Shown: positions 1 through 64,000 of the stretch, in pieces
How positions within the stretch are numbered: position 1 is the first letter of the stretch
How the letters are laid out: every line of letters starts with the position of its first letter
IMG/VR virus record: IMGVR_UViG_3300037502_002220
Span: 32,001 to 96,000 of that record
Reading direction: 5' to 3' (one strand)
Length of the DNA: 64,000 nt
Source: a virus
Made by a program: the position numbers and the translations under genes
Notes under the pieces: generated by a model
What the model saw: the letters and a program-made list of their open reading frames with translations, nothing else
What the model was told of the DNA's origin: nothing
The model's database searches: none

Positions 1-1
1 C

Positions 2-2002
2 AACAATCAAAAGAAACAATTAGATATTGTAGAACAGATGCTTAACTCTAGTAATGTAAATACTAGGAAACAAGCACAACGTGAACTTGGTGTTGCTACT
101 GATGGTATTGTAGGTGAAGAAACTAAGAAAGCTTTATCTAATCTAAGATCAGAACTTGATGGTCAACTTGAAGAAGCTAAGAGTTTATATGAATCTGCTG
201 ACATAGAGAACTTAGTTAAGAATCGTCTTGAGCGTACTATGGGTAATGCTGCTGTACAAAGGTTAGCGTTTTCACAAGAAGATGGTAAGCTTATAGGTAG
301 AGAAGAAATGTTTATGCGAGATAGGTACAGATATCAAAGTAGATTAGATATTGAAAAAGAACAACGTGCAGCTTTAACTGGTCAAGAGAAACAACCTGCA
401 TACAGTAATGTAGGTGCTGCTGTGTTAAACGTAGTTGATATGGCTACTGCAACACAAGATGCTCAAAAGAATTATACAGATGCTTATAACGCATTGTTTA
501 CTCGTCAACCAGAATTAGCTATGTATATTAAGTCTATGACTGGTGATCGTAGATATGGTGAAGCTGTACCTAAGATTGCTGAAGCCTTACAAGACGCTAG
601 AAAAAGTGATGGTACTATAGACGGTAATGTATTTAAACGACGTATGACACAACTTGGATTTACAGATAGAGATGCTAACAAATCTTATAAAGATCAAATT
701 AAAAGCTGGGACGATCTCGTAACTCAGATTAACGGAAGACAATTAACTGTAGATGATTTTACAAATGCTGCTGATAATCTTGAAGGTTATTACAATTCGT
801 TCTTAGATAGTAAAGCGGTGTATAGTAAATGGAGCGATAGAGTTTTAAGTAGTGATGAGTTGAAGCTGGATAAAATGGCTGTTAAAAAAGGCGATGAAAT
901 TATATCTACACCAAGAGGTATAGTCAGGGCTTCTACTTATTATACGTCAGATGAGTTAAAAGAAGGTTTGCGTAAAGGTGATCCTAAGATTGTACAAGGT
1001 GTACAACGATACTTAAAAGAAAATAAACTACAAGGTTATGATCTTATAGTACCTAAAACTGGATTTGTGGGTGGTGCTGTAGAAAAGTACGATGCTTTAA
1101 TATTAAAAACTTTACAAAATGAGCCTGGTGCGTTAGCTGCAAACATTGATCTTAACAAGTTAGTACGTAACAACCCTAACGCAGTAGAAAAATTAGGTAT
1201 TCAAAGACAAGCTGACGGTACTTATGGAATAGACCCTTCGCTTAAAGTAACTACCTTTAGCATTAGTTCTTTTGATGATAACGGTAAAGCTACACATTCA
1301 GTAACCATAGGATATGAGAAAGGTGAAGGTGATAAAAAGATTAAAGGTTCTGTAAACTTAGATGGATATGTGTTGAATACTTCTATGTTAAATGAACGTT
1401 ATGTAGATGCAGCTAGTACTTATATTAATCCAGATGGTACTATATCAAACTTTGAAGCATTTGGCAACGCTGCAGCTAGGAGATTTGATTTAACAAATGG
1501 CTCTAGTCAAGTTACTAATCAAGCTTTGTTAGCTAGAAATATATCTAACAATATACACAACACATATCGTCAAAATGTATACCAACCAGAGTTTCAAAGA
1601 TACATACGTGTTACAGCTAGTACAATGCTTCGTGGTGACGGTAGTGTTGTATATGTGTACGGTGTAGGTAGAGACGCTGCTCTTGCGATAGAGCAAGCTA
1701 ACGGTGACTTTGCAACATACTCAAGGTTAAAAGAAGTTAGCCCTGGTATCGAAGCTAACTTAGACGAAAGAGAAGTAGGTACATTTAAAAGAAATGCTAA
1801 CGGTACCGTAGATCAAAAATCTATTAGAGTAAATGAAGCAGGTTTAGGTAATGCTATCTACAGTTTAAAAGCTGCTTCTTTTATGGATGACACTAGGCAA
1901 GCAGCTATTAGGAATTTAAGGAAGCGTAAAATGACTACTCAAGAACAATACTTGGATAGTGGTTCTTTATTAGATTACGGATTAGAAGACGGTATACAAT
2001 AA
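2..2002 (+). CDS. Virion cargo protein, 5' truncated by window edge, with PG_binding_1-like motif near the visible N-terminus
   Basis: Frame is open from position 2 through the ATG at 38; QRELGVATDGIVGEETKKAL resembles the peptidoglycan-binding motif; lies in the RNAP cargo module. Confidence 0.6.
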   Translation, partial: NNQKKQLDIVEQMLNSSNVNTRKQAQRELGVATDGIVGEETKKALSNLRSELDGQLEEAKSLYESADIENLVKNRLERTMGNAAVQRLAFSQEDGKLIGREEMFMRDRYRYQSRLDIEKEQRAALTGQEKQPAYSNVGAAVLNVVDMATATQDAQKNYTDAYNALFTRQPELAMYIKSMTGDRRYGEAVPKIAEALQDARKSDGTIDGNVFKRRMTQLGFTDRDANKSYKDQIKSWDDLVTQINGRQLTVDDFTNAADNLEGYYNSFLDSKAVYSKWSDRVLSSDELKLDKMAVKKGDEIISTPRGIVRASTYYTSDELKEGLRKGDPKIVQGVQRYLKENKLQGYDLIVPKTGFVGGAVEKYDALILKTLQNEPGALAANIDLNKLVRNNPNAVEKLGIQRQADGTYGIDPSLKVTTFSISSFDDNGKATHSVTIGYEKGEGDKKIKGSVNLDGYVLNTSMLNERYVDAASTYINPDGTISNFEAFGNAAARRFDLTNGSSQVTNQALLARNISNNIHNTYRQNVYQPEFQRYIRVTASTMLRGDGSVVYVYGVGRDAALAIEQANGDFATYSRLKEVSPGIEANLDEREVGTFKRNANGTVDQKSIRVNEAGLGNAIYSLKAASFMDDTRQAAIRNLRKRKMTTQEQYLDSGSLLDYGLEDGIQ

Positions 2003-2007
2003 TACTC

Positions 2008-5000
2008 ATGGCTAAGATATTAACTCCTCAAGATCTAAGTACAGTAGATCGTGGTATTCCACAGACATCTATTAGACCATTTAGCTTTCGTGAAGCAGCG
2101 AACTTAGCTACTGGTGGTATAGGTCCACCTTCACCTATGAAGATACGAGATGCTTCTGAATACGAAGGTGTAGATGTTAGCTTTGCTCTTCAAGGTGGTG
2201 AACGTGCATTACAAGAAGGTAGAGCACTACGTCAAACTAATTTAGAATTAGTAGGTAAAGGTCTAGGTAATATTGCTGAGAACGTAATCTTTGAAACACT
2301 TAAGTTTCCTGGTACTATAGCTAGTGGTATAGGTATTGTAACTGGTAACGAGGGTATGGTTAATAATCTATGGTTACAAGGATTTGATGCTTTACAGAAA
2401 CCACTAACAGAACTTACTGAAGTATATGTACCACCTAGTGTTCAAGAAAAAGGTTTATGGGGTCAGTTATCTAGTCCTTATTTCTGGGCGGGTGAAGGTG
2501 CTGATGCAATAGGTACTATGTTGTCTATGATGATACCTGGACGCTGGTTAGCTACATTTGGTTTAGGTGCTAAAGCCGCTAAAGGATTAGCTAAAGTAGG
2601 TAAGCTAGGTGAAATTGCTGTAGATGGTTCTAGAATACTAGAGACTACTGGGGATGCTAACAAGATAGGTAAGTTCTTAGTTAAAACACTGGGGTCTACA
2701 GGTAGAGGTTTAGACTTTGGTAAACTAGCTAGGAACATAGACTCTGGTGTAGCAGTAGCTACTAACACGCTATTAGAATCTTCTGCTGAAGCTTTAGACA
2801 CTTACGAGAGCTTATTAGCTCAAGGTAAAACTCCTGAAGAAGCTGGTGAAGCTGCTACTAAAGTAATGATGTTGAACATGGGTTTACTTACTGTGTCTAA
2901 TACATTACTTGAAAAGTATGTGTTTAATGGATTCAACAGGTTACCGTCTGTAGGTAAACAACTTACTACAGCACTTAAAGGTGGTACTCCAGTATTTAAA
3001 CCTTTTCAACAAGCTGGTATAAAGTTTGCTGCTGGTGTATTAGCAGAAGGCGTTATTGAAGAAGGTCTTCAAACTTCGTTCCAACAAGAAGAAGGTGATC
3101 CTATACGTTCCTTAGAAAGATATTTTGAAAACTTTCAAAGTTTATTTAGCGCAGACCCAGATATAGAATTTGGTAAAGCTGTAATACTAGGTAGTTTACT
3201 GGGTGGTGCTGTGGGTGGTATTAGTGGATTTTCTGATGTCCGAGAACAAAGAGCAACACTAGAAGGTAGACCAGAGCGTGTACTAGCTAAAGGTAGGTTA
3301 GGTACTCTACAAGGTATGCTTGGGTATAAAGCTAAGCAAGCTGAGAAAGGTCTTATTGATATATTTAGACCTAGCTTTGAAAGTCTTAAGACAGGTAAAG
3401 ATATTTTAAAGAACTCTGTAAATGAAAAAGGAGAGTTTAACGTAGAAGCTTTGAAAGATGATTCTATTATGTTTGCATTATCAAACATGGTAGATGATAT
3501 CTTATTGCAGAATAACGGTGATGTACAAGCATCTAAGACACAAGTAGCTGCTAGTCTTAGTGAACTAGGTATGTCAAATGCAGCTATAAAGAGCTTAGTA
3601 AATGGTCTTATACCTAGTGATATAAATAATTTATCTGGTGAGCAAGTACTTAAGCTTATTACACTTAAGAAAGATAACACGTACTTTTCTAGGTTTGCTG
3701 CTAACCCTGCTGGTTTTGAGATGCTAGATGCACATATCGATGATATGGTAGATGCACTTGAAGAAAGATATGAGATGAACACTGGCGCTAAGCTATCTGA
3801 TGAGAAAAAGAAAAGTATTAGTACTGATCTTAAATCTAAAGCTAAGCGATACAAGAATATGTACGAAGCTGCTACTACGTTTAATAATAACGTACGTTAT
3901 GGTATTGAAGTAGCGCAAGAAGATGCAGAAGATTTTAATGAGTTTATACGTATGACACAAGGTCAAACGTTAGGTTCTATGACCTACATAGAAGAACTTC
4001 GTACGATTGCTGACGAGATTGAAAAAGAAACTAACGCTGAACAACAGAAAATTAATACAGCTAAGAGTACGTTAGAGAACGCTAAAAAGGATGGTGACCC
4101 TGATTTAATTAAAAGCAGAGAACAAGATCTAGCTAAAGCAATTAGTGACGCTAATGCTGCAGTACCTAACTTTAACGATAAAAGAAAAGACTTAGCTAGG
4201 ATTCGTGAGAACGTAGCTGCTCGTGAAAAGAATATTATTGAGTTTGGTACTGAGCCTAAAGTTAGAGAAAAGTGGGAAGCATTCTTAGAAGTTAAGCGTG
4301 AAAAGAAAAAAGCTACACAGCAATATTTTGACGGTGTAGAAGTTGATACTAAGATAATGCCTGCTATATACAAGATTATCTACGATCAGCTTGTTAACAA
4401 AGGATACACACCAGAGCTAATAACAGATATACCTTTTGTTAAGATAGCTGTATTCCATGCAACGTATGAAGGTGATCTATATACCTTTACACAGACCAAA
4501 GATGGTTTTAATGTTCGTAATCACAGTGAACAATCTGATGAAACAGTAGCTAACTGGAAAGCATTAATAGAGAAGTTTCCTAAGTTGACTATACTTACCG
4601 TTGATCAATATAACTTAGAGAAGCAACGTATAGATAAAGAGATTGCTGATCGTAAAGCTGAACTAGAACAACAAGCTGCTATTGAAGCACTTACTCAGTT
4701 ATCTATTGAGCTTAGACAAGAGTTCAATAAGATAGAAGCTAGCTTGCAAAGTGATTACAATACGCTGCAAGGTGTTAAAGAAGAATTAGCTAAAGCTAAA
4801 AAAAGACTTAAGAGTGTTCAAGCTAAACTTAGACGAGATAGTAAAAAAGGCATACCTGTAGGAGAACTTCAGGATACTGTAACTGAACTTAAAACGTTAG
4901 TTAAACAACTTGAAGCTCAGCAAGAGAATACAATTAGAACTATCGCTAATTTAGAAAATGTTAGAATTAGGTTACAATCTGAGCTTAATGGTATTGCTAG

Positions 5001-8000
5001 CTTAATTAATAGAATCCAATCTGGACAACCTGTTCAGTTTACTAAAGAAGCTTTACGTCAAGCTGCAACAACAGAAGTTGGTTTAGCTACTGGTGAGTTC
5101 TTAACAGAAACTTTAGATTTTTTAGAAACAAAGAATGCTGAAAAAACTAAATCAGCGTTTTTAGAAAAGTTTGCTGATTATCAAGTTAGGTTAGAGCGAC
5201 AGATGATGAGTGTATCTAACGAACTTACACTAGCTGTACAACTATCAGATGAAGTACGAGATCTTATTAATTTAATTACTGAGTACATATCTGAAGTTGA
5301 AGCAAGTCCTGCCGTAAAGTCTTTATCTGAAATTCCAGACGATGTTAAAGCTGAGTTAGAAAGTAAGTTTCCTGGTGTACTTAACGCTATGGATAAAGCT
5401 TTAAAAAGCAACAATCCAGATGTTGTATTAAGATTCTTAGCTAACTTAGTAAATAAAGTTAAAGATCAGCACAGTGAAACCTATGTAGAGGTACTTAAAG
5501 ATTTTGCTAAGTTGCTACAACCGTATGTAAACTTATCTGCTGAAATAAGCTCTGACGTACTTAGTAACAGAGCGCAAGAGTTAGTAGATATGATAGATAA
5601 AAATGATACGTATGTTAAAGGACTTCAAGCATTACGTAGGTTTTCTGTCTTGATTAAATATCAAAGACAGTTAAGTAAACTTAAAAATCAAATACTTAAA
5701 GGTTACTCACCTAAAGAAGATCCGCAGATAATACCTGATGTTGAAACACAAGATGTTACAGGTGACCCTACTTTATTTAGTAGTGAAGAACAGAATAGAA
5801 AAGTACTTTCGTTATTTAATACTTCTGGGTTAAATATTGAGTACGATAATGACGGTAATGATGTACGTGCAGATATTCTCAACTTAGGTTATACATTACC
5901 TGTACCTTCACAATCTGATATTACAAGAAACTTCTTTCAATGGTTAGATAGTAGTGATACTGGTAACTTTAAGGTGATACCTTACGCACCAGAGTTTAAC
6001 GATACAGACTTTGATGATATTACAGATCCTGAAACAGCTAAGGTACTTAGAGATTATATTGCAGGTACTCCTCCTGATGCTCGTGCAGAAGCATTGTACG
6101 GTGTTGTTATAGAAGAAGTTGATGGTGCACGTATGCTTAAGATGTATAACGGTAAACCTTTGATTAATTCTATGATGCGTCCGCAAACTAAGTTTCCTAG
6201 CAATAGAAACCCTAGAATGGCTAGACGTGCGTACATAGGTTTATTTTTAAAAGATGTATTAGGTTGGACATCTATACCTTCAGATAAAGATTTAGTAAAT
6301 ACTAATAATTATAATTTAATTAAATCTAGTATTGACAAATTAGAAAAATATGGTATTTCTATACCAGATCCTAAATCATTAACATCTCGTAGTTTTTACC
6401 ATATGATAGAATCTTTTGCGTTAGTATATACGCAAATGAAATATCAGCAAGGATTTAATGAGCTGTTGTCTAAGACTAGAGAACTAAAAGGTAGTGATTT
6501 ATCTTCGCGTAAATTATTAGAAACTACTGGTATTAGTAAAGGATTTCAAGTAGTAGCTAAAACTATTAATGGTGAACCTGTACAATTTGATTCTGAGAAC
6601 ATGGAGTTAGAATATACTCCTGCAGGTAACCCTAAGAACTTTGATGTACTTAAAGCTAACTTTGATGGTGTAGCTACATTAAACGGTGTTAAGTATGATG
6701 CTTTACAACCTGGTCGTTTGTACATTAAAAAACATGATAGCAATACGTTGATACCTGTAGAAATGGGCATGTTGTCTAATAACGAAATAGATGCTATCTT
6801 GTACATGCTTAGTATGTACGCAGATAACAAACGTTCATTAAGACAGATGATACCACAATTAGATGGTAGTGTTAGAATTAAAAATACATATATTAAATTA
6901 TCTAATATGTCTATACTACCAGCTACTAAAGACAGAGTTAGTTTAATATCTATGATAATGAACTGGGGCTTTAAAGTTAAAGGAGACCCTTCACCGTTTG
7001 ATATTTATTTAAGTAAAGGTTCAGTGATATTTAACGATTCTTCAATATCATTAAATGCTCTTAAGAAAGCATACTTAGAAAACGATGCAGCTACTTTACA
7101 ACCATTAATAGCTTTTCTAAGAACAAAGCGTGTTAACGCTAATTATAACTTACTTAGTGTAGCTAATAACTTTTTTGAGTTTACGGTAGAGAGAGATAAA
7201 AAAACTAAAAAACCATTTGACATTAAAGCTGTACAAAAACAAGGATCATACGCTAAACACATATTAGATCGTGCTTCGTTTTACGGTGCACCTAAAGATG
7301 TGTTAGATGCAGCAGGATTGCCTAGTTCTGCGCAGAAATATATTATGTTTAAAGACTTTGATACTAAAGTAGATGTAAATGAGTTTAGAGCTAAGGCACC
7401 TAGCCCTAAACCTAAACCAGTATTTACACTTAAACCTAGTGGAGTTAGTCCTGTTATAAATGCTTTAAGAGAAAGTAGCTCTATAACAGATTTTAGAACT
7501 AGAGCAGCTTCTTATCTTACAGATCCTGAAAGTGTAGGATTGTTTAGTAGGATATTAAAAAAGTTAGAAAATGAAAGTGGTCCTTTGTTTGAAGCAGAGA
7601 AGCTTTTAGTACTTAATGATAAAAGTATTGTTAGTAGTAAAACAACTGCAGACGTTACACCTGAAGAAAGTTCTGTTACAGTAAAAGATATCTTAAGTAG
7701 TTTGGAACAAGAAGAAACTCAGCAAGGTGAAGAGGGTGGTACTAACATTACAATGAAAGAAGCTTTAAGTACGCTGTGGGAACAAGTAGGTGGTAAACCT
7801 GAAACTCAAGAACAACCTGAAGCTGGTGTTACTGAGCAAGAATCTCAACCTCCAGTTGAAGAAACTAAACCTGACTTTAAAACTATTGAACCTGATTTCA
7901 GTAAAGTGTCTGTATCACTTGATATAAGTAGTATAGACGACACTGATTTCTTAGCTATATTTAAAGAAATTAATTCAGACGGCTTTGGTAAATTTGCATC

Positions 8001-8568
8001 TCAAAGTGATGAGTGGATGACTAGGTATCAAAAAAATAATGTAAACTCTTTATTTATTACAGCAAACGGCTTTGTAAGTATGGAGAACATTAGTAATGAT
8101 TCTATTGCACCAGGTAAAACATTTAATTTTCAAGGTACTGTAAGTAATACTTTAAACGAACGTCTTAGACGTAAATATCTATCTGTCACAAAAGATCCTA
8201 CATACAAATTAGCTATAGAAGAAGCTCGTAAACAAACTGAAGCTTTAATCAATAAACCTAGTACTGAACCTACACCTACTAATATTGTCGACGTATCTAA
8301 AATAGACATAAGAACTTATAAACCTGTAGTTGGAGATGTAATTGAAATGGAGGGTAAAGATTACACTGTTGTAAGTGTAAGTAAAACCGTATCTTTAAAA
8401 TCTGGTACAGAAACAAAAGTACTTAGAGTTAGTGCATTTAGACCTGGGTTAGATTCAAATACAATGAAGTTAAAAAGTAGGGTGGTTAAATCTGTAGCTG
8501 ATTACAATAAGATATTAAGTGATGCTATACAGCGTGGTATTATTGACGAAATAAACTGTAATAGATAA
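2008..8568 (+). CDS. Giant virion cargo/ejection protein (2186 aa)
   Basis: Gly/Ala-rich hydrophobic N-terminal segments, long coiled coils, directly upstream of the virion RNAP as in crAss-like phages. Confidence 0.7.
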   Translation: MAKILTPQDLSTVDRGIPQTSIRPFSFREAANLATGGIGPPSPMKIRDASEYEGVDVSFALQGGERALQEGRALRQTNLELVGKGLGNIAENVIFETLKFPGTIASGIGIVTGNEGMVNNLWLQGFDALQKPLTELTEVYVPPSVQEKGLWGQLSSPYFWAGEGADAIGTMLSMMIPGRWLATFGLGAKAAKGLAKVGKLGEIAVDGSRILETTGDANKIGKFLVKTLGSTGRGLDFGKLARNIDSGVAVATNTLLESSAEALDTYESLLAQGKTPEEAGEAATKVMMLNMGLLTVSNTLLEKYVFNGFNRLPSVGKQLTTALKGGTPVFKPFQQAGIKFAAGVLAEGVIEEGLQTSFQQEEGDPIRSLERYFENFQSLFSADPDIEFGKAVILGSLLGGAVGGISGFSDVREQRATLEGRPERVLAKGRLGTLQGMLGYKAKQAEKGLIDIFRPSFESLKTGKDILKNSVNEKGEFNVEALKDDSIMFALSNMVDDILLQNNGDVQASKTQVAASLSELGMSNAAIKSLVNGLIPSDINNLSGEQVLKLITLKKDNTYFSRFAANPAGFEMLDAHIDDMVDALEERYEMNTGAKLSDEKKKSISTDLKSKAKRYKNMYEAATTFNNNVRYGIEVAQEDAEDFNEFIRMTQGQTLGSMTYIEELRTIADEIEKETNAEQQKINTAKSTLENAKKDGDPDLIKSREQDLAKAISDANAAVPNFNDKRKDLARIRENVAAREKNIIEFGTEPKVREKWEAFLEVKREKKKATQQYFDGVEVDTKIMPAIYKIIYDQLVNKGYTPELITDIPFVKIAVFHATYEGDLYTFTQTKDGFNVRNHSEQSDETVANWKALIEKFPKLTILTVDQYNLEKQRIDKEIADRKAELEQQAAIEALTQLSIELRQEFNKIEASLQSDYNTLQGVKEELAKAKKRLKSVQAKLRRDSKKGIPVGELQDTVTELKTLVKQLEAQQENTIRTIANLENVRIRLQSELNGIASLINRIQSGQPVQFTKEALRQAATTEVGLATGEFLTETLDFLETKNAEKTKSAFLEKFADYQVRLERQMMSVSNELTLAVQLSDEVRDLINLITEYISEVEASPAVKSLSEIPDDVKAELESKFPGVLNAMDKALKSNNPDVVLRFLANLVNKVKDQHSETYVEVLKDFAKLLQPYVNLSAEISSDVLSNRAQELVDMIDKNDTYVKGLQALRRFSVLIKYQRQLSKLKNQILKGYSPKEDPQIIPDVETQDVTGDPTLFSSEEQNRKVLSLFNTSGLNIEYDNDGNDVRADILNLGYTLPVPSQSDITRNFFQWLDSSDTGNFKVIPYAPEFNDTDFDDITDPETAKVLRDYIAGTPPDARAEALYGVVIEEVDGARMLKMYNGKPLINSMMRPQTKFPSNRNPRMARRAYIGLFLKDVLGWTSIPSDKDLVNTNNYNLIKSSIDKLEKYGISIPDPKSLTSRSFYHMIESFALVYTQMKYQQGFNELLSKTRELKGSDLSSRKLLETTGISKGFQVVAKTINGEPVQFDSENMELEYTPAGNPKNFDVLKANFDGVATLNGVKYDALQPGRLYIKKHDSNTLIPVEMGMLSNNEIDAILYMLSMYADNKRSLRQMIPQLDGSVRIKNTYIKLSNMSILPATKDRVSLISMIMNWGFKVKGDPSPFDIYLSKGSVIFNDSSISLNALKKAYLENDAATLQPLIAFLRTKRVNANYNLLSVANNFFEFTVERDKKTKKPFDIKAVQKQGSYAKHILDRASFYGAPKDVLDAAGLPSSAQKYIMFKDFDTKVDVNEFRAKAPSPKPKPVFTLKPSGVSPVINALRESSSITDFRTRAASYLTDPESVGLFSRILKKLENESGPLFEAEKLLVLNDKSIVSSKTTADVTPEESSVTVKDILSSLEQEETQQGEEGGTNITMKEALSTLWEQVGGKPETQEQPEAGVTEQESQPPVEETKPDFKTIEPDFSKVSVSLDISSIDDTDFLAIFKEINSDGFGKFASQSDEWMTRYQKNNVNSLFITANGFVSMENISNDSIAPGKTFNFQGTVSNTLNERLRRKYLSVTKDPTYKLAIEEARKQTEALINKPSTEPTPTNIVDVSKIDIRTYKPVVGDVIEMEGKDYTVVSVSKTVSLKSGTETKVLRVSAFRPGLDSNTMKLKSRVVKSVADYNKILSDAIQRGIIDEINCNR

Positions 8569-11500
8569 TGGCTTGTCAATACGTATTTCAAGGTAAGACG
8601 TATAATAAAAGATCTATCCTTAATGCAATTAAGGATGGTGATGTTGTACTTGGTGATATCCAAACAGCACGTGAGAACATACGTAAGATTCTGAACATGA
8701 ACGATTCTGAAATAGAACTTGTTCGTGGTCTTATTGATAACGATGCTGTTGGTGCATTTACACAAGATGGTAGGATACTATTATCTGATCGCTTTGTACA
8801 AGGTGAAGAATATCACGAAGCATTCCATCGTGTGTTTAGAACTGTATTTAGTGATGCACAGCGTAAAGCATTATTTAAAGAGTATCGTAATCGTGAAGGG
8901 TTCCAAGAATCTTTAGATCAGAAACGTAAACTCTATCCTAATCAAAGTACAGAAGAACTTATCGAAGAAGTACTTGCGGATGAGTTTATGATGTATCAAT
9001 TAGCTAATGGTAACTATGTAGTACCTAAGCCTATACAGAATGCATTTCAGCGTATTCTAAATTTTATTAGAAAGTTACTTGGACTTAAAGATATTGCTGG
9101 TGTATATGAAGCTATACGTGCTGGTAATTACAAAAGCGTAAAGCCTAAGTTTTATAAAAGTACTAGGTTAGCTAAATCTAAAGTAAAAGTTGGTAATCTT
9201 GAGTTAGATGTATTTCAGAAAAATGAAATACTAGATGCAGTTATTGCTAAGTTTAGTACTTCGTTTATAGAAGAAGTTAGCGATAAAGATTCTTTTGAAG
9301 ACGTAGATATTAACAGGCATTTAATCGATGGTATAGAAAATGTAATAGATCTTTTGCGAGAAGATTTTACAGATCCAGATAAAAGAGATTTAGCAACTGC
9401 TATTGAAAATGATGCACTTAACTATAGAATTTTAGAAGATGACTTTACTGTAGAAACAACTATAAATGCTAACTCACCTATTGTAGAAGAACTAACATTA
9501 CGCTTAGATCAACTTAGGATTAAAACTAAAGAAGAAACGCTAGAGCCTGAAGAACTTAATGATGAAGAAGCAGTTACTAATGACCATCCGTTTCTAAAAG
9601 CTAGCTGGGAAACAAATCCAGAAGATAACATTACACTAGCTATGAAGATCTTTGCTACTTCAATAGAGAGTTCACAGCTTAGTGATTACTACGCACTACC
9701 TAAACCAGAGCCTTCTGGTAAAGTAGTTATGACGTTGTTTAAAGTACTTAAGAATGCTACACATAACTGGGATGTAGTAAAGAACTTACTTGAAAATAAC
9801 GTAGATACCAATCCTTGGATACAAACTATTCTAGATCGTCTGCAAAATAACTTGAAGTTACGCACACAGTTTGTGCGATCGTTTGTAAAAGCACACTACG
9901 ATATGTACAGTGGTATCTGGGTTAAAGAAGAACTACAGGTACAACCACTAGAAGATGAAACTAGGTTTATATCTTTAATACGTGAAGTTAAAGATTACAT
10001 TAACATACTTGAAGATAGAGAAGGTATAGTTAGTCCTAGTTTATCAGATCGTAATCTCTCTACTAAAGAGAAGTTTCGTATCCTAACAGGTATAGAACTA
10101 TCTGATGAAATATTAAAAGGTACAATAAATACTAGCAAAGGTCTTACAACAGGTGAAGAGATTGCCGATAATATAATTGCTGTTACTCGTACAAACATAA
10201 ATGAAGGAGTTCAGTACAAGGATCTATTTAATAACAAAGTATATAGACCTACTGATAAATCAGAAAAACCTGAAGATTATTCTGTACTAGGTAACTTACG
10301 TCGTCTTCTTAATGAATACAATAAATATAGACCTAGTGAACAAGGTGTAGTACTTAATCATAATCGTGATAGAGTGTGGCCTTGGACTATGCACACATAT
10401 CAAAAGCAAGTAGAGTCTGCACTTAACCTAGTTGCTAACTTAACACCTAGTGAGCTAGCAACTATTGACTCTGGTATAACTGAAGGTGGATTACTCCCTG
10501 AAGAAGTTAATATGCAAAAGCGTATTGCTAAACTTAGAGAGTTGCTACCTTGGTTTGTAGATTACAAGTTTAACTTTTACGTAGATGAAAATGGATTAAC
10601 TAGAACTAATTCATTAATACTTAAGCGTATACTAGAACAAGGAGATACTTACTCCATATCTATATTTAGTGGTATGCGTTTAGATGATGGTACTGATGCT
10701 AAGGATCTACTTACACCAGATATGATACCTATGTACATTAGGTCTATGAGTGGACTAGAACCTAAGTACATTAGCGTTAAGCATGGTGATCGTGGTGCTA
10801 TATTTGCTGGTGGTTTTGAAAGTAAAGTAAAATATACAGATAATATAACTGCACAAGACTACTTAGCTTCACTGCTACTAGATGAGATTAACTTAATCCG
10901 AGAAAGCAGTAAGTACAGTGTATTTAAAAAGATGGGTGACGGTAACCTTAAGCTATTTGAGTTTTTAAACATTGACGCAAATGAACTACAAAAGTTAGTT
11001 AACGATACTACATTGACTTCAAACAAGTTACACAAGAAGTATAAAGAAAGTTTTGATAAGCATGTAGAAGGGATTGAAGCAGACTTTAAAAACTTATTGA
11101 AAGAAGTCTACGCTAACTTTGACGGTAAAAGGTTTGATGATGTATTTACTAAACCTGGAGAAACAAAAGTACCTTTTTATACTACAGCAGAGGTGTTTAG
11201 TATGTACAATAACGATGAAGAAATTCTTATCAAAGAAGTAGTTAAGAATTATTTGATACACTTCTACGAAGATATGCGTGTATTTGTAGGATACGCAGGT
11301 GAGTATCCTAACATGGTAAACTTGTTTAAGCGTATTCAGAGCTTATCTTCTTCTGGTACTCCACTAGTTAATGACGGTGAACTTAATAGCTACATTGATA
11401 ATAAAAATCAACAGGATGCGTACGCAATTATTACAGGTAATGAAGTTGAAATGCGCACGTATGGTGATCGTAACTTAAAGCAAAAAGGTAAGATTAAAGA

Positions 11501-14500
11501 GAAAGTACTTATCGGACCTAGGGTTAGTTATACAGAAGCTGAAAAAGAAAATCTAGCTGCTATCCATAAAGCTAATTTAATCAAAGAAGGATTTCCAGAA
11601 GATATTGCAGAAAAGCGTGCTGAAGAATGGGTATCTGTATTTGATAAATACGAAGAAGCAGATGGTGTAACATTTACAAATATGTTCTTCTATCGTGAAT
11701 ATAAGATTAGATTAGGTGAGTGGAATCAGAACATGGAAAATGCTTTTCAGATTGAGCTAGCTATCCTTAATCAGAATACATTAAACCCAGAAGTATTTCT
11801 TGCAGAAGGTGATCGTGTATTTGCTAATAGACCTACAGATTTACCAGTAATACGCATTAAAGCATTTGATTTAAGTAATGAAAATGCAGCTAGGGTATTT
11901 AACAAGTTAGAACCTTTTACTATGCTTAAGCCAGTGTACACTGGTCCTGTAGAACATCAAGGTGCTACAGTAAATGGTATACGTAAAACAGCATTTCATG
12001 TTATATTACCTAGTATGGTATTTGGTACTGATAAGATGCAGAGTATACATGATTACATGCTACGTAATAACGTAGATATGATATCGTTAGATAGTGCTAC
12101 TAAGAAAGCAGTACCTAGTAATGTAGAAGATATTAATGTAGAAATATATTCTACTAACGAAGACACGTTTACAATCTTAGATACTATGTATCTTAAAGAA
12201 CAAGTAAAGATGTCTAACGATGAAAAGGGTAGGATTAAAAACGCTACACAGTCTACTACAATAGTATTTACTAATATTTTTGAAGAAGATCCTAGAGGGT
12301 TTTCTAAACCAAAAGATTACACAGGTGAAAGACCTTGGAATGAACTTACTGATGAAGAGAAGTTAGCTCAGAGTAAAGTATTTACTAAACACACAAAGTA
12401 CAAAGAAGCACTTGATGCTGTTGTAACAATGCACATGGATCGTGTTAAAGAAGATCTAGGTGTAGTTGGTGATAACATTACAGACATTGAACTTGTTACA
12501 GAAATACTTAGAACTAACATTAACGTACCTTCAGTTAGAGATGCTTTAAATTATGTAACAGAAGCTAAGAGTTTAGACTTATTACCTAGCTTTAATAGGA
12601 TTGAACCAGCGTTACTTAGTATTGTAAGTAATGAAGCTGTTAGGATTAAACGTCCTGGTGAGATGCTAGCTCAATACTCTGTCTATGGTATGGATGAAGT
12701 TACAATATCTGGTGTTAAATCTAAGCGTCTTCAGAACTATAGAATTGAAGGTAATGTAATTAGACCAGCAGAGATTATTGTACCGCTACCTAAGAGTATG
12801 GCTGCTCAGTTAATGAAGAGGTTTAAAACTAATAACTTAGTAGAAGCTATACAAAGATATAACAGTAGAGATAAAAAAATTATTGTAAAAGGTTTGCGTA
12901 TTCCTAATCAGCAGTTATCGTTTAACGGTATCTACGAAATTAAAGAGTTTGCACTACCTACAATGCAAAACTATATTGTATTACCTAGTGAGATTGTACC
13001 AGTAAGTTCTTCTGACTTTGACATTGATAAGCAACAAGTGTACTGGCCTATACTTGATGATAGAGGTAACATGGTTCAAACAGATGAAGCTGGTGTATAT
13101 AATAGGTTACTTCAAGCTGAAATAGATCTGTTGTTAGATCCATCTAATTTTCACACGTTGATGGCACCAGTAAATGAAGCTTGGTTTAGTAAAGATCTAT
13201 TTAAAGACATATTAATAAAACGCGGTGAGTATACTGCAGAACAATTAAATAGTGACGAGAAGTTAGAAAATGCTGTAATCAAGTTTACGTTTAAGGAAAT
13301 TGGTAACATCGCTAGTCAAATACGTACTGCTATTAACATGACGCAATCTAAGCTTAACGTAGGTCTTATGGCTACTAACGCTAAGATGTATCCTGTAGGT
13401 CAAGCAGATTCTTGGAAAGCTAGTAGCGTAGTAGCTAATGAAGATGATATCCTTATAGCTAACTTGATACCTTTTGAAGGTGATAAGCAACACTTCTTTG
13501 CACTGTATGATTCTGATTACAGACATATTACAGAAATTATTAGTACGTTAATGACATCGCAGTTAGATGGCGTTAAGAACCCATATGCTGTAGCATTAAA
13601 CATTGTTAAGAATAGTATTGGACCAATGATGTTTATGGTTAGACGTGGTATGCCTATTAACTTAATAGCTAGGATTATTGCGTCACCTGTAGTAACGAGG
13701 TATAACACAGTTACTAACTTGTATAAATCTAACTCAGCTAAAGCTAGACGTATATACCCTAAGACTAAGGGGAAGAGTAACGTACTTAATTTTATGTACG
13801 ATTTTAGCGGTAAAAACGCAATAGAAAATTATTTAAACGAGTTTAAAAATAGAGATAGGATAGTAAGCTCTGCTACTGTTCTTAAAGCATTATCAGATAA
13901 AACATTAAAGACTGAAGATAGTCTTCAAGTACTTGCTGGTTATATGTACGTTGAAGAACTAGCTAAAGCTATGTTGGAGATATCTACTGCGATGACACCT
14001 GATACTAAGCCATTAGGTAACATGTCTATGGTAGATGTAATGTCTGAAAAATATAAAGACTTTGACAACAACTTTCGTCGTAGAGCAGCTATGATAGATA
14101 AAGATTTTAAAACTGGATTTTTAAAACCTTTCTACAATGCTCAAAAGTTGTATCAACTGTTTGGTAACTTATACTTTACTAGAAAAGATAAATTAGCTAA
14201 TTACTTAACGGTAGAGTTAGGTACACAAGTTAGTGCTGGTGCTATATCTGTAGATGATAGAGCTAGAGTTAAGAACACGTTTGTTAATGACTTTAAAGCG
14301 TATATGTTCTTTAAAAAACTTAACGAAAGTAAAGAATATAAAGGTAAGTACACATTTGATGCTATCATGACTAATAGTAATCTTGTAGATGAAATTGCAA
14401 GCATACGACAAGATGAAACGCACCCTATGAGTACTAACTACCTAATACAGAATTTAATTCCTATTACAGGTATAGCTACAGATCCAGATGGTACTACACC

Positions 14501-16169
14501 TTTGTATTTACTTAAGCTAAGAAGTAGGGGTGATAACGCGTTACATCTTTACGATCTGTATCAAAACTTTGAAGATCTTGTAGATTCTGTTGTAGGTACA
14601 GAGTATGAAGCAAGTATGCACGAACTTGTACGTAAACTTATTGCATATAACGTATACACTACTGGATTTGGATTCTCACCATTTACATTAGATGATGCAG
14701 TATCACCTAGGTTAGTTAATAAACTTTACAAAGAAATAGATTTCTATAACACTAAAATTACAGAAGAAGATGTTACACAGTTTGCTAACTTGTTTGTAGC
14801 TATGAACCCTAATGTGTTTAGGTTCACGATTAAACCTAAGAAAAATGAAACAAACTTTTTTAGAAATGTGAAGTATAAGTGGGACGGTACTTTTACAGCT
14901 AATGAAACAGACGTAACTATCTTAGGTAACTCGTACGCTAAACGTTATGATAGTAAAGTACCTAAGTACTTAACTATTCCTGTTCCACGTGGAACTCAAG
15001 CTCAAGTACAACCTACGCCTGTAACTGAACAACAGATTCCTGATGAACTTAAATGTTCTACACCTGGGTCAAAAGCAGAAGAAGGTATGTCTTTTGGATT
15101 TACACCAGGTAGTAACTGGGAGATAATCAAAGATTTTAAAGGACCTTCGCATGAATACGGTGGTATAGATATTATGGTTGAAGGTGGTACTATACGTATG
15201 TCTGATAAAGAAGGTGATGTTAAAGCACCAGATGGGGTAGTTATATCTAAAATTATGTCTAAGCTTAATCCTAAAAACTGGGGTGTTACTGATTATACAG
15301 ATAAAGGTAGTTTTGATGACGCATTTTTATCTGCGCGGAATGCTGAAGAAAAAGAATTTATGTATAAAAATAAAAGGTACACTACTGCGCAAAAAGGAGA
15401 AGATAGACCAGAGAGTTCTTTTAACTTAAGTAAGCCGCAAAGAGAAAGAATATACAATTCTGTGAGACCTGTAGGTTATCCTGCTGATGAAATGATACCT
15501 GCTGCTAAAAGATACATAACGGGAAGTAAGTTTTCAGATGCAGAAAGCGCTGAAGTAAGAACGGTTGAAGATGAAGATGCATGGGCATTTTTTATGGGAT
15601 TACCTCAGCAAAAAAATTCAGTAACTGAGTCAAAGTATAGACCTTCTAGCGCTAAAGATAAAAACACAAGATATTACACACTGAGAAATGCGTATCCAAA
15701 TTTTGATGAAACTGTTATTAATAACGCAGAAGCTGCTTTTACAGTTAACAAAAAATTAAACGCGGGTACTGTAAGAGGTGTTGAATCTTCATTTTTACCT
15801 TTAGAAAATGTAACTTTTTCTAAAGGTAAAGATGAGAGAGGAGATTATTATTCTATGTACGATGTGTATGATTTTAGCATTCCTTTTGAAGGAAAAATAG
15901 GAAAACCTTATGAAGTATATGACAGGGTTTATTATAAAGATTACGGAGATGGTGTTCGTAAACCTATGTATTATACCGACAATGAGCTTTTATCTTTAGA
16001 CGTAAATAAAAAGAATTTTGATACACTAGCGTTGCAAAAAGAATTATCTAACAGAGGTGTTACCTTTAAAAAGTCTGTAAAAAAAGATGGTTCTTTTGAT
16101 GGTATATTTGGAGAAGAAACTAAAGCTGCGTTGTTAGATTATCAGAATAAAAACAAACCTAAGAAATGA
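8568..16169 (+). CDS. Virion-packaged single-chain RNA polymerase (crAss-like, phi14:2 gp66 type) with N-terminal zincin-like domain and C-terminal appended module
   Basis: Catalytic SDFDIDK (DFDID at 13014-13028) preceded by RIPNQ; HEAFH plus EEVLADEF zincin motif; 2533 aa. Confidence 0.9.
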   Translation: MACQYVFQGKTYNKRSILNAIKDGDVVLGDIQTARENIRKILNMNDSEIELVRGLIDNDAVGAFTQDGRILLSDRFVQGEEYHEAFHRVFRTVFSDAQRKALFKEYRNREGFQESLDQKRKLYPNQSTEELIEEVLADEFMMYQLANGNYVVPKPIQNAFQRILNFIRKLLGLKDIAGVYEAIRAGNYKSVKPKFYKSTRLAKSKVKVGNLELDVFQKNEILDAVIAKFSTSFIEEVSDKDSFEDVDINRHLIDGIENVIDLLREDFTDPDKRDLATAIENDALNYRILEDDFTVETTINANSPIVEELTLRLDQLRIKTKEETLEPEELNDEEAVTNDHPFLKASWETNPEDNITLAMKIFATSIESSQLSDYYALPKPEPSGKVVMTLFKVLKNATHNWDVVKNLLENNVDTNPWIQTILDRLQNNLKLRTQFVRSFVKAHYDMYSGIWVKEELQVQPLEDETRFISLIREVKDYINILEDREGIVSPSLSDRNLSTKEKFRILTGIELSDEILKGTINTSKGLTTGEEIADNIIAVTRTNINEGVQYKDLFNNKVYRPTDKSEKPEDYSVLGNLRRLLNEYNKYRPSEQGVVLNHNRDRVWPWTMHTYQKQVESALNLVANLTPSELATIDSGITEGGLLPEEVNMQKRIAKLRELLPWFVDYKFNFYVDENGLTRTNSLILKRILEQGDTYSISIFSGMRLDDGTDAKDLLTPDMIPMYIRSMSGLEPKYISVKHGDRGAIFAGGFESKVKYTDNITAQDYLASLLLDEINLIRESSKYSVFKKMGDGNLKLFEFLNIDANELQKLVNDTTLTSNKLHKKYKESFDKHVEGIEADFKNLLKEVYANFDGKRFDDVFTKPGETKVPFYTTAEVFSMYNNDEEILIKEVVKNYLIHFYEDMRVFVGYAGEYPNMVNLFKRIQSLSSSGTPLVNDGELNSYIDNKNQQDAYAIITGNEVEMRTYGDRNLKQKGKIKEKVLIGPRVSYTEAEKENLAAIHKANLIKEGFPEDIAEKRAEEWVSVFDKYEEADGVTFTNMFFYREYKIRLGEWNQNMENAFQIELAILNQNTLNPEVFLAEGDRVFANRPTDLPVIRIKAFDLSNENAARVFNKLEPFTMLKPVYTGPVEHQGATVNGIRKTAFHVILPSMVFGTDKMQSIHDYMLRNNVDMISLDSATKKAVPSNVEDINVEIYSTNEDTFTILDTMYLKEQVKMSNDEKGRIKNATQSTTIVFTNIFEEDPRGFSKPKDYTGERPWNELTDEEKLAQSKVFTKHTKYKEALDAVVTMHMDRVKEDLGVVGDNITDIELVTEILRTNINVPSVRDALNYVTEAKSLDLLPSFNRIEPALLSIVSNEAVRIKRPGEMLAQYSVYGMDEVTISGVKSKRLQNYRIEGNVIRPAEIIVPLPKSMAAQLMKRFKTNNLVEAIQRYNSRDKKIIVKGLRIPNQQLSFNGIYEIKEFALPTMQNYIVLPSEIVPVSSSDFDIDKQQVYWPILDDRGNMVQTDEAGVYNRLLQAEIDLLLDPSNFHTLMAPVNEAWFSKDLFKDILIKRGEYTAEQLNSDEKLENAVIKFTFKEIGNIASQIRTAINMTQSKLNVGLMATNAKMYPVGQADSWKASSVVANEDDILIANLIPFEGDKQHFFALYDSDYRHITEIISTLMTSQLDGVKNPYAVALNIVKNSIGPMMFMVRRGMPINLIARIIASPVVTRYNTVTNLYKSNSAKARRIYPKTKGKSNVLNFMYDFSGKNAIENYLNEFKNRDRIVSSATVLKALSDKTLKTEDSLQVLAGYMYVEELAKAMLEISTAMTPDTKPLGNMSMVDVMSEKYKDFDNNFRRRAAMIDKDFKTGFLKPFYNAQKLYQLFGNLYFTRKDKLANYLTVELGTQVSAGAISVDDRARVKNTFVNDFKAYMFFKKLNESKEYKGKYTFDAIMTNSNLVDEIASIRQDETHPMSTNYLIQNLIPITGIATDPDGTTPLYLLKLRSRGDNALHLYDLYQNFEDLVDSVVGTEYEASMHELVRKLIAYNVYTTGFGFSPFTLDDAVSPRLVNKLYKEIDFYNTKITEEDVTQFANLFVAMNPNVFRFTIKPKKNETNFFRNVKYKWDGTFTANETDVTILGNSYAKRYDSKVPKYLTIPVPRGTQAQVQPTPVTEQQIPDELKCSTPGSKAEEGMSFGFTPGSNWEIIKDFKGPSHEYGGIDIMVEGGTIRMSDKEGDVKAPDGVVISKIMSKLNPKNWGVTDYTDKGSFDDAFLSARNAEEKEFMYKNKRYTTAQKGEDRPESSFNLSKPQRERIYNSVRPVGYPADEMIPAAKRYITGSKFSDAESAEVRTVEDEDAWAFFMGLPQQKNSVTESKYRPSSAKDKNTRYYTLRNAYPNFDETVINNAEAAFTVNKKLNAGTVRGVESSFLPLENVTFSKGKDERGDYYSMYDVYDFSIPFEGKIGKPYEVYDRVYYKDYGDGVRKPMYYTDNELLSLDVNKKNFDTLALQKELSNRGVTFKKSVKKDGSFDGIFGEETKAALLDYQNKNKPKK

Positions 16170-16351
16170 AACCTAAGCACATTGAAGTAGAAGGTGGTGA
16201 AATAGCTATACGTAATAAGAACGGTGATATAGCTATTATACCTAAGTATAAGAAACGTTGGTTGCAAAGTCAAATGCGAAAAGGGTGCCACTCTTGTATA
16301 GATGAATTTGTAAAAACACTACCTTCGTATAAAGATCTTAAAGATAAATAA
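16166..16351 (+). CDS. Small protein with IEVEGGE motif and CxxC
   Basis: 61 aa, ATGA-coupled to RNAP; the VEGG motif recurs in the RNAP tail. Confidence 0.6.
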   Translation: MKPKHIEVEGGEIAIRNKNGDIAIIPKYKKRWLQSQMRKGCHSCIDEFVKTLPSYKDLKDK

Positions 16352-16352
16352 C

Positions 16353-18746
16353 ATGGCTTGTCAAATTAAAAGAAAAGATAACGGTACTATAGATACTGTA
16401 CTAGCACCTAATGGTAAACCTAGTGTGTTATACAACTCACTTGTAAATGCTATTGCTAGCTCAGAAGTAACTAGGAACGTTATACAATCTGATCCTTATG
16501 TAAGTTCTGTAATGGATAGTGTATATGTAATGGATAACACTGCTGAAGAACTTGCACTAGCTGCTTGGAGTAAGGCGTACACTGTAGACTTTATAGATAG
16601 CTTTGGTAACTGGAAAGAAGATAAGCTACCTAATACAGATAGTAACGGTGAGCCTACTATAAACATGTTATTTCCAGAGATTGCAGATACTGGTGTTAAA
16701 CCTGGTGTATCTGAGCTGTTTGAATCTAATCCTGAGTTAGCTAATGTAGGCACACAAGAACAATACTCTGCATACCTAGACCAAGTGTTTCCAGATAGCA
16801 AGGTTAAAGACATCATGTATCATGGTAGTGATAAAACGTTTAATAAATTTTCAAAAGAATTTGCAAGAGCTGATAGACCTTATTTTTATTTTTCATTTGC
16901 TGAAGAAGCTAACATGTATAAAGAAGCAAGAGGAGGTTCTTATATTTACCCTGTTATTTTAAATGTTAAAAATTATGCTACAGGTTATACTCCTGATGAA
17001 TTAGAAATAGATACTGTTAATAATTTAATAAAACAAGGATATGATGCTGTTGCTGGTAGAGGTTGGACAACAAGAGAAGAAGTAGCAGTATTTGAACCAG
17101 AACAAATACACATATTAGGTACCCCACAAGACATAGAAGGGTTTAAAAGATTTGTATCTAAACCTACACAATCTGTTAGACTTTTTTCAAGTGAAGAGTA
17201 TTCTAAAAACACTCGTGCGTATGTAGAAGAAGTTGAAAGAGTTACCCGACTTATTGAAAATAAATTAAAGATTAAAGAAAAATCTTTTGTAGGTAAAACA
17301 ACTGACAAGTTTGTTGAAAAACAAGATTATTTAAACGATGTTTTAAAACAGCTATTAAATAACATAGGTTTACCTAATACTATAACTAGCTTAGAAGAAT
17401 TAAAAGCTGGGTTACAGGATGGTACAATCTTAAAATATATTCAGAAGGAATATGATTTTTACAAGCAAAAAACTATTAAGACAAAAGGAAATCTAAACAC
17501 ATTGAACTCTAACGTCAGAGTATTAAATAGATTTTTAAAATCTTTAGATATAAACGCATATTCTATAGAACAACAAGAGTTAATAAGAAAATCTTTTCCT
17601 GCACTGTTTGAAGATTTAGGTAGGTATAAATCTAAAGCGCAAGCACTGTCTTATTACAAGCAAGTTGTAAATACACCTAAGTTTTTAAATAAAGCTTTAA
17701 ACTTACAGTACGTTAAGACACAGTACTTTACTGCACAATCTAAGCTAAACAAATTTGAAAATTTATTGAACTATAACACATTGTCTCCAGAAGATTTTCA
17801 ATATAGAATATACAAAGTTGTTGAAAATGAGCTGGATAGGAGAAGTGAGTTTTTTGATTCTAATAAAATGCAAGCTGTTGTGTTAGCTGAAAAAGAAAAA
17901 ATAGCTAAGCAGACTTACGAAAAAAGTGTAAAAGGGTTATTAGAAAGATTTAGTAAAAATGAGAACACTGTTTCAGGTAAGATAGCTAAGGTATTTTTAG
18001 AACATCCTAATACATTAAACGCAATTAAAGCAGAAAACATAAACAAAACTATTTTTGGATTTGCAGGAGGAGAGTGGAAAGGAGACGGTACTTTAAATGT
18101 TAACTTTAAAGACGAACAATCTCTAAAGCACATATTGTTACATGAGTTAACACATCATTTTACAGTACCTTATGTTTTTACTTATTTAAAAAATCATTCT
18201 AACATAGATAAGTATGTAGGTTTTTCTGAAAGATTTCCTTCAGAAGAAGACTTAAAAGAAAGTATAGAATATTCTGTAAAAGAATTAACTCGACAGGAAG
18301 TAGATTCTATTTCTAAATTAGAAGATATTTACATTCATGTTTTAAATTTACATAAGCAAGGTAAGATACAATTTACTAACAGAGAGTTTTCTGCAAATCC
18401 TGAATATGGATTAGAAAATCTTTATGAGTTTATATCAGAGGTAATATCTAACCCGTATTTTGCTGCAGAGATAGCTAAGCAGCCTGGTTTGTTTAATAAA
18501 AAATCTAATCTTCTTAAAGATATTATTTATGCTATCTTTAAAATGTTTGGGATAAATAATAACAATTCTTTATTAGAAGATGTATATAACTTGTTTGAAG
18601 ATTCTTTTTTATATAAAGATGAAAAGTATAACTTTAAATCTTTAGTAGAATCGAAGTCAAGTTTTAAGTACAACTTACCTCAAGTTCAACAATCTATAAG
18701 TGATGAGTGGACTAACGTAAAAAATAACTGTCCTAAACTAATTTAA
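16353..18746 (+). CDS. Polyvalent protein: ADP-ribosyltransferase (ART-PolyVal-like) plus zincin metallopeptidase
   Basis: YHGS...FYFS...YPVILN...GYDAV...EVAVFEPEQI (H-Y-E ART signature); HELTH plus EFISE; N-terminal APNGKPS and DSNGEP motifs typical of polyvalent proteins. Confidence 0.75.
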   Translation: MACQIKRKDNGTIDTVLAPNGKPSVLYNSLVNAIASSEVTRNVIQSDPYVSSVMDSVYVMDNTAEELALAAWSKAYTVDFIDSFGNWKEDKLPNTDSNGEPTINMLFPEIADTGVKPGVSELFESNPELANVGTQEQYSAYLDQVFPDSKVKDIMYHGSDKTFNKFSKEFARADRPYFYFSFAEEANMYKEARGGSYIYPVILNVKNYATGYTPDELEIDTVNNLIKQGYDAVAGRGWTTREEVAVFEPEQIHILGTPQDIEGFKRFVSKPTQSVRLFSSEEYSKNTRAYVEEVERVTRLIENKLKIKEKSFVGKTTDKFVEKQDYLNDVLKQLLNNIGLPNTITSLEELKAGLQDGTILKYIQKEYDFYKQKTIKTKGNLNTLNSNVRVLNRFLKSLDINAYSIEQQELIRKSFPALFEDLGRYKSKAQALSYYKQVVNTPKFLNKALNLQYVKTQYFTAQSKLNKFENLLNYNTLSPEDFQYRIYKVVENELDRRSEFFDSNKMQAVVLAEKEKIAKQTYEKSVKGLLERFSKNENTVSGKIAKVFLEHPNTLNAIKAENINKTIFGFAGGEWKGDGTLNVNFKDEQSLKHILLHELTHHFTVPYVFTYLKNHSNIDKYVGFSERFPSEEDLKESIEYSVKELTRQEVDSISKLEDIYIHVLNLHKQGKIQFTNREFSANPEYGLENLYEFISEVISNPYFAAEIAKQPGLFNKKSNLLKDIIYAIFKMFGINNNNSLLEDVYNLFEDSFLYKDEKYNFKSLVESKSSFKYNLPQVQQSISDEWTNVKNNCPKLI

Positions 18747-18758
18747 AATTATACAACT

Positions 18759-19250
18759 ATGATGTTAGATAAAGAACTATTAGAACTGTTTAACTACAGG
18801 ATCAACCAGGAAGAAGCTAGTGCTAGGTTATATCTTAAAATGTCTATACACTTAAATGACGTAGGATATTTTAACGCCGCTAAGTTGTGGAAGAAGTTCT
18901 CAGAAGAAGAACGTGAGCACGCAGATATCGCACGTAAGTATTTACTTGCACTAGACATTGAACCAGAGACTAGAGATATTATTGTACCTAACAAAGAGTT
19001 TAACGGTCTAGATGGTGTTATTAACGCTACACTAGAACATGAGTATGAAGTTACACAGCAGTGTGAAGACTTAGCTAAAGCTTGTCTTAAACAACTGTGT
19101 TTTAAATCATTCTCTATTGCACAAGAATATATTAAAATACAAATACACGAGCTTGAGGAATACCACGACATGAAGAATAGATTAGATCTATTTGGTACAG
19201 ATCCTATTAGCTTACGTTTGTATGATAACGAACTCAAAGATATGTTATGA
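18759..19250 (+). CDS. Ferritin (FtnA-like)
   Basis: 163 aa; INQEEASARLYL...EEEREHA...LEHE...QIHE pattern of ferroxidase-centre residues. Confidence 0.85.
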   Translation: MMLDKELLELFNYRINQEEASARLYLKMSIHLNDVGYFNAAKLWKKFSEEEREHADIARKYLLALDIEPETRDIIVPNKEFNGLDGVINATLEHEYEVTQQCEDLAKACLKQLCFKSFSIAQEYIKIQIHELEEYHDMKNRLDLFGTDPISLRLYDNELKDML

Positions 19251-19642
19251 GCTGCGCACCCTTTAGTGATCCACTGATGAACGCATTATCATATCTATAT
19301 ACAAATAAAGCTATAGATAAGGATATGCGCATCAGAACTAAACGCATAGACTTCTACTTGAACATCCTTGATAAACAAGCTGGTGTCAAGCTATTTGATA
19401 TCATGGAAGATACACTAGTACCTATCCAAGAGAACTTTAATACTATGCGTGGTCTAGAGCAAGCTGATGAAGTAGCACCAATACCGTCTTATACAGATCG
19501 TATTGCAGAAGGTAGATCAGAAGCTAAGGAAGTGTGGAATAACTCTGATAAAAAACTACCTTCTGGTTTTGACGAAGATCAGCGCATGTACTTAGAAGAA
19601 TTATTTAATGAAGGTATATTAGAACTTAACTGTACGTTATGA
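19247..19642 (+). CDS. Small cargo-module protein with terminal cysteines
   Basis: 131 aa, ATGA-coupled on both sides; starts MSC, ends NCTL. Confidence 0.65.
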   Translation: MSCAPFSDPLMNALSYLYTNKAIDKDMRIRTKRIDFYLNILDKQAGVKLFDIMEDTLVPIQENFNTMRGLEQADEVAPIPSYTDRIAEGRSEAKEVWNNSDKKLPSGFDEDQRMYLEELFNEGILELNCTL

Positions 19643-22600
19643 GCTGTAAAACACCAACGTTTGAAGAACTAATGCAAGCTGTTAAGAACAGGATGTTCTT
19701 AAAGATAGCTAAAGAAAAAACTCAAGACGGTATTGTAGAAGCACTTAAGTTTACCAGTGATGTTCTTCAATTACGCCAGCAGAATGTAAATCCTAAGAAC
19801 GTAGGTGATGATACTTCTCGCTATACGTTAATAGATCCTAGTGCTGGAGATACTTCTGTGTTCTTATCTAATCGTGTAACAGATAGAGTAGCTAGGTACT
19901 ATCGTAAGATATTTGAGAAACCTAGTAACCCTAATACTGCACAAATGGAGTACGGTACTGCTGTACATAAAGTTATGCAGAATCTGTTAGAAGGTAACTA
20001 TAACAACACGCTAGATATTAATGCTGTGTATGCAGCTCAGGTAAACACACCGTACAGCTTAACGTTGGAACAAGTTCAACAGTTAAATAGCTATGCTAAA
20101 AAGCTTTTAAAAGATATCGACGCACAACAACAAGCTATTGACCCTAAAGGTACTTTTAGAATAGCTGTTGAAAACGTAGTCGTAGATCCTGTTAAAGATC
20201 TAGCTGGTACAGTAGACTTAGTAGTAGTATTCTCAGATGGTACAGTAGGAGTCTATGACTTTAAAACAATGTCACCAAAGTCTAATGTCATAGAAAGAAA
20301 TATGTTTGGTCAAATTACCAACGTAACTGGTAGAGACTTTGTAGCTGCTACTACTAGAACAGGTTGGAGTATGCAGATGAACTCCTATCGTGATACATTA
20401 CTAGAATACTACGGTGCTAAAGACGTTAGGTTTACTAGGATTATTCCTATGTTTATGAACTATACGTTAGATGATAATAAGCAAATTACTGGTCTTAGAG
20501 AAATTATAACTGAAGCTAACTTTGAACAGCTATCACCTAGATCTGTAGGTGTAGAAAAGTTTACTAACGCAGCTATTAACGAGTTTCTAAAGACTAGGTA
20601 CGAGTATATAGAGCAGTTAAATAAACAAATACAATCTGCTTCTAGATTAGAGCGTCCTAAGTTGTATCAACAGCTAAACCAAGTGTATGACTCTATAGAT
20701 ATGTTTGTTAACAACATGGATATTACCATGCTGATTAACGATGCACTTGCTGTATCTAAAGGTACTTACGAAACACTAGCTGAACTTAAGGAAGCATATA
20801 CATTTGTTAAAGCTATAGTAGATCTACAGCGTAACTTATCTGATACTACAGAAGCATTTGATATTACCTTTGATGCTGACGTAATAGATACACTAGCTAA
20901 GAATGCAGCAGTACTACATGAAAAGTATATCAAGTTGATTCTTGATGGTGTTGAAGGTAGATACGGTAAGCTTAATGTAGAAGGTGGTGAGATACTACTT
21001 AGTGAAGATGATCTACTTACACAGATCTTTAGCACTACCACAGAATCTCAGAACCCTATTGTAAGATATGCACAAGATTTATTTCAAGGTAGTTACAATT
21101 ATCAACGTAGAGAATTTAGAGATTTTGATGAAGCATTAGCTAGTGTAGAGAAACCATTAATAGAATGGGCTAAGTCTAGAGGTGAAACGTTAGCAGATGT
21201 ATATAAGTATTTACTTGATCTTGAAAACGGTAAGTTCTATGGTAGAGTAGATCTAGCATTTATTGAACGTGCTAATCAAGAACGTGATGCTGAGAACGTA
21301 GAGTTCTTTACTAAGAATTACGAGATAAAAGATAAGAATGCTAAAGGGGAAACGTATAAAGAATGGTACAATCGCAACATAAAAGAACTAACGCAAGTAC
21401 TTGAAGCTAGGTTTAAAAACTTAGATGAAAATCAACGTGTAACTGCTGTACAGCGTGCGCTTGATAATTGGCAGAGTAACAACGATTTAAAGATAGAAAA
21501 CGGTATACCTAGATACCCTAAAGCTTGGTTGAATAAACACAACAGTTGGCTTAAGATTAAACCAGGAGTACTTGCTGCTAATCAATCTGAGCAGTATACG
21601 TTCATGAAAGCTAATAAACCACTGCTAGATTATTACGAGTTCTTGCGCGATAGTGTAGCTAAGTGGAGAGGAGAAACTAGCTACAAACTTATAGATAGTT
21701 ATTTGTTCTATCCTATGGTTAGAGCTAGTGCTATTGAAAAACTAGGTAGGACTAATGCTTATGATACATTACTTACAGACATTAAAGAAGTACTAGAGAT
21801 CAAACAAGATGATCAACTCTTTGGTGTATCTGAAATTAATGACGATGGTACTATGGTAGAAGCTAAGCAGATACCGCTGTACTTTACACAACCGTTTAGG
21901 AACGCTGCTGGTGGTATAGATACATCGCAGATGAGTACAGATATCAGTGCTAGCTTTAGGTTAATGGCTAAGTCTGTGTACAATTACAAGTACATGAATC
22001 AGATTGAAGCTGATATACTAGCACTGCAAGATCTTCTTAAGATGGTCAACTACGAAGAAGGTGGTTGGGGTAAGAAGGTAGTTGACTTTATGAACAGTGT
22101 AGCTAAGAAAGATAAAACAGAATCTGGTTCTATGACCGATACTGTATTTAAAGCACTTAGAGACTATCACCTATATGGTATTAGATTACAGCCAGGGTTT
22201 AATCCTAAGTTTGTAAAAGCTGTAGATAGTGCGATGCAGTGGTTTACACTTAGGTCATTAGGTCTAGGTATCATACCAGCTACTACTTCTTATGTTGCTG
22301 GTCAAGTAAGTGCTAGGTTAGAAGCTGTTAAAGGTCAAATATGGGATACTGAAAAGTGGAACTTAGCTACCAAGCTAATGGCTAAAGAATCTAAGAAGTA
22401 TCACGGTATAGGTTTTTTCTTTGGTGTACACAACGAAGATATGCTACAAGATATCTTACGCCAACGTGTAGGTGGTGTATCTTCAGTACTAGGTAATACG
22501 CTGTACAATAACAATCTTAATAAGTACGTAGATCAGCGTTTGTTAATGGCACCGTGGTCTTATGGTCAAGAACGTTTAGATAATCACATTGCTGTAGCAA

Positions 22601-23637
22601 TGGCACACAGCTATGGTTTTGATAGCAACGGTAATGTAAGATTATTGACTAATCTACCACAAGAGAATCAAAAGAGTGTATACGAACGCATGATCTTTGA
22701 TGAAGCTAAAGGTAGCTTTACTATCGAAGGTCTTAATGAAGAACAAACTTCTAGGGCTATTATACAGTTTCAACAAGCTGTTAGAGCTGGTCAAAAGCGT
22801 GTTACTGGTACACTATCACAAGAAGATATCGCATACTGGCAAACTACGTTAACAGGTAAATTAGTAATGATGTTTAAATCTTGGATGCCTTCTATCCTTA
22901 AAGAAAGATTTGGTGCTACTAGGTTTAATGACGTACTAGATGTAGTAGAGCAAGGTAGATATCGTGCTGTATGGGAGAATAACGAAATAGAAGATAACAC
23001 AAACACACTGGTATATTTCTTACATACTACTAAGAATACAGCAGCGTTTGTAGTTAAGAATCTATTAATGACAAATAGTATTGCACGTAGGTTTGGTGCT
23101 AAGGTTAAGCTAGATGATACTAAACTTAGAAAACAGTACGCTGCATTTCTAAAGAAGTATGAGAAGTACCCTGGTATGCTAGAGAAGGTACCTACGTTTG
23201 AATCTTTTGTGCAAATGAAAGAAGGTCAAATACGTGCTGCTATTGGAGAGTTAGAAGTTTTAATACTACTTTCAGCAGCTATATTCTTGTTAGGTTCTGA
23301 TTTTGATGATGACGGTGAACCACTGTGGTCTGAAACTTGGGTAGCACACCAGATCTTTAAAGTACTTAACCGTACTAAAACAGAACTTAGCTTTACATAT
23401 AATGCAACAGAATACGCTAAGCTAGTAGCTAATCCTATACCTCTTACTGGGTTATTGACACATGTAATTAAGCTACTTGGAAACACAATAGATGAGACTG
23501 GTGATACATTACTTGGTGAAAATAATCAACGAGACAAAGCAGAAAAGTTACATTATACTACAGGACTTATTCAAGGTATGTATCAGCTTAGGAAATTTTT
23601 TGATGTCCTTAGCGTTGATGAAGCAGCTACTCGTTAA
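19639..23637 (+). CDS. Large cargo protein with N-terminal PD-(D/E)XK (RecB/Cas4-like) nuclease domain
   Basis: GTAVH...LAGTVDLV...VYDFKT...QMNSY; 1332 aa; last gene of the + strand module. Confidence 0.75.
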   Translation: MSCKTPTFEELMQAVKNRMFLKIAKEKTQDGIVEALKFTSDVLQLRQQNVNPKNVGDDTSRYTLIDPSAGDTSVFLSNRVTDRVARYYRKIFEKPSNPNTAQMEYGTAVHKVMQNLLEGNYNNTLDINAVYAAQVNTPYSLTLEQVQQLNSYAKKLLKDIDAQQQAIDPKGTFRIAVENVVVDPVKDLAGTVDLVVVFSDGTVGVYDFKTMSPKSNVIERNMFGQITNVTGRDFVAATTRTGWSMQMNSYRDTLLEYYGAKDVRFTRIIPMFMNYTLDDNKQITGLREIITEANFEQLSPRSVGVEKFTNAAINEFLKTRYEYIEQLNKQIQSASRLERPKLYQQLNQVYDSIDMFVNNMDITMLINDALAVSKGTYETLAELKEAYTFVKAIVDLQRNLSDTTEAFDITFDADVIDTLAKNAAVLHEKYIKLILDGVEGRYGKLNVEGGEILLSEDDLLTQIFSTTTESQNPIVRYAQDLFQGSYNYQRREFRDFDEALASVEKPLIEWAKSRGETLADVYKYLLDLENGKFYGRVDLAFIERANQERDAENVEFFTKNYEIKDKNAKGETYKEWYNRNIKELTQVLEARFKNLDENQRVTAVQRALDNWQSNNDLKIENGIPRYPKAWLNKHNSWLKIKPGVLAANQSEQYTFMKANKPLLDYYEFLRDSVAKWRGETSYKLIDSYLFYPMVRASAIEKLGRTNAYDTLLTDIKEVLEIKQDDQLFGVSEINDDGTMVEAKQIPLYFTQPFRNAAGGIDTSQMSTDISASFRLMAKSVYNYKYMNQIEADILALQDLLKMVNYEEGGWGKKVVDFMNSVAKKDKTESGSMTDTVFKALRDYHLYGIRLQPGFNPKFVKAVDSAMQWFTLRSLGLGIIPATTSYVAGQVSARLEAVKGQIWDTEKWNLATKLMAKESKKYHGIGFFFGVHNEDMLQDILRQRVGGVSSVLGNTLYNNNLNKYVDQRLLMAPWSYGQERLDNHIAVAMAHSYGFDSNGNVRLLTNLPQENQKSVYERMIFDEAKGSFTIEGLNEEQTSRAIIQFQQAVRAGQKRVTGTLSQEDIAYWQTTLTGKLVMMFKSWMPSILKERFGATRFNDVLDVVEQGRYRAVWENNEIEDNTNTLVYFLHTTKNTAAFVVKNLLMTNSIARRFGAKVKLDDTKLRKQYAAFLKKYEKYPGMLEKVPTFESFVQMKEGQIRAAIGELEVLILLSAAIFLLGSDFDDDGEPLWSETWVAHQIFKVLNRTKTELSFTYNATEYAKLVANPIPLTGLLTHVIKLLGNTIDETGDTLLGENNQRDKAEKLHYTTGLIQGMYQLRKFFDVLSVDEAATR

Positions 23638-23656
23638 AGTACGTGAGCGGTGCGGT

Positions 23657-23690
23657 AAAAAAAAGGACTACACCGCATTTGGTGTAGCCC
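23657..23690 (-). terminator. Intrinsic terminator at the convergence of the two transcription arms
   Basis: ctacacc/ggtgtag stem with an 8-A tract on + (U tract on -). Confidence 0.7.
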
Positions 23691-23712
23691 CTAAAATTAC
23701 CCTATGAAAGCA

Positions 23713-23985
23713 TTACAAATTTACACAATAAACTGGATCTTTTACAATAATCCTCCTGTTAGTTTTTTCAACATCAACAGGAATAGCTTTGTTACCGTAG
23801 ACTACAACAACAGGTTCTATGATATGTTTACTGAGTTCTATAGTCTTAGCTACAATAGCTTTATTAAGACTTTCTAATTCTGCTTTATAAGCCTCGAATC
23901 TATTCTGTAGCGTAACTACATCATTAACCATTGCTGCAATCTGCTCTTCAGAAAGATTACTTTCTGGGTGAAATACTTCTTTCAT
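23713..23985 (-). CDS. Hypothetical protein (coiled coil)
   Basis: 90 aa ORF in the tightly packed - strand operon. Confidence 0.65.
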   Translation of the reverse strand: MKEVFHPESNLSEEQIAAMVNDVVTLQNRFEAYKAELESLNKAIVAKTIELSKHIIEPVVVVYGNKAIPVDVEKTNRRIIVKDPVYCVNL

Positions 23986-23987
23986 GT

Positions 23988-24347
23988 TTAAAGTTCTGTG
24001 TGATCTAATAATACATTTAACTTCGCGTAAAATTCACTGTGCGTAATAATCTGATAGTCTCTGTATAGATCTTTAATGATACTAGGTACCTTACAATCCA
24101 TAGTCTCTACGATAACCCTAGCTAATGTTAAAGCATCTCTACCGTCTATGTATAGTTCTGGTAGTGCTTCCATGCGTACAATCTCACTATTAAACTCGCG
24201 TTCAGACATATGATGCGCACGCATGTACACTCTCTTAGCATCGACACCGACATTAACTAACATATACTGTGGATGTGGATCCTCATGTCTGTAAAATATG
24301 TAGCGTACTTTCCATATTAAACTAGCGTGTAATGGACTATCCTCCAT
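23988..24347 (-). CDS. Hypothetical protein
   Basis: 119 aa ORF, operon packing. Confidence 0.65.
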   Translation of the reverse strand: MEDSPLHASLIWKVRYIFYRHEDPHPQYMLVNVGVDAKRVYMRAHHMSEREFNSEIVRMEALPELYIDGRDALTLARVIVETMDCKVPSIIKDLYRDYQIITHSEFYAKLNVLLDHTEL

Positions 24348-24669
24348 AGCTTTCGTAGTTATTCTCGATTAGATACTCAAGGTGTTCTTGCATAGACCTT
24401 TCATCAGATTCTTTAAGCCTACGCATATCATCAGATGCAGCTTCATTAGCTTCATCTCTAGCACGTAAACATACTTCAACAGCTTTAGCTAACACTCTTT
24501 TACGTTTATCATTTGCAGATAACCATTCGTTGATCTTAATTAAACGTTCTGTCTTACTAAGTGCTGGAAATAAATGTTTATTACAGTAGTTTATGGTATC
24601 TTGAAAATCAGGTATACGTGGTATTATTTCGTCGTCTTCTATCTCCCCGATGGAAAGAGTTTCTTCCAA
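24337..24669 (-). CDS. Hypothetical protein
   Basis: 110 aa ORF, operon packing. Confidence 0.6.
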   Translation of the reverse strand: MEETLSIGEIEDDEIIPRIPDFQDTINYCNKHLFPALSKTERLIKINEWLSANDKRKRVLAKAVEVCLRARDEANEAASDDMRRLKESDERSMQEHLEYLIENNYESYGG

Positions 24670-25388
24670 CGGGGGTTCTTCTTTTTTTTATCATCTTCCT
24701 CCTCAAGATCATCGTCATTTACGTTAGCAGGCTTAGGCTCTGGTTTAGGTTCTGGCTTAGGTTTATTCTCTACTCTAGGTGCAGGTCTATCTAATACGTT
24801 AGATACACCATCATTGACCTGAGCAAATAATCCTAGATAGAACGGTAAGCTAACGTGCGCTATGAGAATAAATATAGACATAAACGTAGTACCATCTTGA
24901 ATAGTAAGCAACGCTTTACCTATACTACCTGAAAAGAGAAAGTTCAAAAACGTGTAAGCTTCTACTTGAGTACCTCTACCTAGTACAATAAACCAAGTGT
25001 TAGCAAATGCTGGTAACACCGTCCATAAACCAGACATGAGTACATCAAGTAATTCTTTACCAACAACCCAAACATTTTGCTTTAACTTAATAGAAGCATA
25101 TAACTCTTGGAATTGTCTATACAGTGTACTACCAAAGACTACTGATATTGCAGCAATAGCCATATGTGACGCTAACCTTACCCAATAGTTCATATTGTGT
25201 AAGAACGCTACGTCAGCAGCTATGAGACCTTCGAGTACAGCTAAGAATACCAAGAGTGCTTCTTGCAATACTACTTTACGATCACGTATAGCATCGATAA
25301 TATCAGTACCTTTAGACTTAGATTTAAAGATTGCGTACAACATTGCTACACCAAGTGCAGCTACAATCATAGGTACATACTGTGTCAT
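24639..25388 (-). CDS. Multi-pass membrane protein with Pro/Lys/acidic C-terminal tail
   Basis: Several hydrophobic segments; KPKPEPKPEPKP followed by an acidic run. Confidence 0.7.
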   Translation of the reverse strand: MTQYVPMIVAALGVAMLYAIFKSKSKGTDIIDAIRDRKVVLQEALLVFLAVLEGLIAADVAFLHNMNYWVRLASHMAIAAISVVFGSTLYRQFQELYASIKLKQNVWVVGKELLDVLMSGLWTVLPAFANTWFIVLGRGTQVEAYTFLNFLFSGSIGKALLTIQDGTTFMSIFILIAHVSLPFYLGLFAQVNDGVSNVLDRPAPRVENKPKPEPKPEPKPANVNDDDLEEEDDKKKKNPRWKKLFPSGR

Positions 25389-25464
25389 TTCTTAGGAAAC
25401 ATTTTTAAATACAATTTGTAAATGAATACTAACCAGATAAGCCAAGCTATTACGTGTATGATCA

Positions 25465-25833
25465 TCATATTCCGTACATTAACTTGCGAATAAAAAGATT
25501 CATGTTTGAACTTGCTGAACGAAGATCTAGTATCTTATTCTGTACTAAGCTATCTAGTTCTTGTTCTTTTCTATCCATGATCATATTAACTTCTTTTTCA
25601 ACAGCTTTACGTACGAAATCTTCACGTGTACATAGCGTATCTACAATGTGCATACGTTCGTTCTTTAGTACTTTAAAAGTACCTGCGTAAACTTCAGTAG
25701 TATCTACAGTACTAATTGAATCTACCGTAGTAGTTTCTTCCCTAGAACATGCGTACTTGTTAAACATCACTATTACAGCGATCATTACAATACCTTGTAC
25801 GATGTTACTTATCCAACTTGATTTTTGCGACAT
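25465..25833 (-). CDS. Membrane-anchored hypothetical protein
   Basis: N-terminal hydrophobic segment followed by Cys (YACS). Confidence 0.6.
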   Translation of the reverse strand: MSQKSSWISNIVQGIVMIAVIVMFNKYACSREETTTVDSISTVDTTEVYAGTFKVLKNERMHIVDTLCTREDFVRKAVEKEVNMIMDRKEQELDSLVQNKILDLRSASSNMNLFIRKLMYGI

Positions 25834-26230
25834 GATAATTAGGTCCTTTTTGAATCTTTCCAGATCGGTTTAACAATAAAAATAAATCATCCACTTGCTG
25901 TACTGTGTAACCTTCAAGCATATTATCTTCAATATACTTTTCTACTTGCTCTTTAGATGCAGAAGCCTTGCTCATGTTACTGTTATATACAGCAGTCATT
26001 GCTTTTCTTACATCATCATAACTGTAACCTAACGCTAATATCTTAGCCATGGTAACCCACAGTAAGTCTATAGCTTCTTTGAGTTCAGCTTCAGATCTAC
26101 CGTGTTTAAACTCAGCTTCAAGCTCTTTGAGTTCTTCTTGTATCAGCTTAGAGTAAAGGCTACAGGTTTTACGATCTCTGTGCATAGGTACTCCAAACTT
26201 AGACATCCAAATTTCAACTAGTGTAAACAT
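25805..26230 (-). CDS. MazG-like/PRA-PH-type nucleoside triphosphate pyrophosphohydrolase
   Basis: LIQEELKEL...KEAIDLLWV...VYNSNMSK...GKIQKGPNY. Confidence 0.8.
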   Translation of the reverse strand: MFTLVEIWMSKFGVPMHRDRKTCSLYSKLIQEELKELEAEFKHGRSEAELKEAIDLLWVTMAKILALGYSYDDVRKAMTAVYNSNMSKASASKEQVEKYIEDNMLEGYTVQQVDDLFLLLNRSGKIQKGPNYHVAKIKLDK

Positions 26231-27095
26231 GTAAAAGGTTTTTATATTGTTTAATAGACTCGTGAATTAAATCCTCATCTTTGACTGCAGCGTTAACAGG
26301 TATTTTCATATCTACAGGATAGCGTATGATGTTTTTACCATGCCACCAACTAGCTGTAGTTACTAACTGGGCACCACAAAGAGCTGCTTCATGATACGCA
26401 CTCATAGACTTACACCTATTTACTTGCGTATCCATGATAGGGTGAAATATAAAATGTGGGCTTATATCACAAAGCTTCATAAAGTAAGCCATAGGTTCTG
26501 TCCATGTGATTACATCTTGAAACTGTGAATTAAATCCTGTTGGTGTAATACCCATGAAGTACCACTTAGGTTGCAAGCGATCATCGATTTCTATAAAAAC
26601 ATCTTTGTAGTGTTCGTAATCTTCAAACCTAGCAATAGAACCACGTACTACAATAGTAGGTCTTACTTTCTTAGGTTTATAGCTTAGGTTTAAGTTCAAG
26701 AAGTTTTTAATAGTAACGATATGATGATCTTTACCTAGCTTTTCTTTCCAATATTTTGTAAGTTCGTCTGTAGCACAGATTATAGTATCTGCTAACTCTA
26801 AACAATCTTGATGATCTCGGTAATGATCTGGGTACTGATCATAGATCATAAGATCATCAACATCACATATCACAGGTATACCCATACACTTAGCTACCAT
26901 AATAGCAAAAAGATGGTCTCTGGTATGTGGCATACTCATAAAGAGTATAGAAGCACCAGATAATATCCTAGCATGGTTCTCAGCAGGAATGTACATATCT
27001 TTAACTGTAAAGTTCCTAGCTGCATGGTGAAGCATGTTATCGATCCTGTAATAGTTAGTACCTCTACTTGCTGAACGTACTGTTACAATGGTCAT
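26214..27095 (-). CDS. Glycosyltransferase-like protein (GT-B)
   Basis: ICDVDDL, ADTIICAT, NRCKS...HEAA motifs seen in phage GT-B enzymes. Confidence 0.6.
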   Translation of the reverse strand: MTIVTVRSASRGTNYYRIDNMLHHAARNFTVKDMYIPAENHARILSGASILFMSMPHTRDHLFAIMVAKCMGIPVICDVDDLMIYDQYPDHYRDHQDCLELADTIICATDELTKYWKEKLGKDHHIVTIKNFLNLNLSYKPKKVRPTIVVRGSIARFEDYEHYKDVFIEIDDRLQPKWYFMGITPTGFNSQFQDVITWTEPMAYFMKLCDISPHFIFHPIMDTQVNRCKSMSAYHEAALCGAQLVTTASWWHGKNIIRYPVDMKIPVNAAVKDEDLIHESIKQYKNLLHVYTS

Positions 27096-27110
27096 AGTTG
27101 TAAAATTAAA

Positions 27111-27136
27111 AGATGTGGGATGTTACTCCCACATCT
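27111..27136 (-). terminator. Hairpin with GTAACA loop followed by a U tract
   Basis: agatgtggga/tcccacatct perfect 10-bp stem. Confidence 0.6.
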
Positions 27137-27140
27137 AAAG

Positions 27141-27335
27141 TTATTTTCTTTTTCTTTCGTTATCCTCTATGATAGCAGAATCTATTTCAAGTGATAAACT
27201 AGTAGTCTTACCGTAAACAGTAATATCCATACTTTCAAGTTCATCACGTAACTTCTCGTATATACCTTCTGTGTGTGCATGGTCACCATTAAGTACTACA
27301 TCTAGTGTAACAATTAGTTTCTTTCTAAGATTCAT
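27141..27335 (-). CDS. Hypothetical protein
   Basis: 64 aa ORF. Confidence 0.55.
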   Translation of the reverse strand: MNLRKKLIVTLDVVLNGDHAHTEGIYEKLRDELESMDITVYGKTTSLSLEIDSAIIEDNERKRK

Positions 27336-27341
27336 GGTACA

Positions 27342-27629
27342 CTAGTTTAAATGTACTTTATCAGATTCTATCTTAGTAGCTAACTTCTGTTCAGCTAACT
27401 TTTCAAGAAATGCTACAGGTACTGCAATACAATCATCAATCCTGTTTACACACTTACAGAAAGCATCAAGTTCTGGTGTAACATCATGCTTAGTACACAG
27501 CGTTAAAAAAGCACTGAGCATAGGTTCAAGTTGGCTTTCATCTTTCATACAAGTAGCTATCTTCCACTCGTAGGTAGTATCTTGATACTCGAAAGAAATA
27601 GTACTAGAATTAAAACATATCGTTTGCAT
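27342..27629 (-). CDS. Hypothetical protein (start re-called at MQTICF)
   Basis: ATG preceded by TTTAAATTT; avoids overlap with the upstream gene. Confidence 0.55.
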   Translation of the reverse strand: MQTICFNSSTISFEYQDTTYEWKIATCMKDESQLEPMLSAFLTLCTKHDVTPELDAFCKCVNRIDDCIAVPVAFLEKLAEQKLATKIESDKVHLN

Positions 27630-27648
27630 AGGAATAAATTTAAAATGG

Positions 27649-28284
27649 CTAAGCGCCACCTGTATAATCAGGTGGCAACTTAGGACCATGGTGATCAACA
27701 TTAAAAGCTTCGTATGTTGGCGGTACGTAAAATGAATCTAACTCAGAACCTTCTAGTTCTTCTTCAGATACATTGACTTCGTAATGCTCTTGCAACTTAC
27801 TTTTAAAGATAGTAACAAACTGTTGCTTTTTAGTAAGTACTGCATACAATGGATTAACGACTTTGTTTTCATATTCTGTAATACCCATTTTCTTGAGCTG
27901 ATCTACTGTGAACATTTCAGAAAACTTACCTTCGATAAAGCTATTGTAGCTACGATGTAATTCTTTAGGTATTCTAAATACAATAAACACGTGTGCGTTA
28001 TCTTTTAGTTTCATTGGATAATCATCCTCATAAAACTCATGTGTGCGCAAGTACGTTAACGCTTGTCGTTGTAACTTAGTCTTGTTTTCTACAAGTGCAA
28101 ATAAGCGATACCCTACTTGACCATAGTTCTTAGCTTGAAGATATCTCAGATCATAAGTACCCCACATAATAGGTCTCGTCATCTGTAATTTACTAAGGCT
28201 TTCTTTATCAAAGTAAGATAGCATTGCACGAGCTAGGTAAATCCTAGTGCGGTTTACATAAATCTTATTTAACTGTATCTTCAT
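27649..28284 (-). CDS. Hypothetical protein
   Basis: 211 aa, ATGA-coupled. Confidence 0.7.
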   Translation of the reverse strand: MKIQLNKIYVNRTRIYLARAMLSYFDKESLSKLQMTRPIMWGTYDLRYLQAKNYGQVGYRLFALVENKTKLQRQALTYLRTHEFYEDDYPMKLKDNAHVFIVFRIPKELHRSYNSFIEGKFSEMFTVDQLKKMGITEYENKVVNPLYAVLTKKQQFVTIFKSKLQEHYEVNVSEEELEGSELDSFYVPPTYEAFNVDHHGPKLPPDYTGGA

Positions 28285-29060
28285 ACAGTAAAGAATTTGT
28301 ACGCATCAAGTACTTTATCTGGTCTAGCAATAGACACTTCACGATCTTTACCTATCGTATAGGTCATTGCTTGATACAGATCATACCTGGTGTATACACC
28401 ATCTGGCTTGTGATACTTACCGTTAGGCTTAAATGATAAATCCATCATCTGTGAGAAGTGTGTCTTCATCGCAATAGCTTTGTGAGCTTTGAGTGCCACC
28501 TGGCCAATAACGCGTTCAAGTTGTTCACCTTGTAATTGCTCACCAGTAAGTAATGCGTGCGCTTGTACGAGTTCTTCTCTACGTGTTTCAATACGTTGCA
28601 GATAGTTATCGATTACATCATAGATAGCACCGAAGTCTGTAGATGCAAAGTCACGTTGTACAATGTCTACAGCATTGAACACAGATAGGTTCAAACACGC
28701 TTGGTTTTCAAATCCTAAGTACACCTTCATGATAGGTTTGCTTACGTCATGCGCATACAGAAAACCAATAACTGTTTTGTACCTATCGCTACCAAAGACT
28801 TGATCTTCAGTGTTGAGTACAGCTTCTACAAGCACGCGATCTGCGAACATGTACTTCTCAGCAATTTCACCGCTATCAGTAGTATCTACTGCTTTACGGT
28901 TAGGCTCTTGTACGTAGCAGTTGTAACTACTAACGTGTGACGATAGCTTTGTAAATGCAGGTGTAAGTACTGCTTCCGGTGAAGGTAGTGTTAGAAACTG
29001 ATTACCTTCTTGTTGTGACGCTTTGTAGCGCAACAAGTTACTTAATTCAACTTGCTTCAT
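28281..29060 (-). CDS. DUF932-like protein
   Basis: GFENQACLNL resembles the DUF932 RxVCxN motif; C-terminal YDLYQAMT. Confidence 0.5.
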   Translation of the reverse strand: MKQVELSNLLRYKASQQEGNQFLTLPSPEAVLTPAFTKLSSHVSSYNCYVQEPNRKAVDTTDSGEIAEKYMFADRVLVEAVLNTEDQVFGSDRYKTVIGFLYAHDVSKPIMKVYLGFENQACLNLSVFNAVDIVQRDFASTDFGAIYDVIDNYLQRIETRREELVQAHALLTGEQLQGEQLERVIGQVALKAHKAIAMKTHFSQMMDLSFKPNGKYHKPDGVYTRYDLYQAMTYTIGKDREVSIARPDKVLDAYKFFTV

Positions 29061-29080
29061 GGTAAAGTATTTATTGATTA

Positions 29081-30025
29081 TTAATTCCAAATAGATGGGA
29101 TATCTAAACTATCTTGCTCTCTAGGACTAAAGTATTCACTCCAACCTTTGATACGCATACGATGCTTTATGATATTGTTATTGATATAAATATCTCCAAG
29201 ATCTTTAATAGCACCGTGCTTAGCAATCTCTAAATCTAAGTCAGAGATATTTATAGTAGCACAGGTGTTATCTGGCTTAGAGTACACAGCAATGTGACAC
29301 GTTACTGGTTTATCGTAGATAAGCTGTAGTGCTTCACGATAAAAAGAAAGTTGTATATCTGTTCTACGTCTACGTATTTCATTGTTGTAGTCTTCAATAG
29401 GTAACTCAGTATACTTGATGTCGTAGAGTTCAATACTATCTTCGTTAAATACAACTAGATCTATAAGACCTTTACATTCTTTACCATCGTACTTAAAGTA
29501 CACAGGCTTCTGAGCCTCATGTTCAGATCCTAGTTGATCTTTAAGATGGTACCTAAGTAGTTCACTAGGTGCATATAGGTTAATACGTAAATCAGCAGGT
29601 ACTAACTTTCTATCACCTTGCATGTGTAGATGTTCTAGATACTTCTGACCATTCTTAGTTACAACTACTGTGTTAATTCTAGTAGGTGTTTTATAACGCA
29701 TGTTGTACTCTAGCTCATCCATAATTTGAACTAGACCTTCTGTGTTACGATGTAATTCTTTTTCTTCAGGAAATCTTTTGTAATAGGTATCTACAATCTG
29801 TTTTACTTTACCTGTAGGCATCGCTGAAGATTGAGTCCATTCACAAAATAACTTTGTGTACAGCGATGGTGTAAGCACTAAGCAGTCAAAGATAGAACCT
29901 TTGAGTAGTGCTGGATTATCATCATTCTTTTCTCTTCTTGCTATTCCCAGCTCTACTTTTATTTGACTTTGGCTTATCGCTGGGTGATTGTAATACTCCT
30001 TGATTTGTTGCACCTTCGTATCCAT
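29081..30025 (-). CDS. PD-(D/E)XK exonuclease (RecE/DUF3799-like)
   Basis: ISQSQIK, GSIFD, CKGLIDLV, YDIKYT, QLSFY. Confidence 0.8.
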   Translation of the reverse strand: MDTKVQQIKEYYNHPAISQSQIKVELGIARREKNDDNPALLKGSIFDCLVLTPSLYTKLFCEWTQSSAMPTGKVKQIVDTYYKRFPEEKELHRNTEGLVQIMDELEYNMRYKTPTRINTVVVTKNGQKYLEHLHMQGDRKLVPADLRINLYAPSELLRYHLKDQLGSEHEAQKPVYFKYDGKECKGLIDLVVFNEDSIELYDIKYTELPIEDYNNEIRRRRTDIQLSFYREALQLIYDKPVTCHIAVYSKPDNTCATINISDLDLEIAKHGAIKDLGDIYINNNIIKHRMRIKGWSEYFSPREQDSLDIPSIWN

Positions 30026-30368
30026 GTTCTTTAAGGTATGAAGTTATTAATTTGATGAATGTTTCTTCAGTCATCGTTACATAAGTACCGTGTCTTGGTT
30101 TTCTATGAAACAAAACATTAAGTAAGTTCTTAGGCATATTACCTAATACTTCTATGTAGTTAGGTCTATTGATATAGTATTTACACTGCACACCAAAGTC
30201 ACCAGTATTTACCAGATCAATACCTTTATCATCTGCGTGCTTAGACATTAAACGAGAAGTAGCTACATTATCAAACCCTAATAGTTTAAATAGTGCAGCT
30301 ACTTTACGTTCGTACGCATGACCACTAGTTCTGTTTCTTTTACCAATACTAGCTTTATCTTTTTTCAT
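29922..30368 (-). CDS. Holliday junction resolvase-like PD-(D/E)XK nuclease
   Basis: GHAYERKVA...DDKGIDL...VQCK. Confidence 0.75.
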   Translation of the reverse strand: MKKDKASIGKRNRTSGHAYERKVAALFKLLGFDNVATSRLMSKHADDKGIDLVNTGDFGVQCKYYINRPNYIEVLGNMPKNLLNVLFHRKPRHGTYVTMTEETFIKLITSYLKEHGYEGATNQGVLQSPSDKPKSNKSRAGNSKKRKE

Positions 30369-30370
30369 AA

Positions 30371-31057
30371 TTAAAACGGTAGCGTAAACTCAAAATCTTT
30401 TTTGTATATGGCTTTGTACAAGCTAGCAAACTGTTCAAACTTATCTCTGAAGTCTCTATCTTCGTACGCAGCTCTAGCTGGATGTTCAGAAGCTATCACA
30501 TAATTGCGTAGTGGAAATACTAATGCCGATAGTTTAACAGCTTCTTGGCCCATAAAGTAAAAGATAATGTCTTGCTTGTTATCATTAAGCCATCCAATAA
30601 GTACTTTATTAAATGCACCCCATAGTTCTAAATGTGCAGTAGGATTGCTCGTAGTTGCTGTTAACGCAGTGTTCAATAATAGCACACCTTGTTGTCTCCA
30701 AAGACTAAGGTCTGATTGTAGATACTCACTAATAGGATCTTGCTTTGTAATCCTTTTAATAGAGTCTGCAATCTTTTGTAAACTCTTAGGCCACTCATGA
30801 TAACTACGACCTGTTTCTTCAACAGCAAACGCATATCCACATGCGTGATCTGTACCATCCATAAACGTACCTGGATATGGACTCAAGCCTACGATAACAG
30901 CTTTAACATCATCTACAGGCATTTCAAAGGCTCTAAATATATTAGGCCCTGGTTGTGGTTTATATGCTCCTGGTGTGAGCTGTGCCATAATATTAGGCAC
31001 AAGCTCAAACGCAGGACACTTTACCCAACTTTCATGTGCTAACTTCGGTTTTGTCAC
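30371..31057 (-). CDS. ung: Uracil-DNA glycosylase family 1 homologue with divergent active site
   Basis: IFRAF...VKAVIVGLSPY...QQGVLLLNTALT...HP. Confidence 0.75.
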   Translation of the reverse strand: MTKPKLAHESWVKCPAFELVPNIMAQLTPGAYKPQPGPNIFRAFEMPVDDVKAVIVGLSPYPGTFMDGTDHACGYAFAVEETGRSYHEWPKSLQKIADSIKRITKQDPISEYLQSDLSLWRQQGVLLLNTALTATTSNPTAHLELWGAFNKVLIGWLNDNKQDIIFYFMGQEAVKLSALVFPLRNYVIASEHPARAAYEDRDFRDKFEQFASLYKAIYKKDFEFTLPF

Positions 31058-31290
31058 AGTCTTGGTTGTTTTAGATACTGAAGCTTAACACGTTTAGGAT
31101 CTGCTACTCTAGATATGGTATCACCAAAGTGTTTAGCTTCTTCAAAATTATCAAACTCAAATTGCATTTCGTACATTGTGTTCAGCGTTAAAAAATCTTT
31201 TAAGCTCTCAGATTCTAATATAGTTTGTTTAAACTTAACTAAATCTTGTGAGCTTTTAAATTTCATGAACACAGGGTAGCTAAACTTCAT
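31054..31290 (-). CDS. Hypothetical protein
   Basis: 78 aa, coupled to neighbours. Confidence 0.6.
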   Translation of the reverse strand: MKFSYPVFMKFKSSQDLVKFKQTILESESLKDFLTLNTMYEMQFEFDNFEEAKHFGDTISRVADPKRVKLQYLKQPRL

Positions 31291-31547
31291 GGTTTAGGCA
31301 TTAGTGTAGTGTACAAAGCTTTTTCTACGTCACTAGGAATATACACAGGTTCACCGTTATTCAACTTGATTGTAGTTACGTCAGATAACTGTGCACCAAA
31401 ATCACTAGCATCTACTTCTGGAAACTTATCTAGAAGCATTCTAATTTCGTGAGGTGTATATCCTTCTTTGTTAGCTCTGTAAAATTTAGAAGTCTCTGAT
31501 TCTACTTTTTCAATTACTTCAAATACTTTTTCTTTTAATGAATCCAT
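31287..31547 (-). CDS. Hypothetical protein
   Basis: 86 aa, coupled to neighbour. Confidence 0.6.
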   Translation of the reverse strand: MDSLKEKVFEVIEKVESETSKFYRANKEGYTPHEIRMLLDKFPEVDASDFGAQLSDVTTIKLNNGEPVYIPSDVEKALYTTLMPKP

Positions 31548-31640
31548 AGTTCAATGATTGTAGTTATTAAAATACCTATACTAATTGCCATCAGTATAGT
31601 GATAATAGCTATAATAATTAGCAGTAAATACAGTCAGCGT

Positions 31641-33275
31641 TTATTCATAGCCCATTGCTTCCGATACTACAGGGAATCTTTTTTTAAATAGTTCACGAAT
31701 TTCATTAGCTACTTGACGATGTTCTAACTGTGTATGTGGATCCATGCGTACAGGAAGATAGTGCATCCAAGAACGCACAGAACCTTTCATATACATTGTA
31801 GTACTGGTAGCTAACGGTAATATACTTCTTGCAGTTTCTCTAGATACACCAGCGTCTAACAACGCTTCATACACATCAAAAGTAAGATCTGTAACCATAG
31901 CTACAAGTTCATCAGCTTCGTACTGTTGATCGTGTAATGTTACAATAGGATTAAATTCTTCTTCAGAAGATTGTCTATTGTTCTTAGCTTGCCTGCGTAT
32001 AGAGATAGGCTCTATACCTTGTGCATTTGCATATCTTTGTGAATTATGAGTTATAATATTGTTGGCTACATAATTGTGACTTTTATGGTTTACTTCTAAA
32101 TCATAGGTCATCTCTTCTCCTACATATTCTATTGAAACTATGTGAGAATAACCTATTGTTTTTCTACTCTCTATTGATTCTTTTACACTTTTAAGCTTAT
32201 GTTCTTCTTTTGTTAACAACTGTAAGTTGTTTATATCAAAAGCTAATTCTGGGTACAAATAAACAGGTAAAATATGGTCTACTTCATATAAGTGAAGATC
32301 TTTAAAATTAATATTTTGTCTTACAGCCAAAAGCGCTTTGTGTTTTATACACTCATTTGCAACTTGTTTTCTCCAAGATATAGTATTACCTGTATACAAA
32401 TTAGAATCAGAACCTTTTCTAGAAGCTTTTCTCAAGTTTAATCTTAACTCAAGATTAAACTTTTTACCAAAATTAGGTTGCAATTCAGTAGGTAATCCTT
32501 TATTCCAGGCTTCTGTATACAAGCTTGTTTCACTTTTAGTAAACTGCAAAGAGTGTATCTTTAACCACTTTCTAATTGTGTGATAAGAAACATTAGCTTT
32601 ATCTGCAATATACTGCACTCCATTTCTACTTAGCGATTCTTCTTTAGCTTTAGCTAGCCAGTCTTTATCTTGATAACAAGCTATTCCGTTAACGGCTATG
32701 TAATTACCTACAGCTAAATCACTTAGTTTTTTAAATCCTTCTTTGGTTAAAAACTTGTGGTCTAATGTAGACTTAATATTTTTACCGTTTGCTAAAGTAA
32801 CTTTGTAAACAGGTTTTACTCCTGTCTGAAATACTTCTTTTATTTCTACACTCTTAAATGTTTTTGAATCTTCGTCGTATACTTTCACTCTCGGTGCTCC
32901 GAATCTGTTCCAATAAGAACTCTTGTATCGTTTATACAAGCTTTCTATTGTTACTTTTTTACATTTACGAGCGTCAGGATAAAATAATGTTATCAGACTA
33001 TCTCCTGATATACAAAATTCTTGAAAAAAGAACGAACGATGCCTAAGAATTTGTGCAGCTACATATCTACTGGTTGTAATCTCAACAGTGTAATCTACCA
33101 TCTCAAAAGGAGACCAGTGTTTATGTTTTACAAGATACTGTAACAGCTTAGGTGCAGTATCTAGATTAAGTTGATTCTCTGGATTACTGACCCTAGCTTC
33201 ATACACAATTAGATCTTCTGCTTTATCAATACCTTTTACTAGAGGCATTGTAATAGATACTTCAGATACTTTCAT
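31641..33275 (-). CDS. thyX: Flavin-dependent thymidylate synthase interrupted by an intein
   Basis: HWSPFE, QILRHRSF..QEF|SQRY, RETARSILP, RSWMHY, TQLEHR. Confidence 0.92.
   Translation of the reverse strand: MKVSEVSITMPLVKGIDKAEDLIVYEARVSNPENQLNLDTAPKLLQYLVKHKHWSPFEMVDYTVEITTSRYVAAQILRHRSFFFQEFCISGDSLITLFYPDARKCKKVTIESLYKRYKSSYWNRFGAPRVKVYDEDSKTFKSVEIKEVFQTGVKPVYKVTLANGKNIKSTLDHKFLTKEGFKKLSDLAVGNYIAVNGIACYQDKDWLAKAKEESLSRNGVQYIADKANVSYHTIRKWLKIHSLQFTKSETSLYTEAWNKGLPTELQPNFGKKFNLELRLNLRKASRKGSDSNLYTGNTISWRKQVANECIKHKALLAVRQNINFKDLHLYEVDHILPVYLYPELAFDINNLQLLTKEEHKLKSVKESIESRKTIGYSHIVSIEYVGEEMTYDLEVNHKSHNYVANNIITHNSQRYANAQGIEPISIRRQAKNNRQSSEEEFNPIVTLHDQQYEADELVAMVTDLTFDVYEALLDAGVSRETARSILPLATSTTMYMKGSVRSWMHYLPVRMDPHTQLEHRQVANEIRELFKKRFPVVSEAMGYE
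32043..33014 (-). mobile_element. Intein (324 aa) carrying an HNH homing endonuclease
   Basis: Starts Cys (CISGDS), TLDHKF block B, ends TYDLEV...IITHN before Ser; EVDHILP...NLQLL...H HNH motif. Confidence 0.9.
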
Positions 33276-33280
33276 GATGT

Positions 33281-33520
33281 TTACATTAGTGATAAGATAA
33301 ATTCATAAGCTTGTGCTAACTTCTCTACTTGCGTAGGTTTTTTAGAAGTCTCCACAATGCGTGTAAATATAAGATTGAGATTCTTAATGTGCAAAGAATC
33401 ATCAACACTTAAATTAGGAATTTCGTGTTCGCTGTAATGTGTTAGGTACATCGACATTATTCTCATCCGATGTATCTTCGGTAACCTTTGAAAGTTTTCT
33501 GACAAATCTACGATGTTCAT
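33281..33520 (-). CDS. Hypothetical protein (start MNIVDL)
   Basis: ORF with A-rich upstream region. Confidence 0.5.
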   Translation of the reverse strand: MNIVDLSENFQRLPKIHRMRIMSMYLTHYSEHEIPNLSVDDSLHIKNLNLIFTRIVETSKKPTQVEKLAQAYEFILSLM

Positions 33521-33603
33521 TTTTTGGATTTTTAGGACAATAATATAAATCATCTACGGTTTTACAACCATCTTCCTGACCACATACGGGACATATACTA
33601 AAA

Positions 33604-33819
33604 TTAGATTGATTCATTCTCTAAATTTTTTATGTGTCTATCTAAGTACCACTGTGCTTTTTTAAGGTCTTCTACAGTTTTGTTTTTATCCTTAAGTCCA
33701 GCACGTAATATGTACTTAAGTACATTACCTAGATGAAAACCTAATTTTTTAGCTTCAATAATTTTAATAGGTTCATACGGATCTGTAGCACCTCCGTAGT
33801 GTTCAGGATGATCTATCAT
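33604..33819 (-). CDS. DUF3310 protein (putative nucleotide kinase family)
   Basis: HPEHY...GFHLGNVLKYILRAG...EDLKKAQWYL. Confidence 0.85.
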   Translation of the reverse strand: MIDHPEHYGGATDPYEPIKIIEAKKLGFHLGNVLKYILRAGLKDKNKTVEDLKKAQWYLDRHIKNLENESI

Positions 33820-34790
33820 TGTAATGATGTTATTAACATGTTTTTGGCAATATTACCAAATCCTGCAACAACTAGATCATCTGTATCTTTTCCTAATTGC
33901 TCAGGATAAAATAATTTCTTACTGTTAGGAATTATAGAACTTAACCTTTTAGCACCTTCTACACCAGCTTGATCGTTATCATATACAATAATCTTCTTGT
34001 TGTACTTATCTAAGAAACTAAGATCTGATGGTATAGTACCTTCACTTTGAAAAGCATAAGTATCGTACCCTGTAAGCTTGTTAATAAGCAAGCCATCTTT
34101 GTAAGACTTAGTTACTACACAACTACTAGTACCAGTTTCCCATTTCCACACATCATTTTTGATAGCAGTAGATAATGGAAAGCGCTTATCTTTTTCATTA
34201 TAAGGACAGTACATCTTAAACCTTAGTGTATCTTGAAACGTAAGTGCATAGCATGGATATGTTTTAGGGTAATATGCTTTACCATCTACCCAATATCTAT
34301 ACACAGAATAACACGGTTGCTTAGATTGTAGCAACTCAGGATAAGATACTTCTCTTTTAGACCAGTAATCTACATCAGATAATGTATATGTTACTTCACC
34401 GTTGTCCATATATGCTTCGTAATACACATCTTTTTTAGTATCTGTTTGCGTGACAACAAACTGTGTTACTTTAAACATAGGTCTGTTAACACTTATTGGT
34501 ACTTGATAGTATACAAAGTTAGCTAAAAGTTGCTCAGCTTCGTTAAATTGTATACCTTTGAGATGTGCAAGTGCATGTATTACGGTATATTTATTATACT
34601 CTTGGAAAGCCCAATCTGTAAATAACATAAGACCGTTGTACATACGCAGATAACAATTAGCTTTAGTATCTGCTCTAAATGGACTAGTGATTAATTGGTT
34701 AGGTTCTATATCTTGACCTAATACCATAGACCACAATACACGCTGATCTACATTGCGTAAGTTAAACTTGGTGTTCGTAATTCCATACAT
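33816..34790 (-). CDS. DNA primase (TOPRIM)
   Basis: SPFRAD, TKSYKD, YDNDQAG, KDTDD. Confidence 0.8.
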   Translation of the reverse strand: MYGITNTKFNLRNVDQRVLWSMVLGQDIEPNQLITSPFRADTKANCYLRMYNGLMLFTDWAFQEYNKYTVIHALAHLKGIQFNEAEQLLANFVYYQVPISVNRPMFKVTQFVVTQTDTKKDVYYEAYMDNGEVTYTLSDVDYWSKREVSYPELLQSKQPCYSVYRYWVDGKAYYPKTYPCYALTFQDTLRFKMYCPYNEKDKRFPLSTAIKNDVWKWETGTSSCVVTKSYKDGLLINKLTGYDTYAFQSEGTIPSDLSFLDKYNKKIIVYDNDQAGVEGAKRLSSIIPNSKKLFYPEQLGKDTDDLVVAGFGNIAKNMLITSLQ

Positions 34791-34813
34791 GACGGTTTTG
34801 TTTAAAAAGAGAA

Positions 34814-34836
34814 GGAGGTACTCGTAAGGTACCTCC
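34814..34836 (-). terminator. Hairpin/terminator downstream of putative SSB
   Basis: ggaggtac/gtacctcc stem followed by U-rich tract on -. Confidence 0.55.
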
Positions 34837-34855
34837 TCTCAGATATAAAGGAAAC

Positions 34856-35509
34856 TCAGAAATCACTTTCTCCTTTAGTCACAGGTGCTGGTGCATTAGG
34901 ATTATCCTTAGTCCAGCGTGCTGACTTCATGTACTTAGTATCTGGATCTCCAATCTTCTTAGGGTTGAGAACCGTACAGAAGAAATCTCCAACTACGTAC
35001 ATCTCATCAGGTACTTCCATGTACTGTGAGTTAGCTTTGTACCCTACTGCGATCGTAGCTTCTACAGTGTTGTACGATGCTGGTAACATGGACTTAGCCA
35101 TGATTACAAACTGATCAAAGCTAGGCTCGTGTACACCAGGTACAAAGTTATTAGCTTGTACCCACTGGTTCATCTTCTCAATCCACACACTTTCGGTAAC
35201 AAAGCCAGTGACGATGTGCTTGATGTAAGAACTAAGATCTTTCATCTTAGCACCTACAATCTCGTCAATAGAACGCGTAGTACCATCTTTCTTCTTGAAC
35301 CTTTCTGGATATTTATCCAGGTCAGAAGCAAGTTTTGCTTTATCGATAGGAAACTTGCGCACACCAAGCTCTTGACCTGTTTCAAGTCTAAAGCTAATAT
35401 CTAGCGCAGGACCCTTGTACTTATCTGTTGTCACAATAGACAACTCAAATTTCTCCAGCGTGCACTTCTGTACACCAGCTTTCATTGATGGAGCGGTTTC
35501 TCCGTACAT
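34856..35509 (-). CDS. Putative single-stranded DNA-binding protein
   Basis: Between AAA_24 ATPase and primase; Pro-rich tail ending ESDF; inferred from context. Confidence 0.45.
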   Translation of the reverse strand: MYGETAPSMKAGVQKCTLEKFELSIVTTDKYKGPALDISFRLETGQELGVRKFPIDKAKLASDLDKYPERFKKKDGTTRSIDEIVGAKMKDLSSYIKHIVTGFVTESVWIEKMNQWVQANNFVPGVHEPSFDQFVIMAKSMLPASYNTVEATIAVGYKANSQYMEVPDEMYVVGDFFCTVLNPKKIGDPDTKYMKSARWTKDNPNAPAPVTKGESDF

Positions 35510-35520
35510 AACGAAAATAT

Positions 35521-36288
35521 TTATTGGTTAATAAAATCAGTGCTTACACCAAAGTACTCACAGATAATCCTCAATGCTTCACCAGCATCGTTAGGTAGCG
35601 TACCTTCGCTAGGGAACATACCATAAGGTGCTCTTGCGGGAGTATCACCTAGTGGCTTAGTTCTAAAAAGGTACTTAGGCTGCTGTGTAACAGGATCTGT
35701 TTGTACATCAGTTACTAAGATGATATCCCACAGTGATGCCAAAGGTACATTCTTTTTCAACATTTGACCAGCGCAAGAGATCTCATGTTTAGTACGTACC
35801 ATGTAACCATCCATGATCTCGGTTGCTGTCAGGTGAAAGTTAAAAACAATAAATAAGTCATCACGGTTCAAAGCAGGGTTAGCAGTAATCTTATCTAAGG
35901 CATCAAACATTTTGTAAGTGTTAACACCTAAATCAGCCCAATCTTGGCGTTCAAGTTTAGACTTCTGCATTACTGTTTTACCCATCGTAAAGTTAGCATC
36001 GTCAACGATAATAACTTTAATATCAGGTCTTTTTTCTGCTACATACAAGAGTACGTCAGCAATCTTTTCTGGATCTATGGTAGCTAAATACCTACCACCT
36101 TCCATAATCTTTTTGTCAGCGTTGAATACCTTACGCCAATTAGGTACAGGAATAAGTTTACCTGGGCCAGCGCAAGTAATATACAACGTTTTATCCACAG
36201 GTAAACCTTTTATTCCTAATTCTTCATTAGGAAATAATGACGTGGTTTTACCTGAACCTGGATAACCAGCAATTACAAATGATACCAT
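35521..36288 (-). CDS. AAA_24 family P-loop ATPase (Sak4-like)
   Basis: GYPGSGKTT Walker A, IIVDD Walker B, PYGMF...PND tail. Confidence 0.8.
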   Translation of the reverse strand: MVSFVIAGYPGSGKTTSLFPNEELGIKGLPVDKTLYITCAGPGKLIPVPNWRKVFNADKKIMEGGRYLATIDPEKIADVLLYVAEKRPDIKVIIVDDANFTMGKTVMQKSKLERQDWADLGVNTYKMFDALDKITANPALNRDDLFIVFNFHLTATEIMDGYMVRTKHEISCAGQMLKKNVPLASLWDIILVTDVQTDPVTQQPKYLFRTKPLGDTPARAPYGMFPSEGTLPNDAGEALRIICEYFGVSTDFINQ

Positions 36289-36300
36289 AATTAATCAGTT

Positions 36301-37362
36301 TTAAATTTCGTAAAAATGCGAACCACCAACAAATCCTAAACGCATATCGGCGTTATCACCATAACGATTCTCTACAATGTGTGCAGATCTGTACTTAGAT
36401 AAACCAGCTTGATTAAATGCTACAAAGTCATAGCCCATATGCTTAGTTAATCTGTAGCTAGGATCTGCTGGATCCATCATAGTAATCATTACGGAACAAT
36501 CTTCGGAGATATTACCAGTGTCTTTAATTGAATCTGACGTTGGCTTTATTTTATCACCGTAGAATTTAAGACTATCGACATTCACCCATCTGTTAAGGTG
36601 AATAACGCCTATGTTTACATGACCAAATATTCTAGCAGATTCTACTAAATACGCAGACATAGCATCTACATTATCTTTCATGTTATAACCACGTTCACGA
36701 TGAAGTTGACGCATGTGATCCACGATATTAATTACAATCTTGTTAGGATTATTTGGCTTGTAACCTACAATACGTTCTACTATTCTACTCCCAGTATCAT
36801 CTTGTATGTTAAACTGTTGCGTAATAAAAGTACCATTATCTTTAGCGTTTTGTTTAAAGTATTTATTTAAACCAGTAGGGTTATCTCTACCTAACCAGTT
36901 TATTTTACCTTTATGTAACAACACACCATCTTCTGAATATTCACCAGATATAGGTACTACATAGTCTTTGTAAACACGTTCAATAATGCGGTAGTGATCT
37001 TCACTAAGTTTTATCCTAGAACCATCTGGATTTAACTTCCTACCTAGAATATAATCAGTACCTAGTACTATTCTATGGTCTAGATAAATCTTTCTTGAAA
37101 TCATTTTAGCTTCGATATCTTGTCTAGGCATCTCTGTAGATACAAAGTTAAACTCGATATCTAAGTCTGGATTGAGTTCAATTAGCGAATTAACAAAAAA
37201 CTCTGTAACAAATGTAGACTTACCTACTTTTTGTTCTGAAGCAATGGCTATGTACATTCCTGGATGTATACCATTCATGTGCATATTCATGGTTTTAGAT
37301 GCTGTTCTAGCACCATTAATCTCACCACGCATTGCTTTTTGAATATAAAATAGTAAGCTCAT
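36301..37362 (-). CDS. Replicative SF4 (DnaB-like) helicase
   Basis: SEQKVGKST, STEM, IVDH, HLNR, IKDTGNISED, ENRYG. Confidence 0.85.
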   Translation of the reverse strand: MSLLFYIQKAMRGEINGARTASKTMNMHMNGIHPGMYIAIASEQKVGKSTFVTEFFVNSLIELNPDLDIEFNFVSTEMPRQDIEAKMISRKIYLDHRIVLGTDYILGRKLNPDGSRIKLSEDHYRIIERVYKDYVVPISGEYSEDGVLLHKGKINWLGRDNPTGLNKYFKQNAKDNGTFITQQFNIQDDTGSRIVERIVGYKPNNPNKIVINIVDHMRQLHRERGYNMKDNVDAMSAYLVESARIFGHVNIGVIHLNRWVNVDSLKFYGDKIKPTSDSIKDTGNISEDCSVMITMMDPADPSYRLTKHMGYDFVAFNQAGLSKYRSAHIVENRYGDNADMRLGFVGGSHFYEI

Positions 37363-37877
37363 TAGGCAATCTTGTATGCTATGCTAGCGTCATTCTTTAG
37401 AAATGATTTTAATGACTTAGCTTTAGCAGTTTGTTGATAATAAGTAGCTGTGGCTTTTACTAGTTTTTCTAGGTTAAAGTCATCCGTAGACATCTTAAAC
37501 CTAGCGAACAACAATCTAGTTTCTTCATCGCTGGTAAGTACAGTGTAATCTTGCAGGTTGTAACTAAATCCTTGTAGTTGCATACCTGCGTCAATAAGAC
37601 CTTGTAGGAAGTTATCAAAGTCTTTATCATTAGGTACATCAACGTACAGTGGATAACGTAATGTTACATTACCATCTTCGTCAGCAATACAGAAGTTAAT
37701 TCTGAACAGATGTTCATTCTCAGTAGTCAGCAAATCTTTGTCGATAAGCTCTTCAAGTAGTCCATGTGTAGGGTGTGCAATCGCAAAACAAAAGAATAAA
37801 GCACTAGCTTTATCTATTGTTACTTCGTCGATTACGTCAAGCAGTTTCTGATTAATCGGTAAAATCTCCATATTCAA
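37362..37877 (-). CDS. Hypothetical protein
   Basis: 171 aa between the two helicases. Confidence 0.65.
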   Translation of the reverse strand: MNMEILPINQKLLDVIDEVTIDKASALFFCFAIAHPTHGLLEELIDKDLLTTENEHLFRINFCIADEDGNVTLRYPLYVDVPNDKDFDNFLQGLIDAGMQLQGFSYNLQDYTVLTSDEETRLLFARFKMSTDDFNLEKLVKATATYYQQTAKAKSLKSFLKNDASIAYKIA

Positions 37878-39072
37878 AGTTGTTTAATTCTGCGATGTGC
37901 ATAATCCTAGTCTTTTCTTCATAACCTTCAATAAACTTTTGAAAGTTTACGTGGTCTTTAGTTACAGGTACGTATAGAACATAGACCACTGGGTTAACAC
38001 CTCTAGTAGATCTACCTCTTCTCTGAATGTTCTGAATATCTACACCACTCAACGATAGTATTACTACAGCATCGATATCTGCTAGGTTAATACCTTCGTT
38101 TAGCATACGTACAGTATTCAGTACTTTAATCTGTTTCGTATTGAACTTGAAAATAGCTTTTTCAACTTCTTCTTTAGGCATCTTAGAGTGAATACAAGTA
38201 CCTTCAAGACCTTGTATTTGTTCAATAGTCTCAGCAAATACTACGTATCGCTTACCTTTAAGATGTTGCTGTATGTATTGCATGTACTTAGCTTTGTGAT
38301 CAGCTAGTATTCTCTTACGAAGTGCACCAAGTGGTAACCACCGAGTATCTTTTACCCACTGTTGTTTACAGTGATAGTAATAGTTCTTCCAGTAGTCCAT
38401 CTCTGATGATACTACGTTTAGATACTCTTCAAAAGTACAACCTTGTACAAAGAAATCCGTGTTTATAAAACGCTTGCGACGCTCGTAGTCTCTGTATGGA
38501 ATCTCATCGCTACCACGATTCATTCTCTTAACAGGTACGCTGTAAAGTGCTGTATCTAAGTCTACGGGTACTTCTAAACCTACTATTTTCATAGGTGGGA
38601 TAATACCATTCTTCATACCTTCTGTAAGCGTAATGCGCCATGATTTTACATAGCCTGTAACTTCTTTAAGTAAAGCTCTACGCTCTGGTGTAATAGAAGC
38701 AGATAGACAAATACAGTACTCAAACTTAATCTTACGTAAGTCTTTAGCTGCATCTGGTGTTAGCCTGTGACATTCGTCTAAGATTACACCTTTGAAACTA
38801 ATACCTGCGTACTTGGATAATGAACGGTAGTTAACAAACACAAAAGAAGGTTTTAAGTTAAACTTTTTACACTCTTCTTTAATGTTTTTTTCTTGAACGT
38901 TTTGAGACATTACCCATAGCCAACTACCTCCAATCTTTTTAGCAGCTTTGATAGCAGGTAGTGTTTTACCAACGCCTGTTTCCCAGTTTAAGAATATTCG
39001 CTTAAAGGTTTCAATAGCCTCTACAGCTTTATCCTGTATTTGGTTGAGATAGTCAAGGTTTTTTGTAAACAT
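37852..39072 (-). CDS. SF2 helicase
   Basis: TGVGKT, ILDECH, LSAS, LNEGINL, QRRGR. Confidence 0.9.
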   Translation of the reverse strand: MFTKNLDYLNQIQDKAVEAIETFKRIFLNWETGVGKTLPAIKAAKKIGGSWLWVMSQNVQEKNIKEECKKFNLKPSFVFVNYRSLSKYAGISFKGVILDECHRLTPDAAKDLRKIKFEYCICLSASITPERRALLKEVTGYVKSWRITLTEGMKNGIIPPMKIVGLEVPVDLDTALYSVPVKRMNRGSDEIPYRDYERRKRFINTDFFVQGCTFEEYLNVVSSEMDYWKNYYYHCKQQWVKDTRWLPLGALRKRILADHKAKYMQYIQQHLKGKRYVVFAETIEQIQGLEGTCIHSKMPKEEVEKAIFKFNTKQIKVLNTVRMLNEGINLADIDAVVILSLSGVDIQNIQRRGRSTRGVNPVVYVLYVPVTKDHVNFQKFIEGYEEKTRIMHIAELNNFEYGDFTD

Positions 39073-39389
39073 TAGTTGTCATGATTTTCTTTATAAAATA
39101 CGTACATCTGTTCTCCATCTTCATCGTACACAAAACAATGCAATAGATCTGAATATCTAAGATCTTCTACTCTTTGTATAGGATCGTTAGTATAAAAACC
39201 TTCTTGACCAGGAATATAAAAAGCAATAATACCATTTTCGATAAATTGCTCTATACTATCTTCGTCATCAGGATCTTCTACTACGTCTAATACTATTTCA
39301 AAGTCATCTTGATCAAGTACCCATACTAGCAACACACTATCTGGGTACTTATCAGCTAATGCTTTAAGTTCCATGTACATGAAGTTCAT
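39072..39389 (-). CDS. Acidic hypothetical protein
   Basis: 105 aa, coupled to neighbours. Confidence 0.6.
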   Translation of the reverse strand: MNFMYMELKALADKYPDSVLLVWVLDQDDFEIVLDVVEDPDDEDSIEQFIENGIIAFYIPGQEGFYTNDPIQRVEDLRYSDLLHCFVYDEDGEQMYVFYKENHDN

Positions 39390-41260
39390 ATAAATAACGT
39401 TAACTGTGATTGTATCAAGCCTAGATCTGTTAAGATCTCTTCCGCCTTACGTTTGTAAAAATTGTAATCTATATTATAAGGTCCTTTAACATACTTATTA
39501 AATATCGTAACCTTAGTAGATTTGATATTACCTAGCGCATGTTTTTTACCTTGACGTTCTTTAAACAAAAAGTTTCCATCTTTGGAAACATAGTACACAT
39601 TCAGTCGCTGTGGTAGTTGTTCATCACCTAAGTACATCGTATAAGATTTATCTATCTTTTGCGCACCACAAAAGTCGTAGATATCACACTTATCAAAAGT
39701 ATCTTGTAATGGTATACCATATACGAGATAGTTCTGCACTGCTTTAGGTACTGCTAAGAAATCTACTTTATTACCTAAGTCTGGATCAGTAACAAACCAA
39801 CCTTTTTCTTTAATGGAACCATCTGTAAACACACCTAGATAGCTATTTACATTAAGCATGTAGAGTGTCTCATAGCTGAAGTGTTCTAGCTCAAAGCCAG
39901 TGTACGCTTCCCAAGCTTTACACTTAGCCATAAATTCATCAAACCTATGCTCTGGTACATAAAGCTCAAAGCCATCTGTATTAGCCATAATAGGTTCACA
40001 GCCTAAGCTAATAGCTTCTTCCAGTAACATCAACAAAAACAACTGACCATTAATTGTAATCCTAAAAAAACTATATGGATCATATACTGGTGAGTTCTCT
40101 TGATTAAAGTTACCAATAGTACCATTAGCTGCTAGTTTAAGCAAGTTAGCTTCTGGTGATTTACCTTGACCAGAGTGTTTAAGTTTAAGTCTTTCTTTGC
40201 GAATATAACCTAGCTGCTCATGTAACTTACATTTTAATGTCTCAGCTAAAGCAGGATAATAACCAGCTACATCTAATGAATGGAATATATACCCTGGTTT
40301 TTGACGATACGTAGATGGTTTATTTTTACTGTGTAAACCACCTTGTTTAAGTTCAAACTGTACGTCAGCTAAAGTTACATTAAAGTGTAATGGTTTTTTA
40401 CGATGATGCCTGTTGACTTTAGTTAGCAGTACTTTAAGTTCGTGTGATTTGAATTTGATGCGATCATCTACAACTTCATAAAAGAAGTTAAAGTCTCTAG
40501 GTTCTGAGATAGGTGTTTCTATCAGCTTAAGTGCTACGTTAAGACCTAGTTTAACAGCATCAGCACTAAGTACAGATTTAGTAAACCCGTACTTTTGTAT
40601 AGCTGCTTTACGTAGATCTATCATCTCTGGAAAAGTAGTTGATTTACCTTGCCAGTTAAATTTCTTGGTGAGTAGATACTTAAGAATACCTAAGTCATGA
40701 ACTGAGTTATACTCTAATAGCTTCATGCGCATGTTATCCTGTACTGGTTCATCTGGTCTAATAGGTAACTCTTGTATAACAGGATAACGTAATTGTACAG
40801 CTAAACCTTTAAGGCTTATCTTCTTAACGATACGTAGCATTCTAGACCAGTACGTAAATAAATCTATATCGTGCCACTTGTGATGCCATTTATATTTCTT
40901 GTAGTCTTCGTTCATAAACCACGTATCATCTGTAATTACCATATCTGAAAACATCTTAATGTCTTCGTTCGTAGCTTCTGGATTAAGACGTACGTAGTTA
41001 AGTACAGGACAATCGTAGTGTATACCATTAAAGGTAACTACTTCAGTTCGTTTGTGATCTAGTAAGTTCAAGTAATGTATAAGTAATTGCCTATCGTCTT
41101 GGTACTTATCGTAAATAAAAACGTGGGTGCTACCATTAAAATCAGTAACACCCACGCAGAAGAAATTTACAAAGCACTCAACGTCTAACCCAACTCTAGT
41201 AGCATTACAGAGTTGCGTATAGGCGTACGGCATGTTTTGAATCATAGAAGGTGTGGTCAT
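39386..41260 (-). CDS. polB: DNA polymerase family B (crAss-like)
   Basis: Exonuclease DVE, FNGIHYD, YNSVHD; polymerase DVAGYYP, KLAANGTIG, ANTDG. Confidence 0.9.
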   Translation of the reverse strand: MTTPSMIQNMPYAYTQLCNATRVGLDVECFVNFFCVGVTDFNGSTHVFIYDKYQDDRQLLIHYLNLLDHKRTEVVTFNGIHYDCPVLNYVRLNPEATNEDIKMFSDMVITDDTWFMNEDYKKYKWHHKWHDIDLFTYWSRMLRIVKKISLKGLAVQLRYPVIQELPIRPDEPVQDNMRMKLLEYNSVHDLGILKYLLTKKFNWQGKSTTFPEMIDLRKAAIQKYGFTKSVLSADAVKLGLNVALKLIETPISEPRDFNFFYEVVDDRIKFKSHELKVLLTKVNRHHRKKPLHFNVTLADVQFELKQGGLHSKNKPSTYRQKPGYIFHSLDVAGYYPALAETLKCKLHEQLGYIRKERLKLKHSGQGKSPEANLLKLAANGTIGNFNQENSPVYDPYSFFRITINGQLFLLMLLEEAISLGCEPIMANTDGFELYVPEHRFDEFMAKCKAWEAYTGFELEHFSYETLYMLNVNSYLGVFTDGSIKEKGWFVTDPDLGNKVDFLAVPKAVQNYLVYGIPLQDTFDKCDIYDFCGAQKIDKSYTMYLGDEQLPQRLNVYYVSKDGNFLFKERQGKKHALGNIKSTKVTIFNKYVKGPYNIDYNFYKRKAEEILTDLGLIQSQLTLFI

Positions 41261-41705
41261 GATACCTAATTACTTTTTCATTTTTAATAGTTCTTAACCA
41301 TTTCTTGTCGGTTGCAATCTTTTCATTTGCAAAATACAATACTGTTTCTGGTAGAACTTTCTCTTCCATGACCAGTACTCTAAACGCAGCATCATAAGAT
41401 TCTTGATTAGGTCTTTCATAAAAGTGCTTAGTTCTCACACCGTCGAATTGTCCTTTAGACAATATTACGGAACGAATACTAGTTTTCATACCTAATCTTA
41501 AAAAATATTTTTGCCTGTTTATTACAACTTGTGCTACAGCTAGTTTACCAACCATAGGTTGATTACCAGCTTCGCAGTAAATAAGTCTTGCAAGTAGTTG
41601 TAAATCATCACAAGACTTTGCTGATACTGTAATTGTATCACCGTGTGCTACATAAGTAGGTTCTGGTGGTACGAACATTAACATAAACCATAAACATAAT
41701 TTCAT
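41205..41705 (-). CDS. Cell wall hydrolase, SleB/Hydrolase_2 family
   Basis: LARLIYCEAG...GKLAVAQVVINR...GQF...LYF...HTFY. Confidence 0.9.
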   Translation of the reverse strand: MKLCLWFMLMFVPPEPTYVAHGDTITVSAKSCDDLQLLARLIYCEAGNQPMVGKLAVAQVVINRQKYFLRLGMKTSIRSVILSKGQFDGVRTKHFYERPNQESYDAAFRVLVMEEKVLPETVLYFANEKIATDKKWLRTIKNEKVIRYHDHTFYDSKHAVRLYATL

Positions 41706-41762
41706 TATTATGTGTTTGGTGAACGAATAACAAGGTACTTACACCTTGCCTTAGACAAAAAA

Positions 41763-41798
41763 ACTGTTTGAGTTAGGTGTTACCCTAACCCAAACAGT
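41763..41798 (-). terminator. Long hairpin with GTAACA loop and U tract after the AAA ATPase
   Basis: actgtttgagttagg/cctaacccaaacagt; A tract at 41757-41763 on +. Confidence 0.7.
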
Positions 41799-41870
41799 AT
41801 TGATACCTAGTCTATTGTAGGTAGATATCTACTAACTTATATGTAAAGTTAGAGAATTACCTTCAATAAA

Positions 41871-43304
41871 TCAACCCTTGTAGTCTTCAGAAGAAAACTC
41901 AGAGATAATACCAGGTGCAGCTTTCTGAAGAACAGTGTGCATAACCTTACCAGCGTAGTACTCAAGACCAGCAGGTTTCTCTTGATCTTTGTGAATAAAC
42001 GCATTGTGCTGTGTGATCTGAGAGATGTTAGCTTCGATGAAATCTTCGCTAAGTTCAATCTTGAGTTCTTCAGCAGCTAAGATCAGACGCTTGCACAACT
42101 GCGTAACCTCTGAGCCAGCAATGTTTTCTGGTAAACGATTTGCAAGCTTTTCTGTGTCGATGTTCTCAAAGCCAGCAATGTGACCCAAGTTAAGGTCCAT
42201 GATGGTTTTAGACATCTCCTTAGTACAGTACGGAAACTCCACGATGAAGTCAATCCTACCACTGCGACGGAAGCTCTGGTGAATACGATCGATGTTGTTT
42301 GTAGTAAATACAAAGATAACATCAGTATTCTTCAGGCTTTGACCATCAATAGTGTTAAGGATATCGTTCATATCCGAGTTACGCTCGCCACCGAGAACAT
42401 CGTCAATGTCTTCTGCAAACACTGTAGAGTAACCGTAGTTCTCCAAGTACGGAAGCAGTGTTTCGAGCTGGTTAGAGTTGTGCAGATAGAAGAATGTTCT
42501 ACCAGCATCAATGGATTCTTTACCAAGACGGATAGCAGTTTCTGTTTTACCCGTACCATAAGGGCCATAGAACAACATCTTCTGAGACTTCTTGTTGTGA
42601 AGTTTTACATACGGAAGAATCAGGTTCGTAATCGTGACGTTGGTATCACGACTAAGTACGATGTTCTTAGCTACCTTGAGGTTGATAGGGTGCATAAGCA
42701 AACCAGAACGCAGTTGTTCGATAGTAACAGCTTTCCCTTGCATTACTTTGTTAGTAGCAACTTCTTTGCCGATGTTGCTCAAGAAGGCTTCTGCGGTTGC
42801 TTTGTACTTGTTCTTACACCGAATACCAATCGCACTTGGTGTCAACGTAAGGATAGCATCATCCCATACTTTGATAACCATAGAGCCGATAAATGCAGAT
42901 TCTTCGATTTTGTTACCTTGGTCATCAAAGCCAATAGGAATTTGCATGTACGTAGATTGCGTACGCTCACCAGTGTAATCACGTGGCGACTCGATGAACT
43001 TACCAATAGTCTTGGTAAGCACGCGGTTTACGGTAAGCAAGAAATCGTTCAGGAAGAAATTAGGGTAGTTTTGAGATACTGTGGTGATGTTCTCCCTGTG
43101 TTCAAACAGCACTGTAAGTATTTCAGCACCGTGTAGTAAATCCATGTTCCTAGGTAACAAAATGTACGGTTGATCATGATACAGAGGTTCTTCTGGAATC
43201 TTGTCAACTTTTGACTTGTAGCCGTTAGGCTTCACTGCTCTGAAGAGATCTTTGATAAACTCAAGACCTGCTGCAGATTGAACTTCTTTGACGTTTTTAG
43301 CCAT
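41871..43304 (-). CDS. AAA+ ATPase (classical AAA clade), start re-called at MAKNVK
   Basis: GPYGTGKT, FAEDID, TTN, RRSGRID (second region of homology); codon usage suggests high expression. Confidence 0.88.
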   Translation of the reverse strand: MAKNVKEVQSAAGLEFIKDLFRAVKPNGYKSKVDKIPEEPLYHDQPYILLPRNMDLLHGAEILTVLFEHRENITTVSQNYPNFFLNDFLLTVNRVLTKTIGKFIESPRDYTGERTQSTYMQIPIGFDDQGNKIEESAFIGSMVIKVWDDAILTLTPSAIGIRCKNKYKATAEAFLSNIGKEVATNKVMQGKAVTIEQLRSGLLMHPINLKVAKNIVLSRDTNVTITNLILPYVKLHNKKSQKMLFYGPYGTGKTETAIRLGKESIDAGRTFFYLHNSNQLETLLPYLENYGYSTVFAEDIDDVLGGERNSDMNDILNTIDGQSLKNTDVIFVFTTNNIDRIHQSFRRSGRIDFIVEFPYCTKEMSKTIMDLNLGHIAGFENIDTEKLANRLPENIAGSEVTQLCKRLILAAEELKIELSEDFIEANISQITQHNAFIHKDQEKPAGLEYYAGKVMHTVLQKAAPGIISEFSSEDYKG

Positions 43305-43338
43305 GATAAAGTGTTTATGAATAAATAAATAAATAGCC

Positions 43339-43440
43339 TTATTTGTGTGCAACTAATACCAATAACCCACCAGGTTGCTGATAAAAATCACAGTGTACAT
43401 CTTTAGGGGCAATTAGCCAGTGTAAGTAGTATGCTTGCAT
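43339..43440 (-). CDS. Array micro-ORF 50 (33 aa)
   Basis: MQAYYLHWLIAPKDVHCDFYQQPGGLLVLVAHK. Confidence 0.55.
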   Translation of the reverse strand: MQAYYLHWLIAPKDVHCDFYQQPGGLLVLVAHK

Positions 43441-43531
43441 ACTTTAGTATTAAAAAGTAAGAAGTATTACTTAAGTTATTTTCTACTGGAATACGAATAT
43501 ACATGTGGTAATAGAACTTTATTGTGTTCAT
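43403..43531 (-). CDS. Array micro-ORF 49 (42 aa)
   Basis: MNTIKFYYHMYIRIPVENNLSNTSYFLILKYASILLTLANCP. Confidence 0.65.
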   Translation of the reverse strand: MNTIKFYYHMYIRIPVENNLSNTSYFLILKYASILLTLANCP

Positions 43532-43641
43532 ACTTTAAAGTTTAATGTGTAGAAAATAGAAGTCTTTGCTAACAAGAATACAGTTCGTCGTTTCATAGAC
43601 CACCAGTATTTTTTATTCACGTCAATGCTGTATATATTCAT
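43528..43641 (-). CDS. Array micro-ORF 48 (37 aa)
   Basis: MNIYSIDVNKKYWWSMKRRTVFLLAKTSIFYTLNFKV. Confidence 0.6.
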   Translation of the reverse strand: MNIYSIDVNKKYWWSMKRRTVFLLAKTSIFYTLNFKV

Positions 43642-43746
43642 TTACTGTATATATAGTTTTTGAACTAAATAACAATAGTTAAGTTCGTATACTAAACTGC
43701 AGTGAAAAGTAGGATGTACCCACTCCATGTTTTTAAATATCAACAT
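43642..43746 (-). CDS. Array micro-ORF 47 (34 aa)
   Basis: MLIFKNMEWVHPTFHCSLVYELNYCYLVQKLYIQ. Confidence 0.6.
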   Translation of the reverse strand: MLIFKNMEWVHPTFHCSLVYELNYCYLVQKLYIQ

Positions 43747-43850
43747 ATTAACTTATTTACTAATATGAATATTTTTGAAGCAGCGTGTATTCTAATTATA
43801 GTAGTGCGATAATTGTACGCAAACATTGTTGAAATACCTCTTACTAACAT
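43740..43850 (-). CDS. Array micro-ORF 46 (36 aa)
   Basis: MLVRGISTMFAYNYRTTIIRIHAASKIFILVNKLIC. Confidence 0.6.
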   Translation of the reverse strand: MLVRGISTMFAYNYRTTIIRIHAASKIFILVNKLIC

Positions 43851-43951
43851 AACATGTATTTTAACAAGGCTTTTACATCAACTCTATTTTCATTAGCATT
43901 GCTGAAGTAAAAGTCTTGTGCTCTTGTTAATCTTAGATTACTTACCTCCAT
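43844..43951 (-). CDS. Array micro-ORF 45 (35 aa)
   Basis: MEVSNLRLTRAQDFYFSNANENRVDVKALLKYMLC. Confidence 0.65.
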   Translation of the reverse strand: MEVSNLRLTRAQDFYFSNANENRVDVKALLKYMLC

Positions 43952-44058
43952 AGTACATACTTTAAGACTGGTACAAGATCAGCTTCTGGTTGATTTGCAA
44001 AATGTATTAGTTTTTTAGAACCGTAGTTACTTACATCGTAAAGTGTAGTACATCTCAT
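43942..44058 (-). CDS. Array micro-ORF 44 (38 aa)
   Basis: MRCTTLYDVSNYGSKKLIHFANQPEADLVPVLKYVLWR. Confidence 0.65.
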   Translation of the reverse strand: MRCTTLYDVSNYGSKKLIHFANQPEADLVPVLKYVLWR

Positions 44059-44168
44059 ACAATAAACTTTAAGCAGCAGTCGTGAAAAACAAGTTGTCTA
44101 GTAGAAGCTTTATGTAGTTCTTTACAACCAGCAGAGTAGTTTGTGAACCTAAGCATTACAAATGTCAT
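44055..44168 (-). CDS. Array micro-ORF 43 (37 aa)
   Basis: MTFVMLRFTNYSAGCKELHKASTRQLVFHDCCLKFIV. Confidence 0.65.
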   Translation of the reverse strand: MTFVMLRFTNYSAGCKELHKASTRQLVFHDCCLKFIV

Positions 44169-44274
44169 AGTACAGGTATTTAATCATCAATAAATACTTA
44201 GTGTTATACATCTCTCCAGATATAAAACTACGTAGATTTTGTATATGGTATCTATTTAATCTTTCTGTAGGCAT
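44149..44274 (-). CDS. Array micro-ORF 42 (41 aa)
   Basis: MPTERLNRYHIQNLRSFISGEMYNTKYLLMIKYLYYDICNA. Confidence 0.6.
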   Translation of the reverse strand: MPTERLNRYHIQNLRSFISGEMYNTKYLLMIKYLYYDICNA

Positions 44275-44369
44275 TATTGAAATTTTATAATTAATTGATA
44301 ACTATTTCTAACCGTAGGTGAGTAAAACATCATATCAACTACATGGTACCTTACTTTTATTACGTGCAT
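44274..44369 (-). CDS. Array micro-ORF 41 (31 aa)
   Basis: MHVIKVRYHVVDMMFYSPTVRNSYQLIIKFQ. Confidence 0.6.
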   Translation of the reverse strand: MHVIKVRYHVVDMMFYSPTVRNSYQLIIKFQ

Positions 44370-44464
44370 TTTACAATTATTTTTACGTAGTGATCGTAAT
44401 AAGGTTTCCACATGAACTTTCTACTTATACGAGCTCGTATGTATTGTACTTCTTCACTCCACAT
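44360..44464 (-). CDS. Array micro-ORF 40 (34 aa)
   Basis: MWSEEVQYIRARISRKFMWKPYYDHYVKIIVKCT. Confidence 0.55.
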   Translation of the reverse strand: MWSEEVQYIRARISRKFMWKPYYDHYVKIIVKCT

Positions 44465-44567
44465 ATTTTATAGGTATTAGCGCATATGATTTTGTAAATG
44501 TATTTGGTCTGTACAATATCTCAGCGTGAGCTCTATCAAATAGATAAACAGATTTAGCTGTGTTCAT
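44454..44567 (-). CDS. Array micro-ORF 39 (37 aa)
   Basis: MNTAKSVYLFDRAHAEILYRPNTFTKSYALIPIKYVE. Confidence 0.6.
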   Translation of the reverse strand: MNTAKSVYLFDRAHAEILYRPNTFTKSYALIPIKYVE

Positions 44568-44686
44568 CGTTTTTTACATATGATTAAGTAAATAGTATTT
44601 ACATTATCAAAATATAAATCACCGCACGATTCTTTCTTAGAACGGTAATAATACTGATAGTAAAAATCATCTGGTTCAAATTCCAT
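44564..44686 (-). CDS. Array micro-ORF 38 (40 aa)
   Basis: MEFEPDDFYYQYYYRSKKESCGDLYFDNVNTIYLIICKKR. Confidence 0.6.
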   Translation of the reverse strand: MEFEPDDFYYQYYYRSKKESCGDLYFDNVNTIYLIICKKR

Positions 44687-44689
44687 AGT

Positions 44690-44788
44690 TTACAGTTTAT
44701 ATGTTTGTGATACAATAAAATGTAATTTAGTTCCACCAAACTTAATAGTACTAATTACAACTTCTTGCATTAGAAAAAATATGTTCAT
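44690..44788 (-). CDS. Array micro-ORF 37 (32 aa)
   Basis: MNIFFLMQEVVISTIKFGGTKLHFIVSQTYKL. Confidence 0.55.
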   Translation of the reverse strand: MNIFFLMQEVVISTIKFGGTKLHFIVSQTYKL

Positions 44789-44886
44789 AGCTGTTTGATT
44801 ATAACACGGTGCCAGATATCTTCAGAGTAATGTTCTTTATCTACAGACTTGTAAATTGTAAATAACTTTACAAATTGTGTAAGCAT
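44785..44886 (-). CDS. Array micro-ORF 36 (33 aa)
   Basis: MLTQFVKLFTIYKSVDKEHYSEDIWHRVIIKQL. Confidence 0.6.
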   Translation of the reverse strand: MLTQFVKLFTIYKSVDKEHYSEDIWHRVIIKQL

Positions 44887-44887
44887 G

Positions 44888-45010
44888 CTAGTGGTATTTA
44901 AGCATTGTAATAAATGTATGTAGATGATACTCTATTGTTATAGCTGGGTAGCATTTAGGTACGTAGAACGTATAGCTTAGTTCCATAGTGTATATCTTAC
45001 TTGTTTGCAT
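44888..45010 (-). CDS. Array micro-ORF 35 (40 aa; alternative start 44986)
   Basis: MQTSKIYTMELSYTFYVPKCYPAITIEYHLHTFITMLKYH. Confidence 0.6.
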   Translation of the reverse strand: MQTSKIYTMELSYTFYVPKCYPAITIEYHLHTFITMLKYH

Positions 45011-45123
45011 GGTACGTGTTTTGTAATTATACCGAATGATTGCATTGTGTACGTAAACATTAATTTATGCGGTATAAACGTTTTACTGCGATTAGGTACA
45101 CAAATAATTAAAATTACTTCCAT
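44977..45123 (-). CDS. Array micro-ORF 34 (48 aa)
   Basis: MEVILIICVPNRSKTFIPHKLMFTYTMQSFGIITKHVPCKQVRYTLWN. Confidence 0.65.
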   Translation of the reverse strand: MEVILIICVPNRSKTFIPHKLMFTYTMQSFGIITKHVPCKQVRYTLWN

Positions 45124-45227
45124 GATACACGTTTTACTACAATTCTAAACCCAGTATCTAGTATATTTCTATTAGGAAACCTGAGTTCGTGATTAGCTTG
45201 TACAACACCGTTTAGATATATCATCAT
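45114..45227 (-). CDS. Array micro-ORF 33 (37 aa)
   Basis: MMIYLNGVVQANHELRFPNRNILDTGFRIVVKRVSWK. Confidence 0.7.
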   Translation of the reverse strand: MMIYLNGVVQANHELRFPNRNILDTGFRIVVKRVSWK

Positions 45228-45346
45228 CGTATAAACTTTAGTGTTAGTATAAACCTATCTCTTTCTGTCATATTGTTGTGTATATATTGAATAACACTCT
45301 TACCCATACCTCTAAAATCTGGATATATACAAATTAAGATCATCAT
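45224..45346 (-). CDS. Array micro-ORF 32 (40 aa)
   Basis: MMILICIYPDFRGMGKSVIQYIHNNMTERDRFILTLKFIR. Confidence 0.7.
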   Translation of the reverse strand: MMILICIYPDFRGMGKSVIQYIHNNMTERDRFILTLKFIR

Positions 45347-45462
45347 AGTATTTGCTTTAGTGTTATTTTAAATACGTCGTATATAGTTAAGGTGTCTTGC
45401 AAAGATTGAGGACAATCTTTATTTGCATTAAATTTTGGGTAACAAACTATTATGTAAATCAT
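45343..45462 (-). CDS. Array micro-ORF 31 (39 aa)
   Basis: MIYIIVCYPKFNANKDCPQSLQDTLTIYDVFKITLKQIL. Confidence 0.7.
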   Translation of the reverse strand: MIYIIVCYPKFNANKDCPQSLQDTLTIYDVFKITLKQIL

Positions 45463-45578
45463 GATACATGTTTTAAGATAAGTTGAAATCTATCGTCGTA
45501 CACAATATCAGCTACAAGGTTTGCTTCTACCCTACTCTTGTAAGCTGCAGGATTGCGTACAAATATTACTGCTAACAT
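45459..45578 (-). CDS. Array micro-ORF 30 (39 aa)
   Basis: MLAVIFVRNPAAYKSRVEANLVADIVYDDRFQLILKHVS. Confidence 0.7.
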   Translation of the reverse strand: MLAVIFVRNPAAYKSRVEANLVADIVYDDRFQLILKHVS

Positions 45579-45685
45579 GGTATCTGTTTTAAGGTAACAT
45601 GAAGTCTAAGCGCATTGATTGAAGGATGACCTAAACGTATGTGTGAAAATTGTTCAGATTTAATTTGTAGTTCTATGTATTTCAT
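45572..45685 (-). CDS. Array micro-ORF 29 (37 aa)
   Basis: MKYIELQIKSEQFSHIRLGHPSINALRLHVTLKQIPC. Confidence 0.7.
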   Translation of the reverse strand: MKYIELQIKSEQFSHIRLGHPSINALRLHVTLKQIPC

Positions 45686-45701
45686 GGTATTTGTTTTAAT
45701 A

Positions 45702-45818
45702 TTACAGTAATTGTGCTTGTTTTAAGATAACACGATATCTTTCCATACTAATTCCCATACCGTGAATATACGCTTGATAAATCGTATTAGGACTAGTTAT
45801 TATGTCAATGTGAAACAT
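45702..45818 (-). CDS. Array micro-ORF 28 (38 aa)
   Basis: MFHIDIITSPNTIYQAYIHGMGISMERYRVILKQAQLL. Confidence 0.65.
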   Translation of the reverse strand: MFHIDIITSPNTIYQAYIHGMGISMERYRVILKQAQLL

Positions 45819-45918
45819 GTACTTGTTTTAAGATAATAGAAAAGCTCTCACGACCACTGTATCCTAACATTATTACAGTTAAAAAAGCGGCTGTGTATCC
45901 ATATGCGTCAGTTCTCAT
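45805..45918 (-). CDS. Array micro-ORF 27 (37 aa)
   Basis: MRTDAYGYTAAFLTVIMLGYSGRESFSIILKQVHVSH. Confidence 0.7.
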   Translation of the reverse strand: MRTDAYGYTAAFLTVIMLGYSGRESFSIILKQVHVSH

Positions 45919-46019
45919 GGTATTAATTTTAAAGTAATCGAAAAGCAATCATATCCGCTATGTCCTAGTTCGTGTACATAAATATAACTATACGCGTGTC
46001 CATATGCCCATGTGTTCAT
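45915..46019 (-). CDS. Array micro-ORF 26 (34 aa)
   Basis: MNTWAYGHAYSYIYVHELGHSGYDCFSITLKLIP. Confidence 0.7.
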   Translation of the reverse strand: MNTWAYGHAYSYIYVHELGHSGYDCFSITLKLIP

Positions 46020-46126
46020 AACATTAGTTTTAATATTATTGACAAATCATCTTGAACAACTTCGTTTAGTTCTACTTCATTAAAAGGTATTACGCCTTTT
46101 CCAATAAGTAAGTATATCGTATTCAT
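46016..46126 (-). CDS. Array micro-ORF 25 (36 aa)
   Basis: MNTIYLLIGKGVIPFNEVELNEVVQDDLSIILKLML. Confidence 0.7.
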   Translation of the reverse strand: MNTIYLLIGKGVIPFNEVELNEVVQDDLSIILKLML

Positions 46127-46242
46127 AATACAAACTTTATCATAACTAAAAAATCATCATCAAAAATTGGTATTAAACCACGGTCTTTGTTTACTAGCTT
46201 ACAAGAATAAAAAGAGTAACCTACGTAACTTGTTAAGTCCAT
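46123..46242 (-). CDS. Array micro-ORF 24 (39 aa)
   Basis: MDLTSYVGYSFYSCKLVNKDRGLIPIFDDDFLVMIKFVL. Confidence 0.7.
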   Translation of the reverse strand: MDLTSYVGYSFYSCKLVNKDRGLIPIFDDDFLVMIKFVL

Positions 46243-46319
46243 AATATTTTGATTGTGATTAAAACACTGTCGTCTGCGTAAAATATGTGATCTACAAGTG
46301 TTATGTATTTTGTGTCCAT
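46233..46319 (-). CDS. Array micro-ORF 23 (28 aa)
   Basis: MDTKYITLVDHIFYADDSVLITIKILWT. Confidence 0.65.
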   Translation of the reverse strand: MDTKYITLVDHIFYADDSVLITIKILWT

Positions 46320-46426
46320 AATATTAGTTTTAACGTAATTACAAAATCTTCGCACATAGCATTTGAACGTTTGATTTCACGTGCTGTAAGTAATGATTCA
46401 GATACTAGTATTCTGTAATATTCCAC
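46301..46426 (-). CDS. Array micro-ORF 22 (41 aa, GTG start)
   Basis: MEYYRILVSESLLTAREIKRSNAMCEDFVITLKLILWTQNT. Confidence 0.6.
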   Translation of the reverse strand: MEYYRILVSESLLTAREIKRSNAMCEDFVITLKLILWTQNT

Positions 46427-46542
46427 TTTAAGGTTATTAAAACATTATCGTATAAGTTTACACCCCTGTACGAATTAAAATATGTACTAGACATTATTTC
46501 TCGTCCAAGAAGTTTAACTGCTTCTAAACGTCGTATTTCCAT
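46405..46542 (-). CDS. Array micro-ORF 21 (45 aa)
   Basis: MEIRRLEAVKLLGREIMSSTYFNSYRGVNLYDNVLITLKWNITEY. Confidence 0.6.
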   Translation of the reverse strand: MEIRRLEAVKLLGREIMSSTYFNSYRGVNLYDNVLITLKWNITEY

Positions 46543-46667
46543 GTCAGTATAATTAAGAAATCTTTATCCTCAAGTTTTGTTCTTTTTAATCTATCCAGTA
46601 AATGTTCATTACCATGTGTACCAATAGGCATACATAGATCTAACATTGTAAAGTATTTTACTTCCAT
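46524..46667 (-). CDS. Array micro-ORF 20 (47 aa)
   Basis: MEVKYFTMLDLCMPIGTHGNEHLLDRLKRTKLEDKDFLIILTWKYDV. Confidence 0.6.
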   Translation of the reverse strand: MEVKYFTMLDLCMPIGTHGNEHLLDRLKRTKLEDKDFLIILTWKYDV

Positions 46668-46792
46668 CACATGTATTTAACCGTAAAAATAAAATCATTC
46701 TTGACGTAGCTACAATTACTAAATGCTAGGTAATCTAAATACAGTTTACAATCTATACTATGTACCCACATTGTTAAGTCTGTAAATTTCAT
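46667..46792 (-). CDS. Array micro-ORF 19 (41 aa)
   Basis: MKFTDLTMWVHSIDCKLYLDYLAFSNCSYVKNDFIFTVKYM. Confidence 0.7.
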   Translation of the reverse strand: MKFTDLTMWVHSIDCKLYLDYLAFSNCSYVKNDFIFTVKYM

Positions 46793-46911
46793 ACCATGTG
46801 TTTATTTGCTAATTGTAAAATAACCTTAAGATGTGCACAGTTAACATAAGGTGGAATAAACACATCATTATCTAATAAAATGTATTCCCAATCCCTATAT
46901 TCTACTTGCAT
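46789..46911 (-). CDS. Array micro-ORF 18 (40 aa)
   Basis: MQVEYRDWEYILLDNDVFIPPYVNCAHLKVILQLANKHMV. Confidence 0.7.
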   Translation of the reverse strand: MQVEYRDWEYILLDNDVFIPPYVNCAHLKVILQLANKHMV

Positions 46912-47021
46912 ACCATGTACTTTTTTATAAGCCTAAAGTTAGGTTTAAAGAAAGCGTATTTAATAACATAGGGCTCAAGAAACACGTCTGTAGTATAGTT
47001 CCAACCAGTTTCTACTTTCAC
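46902..47021 (-). CDS. Array micro-ORF 17 (39 aa, GTG start)
   Basis: MKVETGWNYTTDVFLEPYVIKYAFFKPNFRLIKKYMVCK. Confidence 0.7.
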   Translation of the reverse strand: MKVETGWNYTTDVFLEPYVIKYAFFKPNFRLIKKYMVCK

Positions 47022-47137
47022 GATATTTGTTTTACAGTAATTAAAGGTAGTACAGTAGGCTTACTTATTCTGCGATCAGCATCATACATTGGATTTGATA
47101 TAGGAAGGTTTACGTAAAAGGTCATAAATGCTATCAT
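47018..47137 (-). CDS. Array micro-ORF 16 (39 aa)
   Basis: MIAFMTFYVNLPISNPMYDADRRISKPTVLPLITVKQIS. Confidence 0.7.
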   Translation of the reverse strand: MIAFMTFYVNLPISNPMYDADRRISKPTVLPLITVKQIS

Positions 47138-47241
47138 AATCTGTATTTTAGTACAAATATTACAATGTCTATCTTAGGTGCATGTTTTAGCTTGTCGTGA
47201 AATCTATAGCCATCAAAGGTATAGTCTAATGAAGCTTTCAT
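47134..47241 (-). CDS. Array micro-ORF 15 (35 aa)
   Basis: MKASLDYTFDGYRFHDKLKHAPKIDIVIFVLKYRL. Confidence 0.7.
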   Translation of the reverse strand: MKASLDYTFDGYRFHDKLKHAPKIDIVIFVLKYRL

Positions 47242-47339
47242 ACAAATATTTTACTGATGACTAAAAGAGATCTACCTGCGTAAGTTGTTTTTAATTTTCC
47301 ACTAGAACTGTCGACCCATAAAATGTATAGCAACCTCAT
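47238..47339 (-). CDS. Array micro-ORF 14 (33 aa)
   Basis: MRLLYILWVDSSSGKLKTTYAGRSLLVISKIFV. Confidence 0.7.
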   Translation of the reverse strand: MRLLYILWVDSSSGKLKTTYAGRSLLVISKIFV

Positions 47340-47437
47340 TCTGCATGTTTTATAGTAATGAATAAACATATTCCACATTTACCAGATCTTCTGTCATTCT
47401 TAAGGTTAGTACCTACGACACTGTGTGTTATAATCAT
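47336..47437 (-). CDS. Array micro-ORF 13 (33 aa)
   Basis: MIITHSVVGTNLKNDRRSGKCGICLFITIKHAE. Confidence 0.7.
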   Translation of the reverse strand: MIITHSVVGTNLKNDRRSGKCGICLFITIKHAE

Positions 47438-47553
47438 TGTATGTGTTTTAAACTAATTCTAAATCTAAGTACAGTAATGACATAGGCTTTAAGATCCATT
47501 TTTAGCACTAAGTCACTGTTCTTTAATGTCTCAACAAATCCTACAAATTTCAT
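47434..47553 (-). CDS. Array micro-ORF 12 (39 aa)
   Basis: MKFVGFVETLKNSDLVLKMDLKAYVITVLRFRISLKHIQ. Confidence 0.7.
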   Translation of the reverse strand: MKFVGFVETLKNSDLVLKMDLKAYVITVLRFRISLKHIQ

Positions 47554-47699
47554 GGTATGTATTTTACAATAGCTCCAAAATTACTTGCGTTATGGTTCAA
47601 GTTTAAATAATCTACAGCTTCGTGTAAACGTATAGTCATGTAGTTATTTATGTACGGTGTAGTAACTGCTCTGTACATCATTAAGTCTATAAATTTCAT
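47550..47699 (-). CDS. Array micro-ORF 11 (49 aa)
   Basis: MKFIDLMMYRAVTTPYINNYMTIRLHEAVDYLNLNHNASNFGAIVKYIP. Confidence 0.7.
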   Translation of the reverse strand: MKFIDLMMYRAVTTPYINNYMTIRLHEAVDYLNLNHNASNFGAIVKYIP

Positions 47700-47821
47700 G
47701 ATACAAGTTTTAATGTAAACAAATGTCCACGACTTTGCCGAGATGCGTTCATTACATAGGTTTTTGCACGTGTCCGATCACTTGTAAATGGGAGGTATGC
47801 AATTATGTGCCTTATTTTCAC
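47696..47821 (-). CDS. Array micro-ORF 10 (41 aa, GTG start)
   Basis: MKIRHIIAYLPFTSDRTRAKTYVMNASRQSRGHLFTLKLVS. Confidence 0.7.
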   Translation of the reverse strand: MKIRHIIAYLPFTSDRTRAKTYVMNASRQSRGHLFTLKLVS

Positions 47822-47925
47822 GGTATTATTTTTAATGTAATTAATAATCTTTTTGGTATCGTACTTCTTATCAATCTTATGTTGAGGAAGTCAGTGTCAT
47901 TTTTAAATATTTGTACAAATTTCAT
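47818..47925 (-). CDS. Array micro-ORF 9 (35 aa)
   Basis: MKFVQIFKNDTDFLNIRLIRSTIPKRLLITLKIIP. Confidence 0.7.
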   Translation of the reverse strand: MKFVQIFKNDTDFLNIRLIRSTIPKRLLITLKIIP

Positions 47926-48053
47926 AAAACTAGCTTTAGCATAACGTAAAATGAATAAGGAGGTACGTTATCTAATTGTAATACCTCAAGTACGTGTTCT
48001 GTTAACGTGCATACAGACTCGTCTTTAACAAGTATCATTTCAATAAATCTCAT
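47922..48053 (-). CDS. Array micro-ORF 8 (43 aa)
   Basis: MRFIEMILVKDESVCTLTEHVLEVLQLDNVPPYSFYVMLKLVL. Confidence 0.7.
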   Translation of the reverse strand: MRFIEMILVKDESVCTLTEHVLEVLQLDNVPPYSFYVMLKLVL

Positions 48054-48074
48054 GATTTAAGTTTTAACAGGGTT

Positions 48075-48290
48075 TTACGTAAGTGGTCCAAAATATCTTC
48101 TGTTAATTTCAGTTAACAGCGCACTTCTTAAAACAATTAATCCTATGTGAAAACTTTTTGCAAGATTGTATTTAAAAATTAATTGCCTGACAATTGAATT
48201 TTCATTAAAAGCTAATGATTCAGACTCTTTAGAAATGCCCATTAATTCTTCTGTAGATAATTCTTTTAGGTATTCAGCTAATGTTTCCAT
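48075..48290 (-). CDS. Unrelated helical 71-aa protein inserted in the array
   Basis: METLAEYLKELSTEEL...; lacks the array motif; flanked by 17-nt near-identical direct repeats. Confidence 0.7.
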   Translation of the reverse strand: METLAEYLKELSTEELMGISKESESLAFNENSIVRQLIFKYNLAKSFHIGLIVLRSALLTEINRRYFGPLT

Positions 48291-48394
48291 GATTTATGTT
48301 TTAAAATAATTTGAAAATGTGTACGTTTTACAGAGTAGCTCAAATCGAGCACTAAAATCTTATAGTCACTTAAGTAATAAACTAAAGTGTTCAC
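48278..48394 (-). CDS. Array micro-ORF 7 (38 aa, GTG start)
   Basis: MNTLVYYLSDYKILVLDLSYSVKRTHFQIILKHKSWKH. Confidence 0.7.
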   Translation of the reverse strand: MNTLVYYLSDYKILVLDLSYSVKRTHFQIILKHKSWKH

Positions 48395-48531
48395 AGTTTA
48401 TGTTTTTGCACAAAAAAGAAGTAATTACAATCTTTAAAATCGTAATCTATAACTGTACATATTTCTGCAAAGTTGATTGTTAAAAGTGTATAGCTATTTT
48501 TGAATATTAATACTATATAAACATTGCTCAT
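48391..48531 (-). CDS. Array micro-ORF 6 (46 aa)
   Basis: MSNVYIVLIFKNSYTLLTINFAEICTVIDYDFKDCNYFFFVQKHKL. Confidence 0.7.
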   Translation of the reverse strand: MSNVYIVLIFKNSYTLLTINFAEICTVIDYDFKDCNYFFFVQKHKL

Positions 48532-48641
48532 AGCTTATATTTTAATAAGATATTGTAATGAAGCATGTAATTACCTCTACCTGTGAGATATACATCTATA
48601 CCATTGTGGCGTATATCTAACAATAATCTGAGTGTGTTCAT
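48528..48641 (-). CDS. Array micro-ORF 5 (37 aa)
   Basis: MNTLRLLLDIRHNGIDVYLTGRGNYMLHYNILLKYKL. Confidence 0.7.
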   Translation of the reverse strand: MNTLRLLLDIRHNGIDVYLTGRGNYMLHYNILLKYKL

Positions 48642-48763
48642 TTTCTGTATTTTATTACAGCCCAGAAATGCATCAATAAACCTGTACCTATATGTCGATG
48701 TAATATTATATTACCATCTGTAGATTTAAAGTTTGATATCTCAAGTACTCCTAAGTAGTTCAT
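48638..48763 (-). CDS. Array micro-ORF 4 (41 aa)
   Basis: MNYLGVLEISNFKSTDGNIILHRHIGTGLLMHFWAVIKYRK. Confidence 0.7.
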   Translation of the reverse strand: MNYLGVLEISNFKSTDGNIILHRHIGTGLLMHFWAVIKYRK

Positions 48764-48879
48764 AATGCCAGTTTTAGTAGTGATAAATAACAAAAATCAA
48801 GCCTTAAAAAGTGGTTTGTTTCATCGTGGTGTGAGTATGTTATACATATGTACATAGAATAAATTTCAGATAGATACAT
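48760..48879 (-). CDS. Array micro-ORF 3 (39 aa)
   Basis: MYLSEIYSMYICITYSHHDETNHFLRLDFCYLSLLKLAL. Confidence 0.6.
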   Translation of the reverse strand: MYLSEIYSMYICITYSHHDETNHFLRLDFCYLSLLKLAL

Positions 48880-48979
48880 AACTAGGTATGTATTTTAATA
48901 TTAAATGAGGTGTTATCTTAGCCATAGACATTGTCATAGAATATACGTTGATGTCTGCAAATAAAAGTACCGTCTTCAT
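48866..48979 (-). CDS. Array micro-ORF 2 (37 aa)
   Basis: MKTVLLFADINVYSMTMSMAKITPHLILKYIPSYVSI. Confidence 0.65.
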   Translation of the reverse strand: MKTVLLFADINVYSMTMSMAKITPHLILKYIPSYVSI

Positions 48980-49080
48980 GATAGAATTTTCATTGTTACA
49001 GGTATGCTTATTTCATCAGCTTGTAGTGTATATAAATAAAGTCTATCGTACTGTGTTATGTATAAAACTTTCATTTTCAT
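48976..49080 (-). CDS. Array micro-ORF 1 (34 aa)
   Basis: MKMKVLYITQYDRLYLYTLQADEISIPVTMKILS. Confidence 0.65.
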   Translation of the reverse strand: MKMKVLYITQYDRLYLYTLQADEISIPVTMKILS

Positions 49081-49101
49081 AGGTAGGTATATTAAACACA
49101 A

Positions 49102-49124
49102 ATGCCCTTGGTTTACAAGGGCAT
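49102..49124 (-). promoter_or_regulatory. Hairpin just upstream of the micro-ORF array (terminator/attenuator or 5' stabiliser)
   Basis: atgcccttg/caagggcat perfect 9-bp stem, followed by TTGTGTTT on -. Confidence 0.55.
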
Positions 49125-49130
49125 CGTGGA

Positions 49131-49271
49131 TTACGCAATTTCTGCAAGTTCTGGTTCTAAACCTGGGTAGATTTCTCGTATCTTAATTTCAGCTTCATCT
49201 TTATTAGAAGCTTCAATATGTACGACACCTGCACCAATAAAAAAAGTAAACGTTTGCTTTTCTTCTTCCAT
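49131..49271 (-). CDS. Small protein (46 aa), below the ORF-track cutoff
   Basis: MEEEKQTFTFFIGAGVVHIEASNKDEAEIKIREIYPGLEPELAEIA. Confidence 0.6.
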   Translation of the reverse strand: MEEEKQTFTFFIGAGVVHIEASNKDEAEIKIREIYPGLEPELAEIA

Positions 49272-49300
49272 AACAGTTTATTTATTAAGTTAGATAAAAA

Positions 49301-49326
49301 ACCAGGGCTATATTTCAAGCCCTGGT
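49301..49326 (-). terminator. Terminator hairpin with TGAAATAT loop
   Basis: accagggct/agccctggt stem plus U tract; same loop as 54176-54201. Confidence 0.7.
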
Positions 49327-49351
49327 ACATAGTGAATCACAATACGAGGGA

Positions 49352-49516
49352 TTACTTATTCTTCCAGATACGTTCTCTAGTCTTCTTTCCGGTAACAGTA
49401 CACACTGTTTCTAGGTAATATGCACCATGTTTAGGTAGACTTTCTTTAATAGCTTCGATGCTATCAGCCTCTATGATACGCTTACCTTTTTCGGTCACAA
49501 TGTAATACTTTTTCAT
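49352..49516 (-). CDS. Small protein (54 aa; start re-called at MKKYYIV)
   Basis: Re-called start avoids overlap with the upstream gene; ends IWKNK. Confidence 0.6.
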   Translation of the reverse strand: MKKYYIVTEKGKRIIEADSIEAIKESLPKHGAYYLETVCTVTGKKTRERIWKNK

Positions 49517-49523
49517 GTTTGTG

Positions 49524-50348
49524 TCAATAGAAAAAGATATTAGACATGTACTCTTCTTTTGGAAACTTATCTTTCCAGATATCCTCGTCCATATAGGGTA
49601 AGTTATCGGGAACAGCCATTTTCCACACATTACCTACAGTATCGTAGATACCGTACTTGTTTGGTTTCTTCTTCTTTACAGGTTGTGTTTTACCACCCAT
49701 CTCTGCAGTAGTCCATGCAATCTCTTGAATATCTGTACGAGTATCTAAGTTCTCAGCATGATCTGCAGCGATTGTAGTCCACTCTGCTTTTGTAGGAAAC
49801 AGGAATACAGCGTGACCTTTGATAGCTGGGTTATACCAGAACCACCACTGACCGTTGTACTCTTTCATGATATACGGCATTGGTTTACCGTGCATATCAT
49901 TTAACCAGTTGATGTACGAGATTGCGTTCAAGATCTCAAGGTTAATCGCTGGGCGATCATCGCGACCATAGTTTTGATCATTAGCGAGATCTCTTCCTGT
50001 CATATAACAGAAAGCATCAAACTGGTTGAACGTAACTACGGTATCTGCTGATGCAACAAGTGGAAAACACTCTGCAGGTAACGGTACAAAAGTACCTAAA
50101 TCAATGTCTTTGTCGCTGATAGTCTTTTGCTCAAAAGCACGTTGTGATGTAGCTACAGCAACTACAAACGGTTCTACAGGTTTTCTGTTGACCACATTAA
50201 TAATTGCAATAGCATTACGGTGTACTTCTTCAAGCTCTGGTGTGTTGAAATACTTACGCATTTTAGGTAATGCTTGTGCATACCATTTACCAAAATCTTT
50301 AGAAGAAGCTTTTTGTTGAACTTGATCTTTAAATTCTTGTACAGTCAT
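49524..50348 (-). CDS. FGE-sulfatase/SUMF1-family (C-type lectin fold) domain protein, divergent
   Basis: VTFNQF, RPAINL, PTKAEW, TQPVKKKKPNKYGIYDTVGNVW. Confidence 0.75.
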   Translation of the reverse strand: MTVQEFKDQVQQKASSKDFGKWYAQALPKMRKYFNTPELEEVHRNAIAIINVVNRKPVEPFVVAVATSQRAFEQKTISDKDIDLGTFVPLPAECFPLVASADTVVTFNQFDAFCYMTGRDLANDQNYGRDDRPAINLEILNAISYINWLNDMHGKPMPYIMKEYNGQWWFWYNPAIKGHAVFLFPTKAEWTTIAADHAENLDTRTDIQEIAWTTAEMGGKTQPVKKKKPNKYGIYDTVGNVWKMAVPDNLPYMDEDIWKDKFPKEEYMSNIFFY

Positions 50349-50374
50349 GATTGTAATTTTAGTTAAAAAGAGAA

Positions 50375-50390
50375 GGGAGTGTTACCTCCC
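50375..50390 (-). terminator. Hairpin with GTAACA loop
   Basis: gggag-tgttac-ctccc on +, followed by pyrimidine/U tract on -. Confidence 0.5.
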
Positions 50391-50418
50391 CTCTCCAAAT
50401 GCTTACTGAAAAAGTGTC

Positions 50419-50739
50419 TTAGTCCCAAGCATCGCTGATTGCATCTTCTCCTTCACCAAGTGGATTGTACTCTACTTGGATAGAAGAAATGTGAAAACCA
50501 GCTTCCAGTTCTACAGTTGGGTGTACTGGATGCTTGAGAAATGCTTTCTTACCTTCAGGTACTACAAAAGCAACGATGTTACCCCTATCCGCAGGAATAG
50601 GTGTAGGCATTGTGAACCCTGTAGGTGCCTTGAAATCAGGTTTGAAGTCGTTGCGTACTACGGTAAAATCACCTTCGAGTACATGCTTTTCAGCACTCCC
50701 TGGTGTTACCGTAACTGGATCAATTACGTTTACATGCAT
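50419..50739 (-). CDS. Small protein of the type that accompanies DUF6745 genes
   Basis: LKHPVHPTVELEAG...QVEYNP matches the recalled LxHxxH...LxxG...QxEYxP pattern. Confidence 0.55.
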   Translation of the reverse strand: MHVNVIDPVTVTPGSAEKHVLEGDFTVVRNDFKPDFKAPTGFTMPTPIPADRGNIVAFVVPEGKKAFLKHPVHPTVELEAGFHISSIQVEYNPLGEGEDAISDAWD

Positions 50740-50749
50740 GATAACAGAA

Positions 50750-51457
50750 TTAAGATTGTTCAACAATAAGTTTAAAGAAGTCTTCTTTGCTGATGTGGTA
50801 CGGAGAATCTAGCCATGGTTTGCTAAGGTATTCAGGTTTAATCGTAGTGATAATAACCTCACCTTGACGACGTATACACTTGATATGTTCAAGTGGTATC
50901 CTAGTTCTAAAAGCCCACGCTACTGCAGCAGCAGCATCATAGCTACCTTTTTTGCAGAACTTCTCACTATGTGGTACCATCAAGAAATATGGTGTACCAA
51001 AGTGTACGTCAAATACTTGTACAGCATACACGTGCGTAACCTTTTTACCGTTGATGGCAGGCTCACGCATCTCAGGAAATACCTCTTTAATAGGTCTCCT
51101 TCTGAGAATGTAGTGGTTCGTAATCGTAGAATCTTTCTGTTTGGTTTCTACAGTGCGCTCATCTACAATTTCTGCGTCAGCAAAGATAGTAGAAAACGGT
51201 AAAAACCTAAACAGTGCTTGACGTTTAGTAGAAGCTTGTTCTGCCCGTAGATTAGGGAACAATGACTTAAAATCAGAGAGTTCAGAAAATGTAATTGGTG
51301 TTACATCTTTCCAGATCTCTCTGATAAAATCATTGTCAAGTACAGGAAGATCTATGAACATATCTTCAAGATCTTCTCTGTACTTAGCCTTTAGTACCCT
51401 TAGTGCAAAGTCGAAAGGAAACAAAAAGTTCCCAATCTGAAGTACTCTCATTTTCAT
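50750..51457 (-). CDS. DUF6745-like protein
   Basis: YFLMVP...AAAAVAWAF C-terminal pattern (family call from memory). Confidence 0.5.
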   Translation of the reverse strand: MKMRVLQIGNFLFPFDFALRVLKAKYREDLEDMFIDLPVLDNDFIREIWKDVTPITFSELSDFKSLFPNLRAEQASTKRQALFRFLPFSTIFADAEIVDERTVETKQKDSTITNHYILRRRPIKEVFPEMREPAINGKKVTHVYAVQVFDVHFGTPYFLMVPHSEKFCKKGSYDAAAAVAWAFRTRIPLEHIKCIRRQGEVIITTIKPEYLSKPWLDSPYHISKEDFFKLIVEQS

Positions 51458-51765
51458 AGTTTCATCTTCTTTTTGGTGGCAGCGTAATTCAATTTTACCA
51501 GCTTGCGTTTAGCAGCTAGTAACATGTGTGTGCGAGCTCTTTCTTCTTTAGAATCTTTCCAGAGCCTCACATAGTGCTCGTACAGCTCTTCTGTACACGT
51601 AGTAAGGTAGAACACCGCTTCTGCATTTGTGAAGCTCCTAGAGACCGTGTGAGCCTCCAGGATACCTTCTGGTGAAACATACTCTGTAGTCTCATTTACA
51701 TGAGGTAGAATATGCTTCCAGTACTTTACGATGTTCGTAATAATAGACTCACTTCTTTCTGTCAT
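51454..51765 (-). CDS. Hypothetical protein
   Basis: 103 aa, coupled to neighbour. Confidence 0.6.
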   Translation of the reverse strand: MTERSESIITNIVKYWKHILPHVNETTEYVSPEGILEAHTVSRSFTNAEAVFYLTTCTEELYEHYVRLWKDSKEERARTHMLLAAKRKLVKLNYAATKKKMKL

Positions 51766-51790
51766 GATCTGTAGTTTTTTAGATTAGTAA

Positions 51791-51958
51791 TCATCGTTTG
51801 TTTTTCCAAATCATCTTTCCGTCACCTTCACGGATTGTAGTGGTTTTACCATCTGCAGTTTTTACTTCAGAATCAAAACCTTTCCCTTTACCAGTAGTAA
51901 CCGCAGTTACTCTTTGACCAGTTTCAGGGTGCTTAACGTTTACACGAATCTTTGCCAT
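51791..51958 (-). CDS. Small basic protein (55 aa), below the ORF-track cutoff
   Basis: MAKIRVNVKHPETGQRVTAVTTGKGKGFDSEVKTADGKTTTIREGDGKMIWKNKR. Confidence 0.65.
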   Translation of the reverse strand: MAKIRVNVKHPETGQRVTAVTTGKGKGFDSEVKTADGKTTTIREGDGKMIWKNKR

Positions 51959-51968
51959 TGTATTAGAT

Positions 51969-52196
51969 TTAATTGTTAGAAAATATTAGTTCCTTAGCGA
52001 ATACTTCTTCAGTGTTACCTTTGTAATCACGGATACGCATGATTGTATCCGGTTCTAGTTTAGCGATACCTTCCTGTACAGGTTCTGCGATCCACACTTT
52101 CAGCTTGTAATAGTGTGCGCGATACTTACCTGATCCATTAGGTTTAGCATCTTTGTAAGATACTTCACCGTTGTAGAGCTTCCTTGGTTCCTTCAT
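51969..52196 (-). CDS. Hypothetical protein
   Basis: 75 aa. Confidence 0.6.
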   Translation of the reverse strand: MKEPRKLYNGEVSYKDAKPNGSGKYRAHYYKLKVWIAEPVQEGIAKLEPDTIMRIRDYKGNTEEVFAKELIFSNN

Positions 52197-52197
52197 A

Positions 52198-53031
52198 TTA
52201 CGTCATGTTTATTTTTATGGAAATGTTATCACGATCAGTACCTTTTATTTCTAAGTACCAACCTCCTATATTTTTAGGTACTCCTAGTTTTTCAACAGCC
52301 CAGCTAGTAGCAACTGCATATTCTTCTTTATAAGTTCCAGATTTAATAAAATATTGAGGTCTTAGTAAAAGATTTCCAGTTTTAGTTATATCATACCTCA
52401 TAATTTCAGCTAAACTTCGGTCATGTGTATGTCCGCTAACAACAAAATCTGCGTCAGTAACTACACCATACCTACTATATGCTTGAAATCCACGTGATAC
52501 TACACCTCCCCAGAGACCATGATGATAGTACATGAGATATGTTTTTACATTAGCACCATTGCGGTGTAGTACAAACTTAATAAATCCATGATAACCTCCA
52601 GCATATACTTTCTCTTCTGGACCTTTATATAGATTTGTACCGTCTACAAATCTTTTAATGACATCAGTTTCTAACCTGTTTAATAGCCCTAATTCGTGGT
52701 TCCCTTTGGAAATCAATGAGATAGGATAATCTTTGAACTTTTCTATTGTATCTTCTATTACAGCGTCTATATAATTACTGGTATTGTGTTCTGGTCTAAT
52801 ATCTTTTTTACTAGACCTAGGATCATATTTCCCTTGCATCATGCAGAAGAAGTCTCCAAACACAAATATCTTACCGTTGCGTTCTGCTACATAGTCTAAG
52901 TGCTTATGTAGTTTATCACGTTGACATTTAGGGTTGTCATAGTGAAAATCGCTACCTAAAAAGAATAGCACATCTTCGCCGTAAGGAATACGTACTTCCA
53001 AGAGCACGTCACTAATCTGTTTAATTTCCAT
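52198..53031 (-). CDS. Calcineurin-like metallophosphoesterase
   Basis: SDFH, FGD, GNHE, HHG, GHTH. Confidence 0.88.
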   Translation of the reverse strand: MEIKQISDVLLEVRIPYGEDVLFFLGSDFHYDNPKCQRDKLHKHLDYVAERNGKIFVFGDFFCMMQGKYDPRSSKKDIRPEHNTSNYIDAVIEDTIEKFKDYPISLISKGNHELGLLNRLETDVIKRFVDGTNLYKGPEEKVYAGGYHGFIKFVLHRNGANVKTYLMYYHHGLWGGVVSRGFQAYSRYGVVTDADFVVSGHTHDRSLAEIMRYDITKTGNLLLRPQYFIKSGTYKEEYAVATSWAVEKLGVPKNIGGWYLEIKGTDRDNISIKINMT

Positions 53032-53073
53032 GGTTTTAATTTTTTTTCAAAATTAAACAGATTTCTGATAAAA

Positions 53074-53101
53074 GTGAGAGGATCTTTTACGACCCTCTCA
53101 C
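53074..53101 (-). terminator. Terminator hairpin
   Basis: gtgagagg/cctctcac stem plus U tract. Confidence 0.6.
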
Positions 53102-53124
53102 AAAACTACAGTCAAAACTAATTC

Positions 53125-54150
53125 TTACAGATATTCGTACTCAGGATTGTAGATTTTGATGATGCGTTCTACATCCTCTAGAGTTACGTTGTGGTCTAAA
53201 AACCACTGTACTCTTTCGATAGAATCGTATGCAAACATCTCATCACACCAAGTTTTGTTATTAGTGTGCTGATAGTACGACACCAGCGATGGCATTGTAA
53301 TTGGTATCCTACAAAACATTTTTTCAAGCTCAAGTGAGTCTATAGCTGAGCTGTAGAATACAGCTTGCTCAATATCTGTGAGCTTGAGTTCGTTTACGCG
53401 GTTGATAAAGTGCTTTACGTTATCGCACTCTTCTACTATATCTAGCATAGATTTGTACGATACACCATAGATTTGTGCAACGGAGTTAGCATTGCTATAC
53501 AATAATCTATGCGTAGGATCGTTTTGTACAATCATGCGATCCGTAAAATCATCGTCAATACCTAGTATATCATACTCTTCGTCTTGTTTTACTTTACCGT
53601 CAAATGACACAGGCGCAAGTTTAGGTGAAGAATCATTTGCTATCATCTTCAACATCTTTAACATTTCAGCAGCATTGTCTTTAGCAAGTTCAAGACCTTT
53701 CATTTTCATCGCATGTCTGAAAAGCATAAGTACGTAAATCTCACTTTTGCTGTAGTTTTCTTCAATAAACTTTACAGCATATGAACGTCTATTAATAAGC
53801 GCGTACGATAATACAATCCAACTATGCCAAGATGCAAACTTGTTAATGCGAACATCGTCAGATAACATTTGTACATCACTAACAAGTTGCTCTATGTCAA
53901 AGTTGTTTCTTTTGCGGTTGAGATTAAATGGTCTTAGTTTCACATGTGGTCTTGCAAAAACCATAATCGCAGTGTGGTCATCAGTATACATAGGAGCAAG
54001 TTCGGAGCTGAGCATTATAGCAAGCTCGCGTTCGTTGAAGACTGAAAAGTATTCAAGTACTTCATTTTCTTTAACTCTTTCCTTAAAACTTTGTTCATCT
54101 ATACCACACGCTTCGTAAATGTTGTTAGCTTCATGATTATATGGTTCCAT
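53125..54150 (-). CDS. Hypothetical protein
   Basis: 341 aa. Confidence 0.7.
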   Translation of the reverse strand: MEPYNHEANNIYEACGIDEQSFKERVKENEVLEYFSVFNERELAIMLSSELAPMYTDDHTAIMVFARPHVKLRPFNLNRKRNNFDIEQLVSDVQMLSDDVRINKFASWHSWIVLSYALINRRSYAVKFIEENYSKSEIYVLMLFRHAMKMKGLELAKDNAAEMLKMLKMIANDSSPKLAPVSFDGKVKQDEEYDILGIDDDFTDRMIVQNDPTHRLLYSNANSVAQIYGVSYKSMLDIVEECDNVKHFINRVNELKLTDIEQAVFYSSAIDSLELEKMFCRIPITMPSLVSYYQHTNNKTWCDEMFAYDSIERVQWFLDHNVTLEDVERIIKIYNPEYEYL

Positions 54151-54175
54151 AACTATTTTTCTAAGGTTAAGAAAA

Positions 54176-54201
54176 AGGGTAGCTATATTTCAAGCTACCC
54201 T
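54176..54201 (-). terminator. Terminator hairpin with TGAAATAT loop
   Basis: agggtagct/agctaccct stem plus U tract. Confidence 0.7.
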
Positions 54202-54220
54202 CTATACGCACTCTCACAAA

Positions 54221-55021
54221 CTATTTGACACCAGTCAGCAGCGTAATCTCTGCTTCTTCAAGCTTTGCCGCATTCACAGAGTTGGTTAATACACTTGGCA
54301 CAGTGTACGGATCCTCCATGAGTGAGGTAAGTACCTCAAGTGAAGCATCATTGCTAGCCATCTGCACGATCTGAGAAGGTAAGAGAATGTGAGGTTTTTC
54401 ATTATTCTTTACCTTTTCTACATACTGCTGGATGCTTTGGTTCTCGAGGCCATGAAGCTCAGATACAAGCCTGATTTCTGTGTGCCTGTAATAAGGTGCA
54501 CTATGGCCTTCAGGCGTAAGTACCTTTACAGGTTGTTTAGAAACCGGATTCAGAACAGGAGCCATGTTCACGCGATAAGGATTTGGAGTAAACGACTCGA
54601 TGACTACAATCGTAGTAGCGTCGTTTTCTACACCAAAGAACTCATCTGCAGACATAGCCTTGTTTTCAATGGTGTAGTCACCTTCGATATTACTATCGAC
54701 GGCGGCACCATTAAGCCCTTGTGATACGAAAAACAAATTCTTACCATCCCAGTTAGGGAATCTTTCACGAATTACCTTCTCGCTTAAGGTAATAATCGCG
54801 GTGTTGGTAACCCAGGCATTGATACCTAGAGCTACACGCAACAGCGAATTTTGAGATGGTGCAGATGCTTTTGCGGGTGATTGCTGTACTATCGTAGCAC
54901 GATAGCCAGCTTTACCTCCGCGACTACGGTTGTCTTGGTAAAAGATAGCCCTGATGTAGGGCTTAGTAGCTTTCCCAGTTTCAAGTAATTGATCGAGCTG
55001 AGTTTTTGCGGTTTGTGACAT
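54221..55021 (-). CDS. Hypothetical protein
   Basis: 266 aa, TAAC/A-rich leader, own terminator. Confidence 0.7.
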   Translation of the reverse strand: MSQTAKTQLDQLLETGKATKPYIRAIFYQDNRSRGGKAGYRATIVQQSPAKASAPSQNSLLRVALGINAWVTNTAIITLSEKVIRERFPNWDGKNLFFVSQGLNGAAVDSNIEGDYTIENKAMSADEFFGVENDATTIVVIESFTPNPYRVNMAPVLNPVSKQPVKVLTPEGHSAPYYRHTEIRLVSELHGLENQSIQQYVEKVKNNEKPHILLPSQIVQMASNDASLEVLTSLMEDPYTVPSVLTNSVNAAKLEEAEITLLTGVK

Positions 55022-55053
55022 GATACAAGTGTTAAAAATGATTAAATAAAAAC

Positions 55054-55350
55054 TTACTTCAGTTTGATCTTAATTGTGATTGTCTTTTCTTCTTCGTTGT
55101 AGGAATACGTCATCACCTCAACAGGTTCAAACTTGAGCTGTTGCTGCATATCAGCTAGTGATGCTACAGCTTCTTGCATTTTTTTACGCATATCCCAAAG
55201 CTTAGAGTTGATGCTTAGATAAGATCTATCTAAAACTCTGGTAAGATTTGCGATTTCTTGCGTTTCTTGTTCTTGGTTGAGATTGCGGTGTAGTAGTTCT
55301 TCGAGAATCTTTTTCTCCGATGGAGACCACTTCTTTACTTGTCTTGGCAT
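55054..55350 (-). CDS. Myb/SANT-like helix-turn-helix hypothetical protein
   Basis: KWSPSEKKIL...LDRSYLSINSKLW. Confidence 0.5.
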   Translation of the reverse strand: MPRQVKKWSPSEKKILEELLHRNLNQEQETQEIANLTRVLDRSYLSINSKLWDMRKKMQEAVASLADMQQQLKFEPVEVMTYSYNEEEKTITIKIKLK

Positions 55351-55497
55351 TGTACATGAATTTATGTGTGAGTAATAAAAATGACACAGGCATCACTTCT
55401 TTAATCGTATCACGTTGTGCGTGTACAGTTAGAGAGATAAGCATCAGTGCGAATAGAATAATGTTTTTCATGATTACGCTTTTATATTAAATAATAG

Positions 55498-55564
55498 TGG
55501 TCAAAACAGGAATCGAACCTGTATCTAGATGTTATCTAGGTTTTAGCCATTAAACTATTTGACC
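55498..55564 (-). tRNA. tRNA-like RNA with reduced anticodon arm (no assignable anticodon)
   Basis: GGTCAAA/TTTGACC acceptor stem, GTTT/AAAC D stem with GG loop, ACAGG-TTCGATT-CCTGT T arm; anticodon loop only TAACA. Confidence 0.7.
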
Positions 55565-55628
55565 ATAAAGGGACACCTGCTTAGGAAACAATACCCTCCA
55601 TAAAATATTGTAAGCGGTGTCCCTAATC

Positions 55629-55847
55629 TTAAAACCAACCCTCACGTAGTTTACTTCTAGGTGTAAGCATTGGTTGTGTATATACACCTTCATTACCTTG
55701 TTTACGTAAGTATTTGACGTAAATGCGTTCTGTGTTGAACTCATCTACAACAATCTTAGTAACGATTCCTTTTTCCCACAGTTCTTTACTACATCCTTCG
55801 TAAGGAATGTAGTGAACTGCGTCGTCTACTTGGTAGTTTACTTTCAT
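55629..55847 (-). CDS. Small SH3/Tudor-like hypothetical protein
   Basis: 72 aa; YQVDDAVHY...KGIVTKI. Confidence 0.55.
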   Translation of the reverse strand: MKVNYQVDDAVHYIPYEGCSKELWEKGIVTKIVVDEFNTERIYVKYLRKQGNEGVYTQPMLTPRSKLREGWF

Positions 55848-56059
55848 AGCTTATTTTTTAAGTTGTTATACGCCTGCATACATTGATCTAAGCTATCAAA
55901 CAACTCAGGTTTACCGTCTGAGTTTTGACTAAGTATGTTCCAGTACTTAATTTGTACACCTAGTTGTTTATTACTGTCTTTATCGTAGACAGCACTCACA
56001 ACCTGGTGTATACCTTTTTGTACAGTTTTACCGTACAAAGGTTTTGTATATGTTCCCAT
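55844..56059 (-). CDS. Hypothetical protein (start MGTYTK)
   Basis: A-rich leader; coupled to the next gene. Confidence 0.55.
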   Translation of the reverse strand: MGTYTKPLYGKTVQKGIHQVVSAVYDKDSNKQLGVQIKYWNILSQNSDGKPELFDSLDQCMQAYNNLKNKL

Positions 56060-56140
56060 GATTATTTTTTTGTAATAAAAAAGCAACTCCCAACATTTCT
56101 GTTAAGGAGTTGCCTATAATAATCTCAAAAACCCTATTCT

Positions 56141-56326
56141 TTATAGTAGTCCTGTTTTTTCACTAATAATAAATAATAGTGCTAAACAAACTACTGTTTT
56201 CGTAATCGTTACTACCTCAAATATTATCACACGTGTGTAAGATAACTCTTGTGGATAACATTGTATACATGAAAATGTTACCCACAAGAATATCCAAATA
56301 GCTGTTGCAATTATCTTCCTTTTCAT
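56141..56326 (-). CDS. Small two-TM membrane protein
   Basis: Two hydrophobic segments. Confidence 0.55.
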   Translation of the reverse strand: MKRKIIATAIWIFLWVTFSCIQCYPQELSYTRVIIFEVVTITKTVVCLALLFIISEKTGLL

Positions 56327-56439
56327 TACTTGTACATGAGATAATTGCTAACTGCAACTACAAAAAAGATGATGGATACCACTAACGTAGTAGCTAGTAC
56401 CCAAAACAAAATCTTGTTACCGTCGTTGTTCTGTTTCAT
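56326..56439 (-). CDS. Small single-TM protein (37 aa)
   Basis: MKQNNDGNKILFWVLATTLVVSIIFFVVAVSNYLMYK; TAATG-coupled on both sides. Confidence 0.55.
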   Translation of the reverse strand: MKQNNDGNKILFWVLATTLVVSIIFFVVAVSNYLMYK

Positions 56440-56756
56440 TAGCTTACGATTTTACCGTAAACAATACTGTCATCTTCTTCGCGAATAGCAAGGGTTTTGA
56501 TTTCCCACTGCATTGTTGATGTGTACTCGTTGGATAATTCCCCTGTACTAGGATTGTAGTACTTGTAAGCGTTGTCAAGTACGCGTACAACCTGCATTGC
56601 AGTATTATACTTAGTGCTGGTAATCGTGTTACCTACCGCAACCTCGTCACTGGTGTTGAATGCGTACTTTTTCAAGTTGCGACATTCTTCACTCGTGAGA
56701 AAATTGTTTGTAAATACTACGATAATCGTCTTAGGCTTGCGCAAATCAATACTCAT
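56439..56756 (-). CDS. Hypothetical protein, paralogue of 57080-57376
   Basis: Shares VL..YKY.N..TGEL....Q..IKT. Confidence 0.7.
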   Translation of the reverse strand: MSIDLRKPKTIIVVFTNNFLTSEECRNLKKYAFNTSDEVAVGNTITSTKYNTAMQVVRVLDNAYKYYNPSTGELSNEYTSTMQWEIKTLAIREEDDSIVYGKIVS

Positions 56757-56773
56757 AGTTCAAAGTTTTATAA

Positions 56774-57076
56774 TTATATAAACATTACATGTTTGTTGCA
56801 AAACTGAACAAGTTTTTCTCTTGCGGTTTCTTTGTTGATAGCAACAGCAAAACCTTTTATTACGATAGTTACTCCTTCATGGCGCTCACGGTGAAACAAG
56901 TAGATATCTTGCATAGATTTCTCTATGCGAGTTGCGTACTCTCTTTTTTCTGATTTCTGTAGTTGCGTGCTATCTAACACTTTCTGTTTTACGCGATCCC
57001 AACTCTGAAGTTCAGGATACACGTTCCAGGCAATCTCATTCTTTTTTATAATTGCCATAAACTCGTAAATTTCCAT
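56774..57076 (-). CDS. Hypothetical protein
   Basis: 100 aa. Confidence 0.6.
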   Translation of the reverse strand: MEIYEFMAIIKKNEIAWNVYPELQSWDRVKQKVLDSTQLQKSEKREYATRIEKSMQDIYLFHRERHEGVTIVIKGFAVAINKETAREKLVQFCNKHVMFI

Positions 57077-57079
57077 AAT

Positions 57080-57376
57080 TTAAAGTTTTTTAAATTCTGA
57101 AATGCTTTTCGCTAATATCTTTATGGTGCAAGTTTTGATTATTACTTGTCGTACAGTATTGGAGTTATTATGTAACTCTCCTGTCATTCTGTTCCAGTAT
57201 TTATAGTGCTTATTAAGCACTTTATTTATTACATATGGGCTTTGTTTGTGATCCTCGTACGTAATAGTTATTACATTTCCTTCTTCGACTTGTGTGTCAT
57301 CTTCAACGTTGATACACGAGTCGCCGTTTAGGTAGTCTCCTCCTTCTTCTACATAACTTACAACTAACGTTTTCAT
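57080..57376 (-). CDS. Hypothetical protein, paralogue of 56439-56756
   Basis: KVLNKHYKYWNRMTGELHN...QVIIKT. Confidence 0.7.
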   Translation of the reverse strand: MKTLVVSYVEEGGDYLNGDSCINVEDDTQVEEGNVITITYEDHKQSPYVINKVLNKHYKYWNRMTGELHNNSNTVRQVIIKTCTIKILAKSISEFKKL

Positions 57377-57713
57377 AATCTTATAATTTTTAGTGAAAAA
57401 ATAAACCATTAGGTTACCAGAGCAGGTTCTGGGTCAATGGTTACACTTATTAAACCATGTTCGGTTCAAGTGTGGATGCTCTCTCTTTAATAGTACAACA
57501 ACGTTTTATACATCCATCGCTGTGTGATTTTGTTTGAGGCTACCTTATCTAGCTTGATAAGATATTCACTACTTACTTGCTATTACAAGGCGTACCATGT
57601 ACTCAAGTTTATTTCGTTAACCTCAAATTGTAAGTACCTCTTAGTTTTTAATTTAGTCATCGCAGAAATAAGAGGAATAGAATAACCTACGTTACCCTAA
57701 AAACTGCGCTTTT

Positions 57714-58031
57714 TTAACGTTGTATTTGTTCTAAATAAGCAAGTTGTTTACGTAGTTCAGATAATTTACGATTCCATTCCTGATGGATCTTGTGAATACC
57801 TGGAACATTTTCAAAAGCGTTTGCAGAAATACGATTAGCCTTTTTCAAGGCTTCGATTTCTGCAATTTCTTTTTTGATTTCTGTAATCCTACCGTTTATG
57901 TCAACAGGTAGGTTTCTGTCAGCTTCTAAACATTGCTGACAAACGATTTTGAGTTCTTCGTCGCACGTGCACGTGTAACCAGGATTAATCTGGTTTAACA
58001 TGTGCATGTCTTGTGCTTCTTCGTAAGTCAT
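57714..58031 (-). CDS. Small Zn-binding plus coiled-coil protein
   Basis: CTC...CQQC. Confidence 0.6.
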   Translation of the reverse strand: MTYEEAQDMHMLNQINPGYTCTCDEELKIVCQQCLEADRNLPVDINGRITEIKKEIAEIEALKKANRISANAFENVPGIHKIHQEWNRKLSELRKQLAYLEQIQR

Positions 58032-58137
58032 GTATAAGGTTTTTAAGTTTATAAAAAAGTAACTCCCAACAGCCTGCTAAATACCTCCAACACTGAAGTT
58101 GTGTTGCCCTATCCCTTTCGAGGAAGAGGTTTTGGAG

Positions 58138-58839
58138 TTACTTTGTAAGTGCTAAACGAAATCCACTGCCACCTGAAGAAAGGGCAACAAAGCGAGACGC
58201 AATGCGGCAGTTTATGATATTGGCAGTATAAGCACCACCACGTTCTGCCCGAAGAGGAGTTCCATCATATTCGTAATAACCTACTATGTCTTCGCACCAT
58301 TCCCTTATATTCCCGCTCATATCGTACAGCCCCAACTCATTAGGCTTCTTCTGCCCCACTGGATGCACTGTATTTCCAGAATTACCTTCATACCACGCAA
58401 CTTCATGTAAGTTATTACTGCCTGCGTACCTGTATCCTTTGGTTTTTAAACCGCCACGGGCTGCAAACTCCCACTCTGCTTCCGTTGGCAAGCGATATTT
58501 CAGACCTGTTTTTCTGTTTATTTTAGCCAGAAACTTTTCAATCTTATAATAGTTTGCATATTGTACTGGACAATTATCGCAGGTTCTCAAATACTTTGCT
58601 TTGATTTTCATCACCTCGCGCCACTGTTTCTGCGTAACCGGATACTTACTAATATAAAAATCCGATACCGTTACTTGGTGTACAGGCTTTGTGTCCCTAT
58701 CCCAACACATAAAATTTCTGTAATCACGTTCTCCTGGAAAAATGTTGATTCTTTGTTCTGGGGTGCAACCCATCATTAATGTGCCTCCTTTCACAAGAAT
58801 CATGTTATTAAACATTTCTTCTAAGATTTCTTCTAGCAT
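58138..58839 (-). CDS. FGE-sulfatase/SUMF1-family (C-type lectin fold) protein
   Basis: RLPTEAEWEFAARGG, PNELGLYDMSGNIREWC, RGGAY, GFRL. Confidence 0.92.
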   Translation of the reverse strand: MLEEILEEMFNNMILVKGGTLMMGCTPEQRINIFPGERDYRNFMCWDRDTKPVHQVTVSDFYISKYPVTQKQWREVMKIKAKYLRTCDNCPVQYANYYKIEKFLAKINRKTGLKYRLPTEAEWEFAARGGLKTKGYRYAGSNNLHEVAWYEGNSGNTVHPVGQKKPNELGLYDMSGNIREWCEDIVGYYEYDGTPLRAERGGAYTANIINCRIASRFVALSSGGSGFRLALTK

Positions 58840-58873
58840 AATATCGTTTTTTGTTTTTTAAGGTTACAAAATA

Positions 58874-59004
58874 ATTGCACTTAGCCTAACACTATAAGAA
58901 TTTGGAACTTCGTCGATATTACTATCTCCATCCACTGTTCTTATATATTACTTGTGTTCGAGCGGTAATGAACACAACTTTCCTGTGTTAGAACTAAGTG
59001 CAAT
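58874..59004 (-). ncRNA. Candidate structured intergenic RNA (multibranch)
   Basis: Closing stem attgcacttag-c-ctaacac/gtgttag-aa-ctaagtgcaat with two internal stems. Confidence 0.5.
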
Positions 59005-59006
59005 GT

Positions 59007-59402
59007 TTATTTTATTGTTGTACGTAATTTTTTTGAATCATTTGACAACATTTGATGTCGCCATTTTTCATAAATCATGAAAGGTTCTTCGCGGTCTATG
59101 TAGATTCCAAAATAGTTTTGGATACAATCTCTTACCACGCTGGCAGGGATAGAGATGTACTCATTTCCTTCTTGCGGCATTACACGATACCCTTCGCTTT
59201 GATTTGCAGGGCATGATGTGTAAATGGTGTATCTTACATATTCTGGATATTTACAATCCAGATAATACGCTAAACCGTGAAAACCTGCTTTTCTTGCACG
59301 TCTTGACATCGCACTCCATTTAGAAGGTACGTCAAAAATAAGTTTGAAATACATGTGGTCTTTTATTACATGCTTAATACATGATACAGGTAGTATTTTC
59401 AT
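59007..59402 (-). CDS. Hypothetical protein
   Basis: 131 aa. Confidence 0.6.
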   Translation of the reverse strand: MKILPVSCIKHVIKDHMYFKLIFDVPSKWSAMSRRARKAGFHGLAYYLDCKYPEYVRYTIYTSCPANQSEGYRVMPQEGNEYISIPASVVRDCIQNYFGIYIDREEPFMIYEKWRHQMLSNDSKKLRTTIK

Positions 59403-59465
59403 TTTTTTTCTTTTTGAAATAATAAAATATGCAGTGTTTTGCTGGATGCTGCACCCCAGATTTCG

Positions 59466-60044
59466 TTAATATTTCAGTCTTTTTGTTGGAACCCACATCC
59501 AACCTTCAGTGGCCGAATACCAGTGTGAAACACCGGTTATCCCTTCCACAAAGTAAGCTTTGCCTACTTTGTATACGTTGTGGCCCAGGTATTTGACAAG
59601 CTTGTTGTCTTCATCGAAGACCCCATGTGTCCAAGAGTCTCCGTACTCGTCAGAATCTCTTCTGTTAGCTAAGTACATCATGTACTCAGCTTTGAAGAAA
59701 AATCCTCTTGCAAATTTCTCTTCCTTGTAATAAGCACGCGCAAACCTGCGCATACCATTAAAAGAAGCGCCTCTTCTTATGGCTGCAAGACAAATACTGT
59801 CTAACGTGGTGTACAAGCCGTGATTAGCCCACAATTGCGTCAGGTTTTGTGTTCCTGACAACGAAATAGGGTTTTTAAACCCTGTGGACCCTTTTTCTTC
59901 CGTAGTTCCTGCTAATATCTCGGCAAATAGTTGCCGTAGGATAATAGCGTCCTTTTCAAGTATTTCAGCGTCTTTCAACGACTGAAAAAAGTTAACGAAT
60001 TGATAATCCTTGTGAAAGGATTTTGCTAAAATTGAAGCTTCCAT
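59466..60044 (-). CDS. Hypothetical protein
   Basis: 192 aa. Confidence 0.65.
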   Translation of the reverse strand: MEASILAKSFHKDYQFVNFFQSLKDAEILEKDAIILRQLFAEILAGTTEEKGSTGFKNPISLSGTQNLTQLWANHGLYTTLDSICLAAIRRGASFNGMRRFARAYYKEEKFARGFFFKAEYMMYLANRRDSDEYGDSWTHGVFDEDNKLVKYLGHNVYKVGKAYFVEGITGVSHWYSATEGWMWVPTKRLKY

Positions 60045-60298
60045 AATTTACGCGAGTTTTACTACTTCACGTTGGTAGGGTTTTTATTGAGATTAAACAA
60101 TACACAAGTTTTATATAAGCACTAATACTGTATCAAGTACAGATATAAGCCACGCAAAAACTTGCAAAAACTTTCAAGGATTCTCACCTTGACTGCATAC
60201 TTTATCTGGGAACTACGAGATGCTAAGTATATAGCGATCAGTAGGAGTGTGCATGAAACATATCTACCAGTTTTCTCTAGATATGTTATGATTATAGT

Positions 60299-60568
60299 TT
60301 ATAATTTGTGAAAAATAGGAATTTCCGTTATCACATCTAAAACTACATAGGATCCGCAGATCCCTTTCACAATAGCATGAAAGTTTTTGTCTTCGTCCGA
60401 AAACATGACCACTTTATTTACAAGCGGTCCCAACTTTTCGTCGAGAATTTCACACTTTTTTTCGTGTTCTAGCTCTTCTTCAGAAGGGCTAAATCCTGGT
60501 GCCCAGTATGGTGAGTCCCAGAAACCATTTAGTCTTATTTCTTCGTAAGTGAAAATTGGAACTGACAT
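60299..60568 (-). CDS. Hypothetical protein
   Basis: 89 aa. Confidence 0.55.
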   Translation of the reverse strand: MSVPIFTYEEIRLNGFWDSPYWAPGFSPSEEELEHEKKCEILDEKLGPLVNKVVMFSDEDKNFHAIVKGICGSYVVLDVITEIPIFHKL

Positions 60569-60678
60569 AACATTACCTCAACGATTTTAGAGGATTTATT
60601 TAAACCAGTACGTTACGCTGGTTTTAAGGTTTTTGAAAGTTGAGATAAGCAGTTTATAGAGGTGCTCAGCTCTCAATA

Positions 60679-61005
60679 TTAGTTCATGTAAGCAGGTTTT
60701 TCACCTGCTTTACAGTTATATGTATATTCAAATGCGCCTAACATCATAAGCGCCTTTTCCCTATTTTCTGCTATTACGTAGCCAGAAATTTGTGTGTTAT
60801 CACCCCAATAATTTCTTGAGTACAAAAACACTCCAGTTTTTTTCACTACAGTTTCACCGTTGTGAATATTTCCTTCGTGAATTTTCTTTTTTGCTTCTTC
60901 CCAAGTATGTTCGCTCCACAAGTTACAACTCATAGGTGAACTGTAGTTCTCTTCGTTCCAGTACATGGAACTTCCTCTAAATTTGAAAACTTTTAAGTCT
61001 TGCAT
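60679..61005 (-). CDS. Hypothetical protein
   Basis: 108 aa. Confidence 0.6.
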   Translation of the reverse strand: MQDLKVFKFRGSSMYWNEENYSSPMSCNLWSEHTWEEAKKKIHEGNIHNGETVVKKTGVFLYSRNYWGDNTQISGYVIAENREKALMMLGAFEYTYNCKAGEKPAYMN

Positions 61006-61085
61006 TATGCTTAAGGTTTTTAAAGATTAATAAAAGGTGACGCAGCTACATTACATAGACTGCGCCATCCGAATCTAAAAATTTA

Positions 61086-61298
61086 TTATGATCCTTCTTT
61101 TTTTTTCCTAGTAATATCTGTAAGAACTATTACGGGTGGTATCCACCCGAATATTACAAGAATCATAATCATCCCGTTGCTCGTTGCGATTTCTCGCAAC
61201 GATAACCCAGGATTAAATATTAATCCTAGCGTAGACAAAAGCAACCACGTTATTAAAAACGTGATTACTATTACAATCATGATTTTTGTGTTTTTCAT
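61086..61298 (-). CDS. Small two-TM membrane protein
   Basis: Two hydrophobic segments, basic C-terminus. Confidence 0.6.
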   Translation of the reverse strand: MKNTKIMIVIVITFLITWLLLSTLGLIFNPGLSLREIATSNGMIMILVIFGWIPPVIVLTDITRKKKEGS

Positions 61299-61332
61299 GA
61301 TTTTGTATATTTTACAAGGTTAAGAGATTTGC

Positions 61333-61493
61333 TTTGCGCTAAGTTGTAATGACAGACCCAATAACTTAGGGTTTCTTGGACTCACTTATTTCAGAGAGTA
61401 TCCTACTGTCTACGTCAGATTTAAGCTATCATTAATCTGATATTACTAAGGATTTCCCTTAGCTCAATTACAACTGTTCACCCTTAGCGCAAA
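61333..61493 (-). ncRNA. Candidate structured intergenic RNA (multibranch)
   Basis: tttgcgctaag/cttagcgcaaa closing stem plus nested stems. Confidence 0.55.
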
Positions 61494-61850
61494 AGAATTT
61501 TATTTGGGCTGTCTTACACCTTTTAATGCTAGTTTAACAACCTCTCTTTTCGAGTACTAGCAGGTGGAATAGTGTTTAAGTAAGTATCAACACTATTCTG
61601 CATACTTCGGTAGTTTTAGGGTATAGGATATTAACTACATTAATCCCACCCTAGTTTTGTGCTTGCAACACAAGCACTTAGAAGTAATAAACATGATGTT
61701 TGTCTTAAAACACTGGATTTGAGCCGCGAAAACTCAAATCACTTTGTAGTTGAAAGAGTTGTGATAAATGGTGTTGAGTGGTTAATACCCTCTACACACA
61801 CTACACAACTCTTTCATTATCAGTTGTTTTGTAAAAAACCAACTAAGGAC

Positions 61851-62141
61851 CTACAAGAGGTCCTTAGCGGTTATCTTTACGCGGGCTTGAGCTTCATCAG
61901 CTCGTAACCACTCAGATGTGTTAGATGCTTTCCTCCAATTGGCGGAGAAGAACATCTTGTCACCAGACTTAGTAGCAGAGATTCCTTCACCCATCTCTTC
62001 AAGATGACGGATGGATACAAGATACAGGTTTTTGTCGTCTTTAAGAACGACTGCACCCTGTTCGGGTGCAACCTTGACAACCTCTAGCTTATTTGGGACG
62101 CTAGTGCCCATTGCTTCGTTTACGAAGTCTATAGCTCTCAT
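61851..62141 (-). CDS. Hypothetical protein (start MRAIDF), first gene after the repeat region
   Basis: A-rich leader; higher GC codon usage. Confidence 0.6.
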   Translation of the reverse strand: MRAIDFVNEAMGTSVPNKLEVVKVAPEQGAVVLKDDKNLYLVSIRHLEEMGEGISATKSGDKMFFSANWRKASNTSEWLRADEAQARVKITAKDLL

Positions 62142-62208
62142 GACTGTAGTATTTTGAGAGTACAGGGGCAATATTACCCACAAGTACAAGGGGGGGTTGG
62201 AATTGGGA

Positions 62209-62440
62209 AGCTCAAACTCTCTCTATTATATATAACTAGTCTTGTATATTAGCCTAAACTCTCTCTATTATATATAAGCTATATTATATAACAACTTATA
62301 TTTAGCTCATACTCCTACCATTATATATTATTCCGTTAATTTCTTAGTTTAAACCTATACCATTATATATTACTACTTTAATTTTTTAGCCTAGACTCTC
62401 ACTATATTATATATGCTTATTAAAACTTAGCTTATACTCT
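62209..62440. repeat. Six degenerate direct repeats of about 41-53 nt period (iteron-like; possible origin, promoter cluster or terminus)
   Basis: Consensus TTAGCyTAnACTCT-n-ATTATATAT at about 62209, 62249, 62302, 62344, 62386, 62427 (last one partial). Confidence 0.7.
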
Positions 62441-62857
62441 AACTACAAGGTTATACGCAATCAGATATAATTCAACCTATATCTTATGAATTATATGTGA
62501 TAGGGTATAATTTTAGGATACAAACTACATAGGGGAGATCTTTACTAAGATCTAAGGGTAGGGGGTATTAAATAAAGTAGAAGTAATACGGGTATATAGG
62601 ATCTATATATAGCGTTCGCGTATAGATAGTACTCACCCAAAGGAGGATAAATAAGAGGAAGAATTAGTAGGAGAACATTAGTACGTGTACTAGTTTATAA
62701 TCTATCACGTAAAACCGTAATTATCTTTTCTTCGTCTTATGCTAATACGAACAATTTTTTTTTGACATAAGTTCGCAGAAGTTCCTATTTTTTAAAAAAA
62801 ATATCAAAATATCTAAACTACGTAACATTTTTTGTTAACGACACATAAATAAAAAAA

Positions 62858-62879
62858 CCTAGGGCTTTTACACCCTAGG
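62858..62879 (-). terminator. Terminator of the methyltransferase operon
   Basis: cctaggg/ccctagg stem with 7-A tract on +. Confidence 0.7.
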
Positions 62880-62914
62880 CTCCAAAACACTCGACCATGA
62901 CAACAAAAATAGAA

Positions 62915-63526
62915 TTATATCTTTTTAATCCAAATGAACCATTCTTTGTGTAGGCTTGGAATAAATATTTTAGTTACAAAATAAGGATCTTTATCTAACA
63001 CCCAGGTGTCAGTATACTTGTTAGTAAGAATTAGTTGGTTATCGATAGTATTTAAGTTCCACTGATGAAAGCCTTCGTAGTTTTCATAACTACCTTCGTT
63101 AGCAAAACTTTGTACGATAAGATAACCATTTACATTTACACAAGCACACAAGTTGTTATATGCTTTTTGTACATCTTGACAGTGATCTAATGCATTTGAA
63201 ATATGTACGATATTAAACTTAGTATTTAAGTCTAATGATTCTGCAGACTTAGCTATAGGTGGATTAATTCTATAGCCATTATAGTTAAAAAACTTAGCGT
63301 ATTCATCTGCAAGTGGATCGCAGGCTACAAGTTTATCTGAATCTATTGTACCGTGTAATAATGATACTACACCACTACCTACATCTAAAACTGAAGAAGA
63401 ACGGTGATTTAGTAAAAACCCATAGACAATATCGTTTAGTTCTGGTGTTTTACTACTACTTAACCAACCGTCTAGGAATCTGTTAGTAGTTACAAAATGT
63501 TTCCAGAAGTCTATTTCATGTTGCAT
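62915..63526 (-). CDS. Class I SAM-dependent methyltransferase
   Basis: VLDVGSG, ACDPL, ISNALDH, GYLIV. Confidence 0.85.
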   Translation of the reverse strand: MQHEIDFWKHFVTTNRFLDGWLSSSKTPELNDIVYGFLLNHRSSSVLDVGSGVVSLLHGTIDSDKLVACDPLADEYAKFFNYNGYRINPPIAKSAESLDLNTKFNIVHISNALDHCQDVQKAYNNLCACVNVNGYLIVQSFANEGSYENYEGFHQWNLNTIDNQLILTNKYTDTWVLDKDPYFVTKIFIPSLHKEWFIWIKKI

Positions 63527-63975
63527 TATATCTTCAGTTTGTATTCTAGTATTAGTTCTTCTACAATACCGTCGCCACCTTTAGTTTCTAAACGATGTAC
63601 TTCTAAGTGGTCGTATTCATCAAATAGTATACTACCGTCTAAAGGTGTACACGGGTATTCACTCTGTAATAAAGCTTCTTTATCTAAGAAGTAATCATCT
63701 GCACACATTAAGGTACTATTCCAATCTACATCTATTTTATGTTTTGTTTTAGTGTAGATATATTCAACACCTACTTTCTCGGCCCAAGCTCTAGTACCTA
63801 ACCATTCATCTGCTGTACAAATAACTATTCTGTAGTAATCAGATAATCTACGTAGTGCACTAATATCTCTACAGTTAAATGTTTTAAACTGTTTAGAACC
63901 ATTTACATCTATATTCTGATGTGCTGGAGTTAGTACACCGTCACAGTCAAGTACTATGGTAGTAATGTTATTCAT
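63526..63975 (-). CDS. KdsC-like HAD phosphatase
   Basis: LDCDGVLT...KTFNCRD...DDYFLD...KGGDGIV. Confidence 0.85.
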   Translation of the reverse strand: MNNITTIVLDCDGVLTPAHQNIDVNGSKQFKTFNCRDISALRRLSDYYRIVICTADEWLGTRAWAEKVGVEYIYTKTKHKIDVDWNSTLMCADDYFLDKEALLQSEYPCTPLDGSILFDEYDHLEVHRLETKGGDGIVEELILEYKLKI

Positions 63976-64000
63976 TGTCTTTTACTTTTTCGTTGTCTTC

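Follow-up and report, generated by a model that had tools for sequence, protein, structure and literature searches.

Shared ends of micro-proteins in a putative crAss-like phage as likely imprints of translation start signals in a cassette array

A long row of very small genes, chained head to tail on one strand of a viral genome, is probably a hyperplastic array of gene cassettes that belongs to a crAss-like phage; the micro-genes would be real and translated, and they appear to recombine at the start signals located at the gene junctions. The two features that make the encoded proteins look like relatives of each other, namely a common 'TLK' end and an 'MK' or 'MN' start, are evidently translation signals and not protein homology, as judged from the comparison of junctions within the array, elsewhere in the same phage, and in its relatives.

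The window, that is, the whole stretch of 64,000 nucleotides that was analysed, covers bases 32001-96000 of a 105,444-bp IMG/VR virus record. The DNA polymerase encoded at 39386-41260 is closest to the polymerases of crAss-like phages, with about 28% identity, and a protein of 2,533 aa (8568-16169) contains DFDID, the catalytic motif of the virion RNA polymerase of phi14:2 (preprint 10.1101/2020.03.07.982082); for these reasons the source is treated here as an uncultured crAss-like phage with a Bacteroidota-type host. Its closest relative in our comparison, the sister phage L002 (IMGVR_UViG_3300036770_003758), has an AAA+ ATPase 93% identical to that of the window and a syntenic array. Units of the window are given W numbers and those of the sister phage R numbers, and the main features are as follows.

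43339..49074, minus strand: the whole array, 51 abutting ORFs, comprising 50 micro-ORFs of 28-49 aa (median 38) and one 71-aa gene.
41871..43304, minus strand: AAA+ ATPase gene, directly downstream of the array and the synteny anchor in relatives.
49101..49125, minus strand: terminator-like hairpin just upstream of the array.
41763..41798, minus strand: terminator-like hairpin 3' of the AAA+ ATPase gene.
48075..48290, minus strand: W08, the 71-aa gene inserted in the array and missing from the sister phage.
48054..48074, minus strand: non-coding spacer before W09, with a TTAAAAC box 13 nt before the W09 ATG (48053).
45686..45701, minus strand: non-coding spacer before W30, with a TTAAAAC box before the W30 ATG (45685).

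The array is bounded by a gene with an FGE-sulfatase domain on one side and by the AAA+ ATPase and replication genes on the other. Stop and start codons overlap as ATGA at 26 of its 50 junctions, and 46 of the 50 show overlap or abutment. The resulting chain of abutting ORFs is 52 long, compared with a mean of 2.3 and a maximum of 5 in 200 first-order Markov simulations, and no other region of the phage has a chain of more than 4. That the ORFs are real is supported further by the sister phage, in which they remain open although the nucleotides have diverged by about 15%, and by the dN/dS values given below. The two terminator-like hairpins listed above bracket the array and the ATPase gene, and none was found inside the array. 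Searches of Pfam and PHROGs gave no match for any of the 51 products, and BLAST of the array against the phage collection returned none either. W08 belongs to a separate, widespread family of small proteins, with 20 homologous cluster representatives and E-values down to 1.5e-14.

Other identities were considered for this region. Reassignment of stop codons (TGA to W, TAG to Q, TAA to Q) yields no long ORFs in the array, and Rfam, tRNA and tandem-repeat searches of it detected no known non-coding element. A CRISPR array or a non-coding tandem repeat was likewise rejected: Tandem Repeats Finder reported no array, Rfam gave no match, and the repeat is a degenerate box of 17-20 nt whose 'spacers' are open frames under purifying selection. 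For one unit, W12, the ESM Atlas returned C-terminal fragments of transposases (score 0.94), a match treated as chance because Pfam found nothing for W12; when W12 was searched for in other viral contigs, only the sister phage was found to carry it.

The key to the array lies in its junctions. When 48 of them are aligned on the ATG, T occupies position -13 in 40, A occupies -12, -11, -10 and -9 in 42, 45, 38 and 32, respectively, A is present at -3 in 34, and G is rare throughout -20 to -1. The consensus, TTAAAAYAnnTAYY-ATG, recurs in direct orientation about every 115 nt. With an ATGA overlap, the bases of this box are read as xTA-AAA codons, which give L-K and are followed by three more codons; the proteins would thus end in hydrophobic-T/I-L-K-x-x-x because the start signal of the next gene is written into their last codons. 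Similarly, the MK, MN and MR starts would follow from the ATGA overlap, which makes codon 2 begin with A, together with the A-rich start context of all genes. The MKF-type starts that an earlier note on this DNA had cited as a sign of paralogy are therefore largely forced.

That the shared end reflects a nucleotide constraint is shown by five observations. The box is also present in the two spacers that are non-coding, where it precedes the ATGs at 48053 and 45685, and the conserved stretch before 45685, which is non-coding in the window, is coding in the sister phage. At 26 orthologous junctions of the two phages, changes at -13, -12 and -11 number 0, 2 and 0, compared with 9 at -14, even though -12 is a third and -14 a first codon position. 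A similar signal precedes 85 ordinary genes of the phage, of which 48-60 have A at each position from -14 to -11 and 55 have A at -3, and before these genes, too, G is rare from -20 to -1. Furthermore, the 'TLK' end is modelled by AlphaFold2, at only moderate confidence, as a strand in the W27 family (mean pLDDT 69) and as a helix in that of W33 (mean pLDDT 67). Such an A-rich context has a precedent in Flavobacterium johnsoniae, which initiates without Shine-Dalgarno sequences and in which, according to ribosome profiling, A at -14 to -11 and at -3 promotes initiation (PMC6847099); the array box, with TAAAA at -13 to -9, sits 1-2 nt closer to the ATG than the published -14 to -11. Similar boxes are found before the genes of phi14:2.

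We consider it very improbable that the box is not mainly a translation signal and instead serves the virion RNA polymerase as a recurring promoter, marks sites of RNA processing, or is devoted to recombination. In favour of such a role, TTAAAAYAnnTAYY exceeds the A-rich stretch of ordinary genes in both length and uniformity, the breakpoints described below cluster at it, and no early promoter has been defined for crAss-like phages (preprint 10.1101/2020.03.07.982082). Against this, the box keeps a fixed distance to every ATG, and the A-box and the A at -3 precede the 85 other genes, which lie on both strands and include late-type genes. In addition, the array is not enriched in hairpins, in sigma-70-like sites (40 versus 46.8 in shuffles), or in the Bacteroidota TTTG/TAnnTTTG sites, and these searches identified no promoter. 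The early transcripts of phi14:2 have no common upstream motif (preprint 10.1101/2020.03.07.982082), and on this ground a virion-RNA-polymerase early promoter was dropped as a candidate.

With the ends of the proteins set aside as signals, the next matter is how much kinship is left between the units. The earlier note had concluded from adjacent paralogue pairs that the array grows by tandem duplication and diverges fast, and had named these pairs by ORF numbers that are one lower than the W numbers (its ORF26/27 being W27/W28). The units concerned are listed here.

45915..46019, minus strand: W27 (ORF26), in the strongest adjacent paralogue pair, with orthologue R28 in the sister phage.
45805..45918, minus strand: W28 (ORF27), paralogue of W27, whose ATG at 45918 overlaps the W27 stop as ATGA.
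46902..47021, minus strand: W18 (ORF17), paired with W19.
46789..46911, minus strand: W19 (ORF18), paralogue of W18.
45343-45462 and 45224-45346, minus strand: W32 and W33 (ORF31/32), a weak pair.
45114..46670, minus strand: W21-W34, 14 consecutive units with a common acidic, hydrophobic pre-terminal motif.

All 1,225 pairs of 50 units were compared after removal of the first two residues and, on the 3' side, of the part that begins 20 nt before the next ATG. The gapless alignment claimed for W27 and W28 was confirmed, with 44% identity and a trimmed Smith-Waterman score of 48, a value that none of 36,750 shuffled pairs reached (maximum 46). W18 and W19 are alignable as well (44% identity, two gaps), and their trimmed score of 39 exceeds the 99.9th percentile of the null, 34. 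The motif reported for W32 and W33 fared less well: the two are weakly related (score 33, 36% identity), and its 'TLK' part is the nucleotide signal. W12/W47, with a trimmed score of 39, joins these three among the top four pairs. The named pairs thus exceed the shuffled controls; the mean trimmed local score of all 1,225 pairs does not, being 15.85 versus 15.90 in shuffles, and the test for a single family failed, with only W27/W28 clearly above the null and W18/W19 next. Once their ends are trimmed, therefore, the 50 units are no more alike than shuffles, apart from the three adjacent pairs, and since most units have no detectable paralogue, the apparent family is mainly a shared translation signal. 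All three pairs (W27/W28, W18/W19 and W32/W33) are also present in the sister phage, and they predate the split of the two phages.

The claim of local similarity stands. Neighbouring units resemble each other more than in a permuted order (p=0.002), an effect that is gone without the three pairs (p=0.25); in the 10 residues before L-K, in-register similarity is local, with p=0.0015 for neighbours. The acidic residues that the earlier note had pointed out shortly before the end of ORFs 20-25 are real and extend further, as a '[DE][DN]xF/LxI(T)LK' motif that runs through W21-W34. An acidic, hydrophobic motif upstream of L-K occurs also in the distant relative L122, and it could be a true protein-level motif, beyond what the start signal explains.

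How the array changes over time can be seen in the sister phage, which has a different number of units, 57 versus 51 in the window. Orthology joins 43 of the units in pairs, which leaves 8 that occur only in the window and 14 only in the sister phage. In the DNA alignment, the diagonal is displaced about 12 times, each time by roughly one unit length, which corresponds to about 12 indels or replacements of whole units in phages with flanks at dS≈0.4, and the birth-and-death evolution proposed earlier is supported in this respect. Of 23 ends of homology blocks, 18 fall no more than 18 nt from an ATG, whereas 33% would be expected to do so (p=1.1e-5), a clustering that is somewhat inflated by the tendency of BLAST segments to run into any shared box. 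At two places, W29/R30 and W32/R34, the replacement of a cassette is sharp: identity of about 90-98% continues up to the box, falls to random level through the cassette body, and returns at the next box. Synonymous divergence among units ranges from 0 to about 2 and is heterogeneous (chi-square 117, 42 df, p=6e-9), and this indicates a mosaic history.

Regarding the source of the lineage-specific cassettes, R12, R16, R35 and R44 each duplicate a unit that lies one or two positions from them, one instance being the duplication of W33 as R35/R36 in the sister phage. For the remaining 18 of the 22, no paralogue was detectable in the array of either phage, and these differences are best described, from the alignments, as whole-cassette gains, losses or replacements bounded by junction boxes. 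Tandem duplication is real, yet it covers only 4 of the 22 cassette differences.

A more distant view is provided by L122 (the same phage as L109 and L123), whose ATPase and polymerase are 51% and 68% identical to those of the window and whose flanks are syntenic. It is a second lineage, and the whole comparison covers only two independent lineages. An array of 29 units (median 45 aa) occupies the same site in L122. The junction profile is shared with the window, and no similarity is seen between the units of the two arrays (16.79 observed, 16.76 shuffled); within the L122 array, the two best-scoring pairs consist of neighbours (adjacency p=0.005). Relatives of the ATPase at 31-37% identity have no array, and ordinary genes lie upstream of the ATPase gene. 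A scan of IMG/VR for three boxes in register returned at least 119 stretches, mostly tandem repeats of giant viruses; among the matches listed, only the sister phage and L109 have ORF chains. The 'long non-coding' regions of phi14:2 were considered as hidden arrays of micro-ORFs, and no such chain is present in them. No description of such arrays in crAss-like phages was found in a literature search that was not exhaustive.

The substitutions between the two closely related arrays tell how the peptides evolve. Over 1,541 orthologous codons, dS is 0.43 and dN 0.139, so that dN/dS is 0.33; in the middles of the units it is 0.32, with a bootstrap 95% interval of 0.25-0.38. The flanking genes have dS of 0.12-0.84 and dN/dS of 0.04-0.16, except one 57-aa ORF at 0.45, and non-synonymous divergence of the micro-genes is 2-8 times theirs. 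Given the similar dS and the higher dN/dS, the micro-proteins evolve several-fold faster than their neighbours under net purifying selection. Two units, W11 and W15, have dN/dS above 1, on only 13-20 substitutions each, and no unit is individually significant. Within paralogue pairs, dN/dS is 0.2-1.1 with saturated dS (0.56-1.8). The diversifying, arms-race selection that the earlier note had considered possible is not supported. From these substitution patterns, the array micro-proteins appear to be under moderate purifying, and not diversifying, selection.

The possibility that all units are paralogues within a single family of micro-proteins, which would keep a 'TLK' strand at the C-terminus, grow in tandem and diverge under diversifying, arms-race selection, can now be weighed as a whole, and we regard it as improbable. 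Growth by tandem duplication does have its witnesses, namely the three old adjacent pairs in the window, the four near-tandem duplicates in the sister phage and the adjacent best pairs of L122, and the excess of non-synonymous divergence over the flanking genes would suit rapid diversification. Nevertheless, the trimmed pair scores equal those of shuffled controls, the TLK end is a nucleotide signal, dN/dS is well below 1, and most of the cassette differences have no paralogue behind them. Both the single family and the diversifying selection are thus largely refuted.

Another proposal, also unlikely in our judgement, is that the peptides have no function and that ORFs and signals are kept so that ribosomes cover a long leader, either against polarity and RNA decay or for the timing or attenuation of ATPase expression. 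The coding signature of the units is weak: their amino-acid composition is close to that of a random stop-free translation of the local bases (r=0.93, versus 0.72 for long genes), and GC at the first codon position is low (0.35 versus 0.47), from which it follows that some units may be barely constrained. The lack of Pfam or PHROGs matches for any unit, the complete turnover of units at about 50% ATPase identity, the absence of an internal terminator and the position of the ATPase gene directly downstream are all compatible with this proposal. However, selection for openness alone cannot give the dN/dS found in mid-unit, even at the upper bound of 0.38. Several units are 95-100% conserved as protein between the two phages, and the old paralogue pairs keep specific residues in both.

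In the cassette array that we favour, each cassette would consist of an ATG, usually in ATGA overlap with the previous stop, about 30 variable codons, and a 3' end that holds the start signal of the next gene. An exchange at the box would keep the chain translatable, because the cassette has both its own start and the signal of the following gene. From the positions of the breakpoints we infer that recombination takes place at the boxes; either unequal or with co-infecting relatives, it would duplicate, delete or swap whole cassettes. The peptides would be individually dispensable and would be expressed from a single long operon that also includes the AAA+ ATPase gene downstream, and by analogy their most likely role would be an accessory one in host takeover or counter-defence. 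A more ambitious version, to which we give only a small chance, would have the array as a dedicated, selected library that generates peptide diversity, the box doubling as a recombination module. If this were true, the lineage would continually create, shuffle and test near-random peptides of about 38 residues, and the array would be a gene nursery for host takeover or counter-defence, possibly acting with the co-transcribed AAA+ ATPase, and not a mere tolerant accessory region.

Whichever the role of the peptides, the array bears on how phage genomes are read. Annotation routinely overlooks or discards genes of this size when they overlap in rows, and similar small ORFs of phi14:2 were removed in its 2020 re-annotation. 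The array also offers a rule of reading: where genes are chained, the start signal of the next gene imposes on the proteins a shared ending that mimics a family motif, and such endings should therefore be trimmed before paralogy or selection is inferred. Moreover, the cassette turnover and the purifying selection measured for about 40 micro-proteins provide starting material on the roles of peptides in phages of Bacteroidota.

Several known systems invite comparison with this array. Lytic phages have clusters of small early host-takeover or accessory genes, such as the host-takeover module of SPO1, the class I genes of T7 and the pre-early genes of T5, and the proteins of such clusters are usually of 50-150 aa with their own intergenic signals. 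The array resembles these clusters in having many small orphan proteins beside a replication module, apparently dispensable and varying among relatives. Integron cassette arrays share with it the self-contained cassettes in one orientation, the conserved boundary sequence, and the gain, loss or swap of whole cassettes; they differ in their attC-type hairpins, whereas the boundary of the array is a translation signal without junction-centred inverted repeats, and no integrase domain was detected in the 10 array-side neighbouring proteins that were scanned.

The closest described system is that of the T4-type hyperplastic regions with PeSL (promoter-early stem-loop) cassettes (Arbiol et al. 2010, PMC2839356; PMC4122927), where small orphan genes are shuffled as the repeated promoter/terminator cassettes recombine with each other (PMC2839356). 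Both have small non-essential orphan genes clustered between conserved modules, a short regulatory motif repeated between genes, and breakpoints of indels and replacements at this motif in close relatives. In the T4-type regions, the motif is an intergenic promoter with a terminator hairpin, whereas here it is a start signal inside the coding 3' end; the array genes are also far smaller (median 38 aa), ATGA-chained, and about 50 in an unbroken row. PeSL-type features were looked for in the array, which has no excess of sigma-70-like sites, no internal terminator hairpin and no palindromic junction repeats. The array may thus be described as a translation-signal version of the T4-type shuffling of 'regulatory cassettes'.

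The signal itself is most like the initiation regions of Bacteroidota (Baez et al. 2019, PMC6847099), which are A-rich about 11-14 nt upstream, have A at -3, and contain no purine-rich Shine-Dalgarno sequence. Compared with these, the array box is sharper (TAAAA at -13 to -9) and lies inside the preceding ORF, and it therefore dictates the last residues of that protein.

One gene embedded in the micro-ORF array stands apart from its neighbors:

48075-48290, minus strand: 71-aa gene (W08)

The array comparison gives it no counterpart in the sister phage L002, and 20 further cluster representatives match it at ~40–56% identity, with a best E-value of 1.5e-14. In contrast to the micro-ORFs, the gene is a member of a widespread small-protein family; the sources that name members of this family term them "hypothetical protein".

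The related arrays, namely those of L002 and of the distant lineage L122, include the following features:

L002 8652-8780, plus strand: 42-aa cassette
L122 6106-6244, plus strand: tandem duplication of ~70 nt, 86% identical, yielding two adjacent micro-ORFs

Both micro-ORFs of the L122 pair begin with MSL(R/K)EY, and the duplication is a young one within this distant lineage. Regarding the L002 cassette, it has a clear hydrophobic, membrane-spanning-like stretch and also a basic tail, and the window array lacks a counterpart of this cassette.

Upstream of the array lies a conserved gene, whose product is 96% identical to its L002 counterpart:

49524-50348, minus strand: 274-aa protein with an FGE-sulfatase (sulfatase-modifying-factor-like) domain, E=1e-9

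In addition to the A-box, T is enriched ~24–26 nt 5' of start codons (−26 to −24) genome-wide, for array units as well as ordinary genes. This enrichment may be an extra component of the start signal, in which case hydrophobic codons would be favored near the ends of upstream ORFs.

Outside the array, a motif known from the crAss-like phage phi14:2 was found in a large protein:

8568-16169, plus strand: 2,533-aa protein, DFDID at residue 1483

DFDID is the reported catalytic motif of the phi14:2 virion RNA polymerase (preprint 10.1101/2020.03.07.982082); a PHROG search returned no match for this protein or for the adjoining 2,186-aa protein. In phi14:2 itself (L125, NC_021806), 1300-4600 contains no chain of coupled micro-ORFs; this stretch holds ~12 ORFs, mostly of 34–52 codons, dropped by the June 2020 re-annotation. 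The same preprint describes two highly transcribed "long intergenic" regions in phi14:2, and the g004–g006 interval is probably one of them.

Follow-up and report, generated by a model that had tools for sequence, protein, structure and literature searches.

A strain-variable 71-residue gene in a phage array of micro-genes, and exchange of array units at their putative start junctions

The locus described here belongs to a phage of ~105 kb whose host is probably a Flavobacterium-like member of the Bacteroidota. The DNA analysed, referred to below as the window, is a stretch of 64,000 nucleotides corresponding to bases 32001-96000 of IMG/VR record IMGVR_UViG_3300037502_002220, which has 105,444 bases in total and is estimated to be 95% complete. 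The minus strand encodes a replication module made up of a DNA polymerase, helicases, a primase, a Sak4-like annealase, exonucleases and thymidylate synthase. The same strand carries a tandem array of very small genes (Table 1), and every ORF between 43352 and 49352 is shorter than 90 aa. ORFs of 28-49 aa tile the strand with a start-to-start period of ~100-125 nt, neighbours being joined mostly via ATGA overlaps. Nearly all of these micro-ORFs end in a hydrophobic-x-hydrophobic-Lys tail, which is encoded by a recurrent junction, TTAAAAC-N7-ATG. Terminator-like hairpins bound the array at 49101-49125 and 41763-41798, with none in its interior, and a gene for an AAA+ ATPase comes after it. Promoter patterns of the sigma-70 and Bacteroidota types are not enriched within the array (35 promoter-like sites against 42.5 expected).

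Table 1. Features of the array, of the locus around the 71-aa gene and of the candidate recombination genes (window coordinates; J, junction; L002, a close relative; X2, a run of assembled contigs)
Feature	Position	Strand	Remarks
Tandem micro-gene array	43400..49080	-	about 40-50 putatively translationally coupled genes, ~5.7 kb
Micro-gene B	48278..48394	-	GTG start, 38 aa, family-type tail; overlaps start of 71-aa gene
71-aa gene	48075..48290	-	intact full-length member of an uncharacterised ~70-aa four-helix protein family
Micro-gene C	47922..48053	-	43 aa; conserved in L002 (81% aa)
Upstream junction copy	48288..48304	-	putative start signal and ATG of 71-aa gene; also C-terminal tail codons of micro-gene B
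Downstream junction copy	48051..48067	-	putative start signal and ATG of micro-gene C; read as C-terminus by no ORF
Spacer, 71-aa stop to unit C ATG (48053)	48054..48074	-	21 nt = 7 nt + 14-nt motif
Variable segment	48054..48387		unit B + 71-aa gene + junction, 334 nt; unrelated 112 nt in L002 and run X2
Filled/empty site	J47553		extra unit in L002
Filled/empty site	J43850		extra unit in L002
Filled/empty site	J45123/45010		extra unit in window
Sak4-like ssDNA annealing protein	35521..36288	-	phrog_2872, E 1.6e-19; candidate catalyst of short-homology exchange
DNA-repair-type exonuclease (metallophosphatase-like)	52198..53031	-	phrog_7339, E 3.3e-11
Exonuclease VIII-like protein	29081..30025	-	phrog_412, E 1e-7

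Several features elsewhere in the window may be recorded here. Two paralogous genes on the minus strand, at 49524-50348 and 58138-58839, encode FGE-sulfatase-like proteins that each hit phrog_18508, a family with the label 'kinase'; one of the genes adjoins the array on its upstream side. When GTDB was scanned with the FGE-like protein, only bacterial proteins of 27-32% identity and no phage relatives were returned. An FGE homologue of 96% identity was also noted. A 544-aa ORF at 31641-33275 (minus strand) matches thymidylate synthase at residues 19-88 and 411-541 and has HNH-endonuclease and terminase-like matches in its middle, which suggests a thymidylate synthase gene with an intein or homing-endonuclease insertion. 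On the plus strand, PHROG gave no match at E <= 1e-5 for the giant ORFs at 2008-8568, 8568-16169 and 16353-18746 (2186, 2533 and 797 aa). The N-terminal domain of a further ORF, of 1332 aa at 19639-23637, is exonuclease-like.

The locus was compared with one close relative genome, L002 (also G001), and with four runs of assembled contigs, X2 to X5. L002 is 102 kb long, 92% complete and 80-94% identical to the window in DNA sequence across the region. A more distant relative, L006 (also G002), encodes an FGE-like protein of 59% identity and an ATPase of 50% identity. The same array architecture is found in both genomes. For 15 positional orthologues among the array units, pN/pS is 0.33 in the proper frame; the two shifted frames give 0.91 and 0.76. 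Purifying selection is restricted to the reading frame, and the micro-ORFs are therefore genes rather than mere repeats. From their sequence we infer that the micro-genes, and the 71-aa gene among them, are translated.

The distant lineage offers some further observations. The window's arrangement of an FGE gene, the array and an AAA+ ATPase gene recurs at L006 12000-15700, at 946-4700 of contig L012 and in L013; the units of this lineage are longer (38-61 aa) and their tails read ...TLKHIP. Between contigs of two different metagenomes this array is 99.96% identical, and such arrays are therefore not hypervariable over short periods. L006 was considered as an outgroup for polarising changes at the level of single units and was set aside, the tail motif being all that its units and those of the window have in common. 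Within the window's own array, micro-gene A (48391-48531, minus strand) differs by 1 nt, at 48418 in a T-run, from its orthologue in L002 and X2; the relative's ORF continues in a different frame to a length of 73 aa and lacks the family tail. Either weak constraint or a homopolymer assembly error would explain this difference.

Among the 40 array ORFs listed, only the 71-aa ORF belongs to another protein family, as the first-pass annotation had claimed, and it alone stops before a canonical junction. Its product has neither the length of the array family (28-49 aa) nor a tail that overlaps the next start: it ends ...RRYFGPLT, 21 nt short of the next ATG, and its homologues end likewise. An exhaustive HMMER search added 20 representative clusters to the protein itself (29-56% identity, with E from 1.5e-14 to 3e-4). 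At E <= 1e-3 there are 21 matches, most of them 69-77 aa long and alignable from first to last residue, with about ten near-invariant columns, the conserved residues including L8, L16, F28, S32, R35, L54, L59, E61 and R65. Since homologues align end to end, the start and stop of the ORF are correct and there is no need to invoke a frameshift into the adjoining "LLKLKS" frame. AlphaFold2, supplied with the homologue alignment, predicts four helices with a pLDDT of 94.6 and a pTM of 0.82. On the evidence of the homologues and the predicted fold, the 71-aa ORF is a real gene.

The function of the protein is less accessible. It has no family in Pfam or PHROG, its Atlas matches are all to unnamed clusters, and a word-indexed search returned only the protein itself. 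In Foldseek comparisons of the model, neither the PDB nor BFVD contained a match at E <= 1e-3. The best VIA-align match, at Z 6.0, was to uL29-like helical hairpins (a ribosomal protein), a score too low to be meaningful for helical proteins, so that the match was rejected as an assignment and is a lead only. No match was obtained by tblastn of the protein against the GenBank phage collection or by megablast of the array, and pattern-based scans of viral, metagenome and genome collections with the homologues P0006, P0026 and P0027 found nothing. The gene had been called foreign, and this description holds in part. Its protein family is unrelated to that of the array and the gene is present in some relatives and absent from others; its GC content of 0.28, however, is close to the array's 0.30. 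Judged by its sequence, the gene is heterologous to the array, with no compositional sign of recent arrival.

The gene lies between two near-identical 17-mers, which were confirmed, together with the ORF itself, on re-reading the sequence. On the plus strand they read catgatttaagttttaa at 48051-48067 and catgatttatgttttaa at 48288-48304; they are 237 nt apart and 16/17 identical (94%), the identity stopping at the 17-mer ends. With up to 3 mismatches allowed, the window contains 10 occurrences of a degenerate form of the 17-mer, where shuffled sequence would give 1.9; the excess arises because the 17-mer is the array's own repeated junction. A position matrix derived from the junctions identifies about 37 array sites. 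The copy at 48290 is the highest-scoring of all (30.3 bits), whilst that at 48053 scores 15.9, its match being limited to the core TTAAAAC-N7-ATG, preceded by 14 nt that do not resemble the family.

The nature of this junction is most simply understood from the rest of the genome. At the starts of 67 long ORFs, A makes up 57-69% of positions -14 to -11, and runs of AAAA begin at -14 to -12. A occupies -3 in 67% of them and T occupies -2 in 58%; TTAAAAC itself precedes several. The start context of the long genes is the same as the junction, which marks the junction as foremost a putative translation-start region. In Flavobacterium, GeneMarkS-2 likewise found a TAAAAA core motif in place of the SD sequence (PMC6028130). 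TTAAAAC-N7-ATG(A) would then be a non-Shine-Dalgarno start region, with TAAAA near -13, A at -3 and pyrimidines at -2/-1. The first-pass annotation had seen an orphan C-terminus, with no ORF attached, in the downstream copy. The LLKLKS-stop junction is indeed not read by any ORF: the frame through CTG TTA AAA CTT AAA TCA TGA is open for ~20 codons and has no start. Its simplest reading, however, is the start signal of micro-gene C, retained because that gene requires such a signal for its translation and not because an ORF was lost.

How unusual the pair of 17-mers is can be judged against the other junctions. Of the 703 pairs formed by 38 junctions, 4 reach 16/17, the pair around the 71-aa gene and three more, which places this pair in the top 0.6%. 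Among the 37 adjacent pairs there are two, the second (45685/45578) surrounding an ordinary family unit. The match that had been singled out is therefore rare but not unique, an ordinary unit being flanked equally well. The spacer variant TAAATC, on the other hand, is exclusive to these two junctions within the array; it hints at a specific duplication or common descent that a generic start signal alone does not explain. A longer and weaker direct repeat is also present: 48266-48302 and 48370-48406, at the starts of the 71-aa gene and unit B respectively, are 73% identical over 37 nt, a stretch that covers the junction and the first ~8 codons (MET-L..YL and VNT-L..YL). It may be a chance product of AT-richness or the trace of a partial duplication.

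Comparison with the relatives reveals that the gene is not always present. Homology with L002 breaks off at 48388-48394, the GTG start of unit B, and picks up again precisely at 48053, where the ATG of unit C lies. In place of the intervening segment L002 has a family-type unit, B', which is joined to C by ATGA. The breakpoints of this replacement are the A|B junction and the unit C ATG, not the 17-mer copy at 48288-48304; the right-hand one falls at the ATG, outside the motif, and the L002 junction there (J4423) is unlike both copies in the window. An origin of B' by deletion within B and the 71-aa gene was considered and rejected, local alignment being no better than with shuffled sequences. 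Neither the 71-aa protein nor its family profile has a match in L002 or L006, so that not all relatives carry the gene at this position.

The assembled contigs contain both states. In run X2, from the study that yielded the window, the replacement of L002 type is found at high depth. Another study's run, X3, carries 48081-48548 at >=99% identity, and run X4, from a third, carries 47953-48246 at 97%, reaching from unit C across the downstream junction through most of the 71-aa gene; parts left uncovered in X3 to X5 were counted neither way. With the gene in contigs of X3 and X4 and absent from L002 and X2, the 71-aa gene is a real presence/absence polymorphism. A loose contig end in X2 at 48295 was examined as a possible third allele and dismissed, as it matches the L002 unit at 7170, a paralogous junction. 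It was also observed that X2, whose sample is dominated by the L002 type (depth ~162), contains a contig of depth 4 that is identical to the window type over 47664-47998. The two array alleles co-occur in this sample and could therefore recombine. The first-pass annotation had predicted an empty site at which B is joined to C by ATGA. No such site was found in L002, in the assembled contigs of runs X2-X5 or in an exact-pattern scan of IMG/VR, and the contigs showed no circular recombination product either; the relative instead has its non-homologous 112-nt unit in place of B and the gene. The exact pattern of the filled junction likewise had no match in IMG/VR once the window's own record was excluded.

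The variable segment is one of about a dozen cassette-sized differences that chained BLAST blocks reveal between the window and L002. The major differences have 22 ends, all situated at -22 to +47 nt relative to a start codon; 12 of these ends fall within +-9 nt of one, against 17% expected for random placement in a 112-nt unit (binomial p 7e-5). At three places (Table 1) there is a clean pair of filled and empty sites; at each of them the homology switches inside the ~20-nt motif, the left flank fitting one junction copy and the right flank the other. Some units have been swapped for unrelated ones whilst their neighbours remain 85-100% identical. Non-homologous swaps of this kind between conserved neighbours need exchange with other genomes. 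From one relative to another, array cassettes have been acquired, dropped or substituted, with exchange points in or at the ~20-30-nt junctions. The suggestion that junctions serve as sites of cassette gain and loss is supported, the ends of the differences falling at junction motifs.

On balance it is probable that the 71-aa gene is a real, strain-variable, heterologous cassette, that the two 17-mers are consecutive start junctions, and that exchange takes place at the junctions by short-homology recombination. One junction copy would start the 71-aa gene and the other micro-gene C. Recombination at the junctions, homologous or based on short homology, would bring about the exchange, both as unequal crossing-over within the array and as crossing-over between co-infecting relatives, and the 71-aa gene would have come or gone by the same route. 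The phage encodes both the Sak4-like protein and the exonucleases that had been named as candidate mediators, and these probably help junction exchange; two papers describe SSAPs as recombining short, diverged homologies and as generating phage mosaicism (PMC5499656, PMC5928155). No match to the tyrosine integrase family PF00589 was found in the genome (95% complete), the controls being positive in 14/14 cases. The term recombinase-free, used initially for the process, is an overstatement, because the phage's own annealase is the likely catalyst.

Three other explanations have to be weighed against exchange at start junctions. The one closest to the original interpretation is a single insertion, in which an ancestral B-C pair joined by ATGA received a 237-nt cassette, the gene together with a junction copy, through micro-homology, leaving the 17-mers as the signature of duplication. 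The topology is exactly that predicted by the PeSL mini-circle model, and the 71-aa gene is missing from both other lineages. The high rank of the pair and the TAAATC spacer peculiar to it are also as expected; moreover, the copies are in the same register, such that B would end '...LK-x-KS-stop' on ATGA like the unread copy. As a signature of insertion, however, the 17-mers lose their force, being the standard junction and a genome-wide start context; an ordinary family unit has flanks as good, and the identity is confined to the 17-mer. The B|C empty site, moreover, is absent from L002, runs X2-X5 and IMG/VR, and the sole gene-less relative has the non-homologous B', whose similarity does not exceed that of shuffles. 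An insertion in one step consequently appears unlikely to us.

It is also conceivable, and we would call it distinctly unlikely, that the 71-aa gene is an old resident of the array and that the L002 lineage lost it along with unit B, importing B' in place. A long residence would agree with a GC content and start context that are the array's own, with a divergence of the gene between samples (97-99%) that is like that of its flanks, and with the frequency of whole-unit replacements elsewhere in the array. It accords poorly with the distant lineage (L006, L012 and L013), which has the array yet no member of the 71-aa family in 47.6 kb, and with the gene's position as sole non-family member among ~40 units. 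Finally, ORF and repeats could be accidents of AT-rich DNA, with neither a gene nor an event to explain. A GC content of 28-30% and a short motif would favour such accidents, but this reading is scarcely credible in view of the 20 independent homologue clusters with conserved columns, the confident predicted fold and the tenfold occurrence of a motif expected 1.9 times in shuffles; for the ORF, the clusters and the AlphaFold2 model refute it.

If junction exchange is real, phages can swap very small genes without breaking their neighbours. Since the boundary element is a translation-start signal, any cassette that lands would be expressed by coupling and would supply the start of the next gene. 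It is attractive to consider, albeit as a tentative proposal with a small chance of being right, that the array is a phage-borne cassette platform, in which a dual-coded junction, at once start signal and peptide tail, also serves as a short-homology recombination site, so that unrelated genes are captured in a frame-neutral manner and expressed at once by translational coupling. It would be an integrase-free counterpart of the integron for translation units rather than transcription units. Taken alone the finding is modest, and the array holds most of the interest; if exchange at the junctions is real, the 71-aa helical protein would be a mobile accessory gene product, for example a candidate for host takeover or counter-defence.

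A number of parallels can be drawn with known systems. By its sequence the array junction fits the non-SD initiation region of Bacteroidota and Flavobacterium (GeneMarkS-2 group B, PMC6028130), with which it shares an A-rich TAAAA(A) core 10-15 nt upstream, an A at -3 and the lack of an SD sequence. It differs in that the array signal lies at a fixed distance inside the coding tail of the previous gene, and is for this reason far more uniform than at ordinary genes. The integron offers a one-directional array of promoterless cassettes with a repeated boundary element and, as here, a heterologous gene inside. By contrast with an integron, the array sits in a phage without a tyrosine integrase in its 95% complete genome, most of its cassettes are paralogues of one micro-gene family, and its exchange points behave as homologous crossovers. 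A search for attC-like imperfect inverted repeats found none centred on either junction, with weak scattered pairs only. As for a transposon or IS, the 237-nt insert is filled by the 71-aa gene and has no terminal inverted repeats.

Unequal crossing-over or slippage, combined with SSAP-driven mosaicism (PMC5499656, PMC5928155), resembles the array in the gain and loss of unit-sized segments at repeated boundaries, and a Sak4-like annealase is present. Unequal crossing-over accounts for the duplication and loss of family units but not for the arrival of a non-family gene or for non-homologous replacement, both of which call for exchange with other genomes. Among described systems the nearest is the modular shuffling of T4-type phages at PeSL (promoter-early stem-loop) motifs, in which recombination between conserved regulatory motifs adds, removes or exchanges the ORFans that they flank (PMC2839356; also PMC4122927; Arbiol et al. 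2010). In both cases small variable ORFs lie in a plastic region, each between copies of a conserved motif, and the insertions, deletions and replacements that distinguish close relatives end at the motifs. In both, general recombination would suffice with no dedicated site-specific recombinase, and each cassette would bring its own expression signal. A PeSL is, however, a boundary of ~100 bp between transcription units, composed of a sigma-70-type early promoter and a terminator stem-loop, whereas the array motif spans ~20-30 nt and is a putative translation-start region whose sequence doubles as the code for the tail of the preceding micro-protein, the genes being apparently chained in translation. 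Without the promoter and terminator composition the array does not belong to the PeSL family. It appears instead to be functionally similar to PeSL shuffling whilst being neither a PeSL member nor an integron, and, if junction exchange is real, it would extend the PeSL idea from transcription to translation signals, and to the phages of Bacteroidota.
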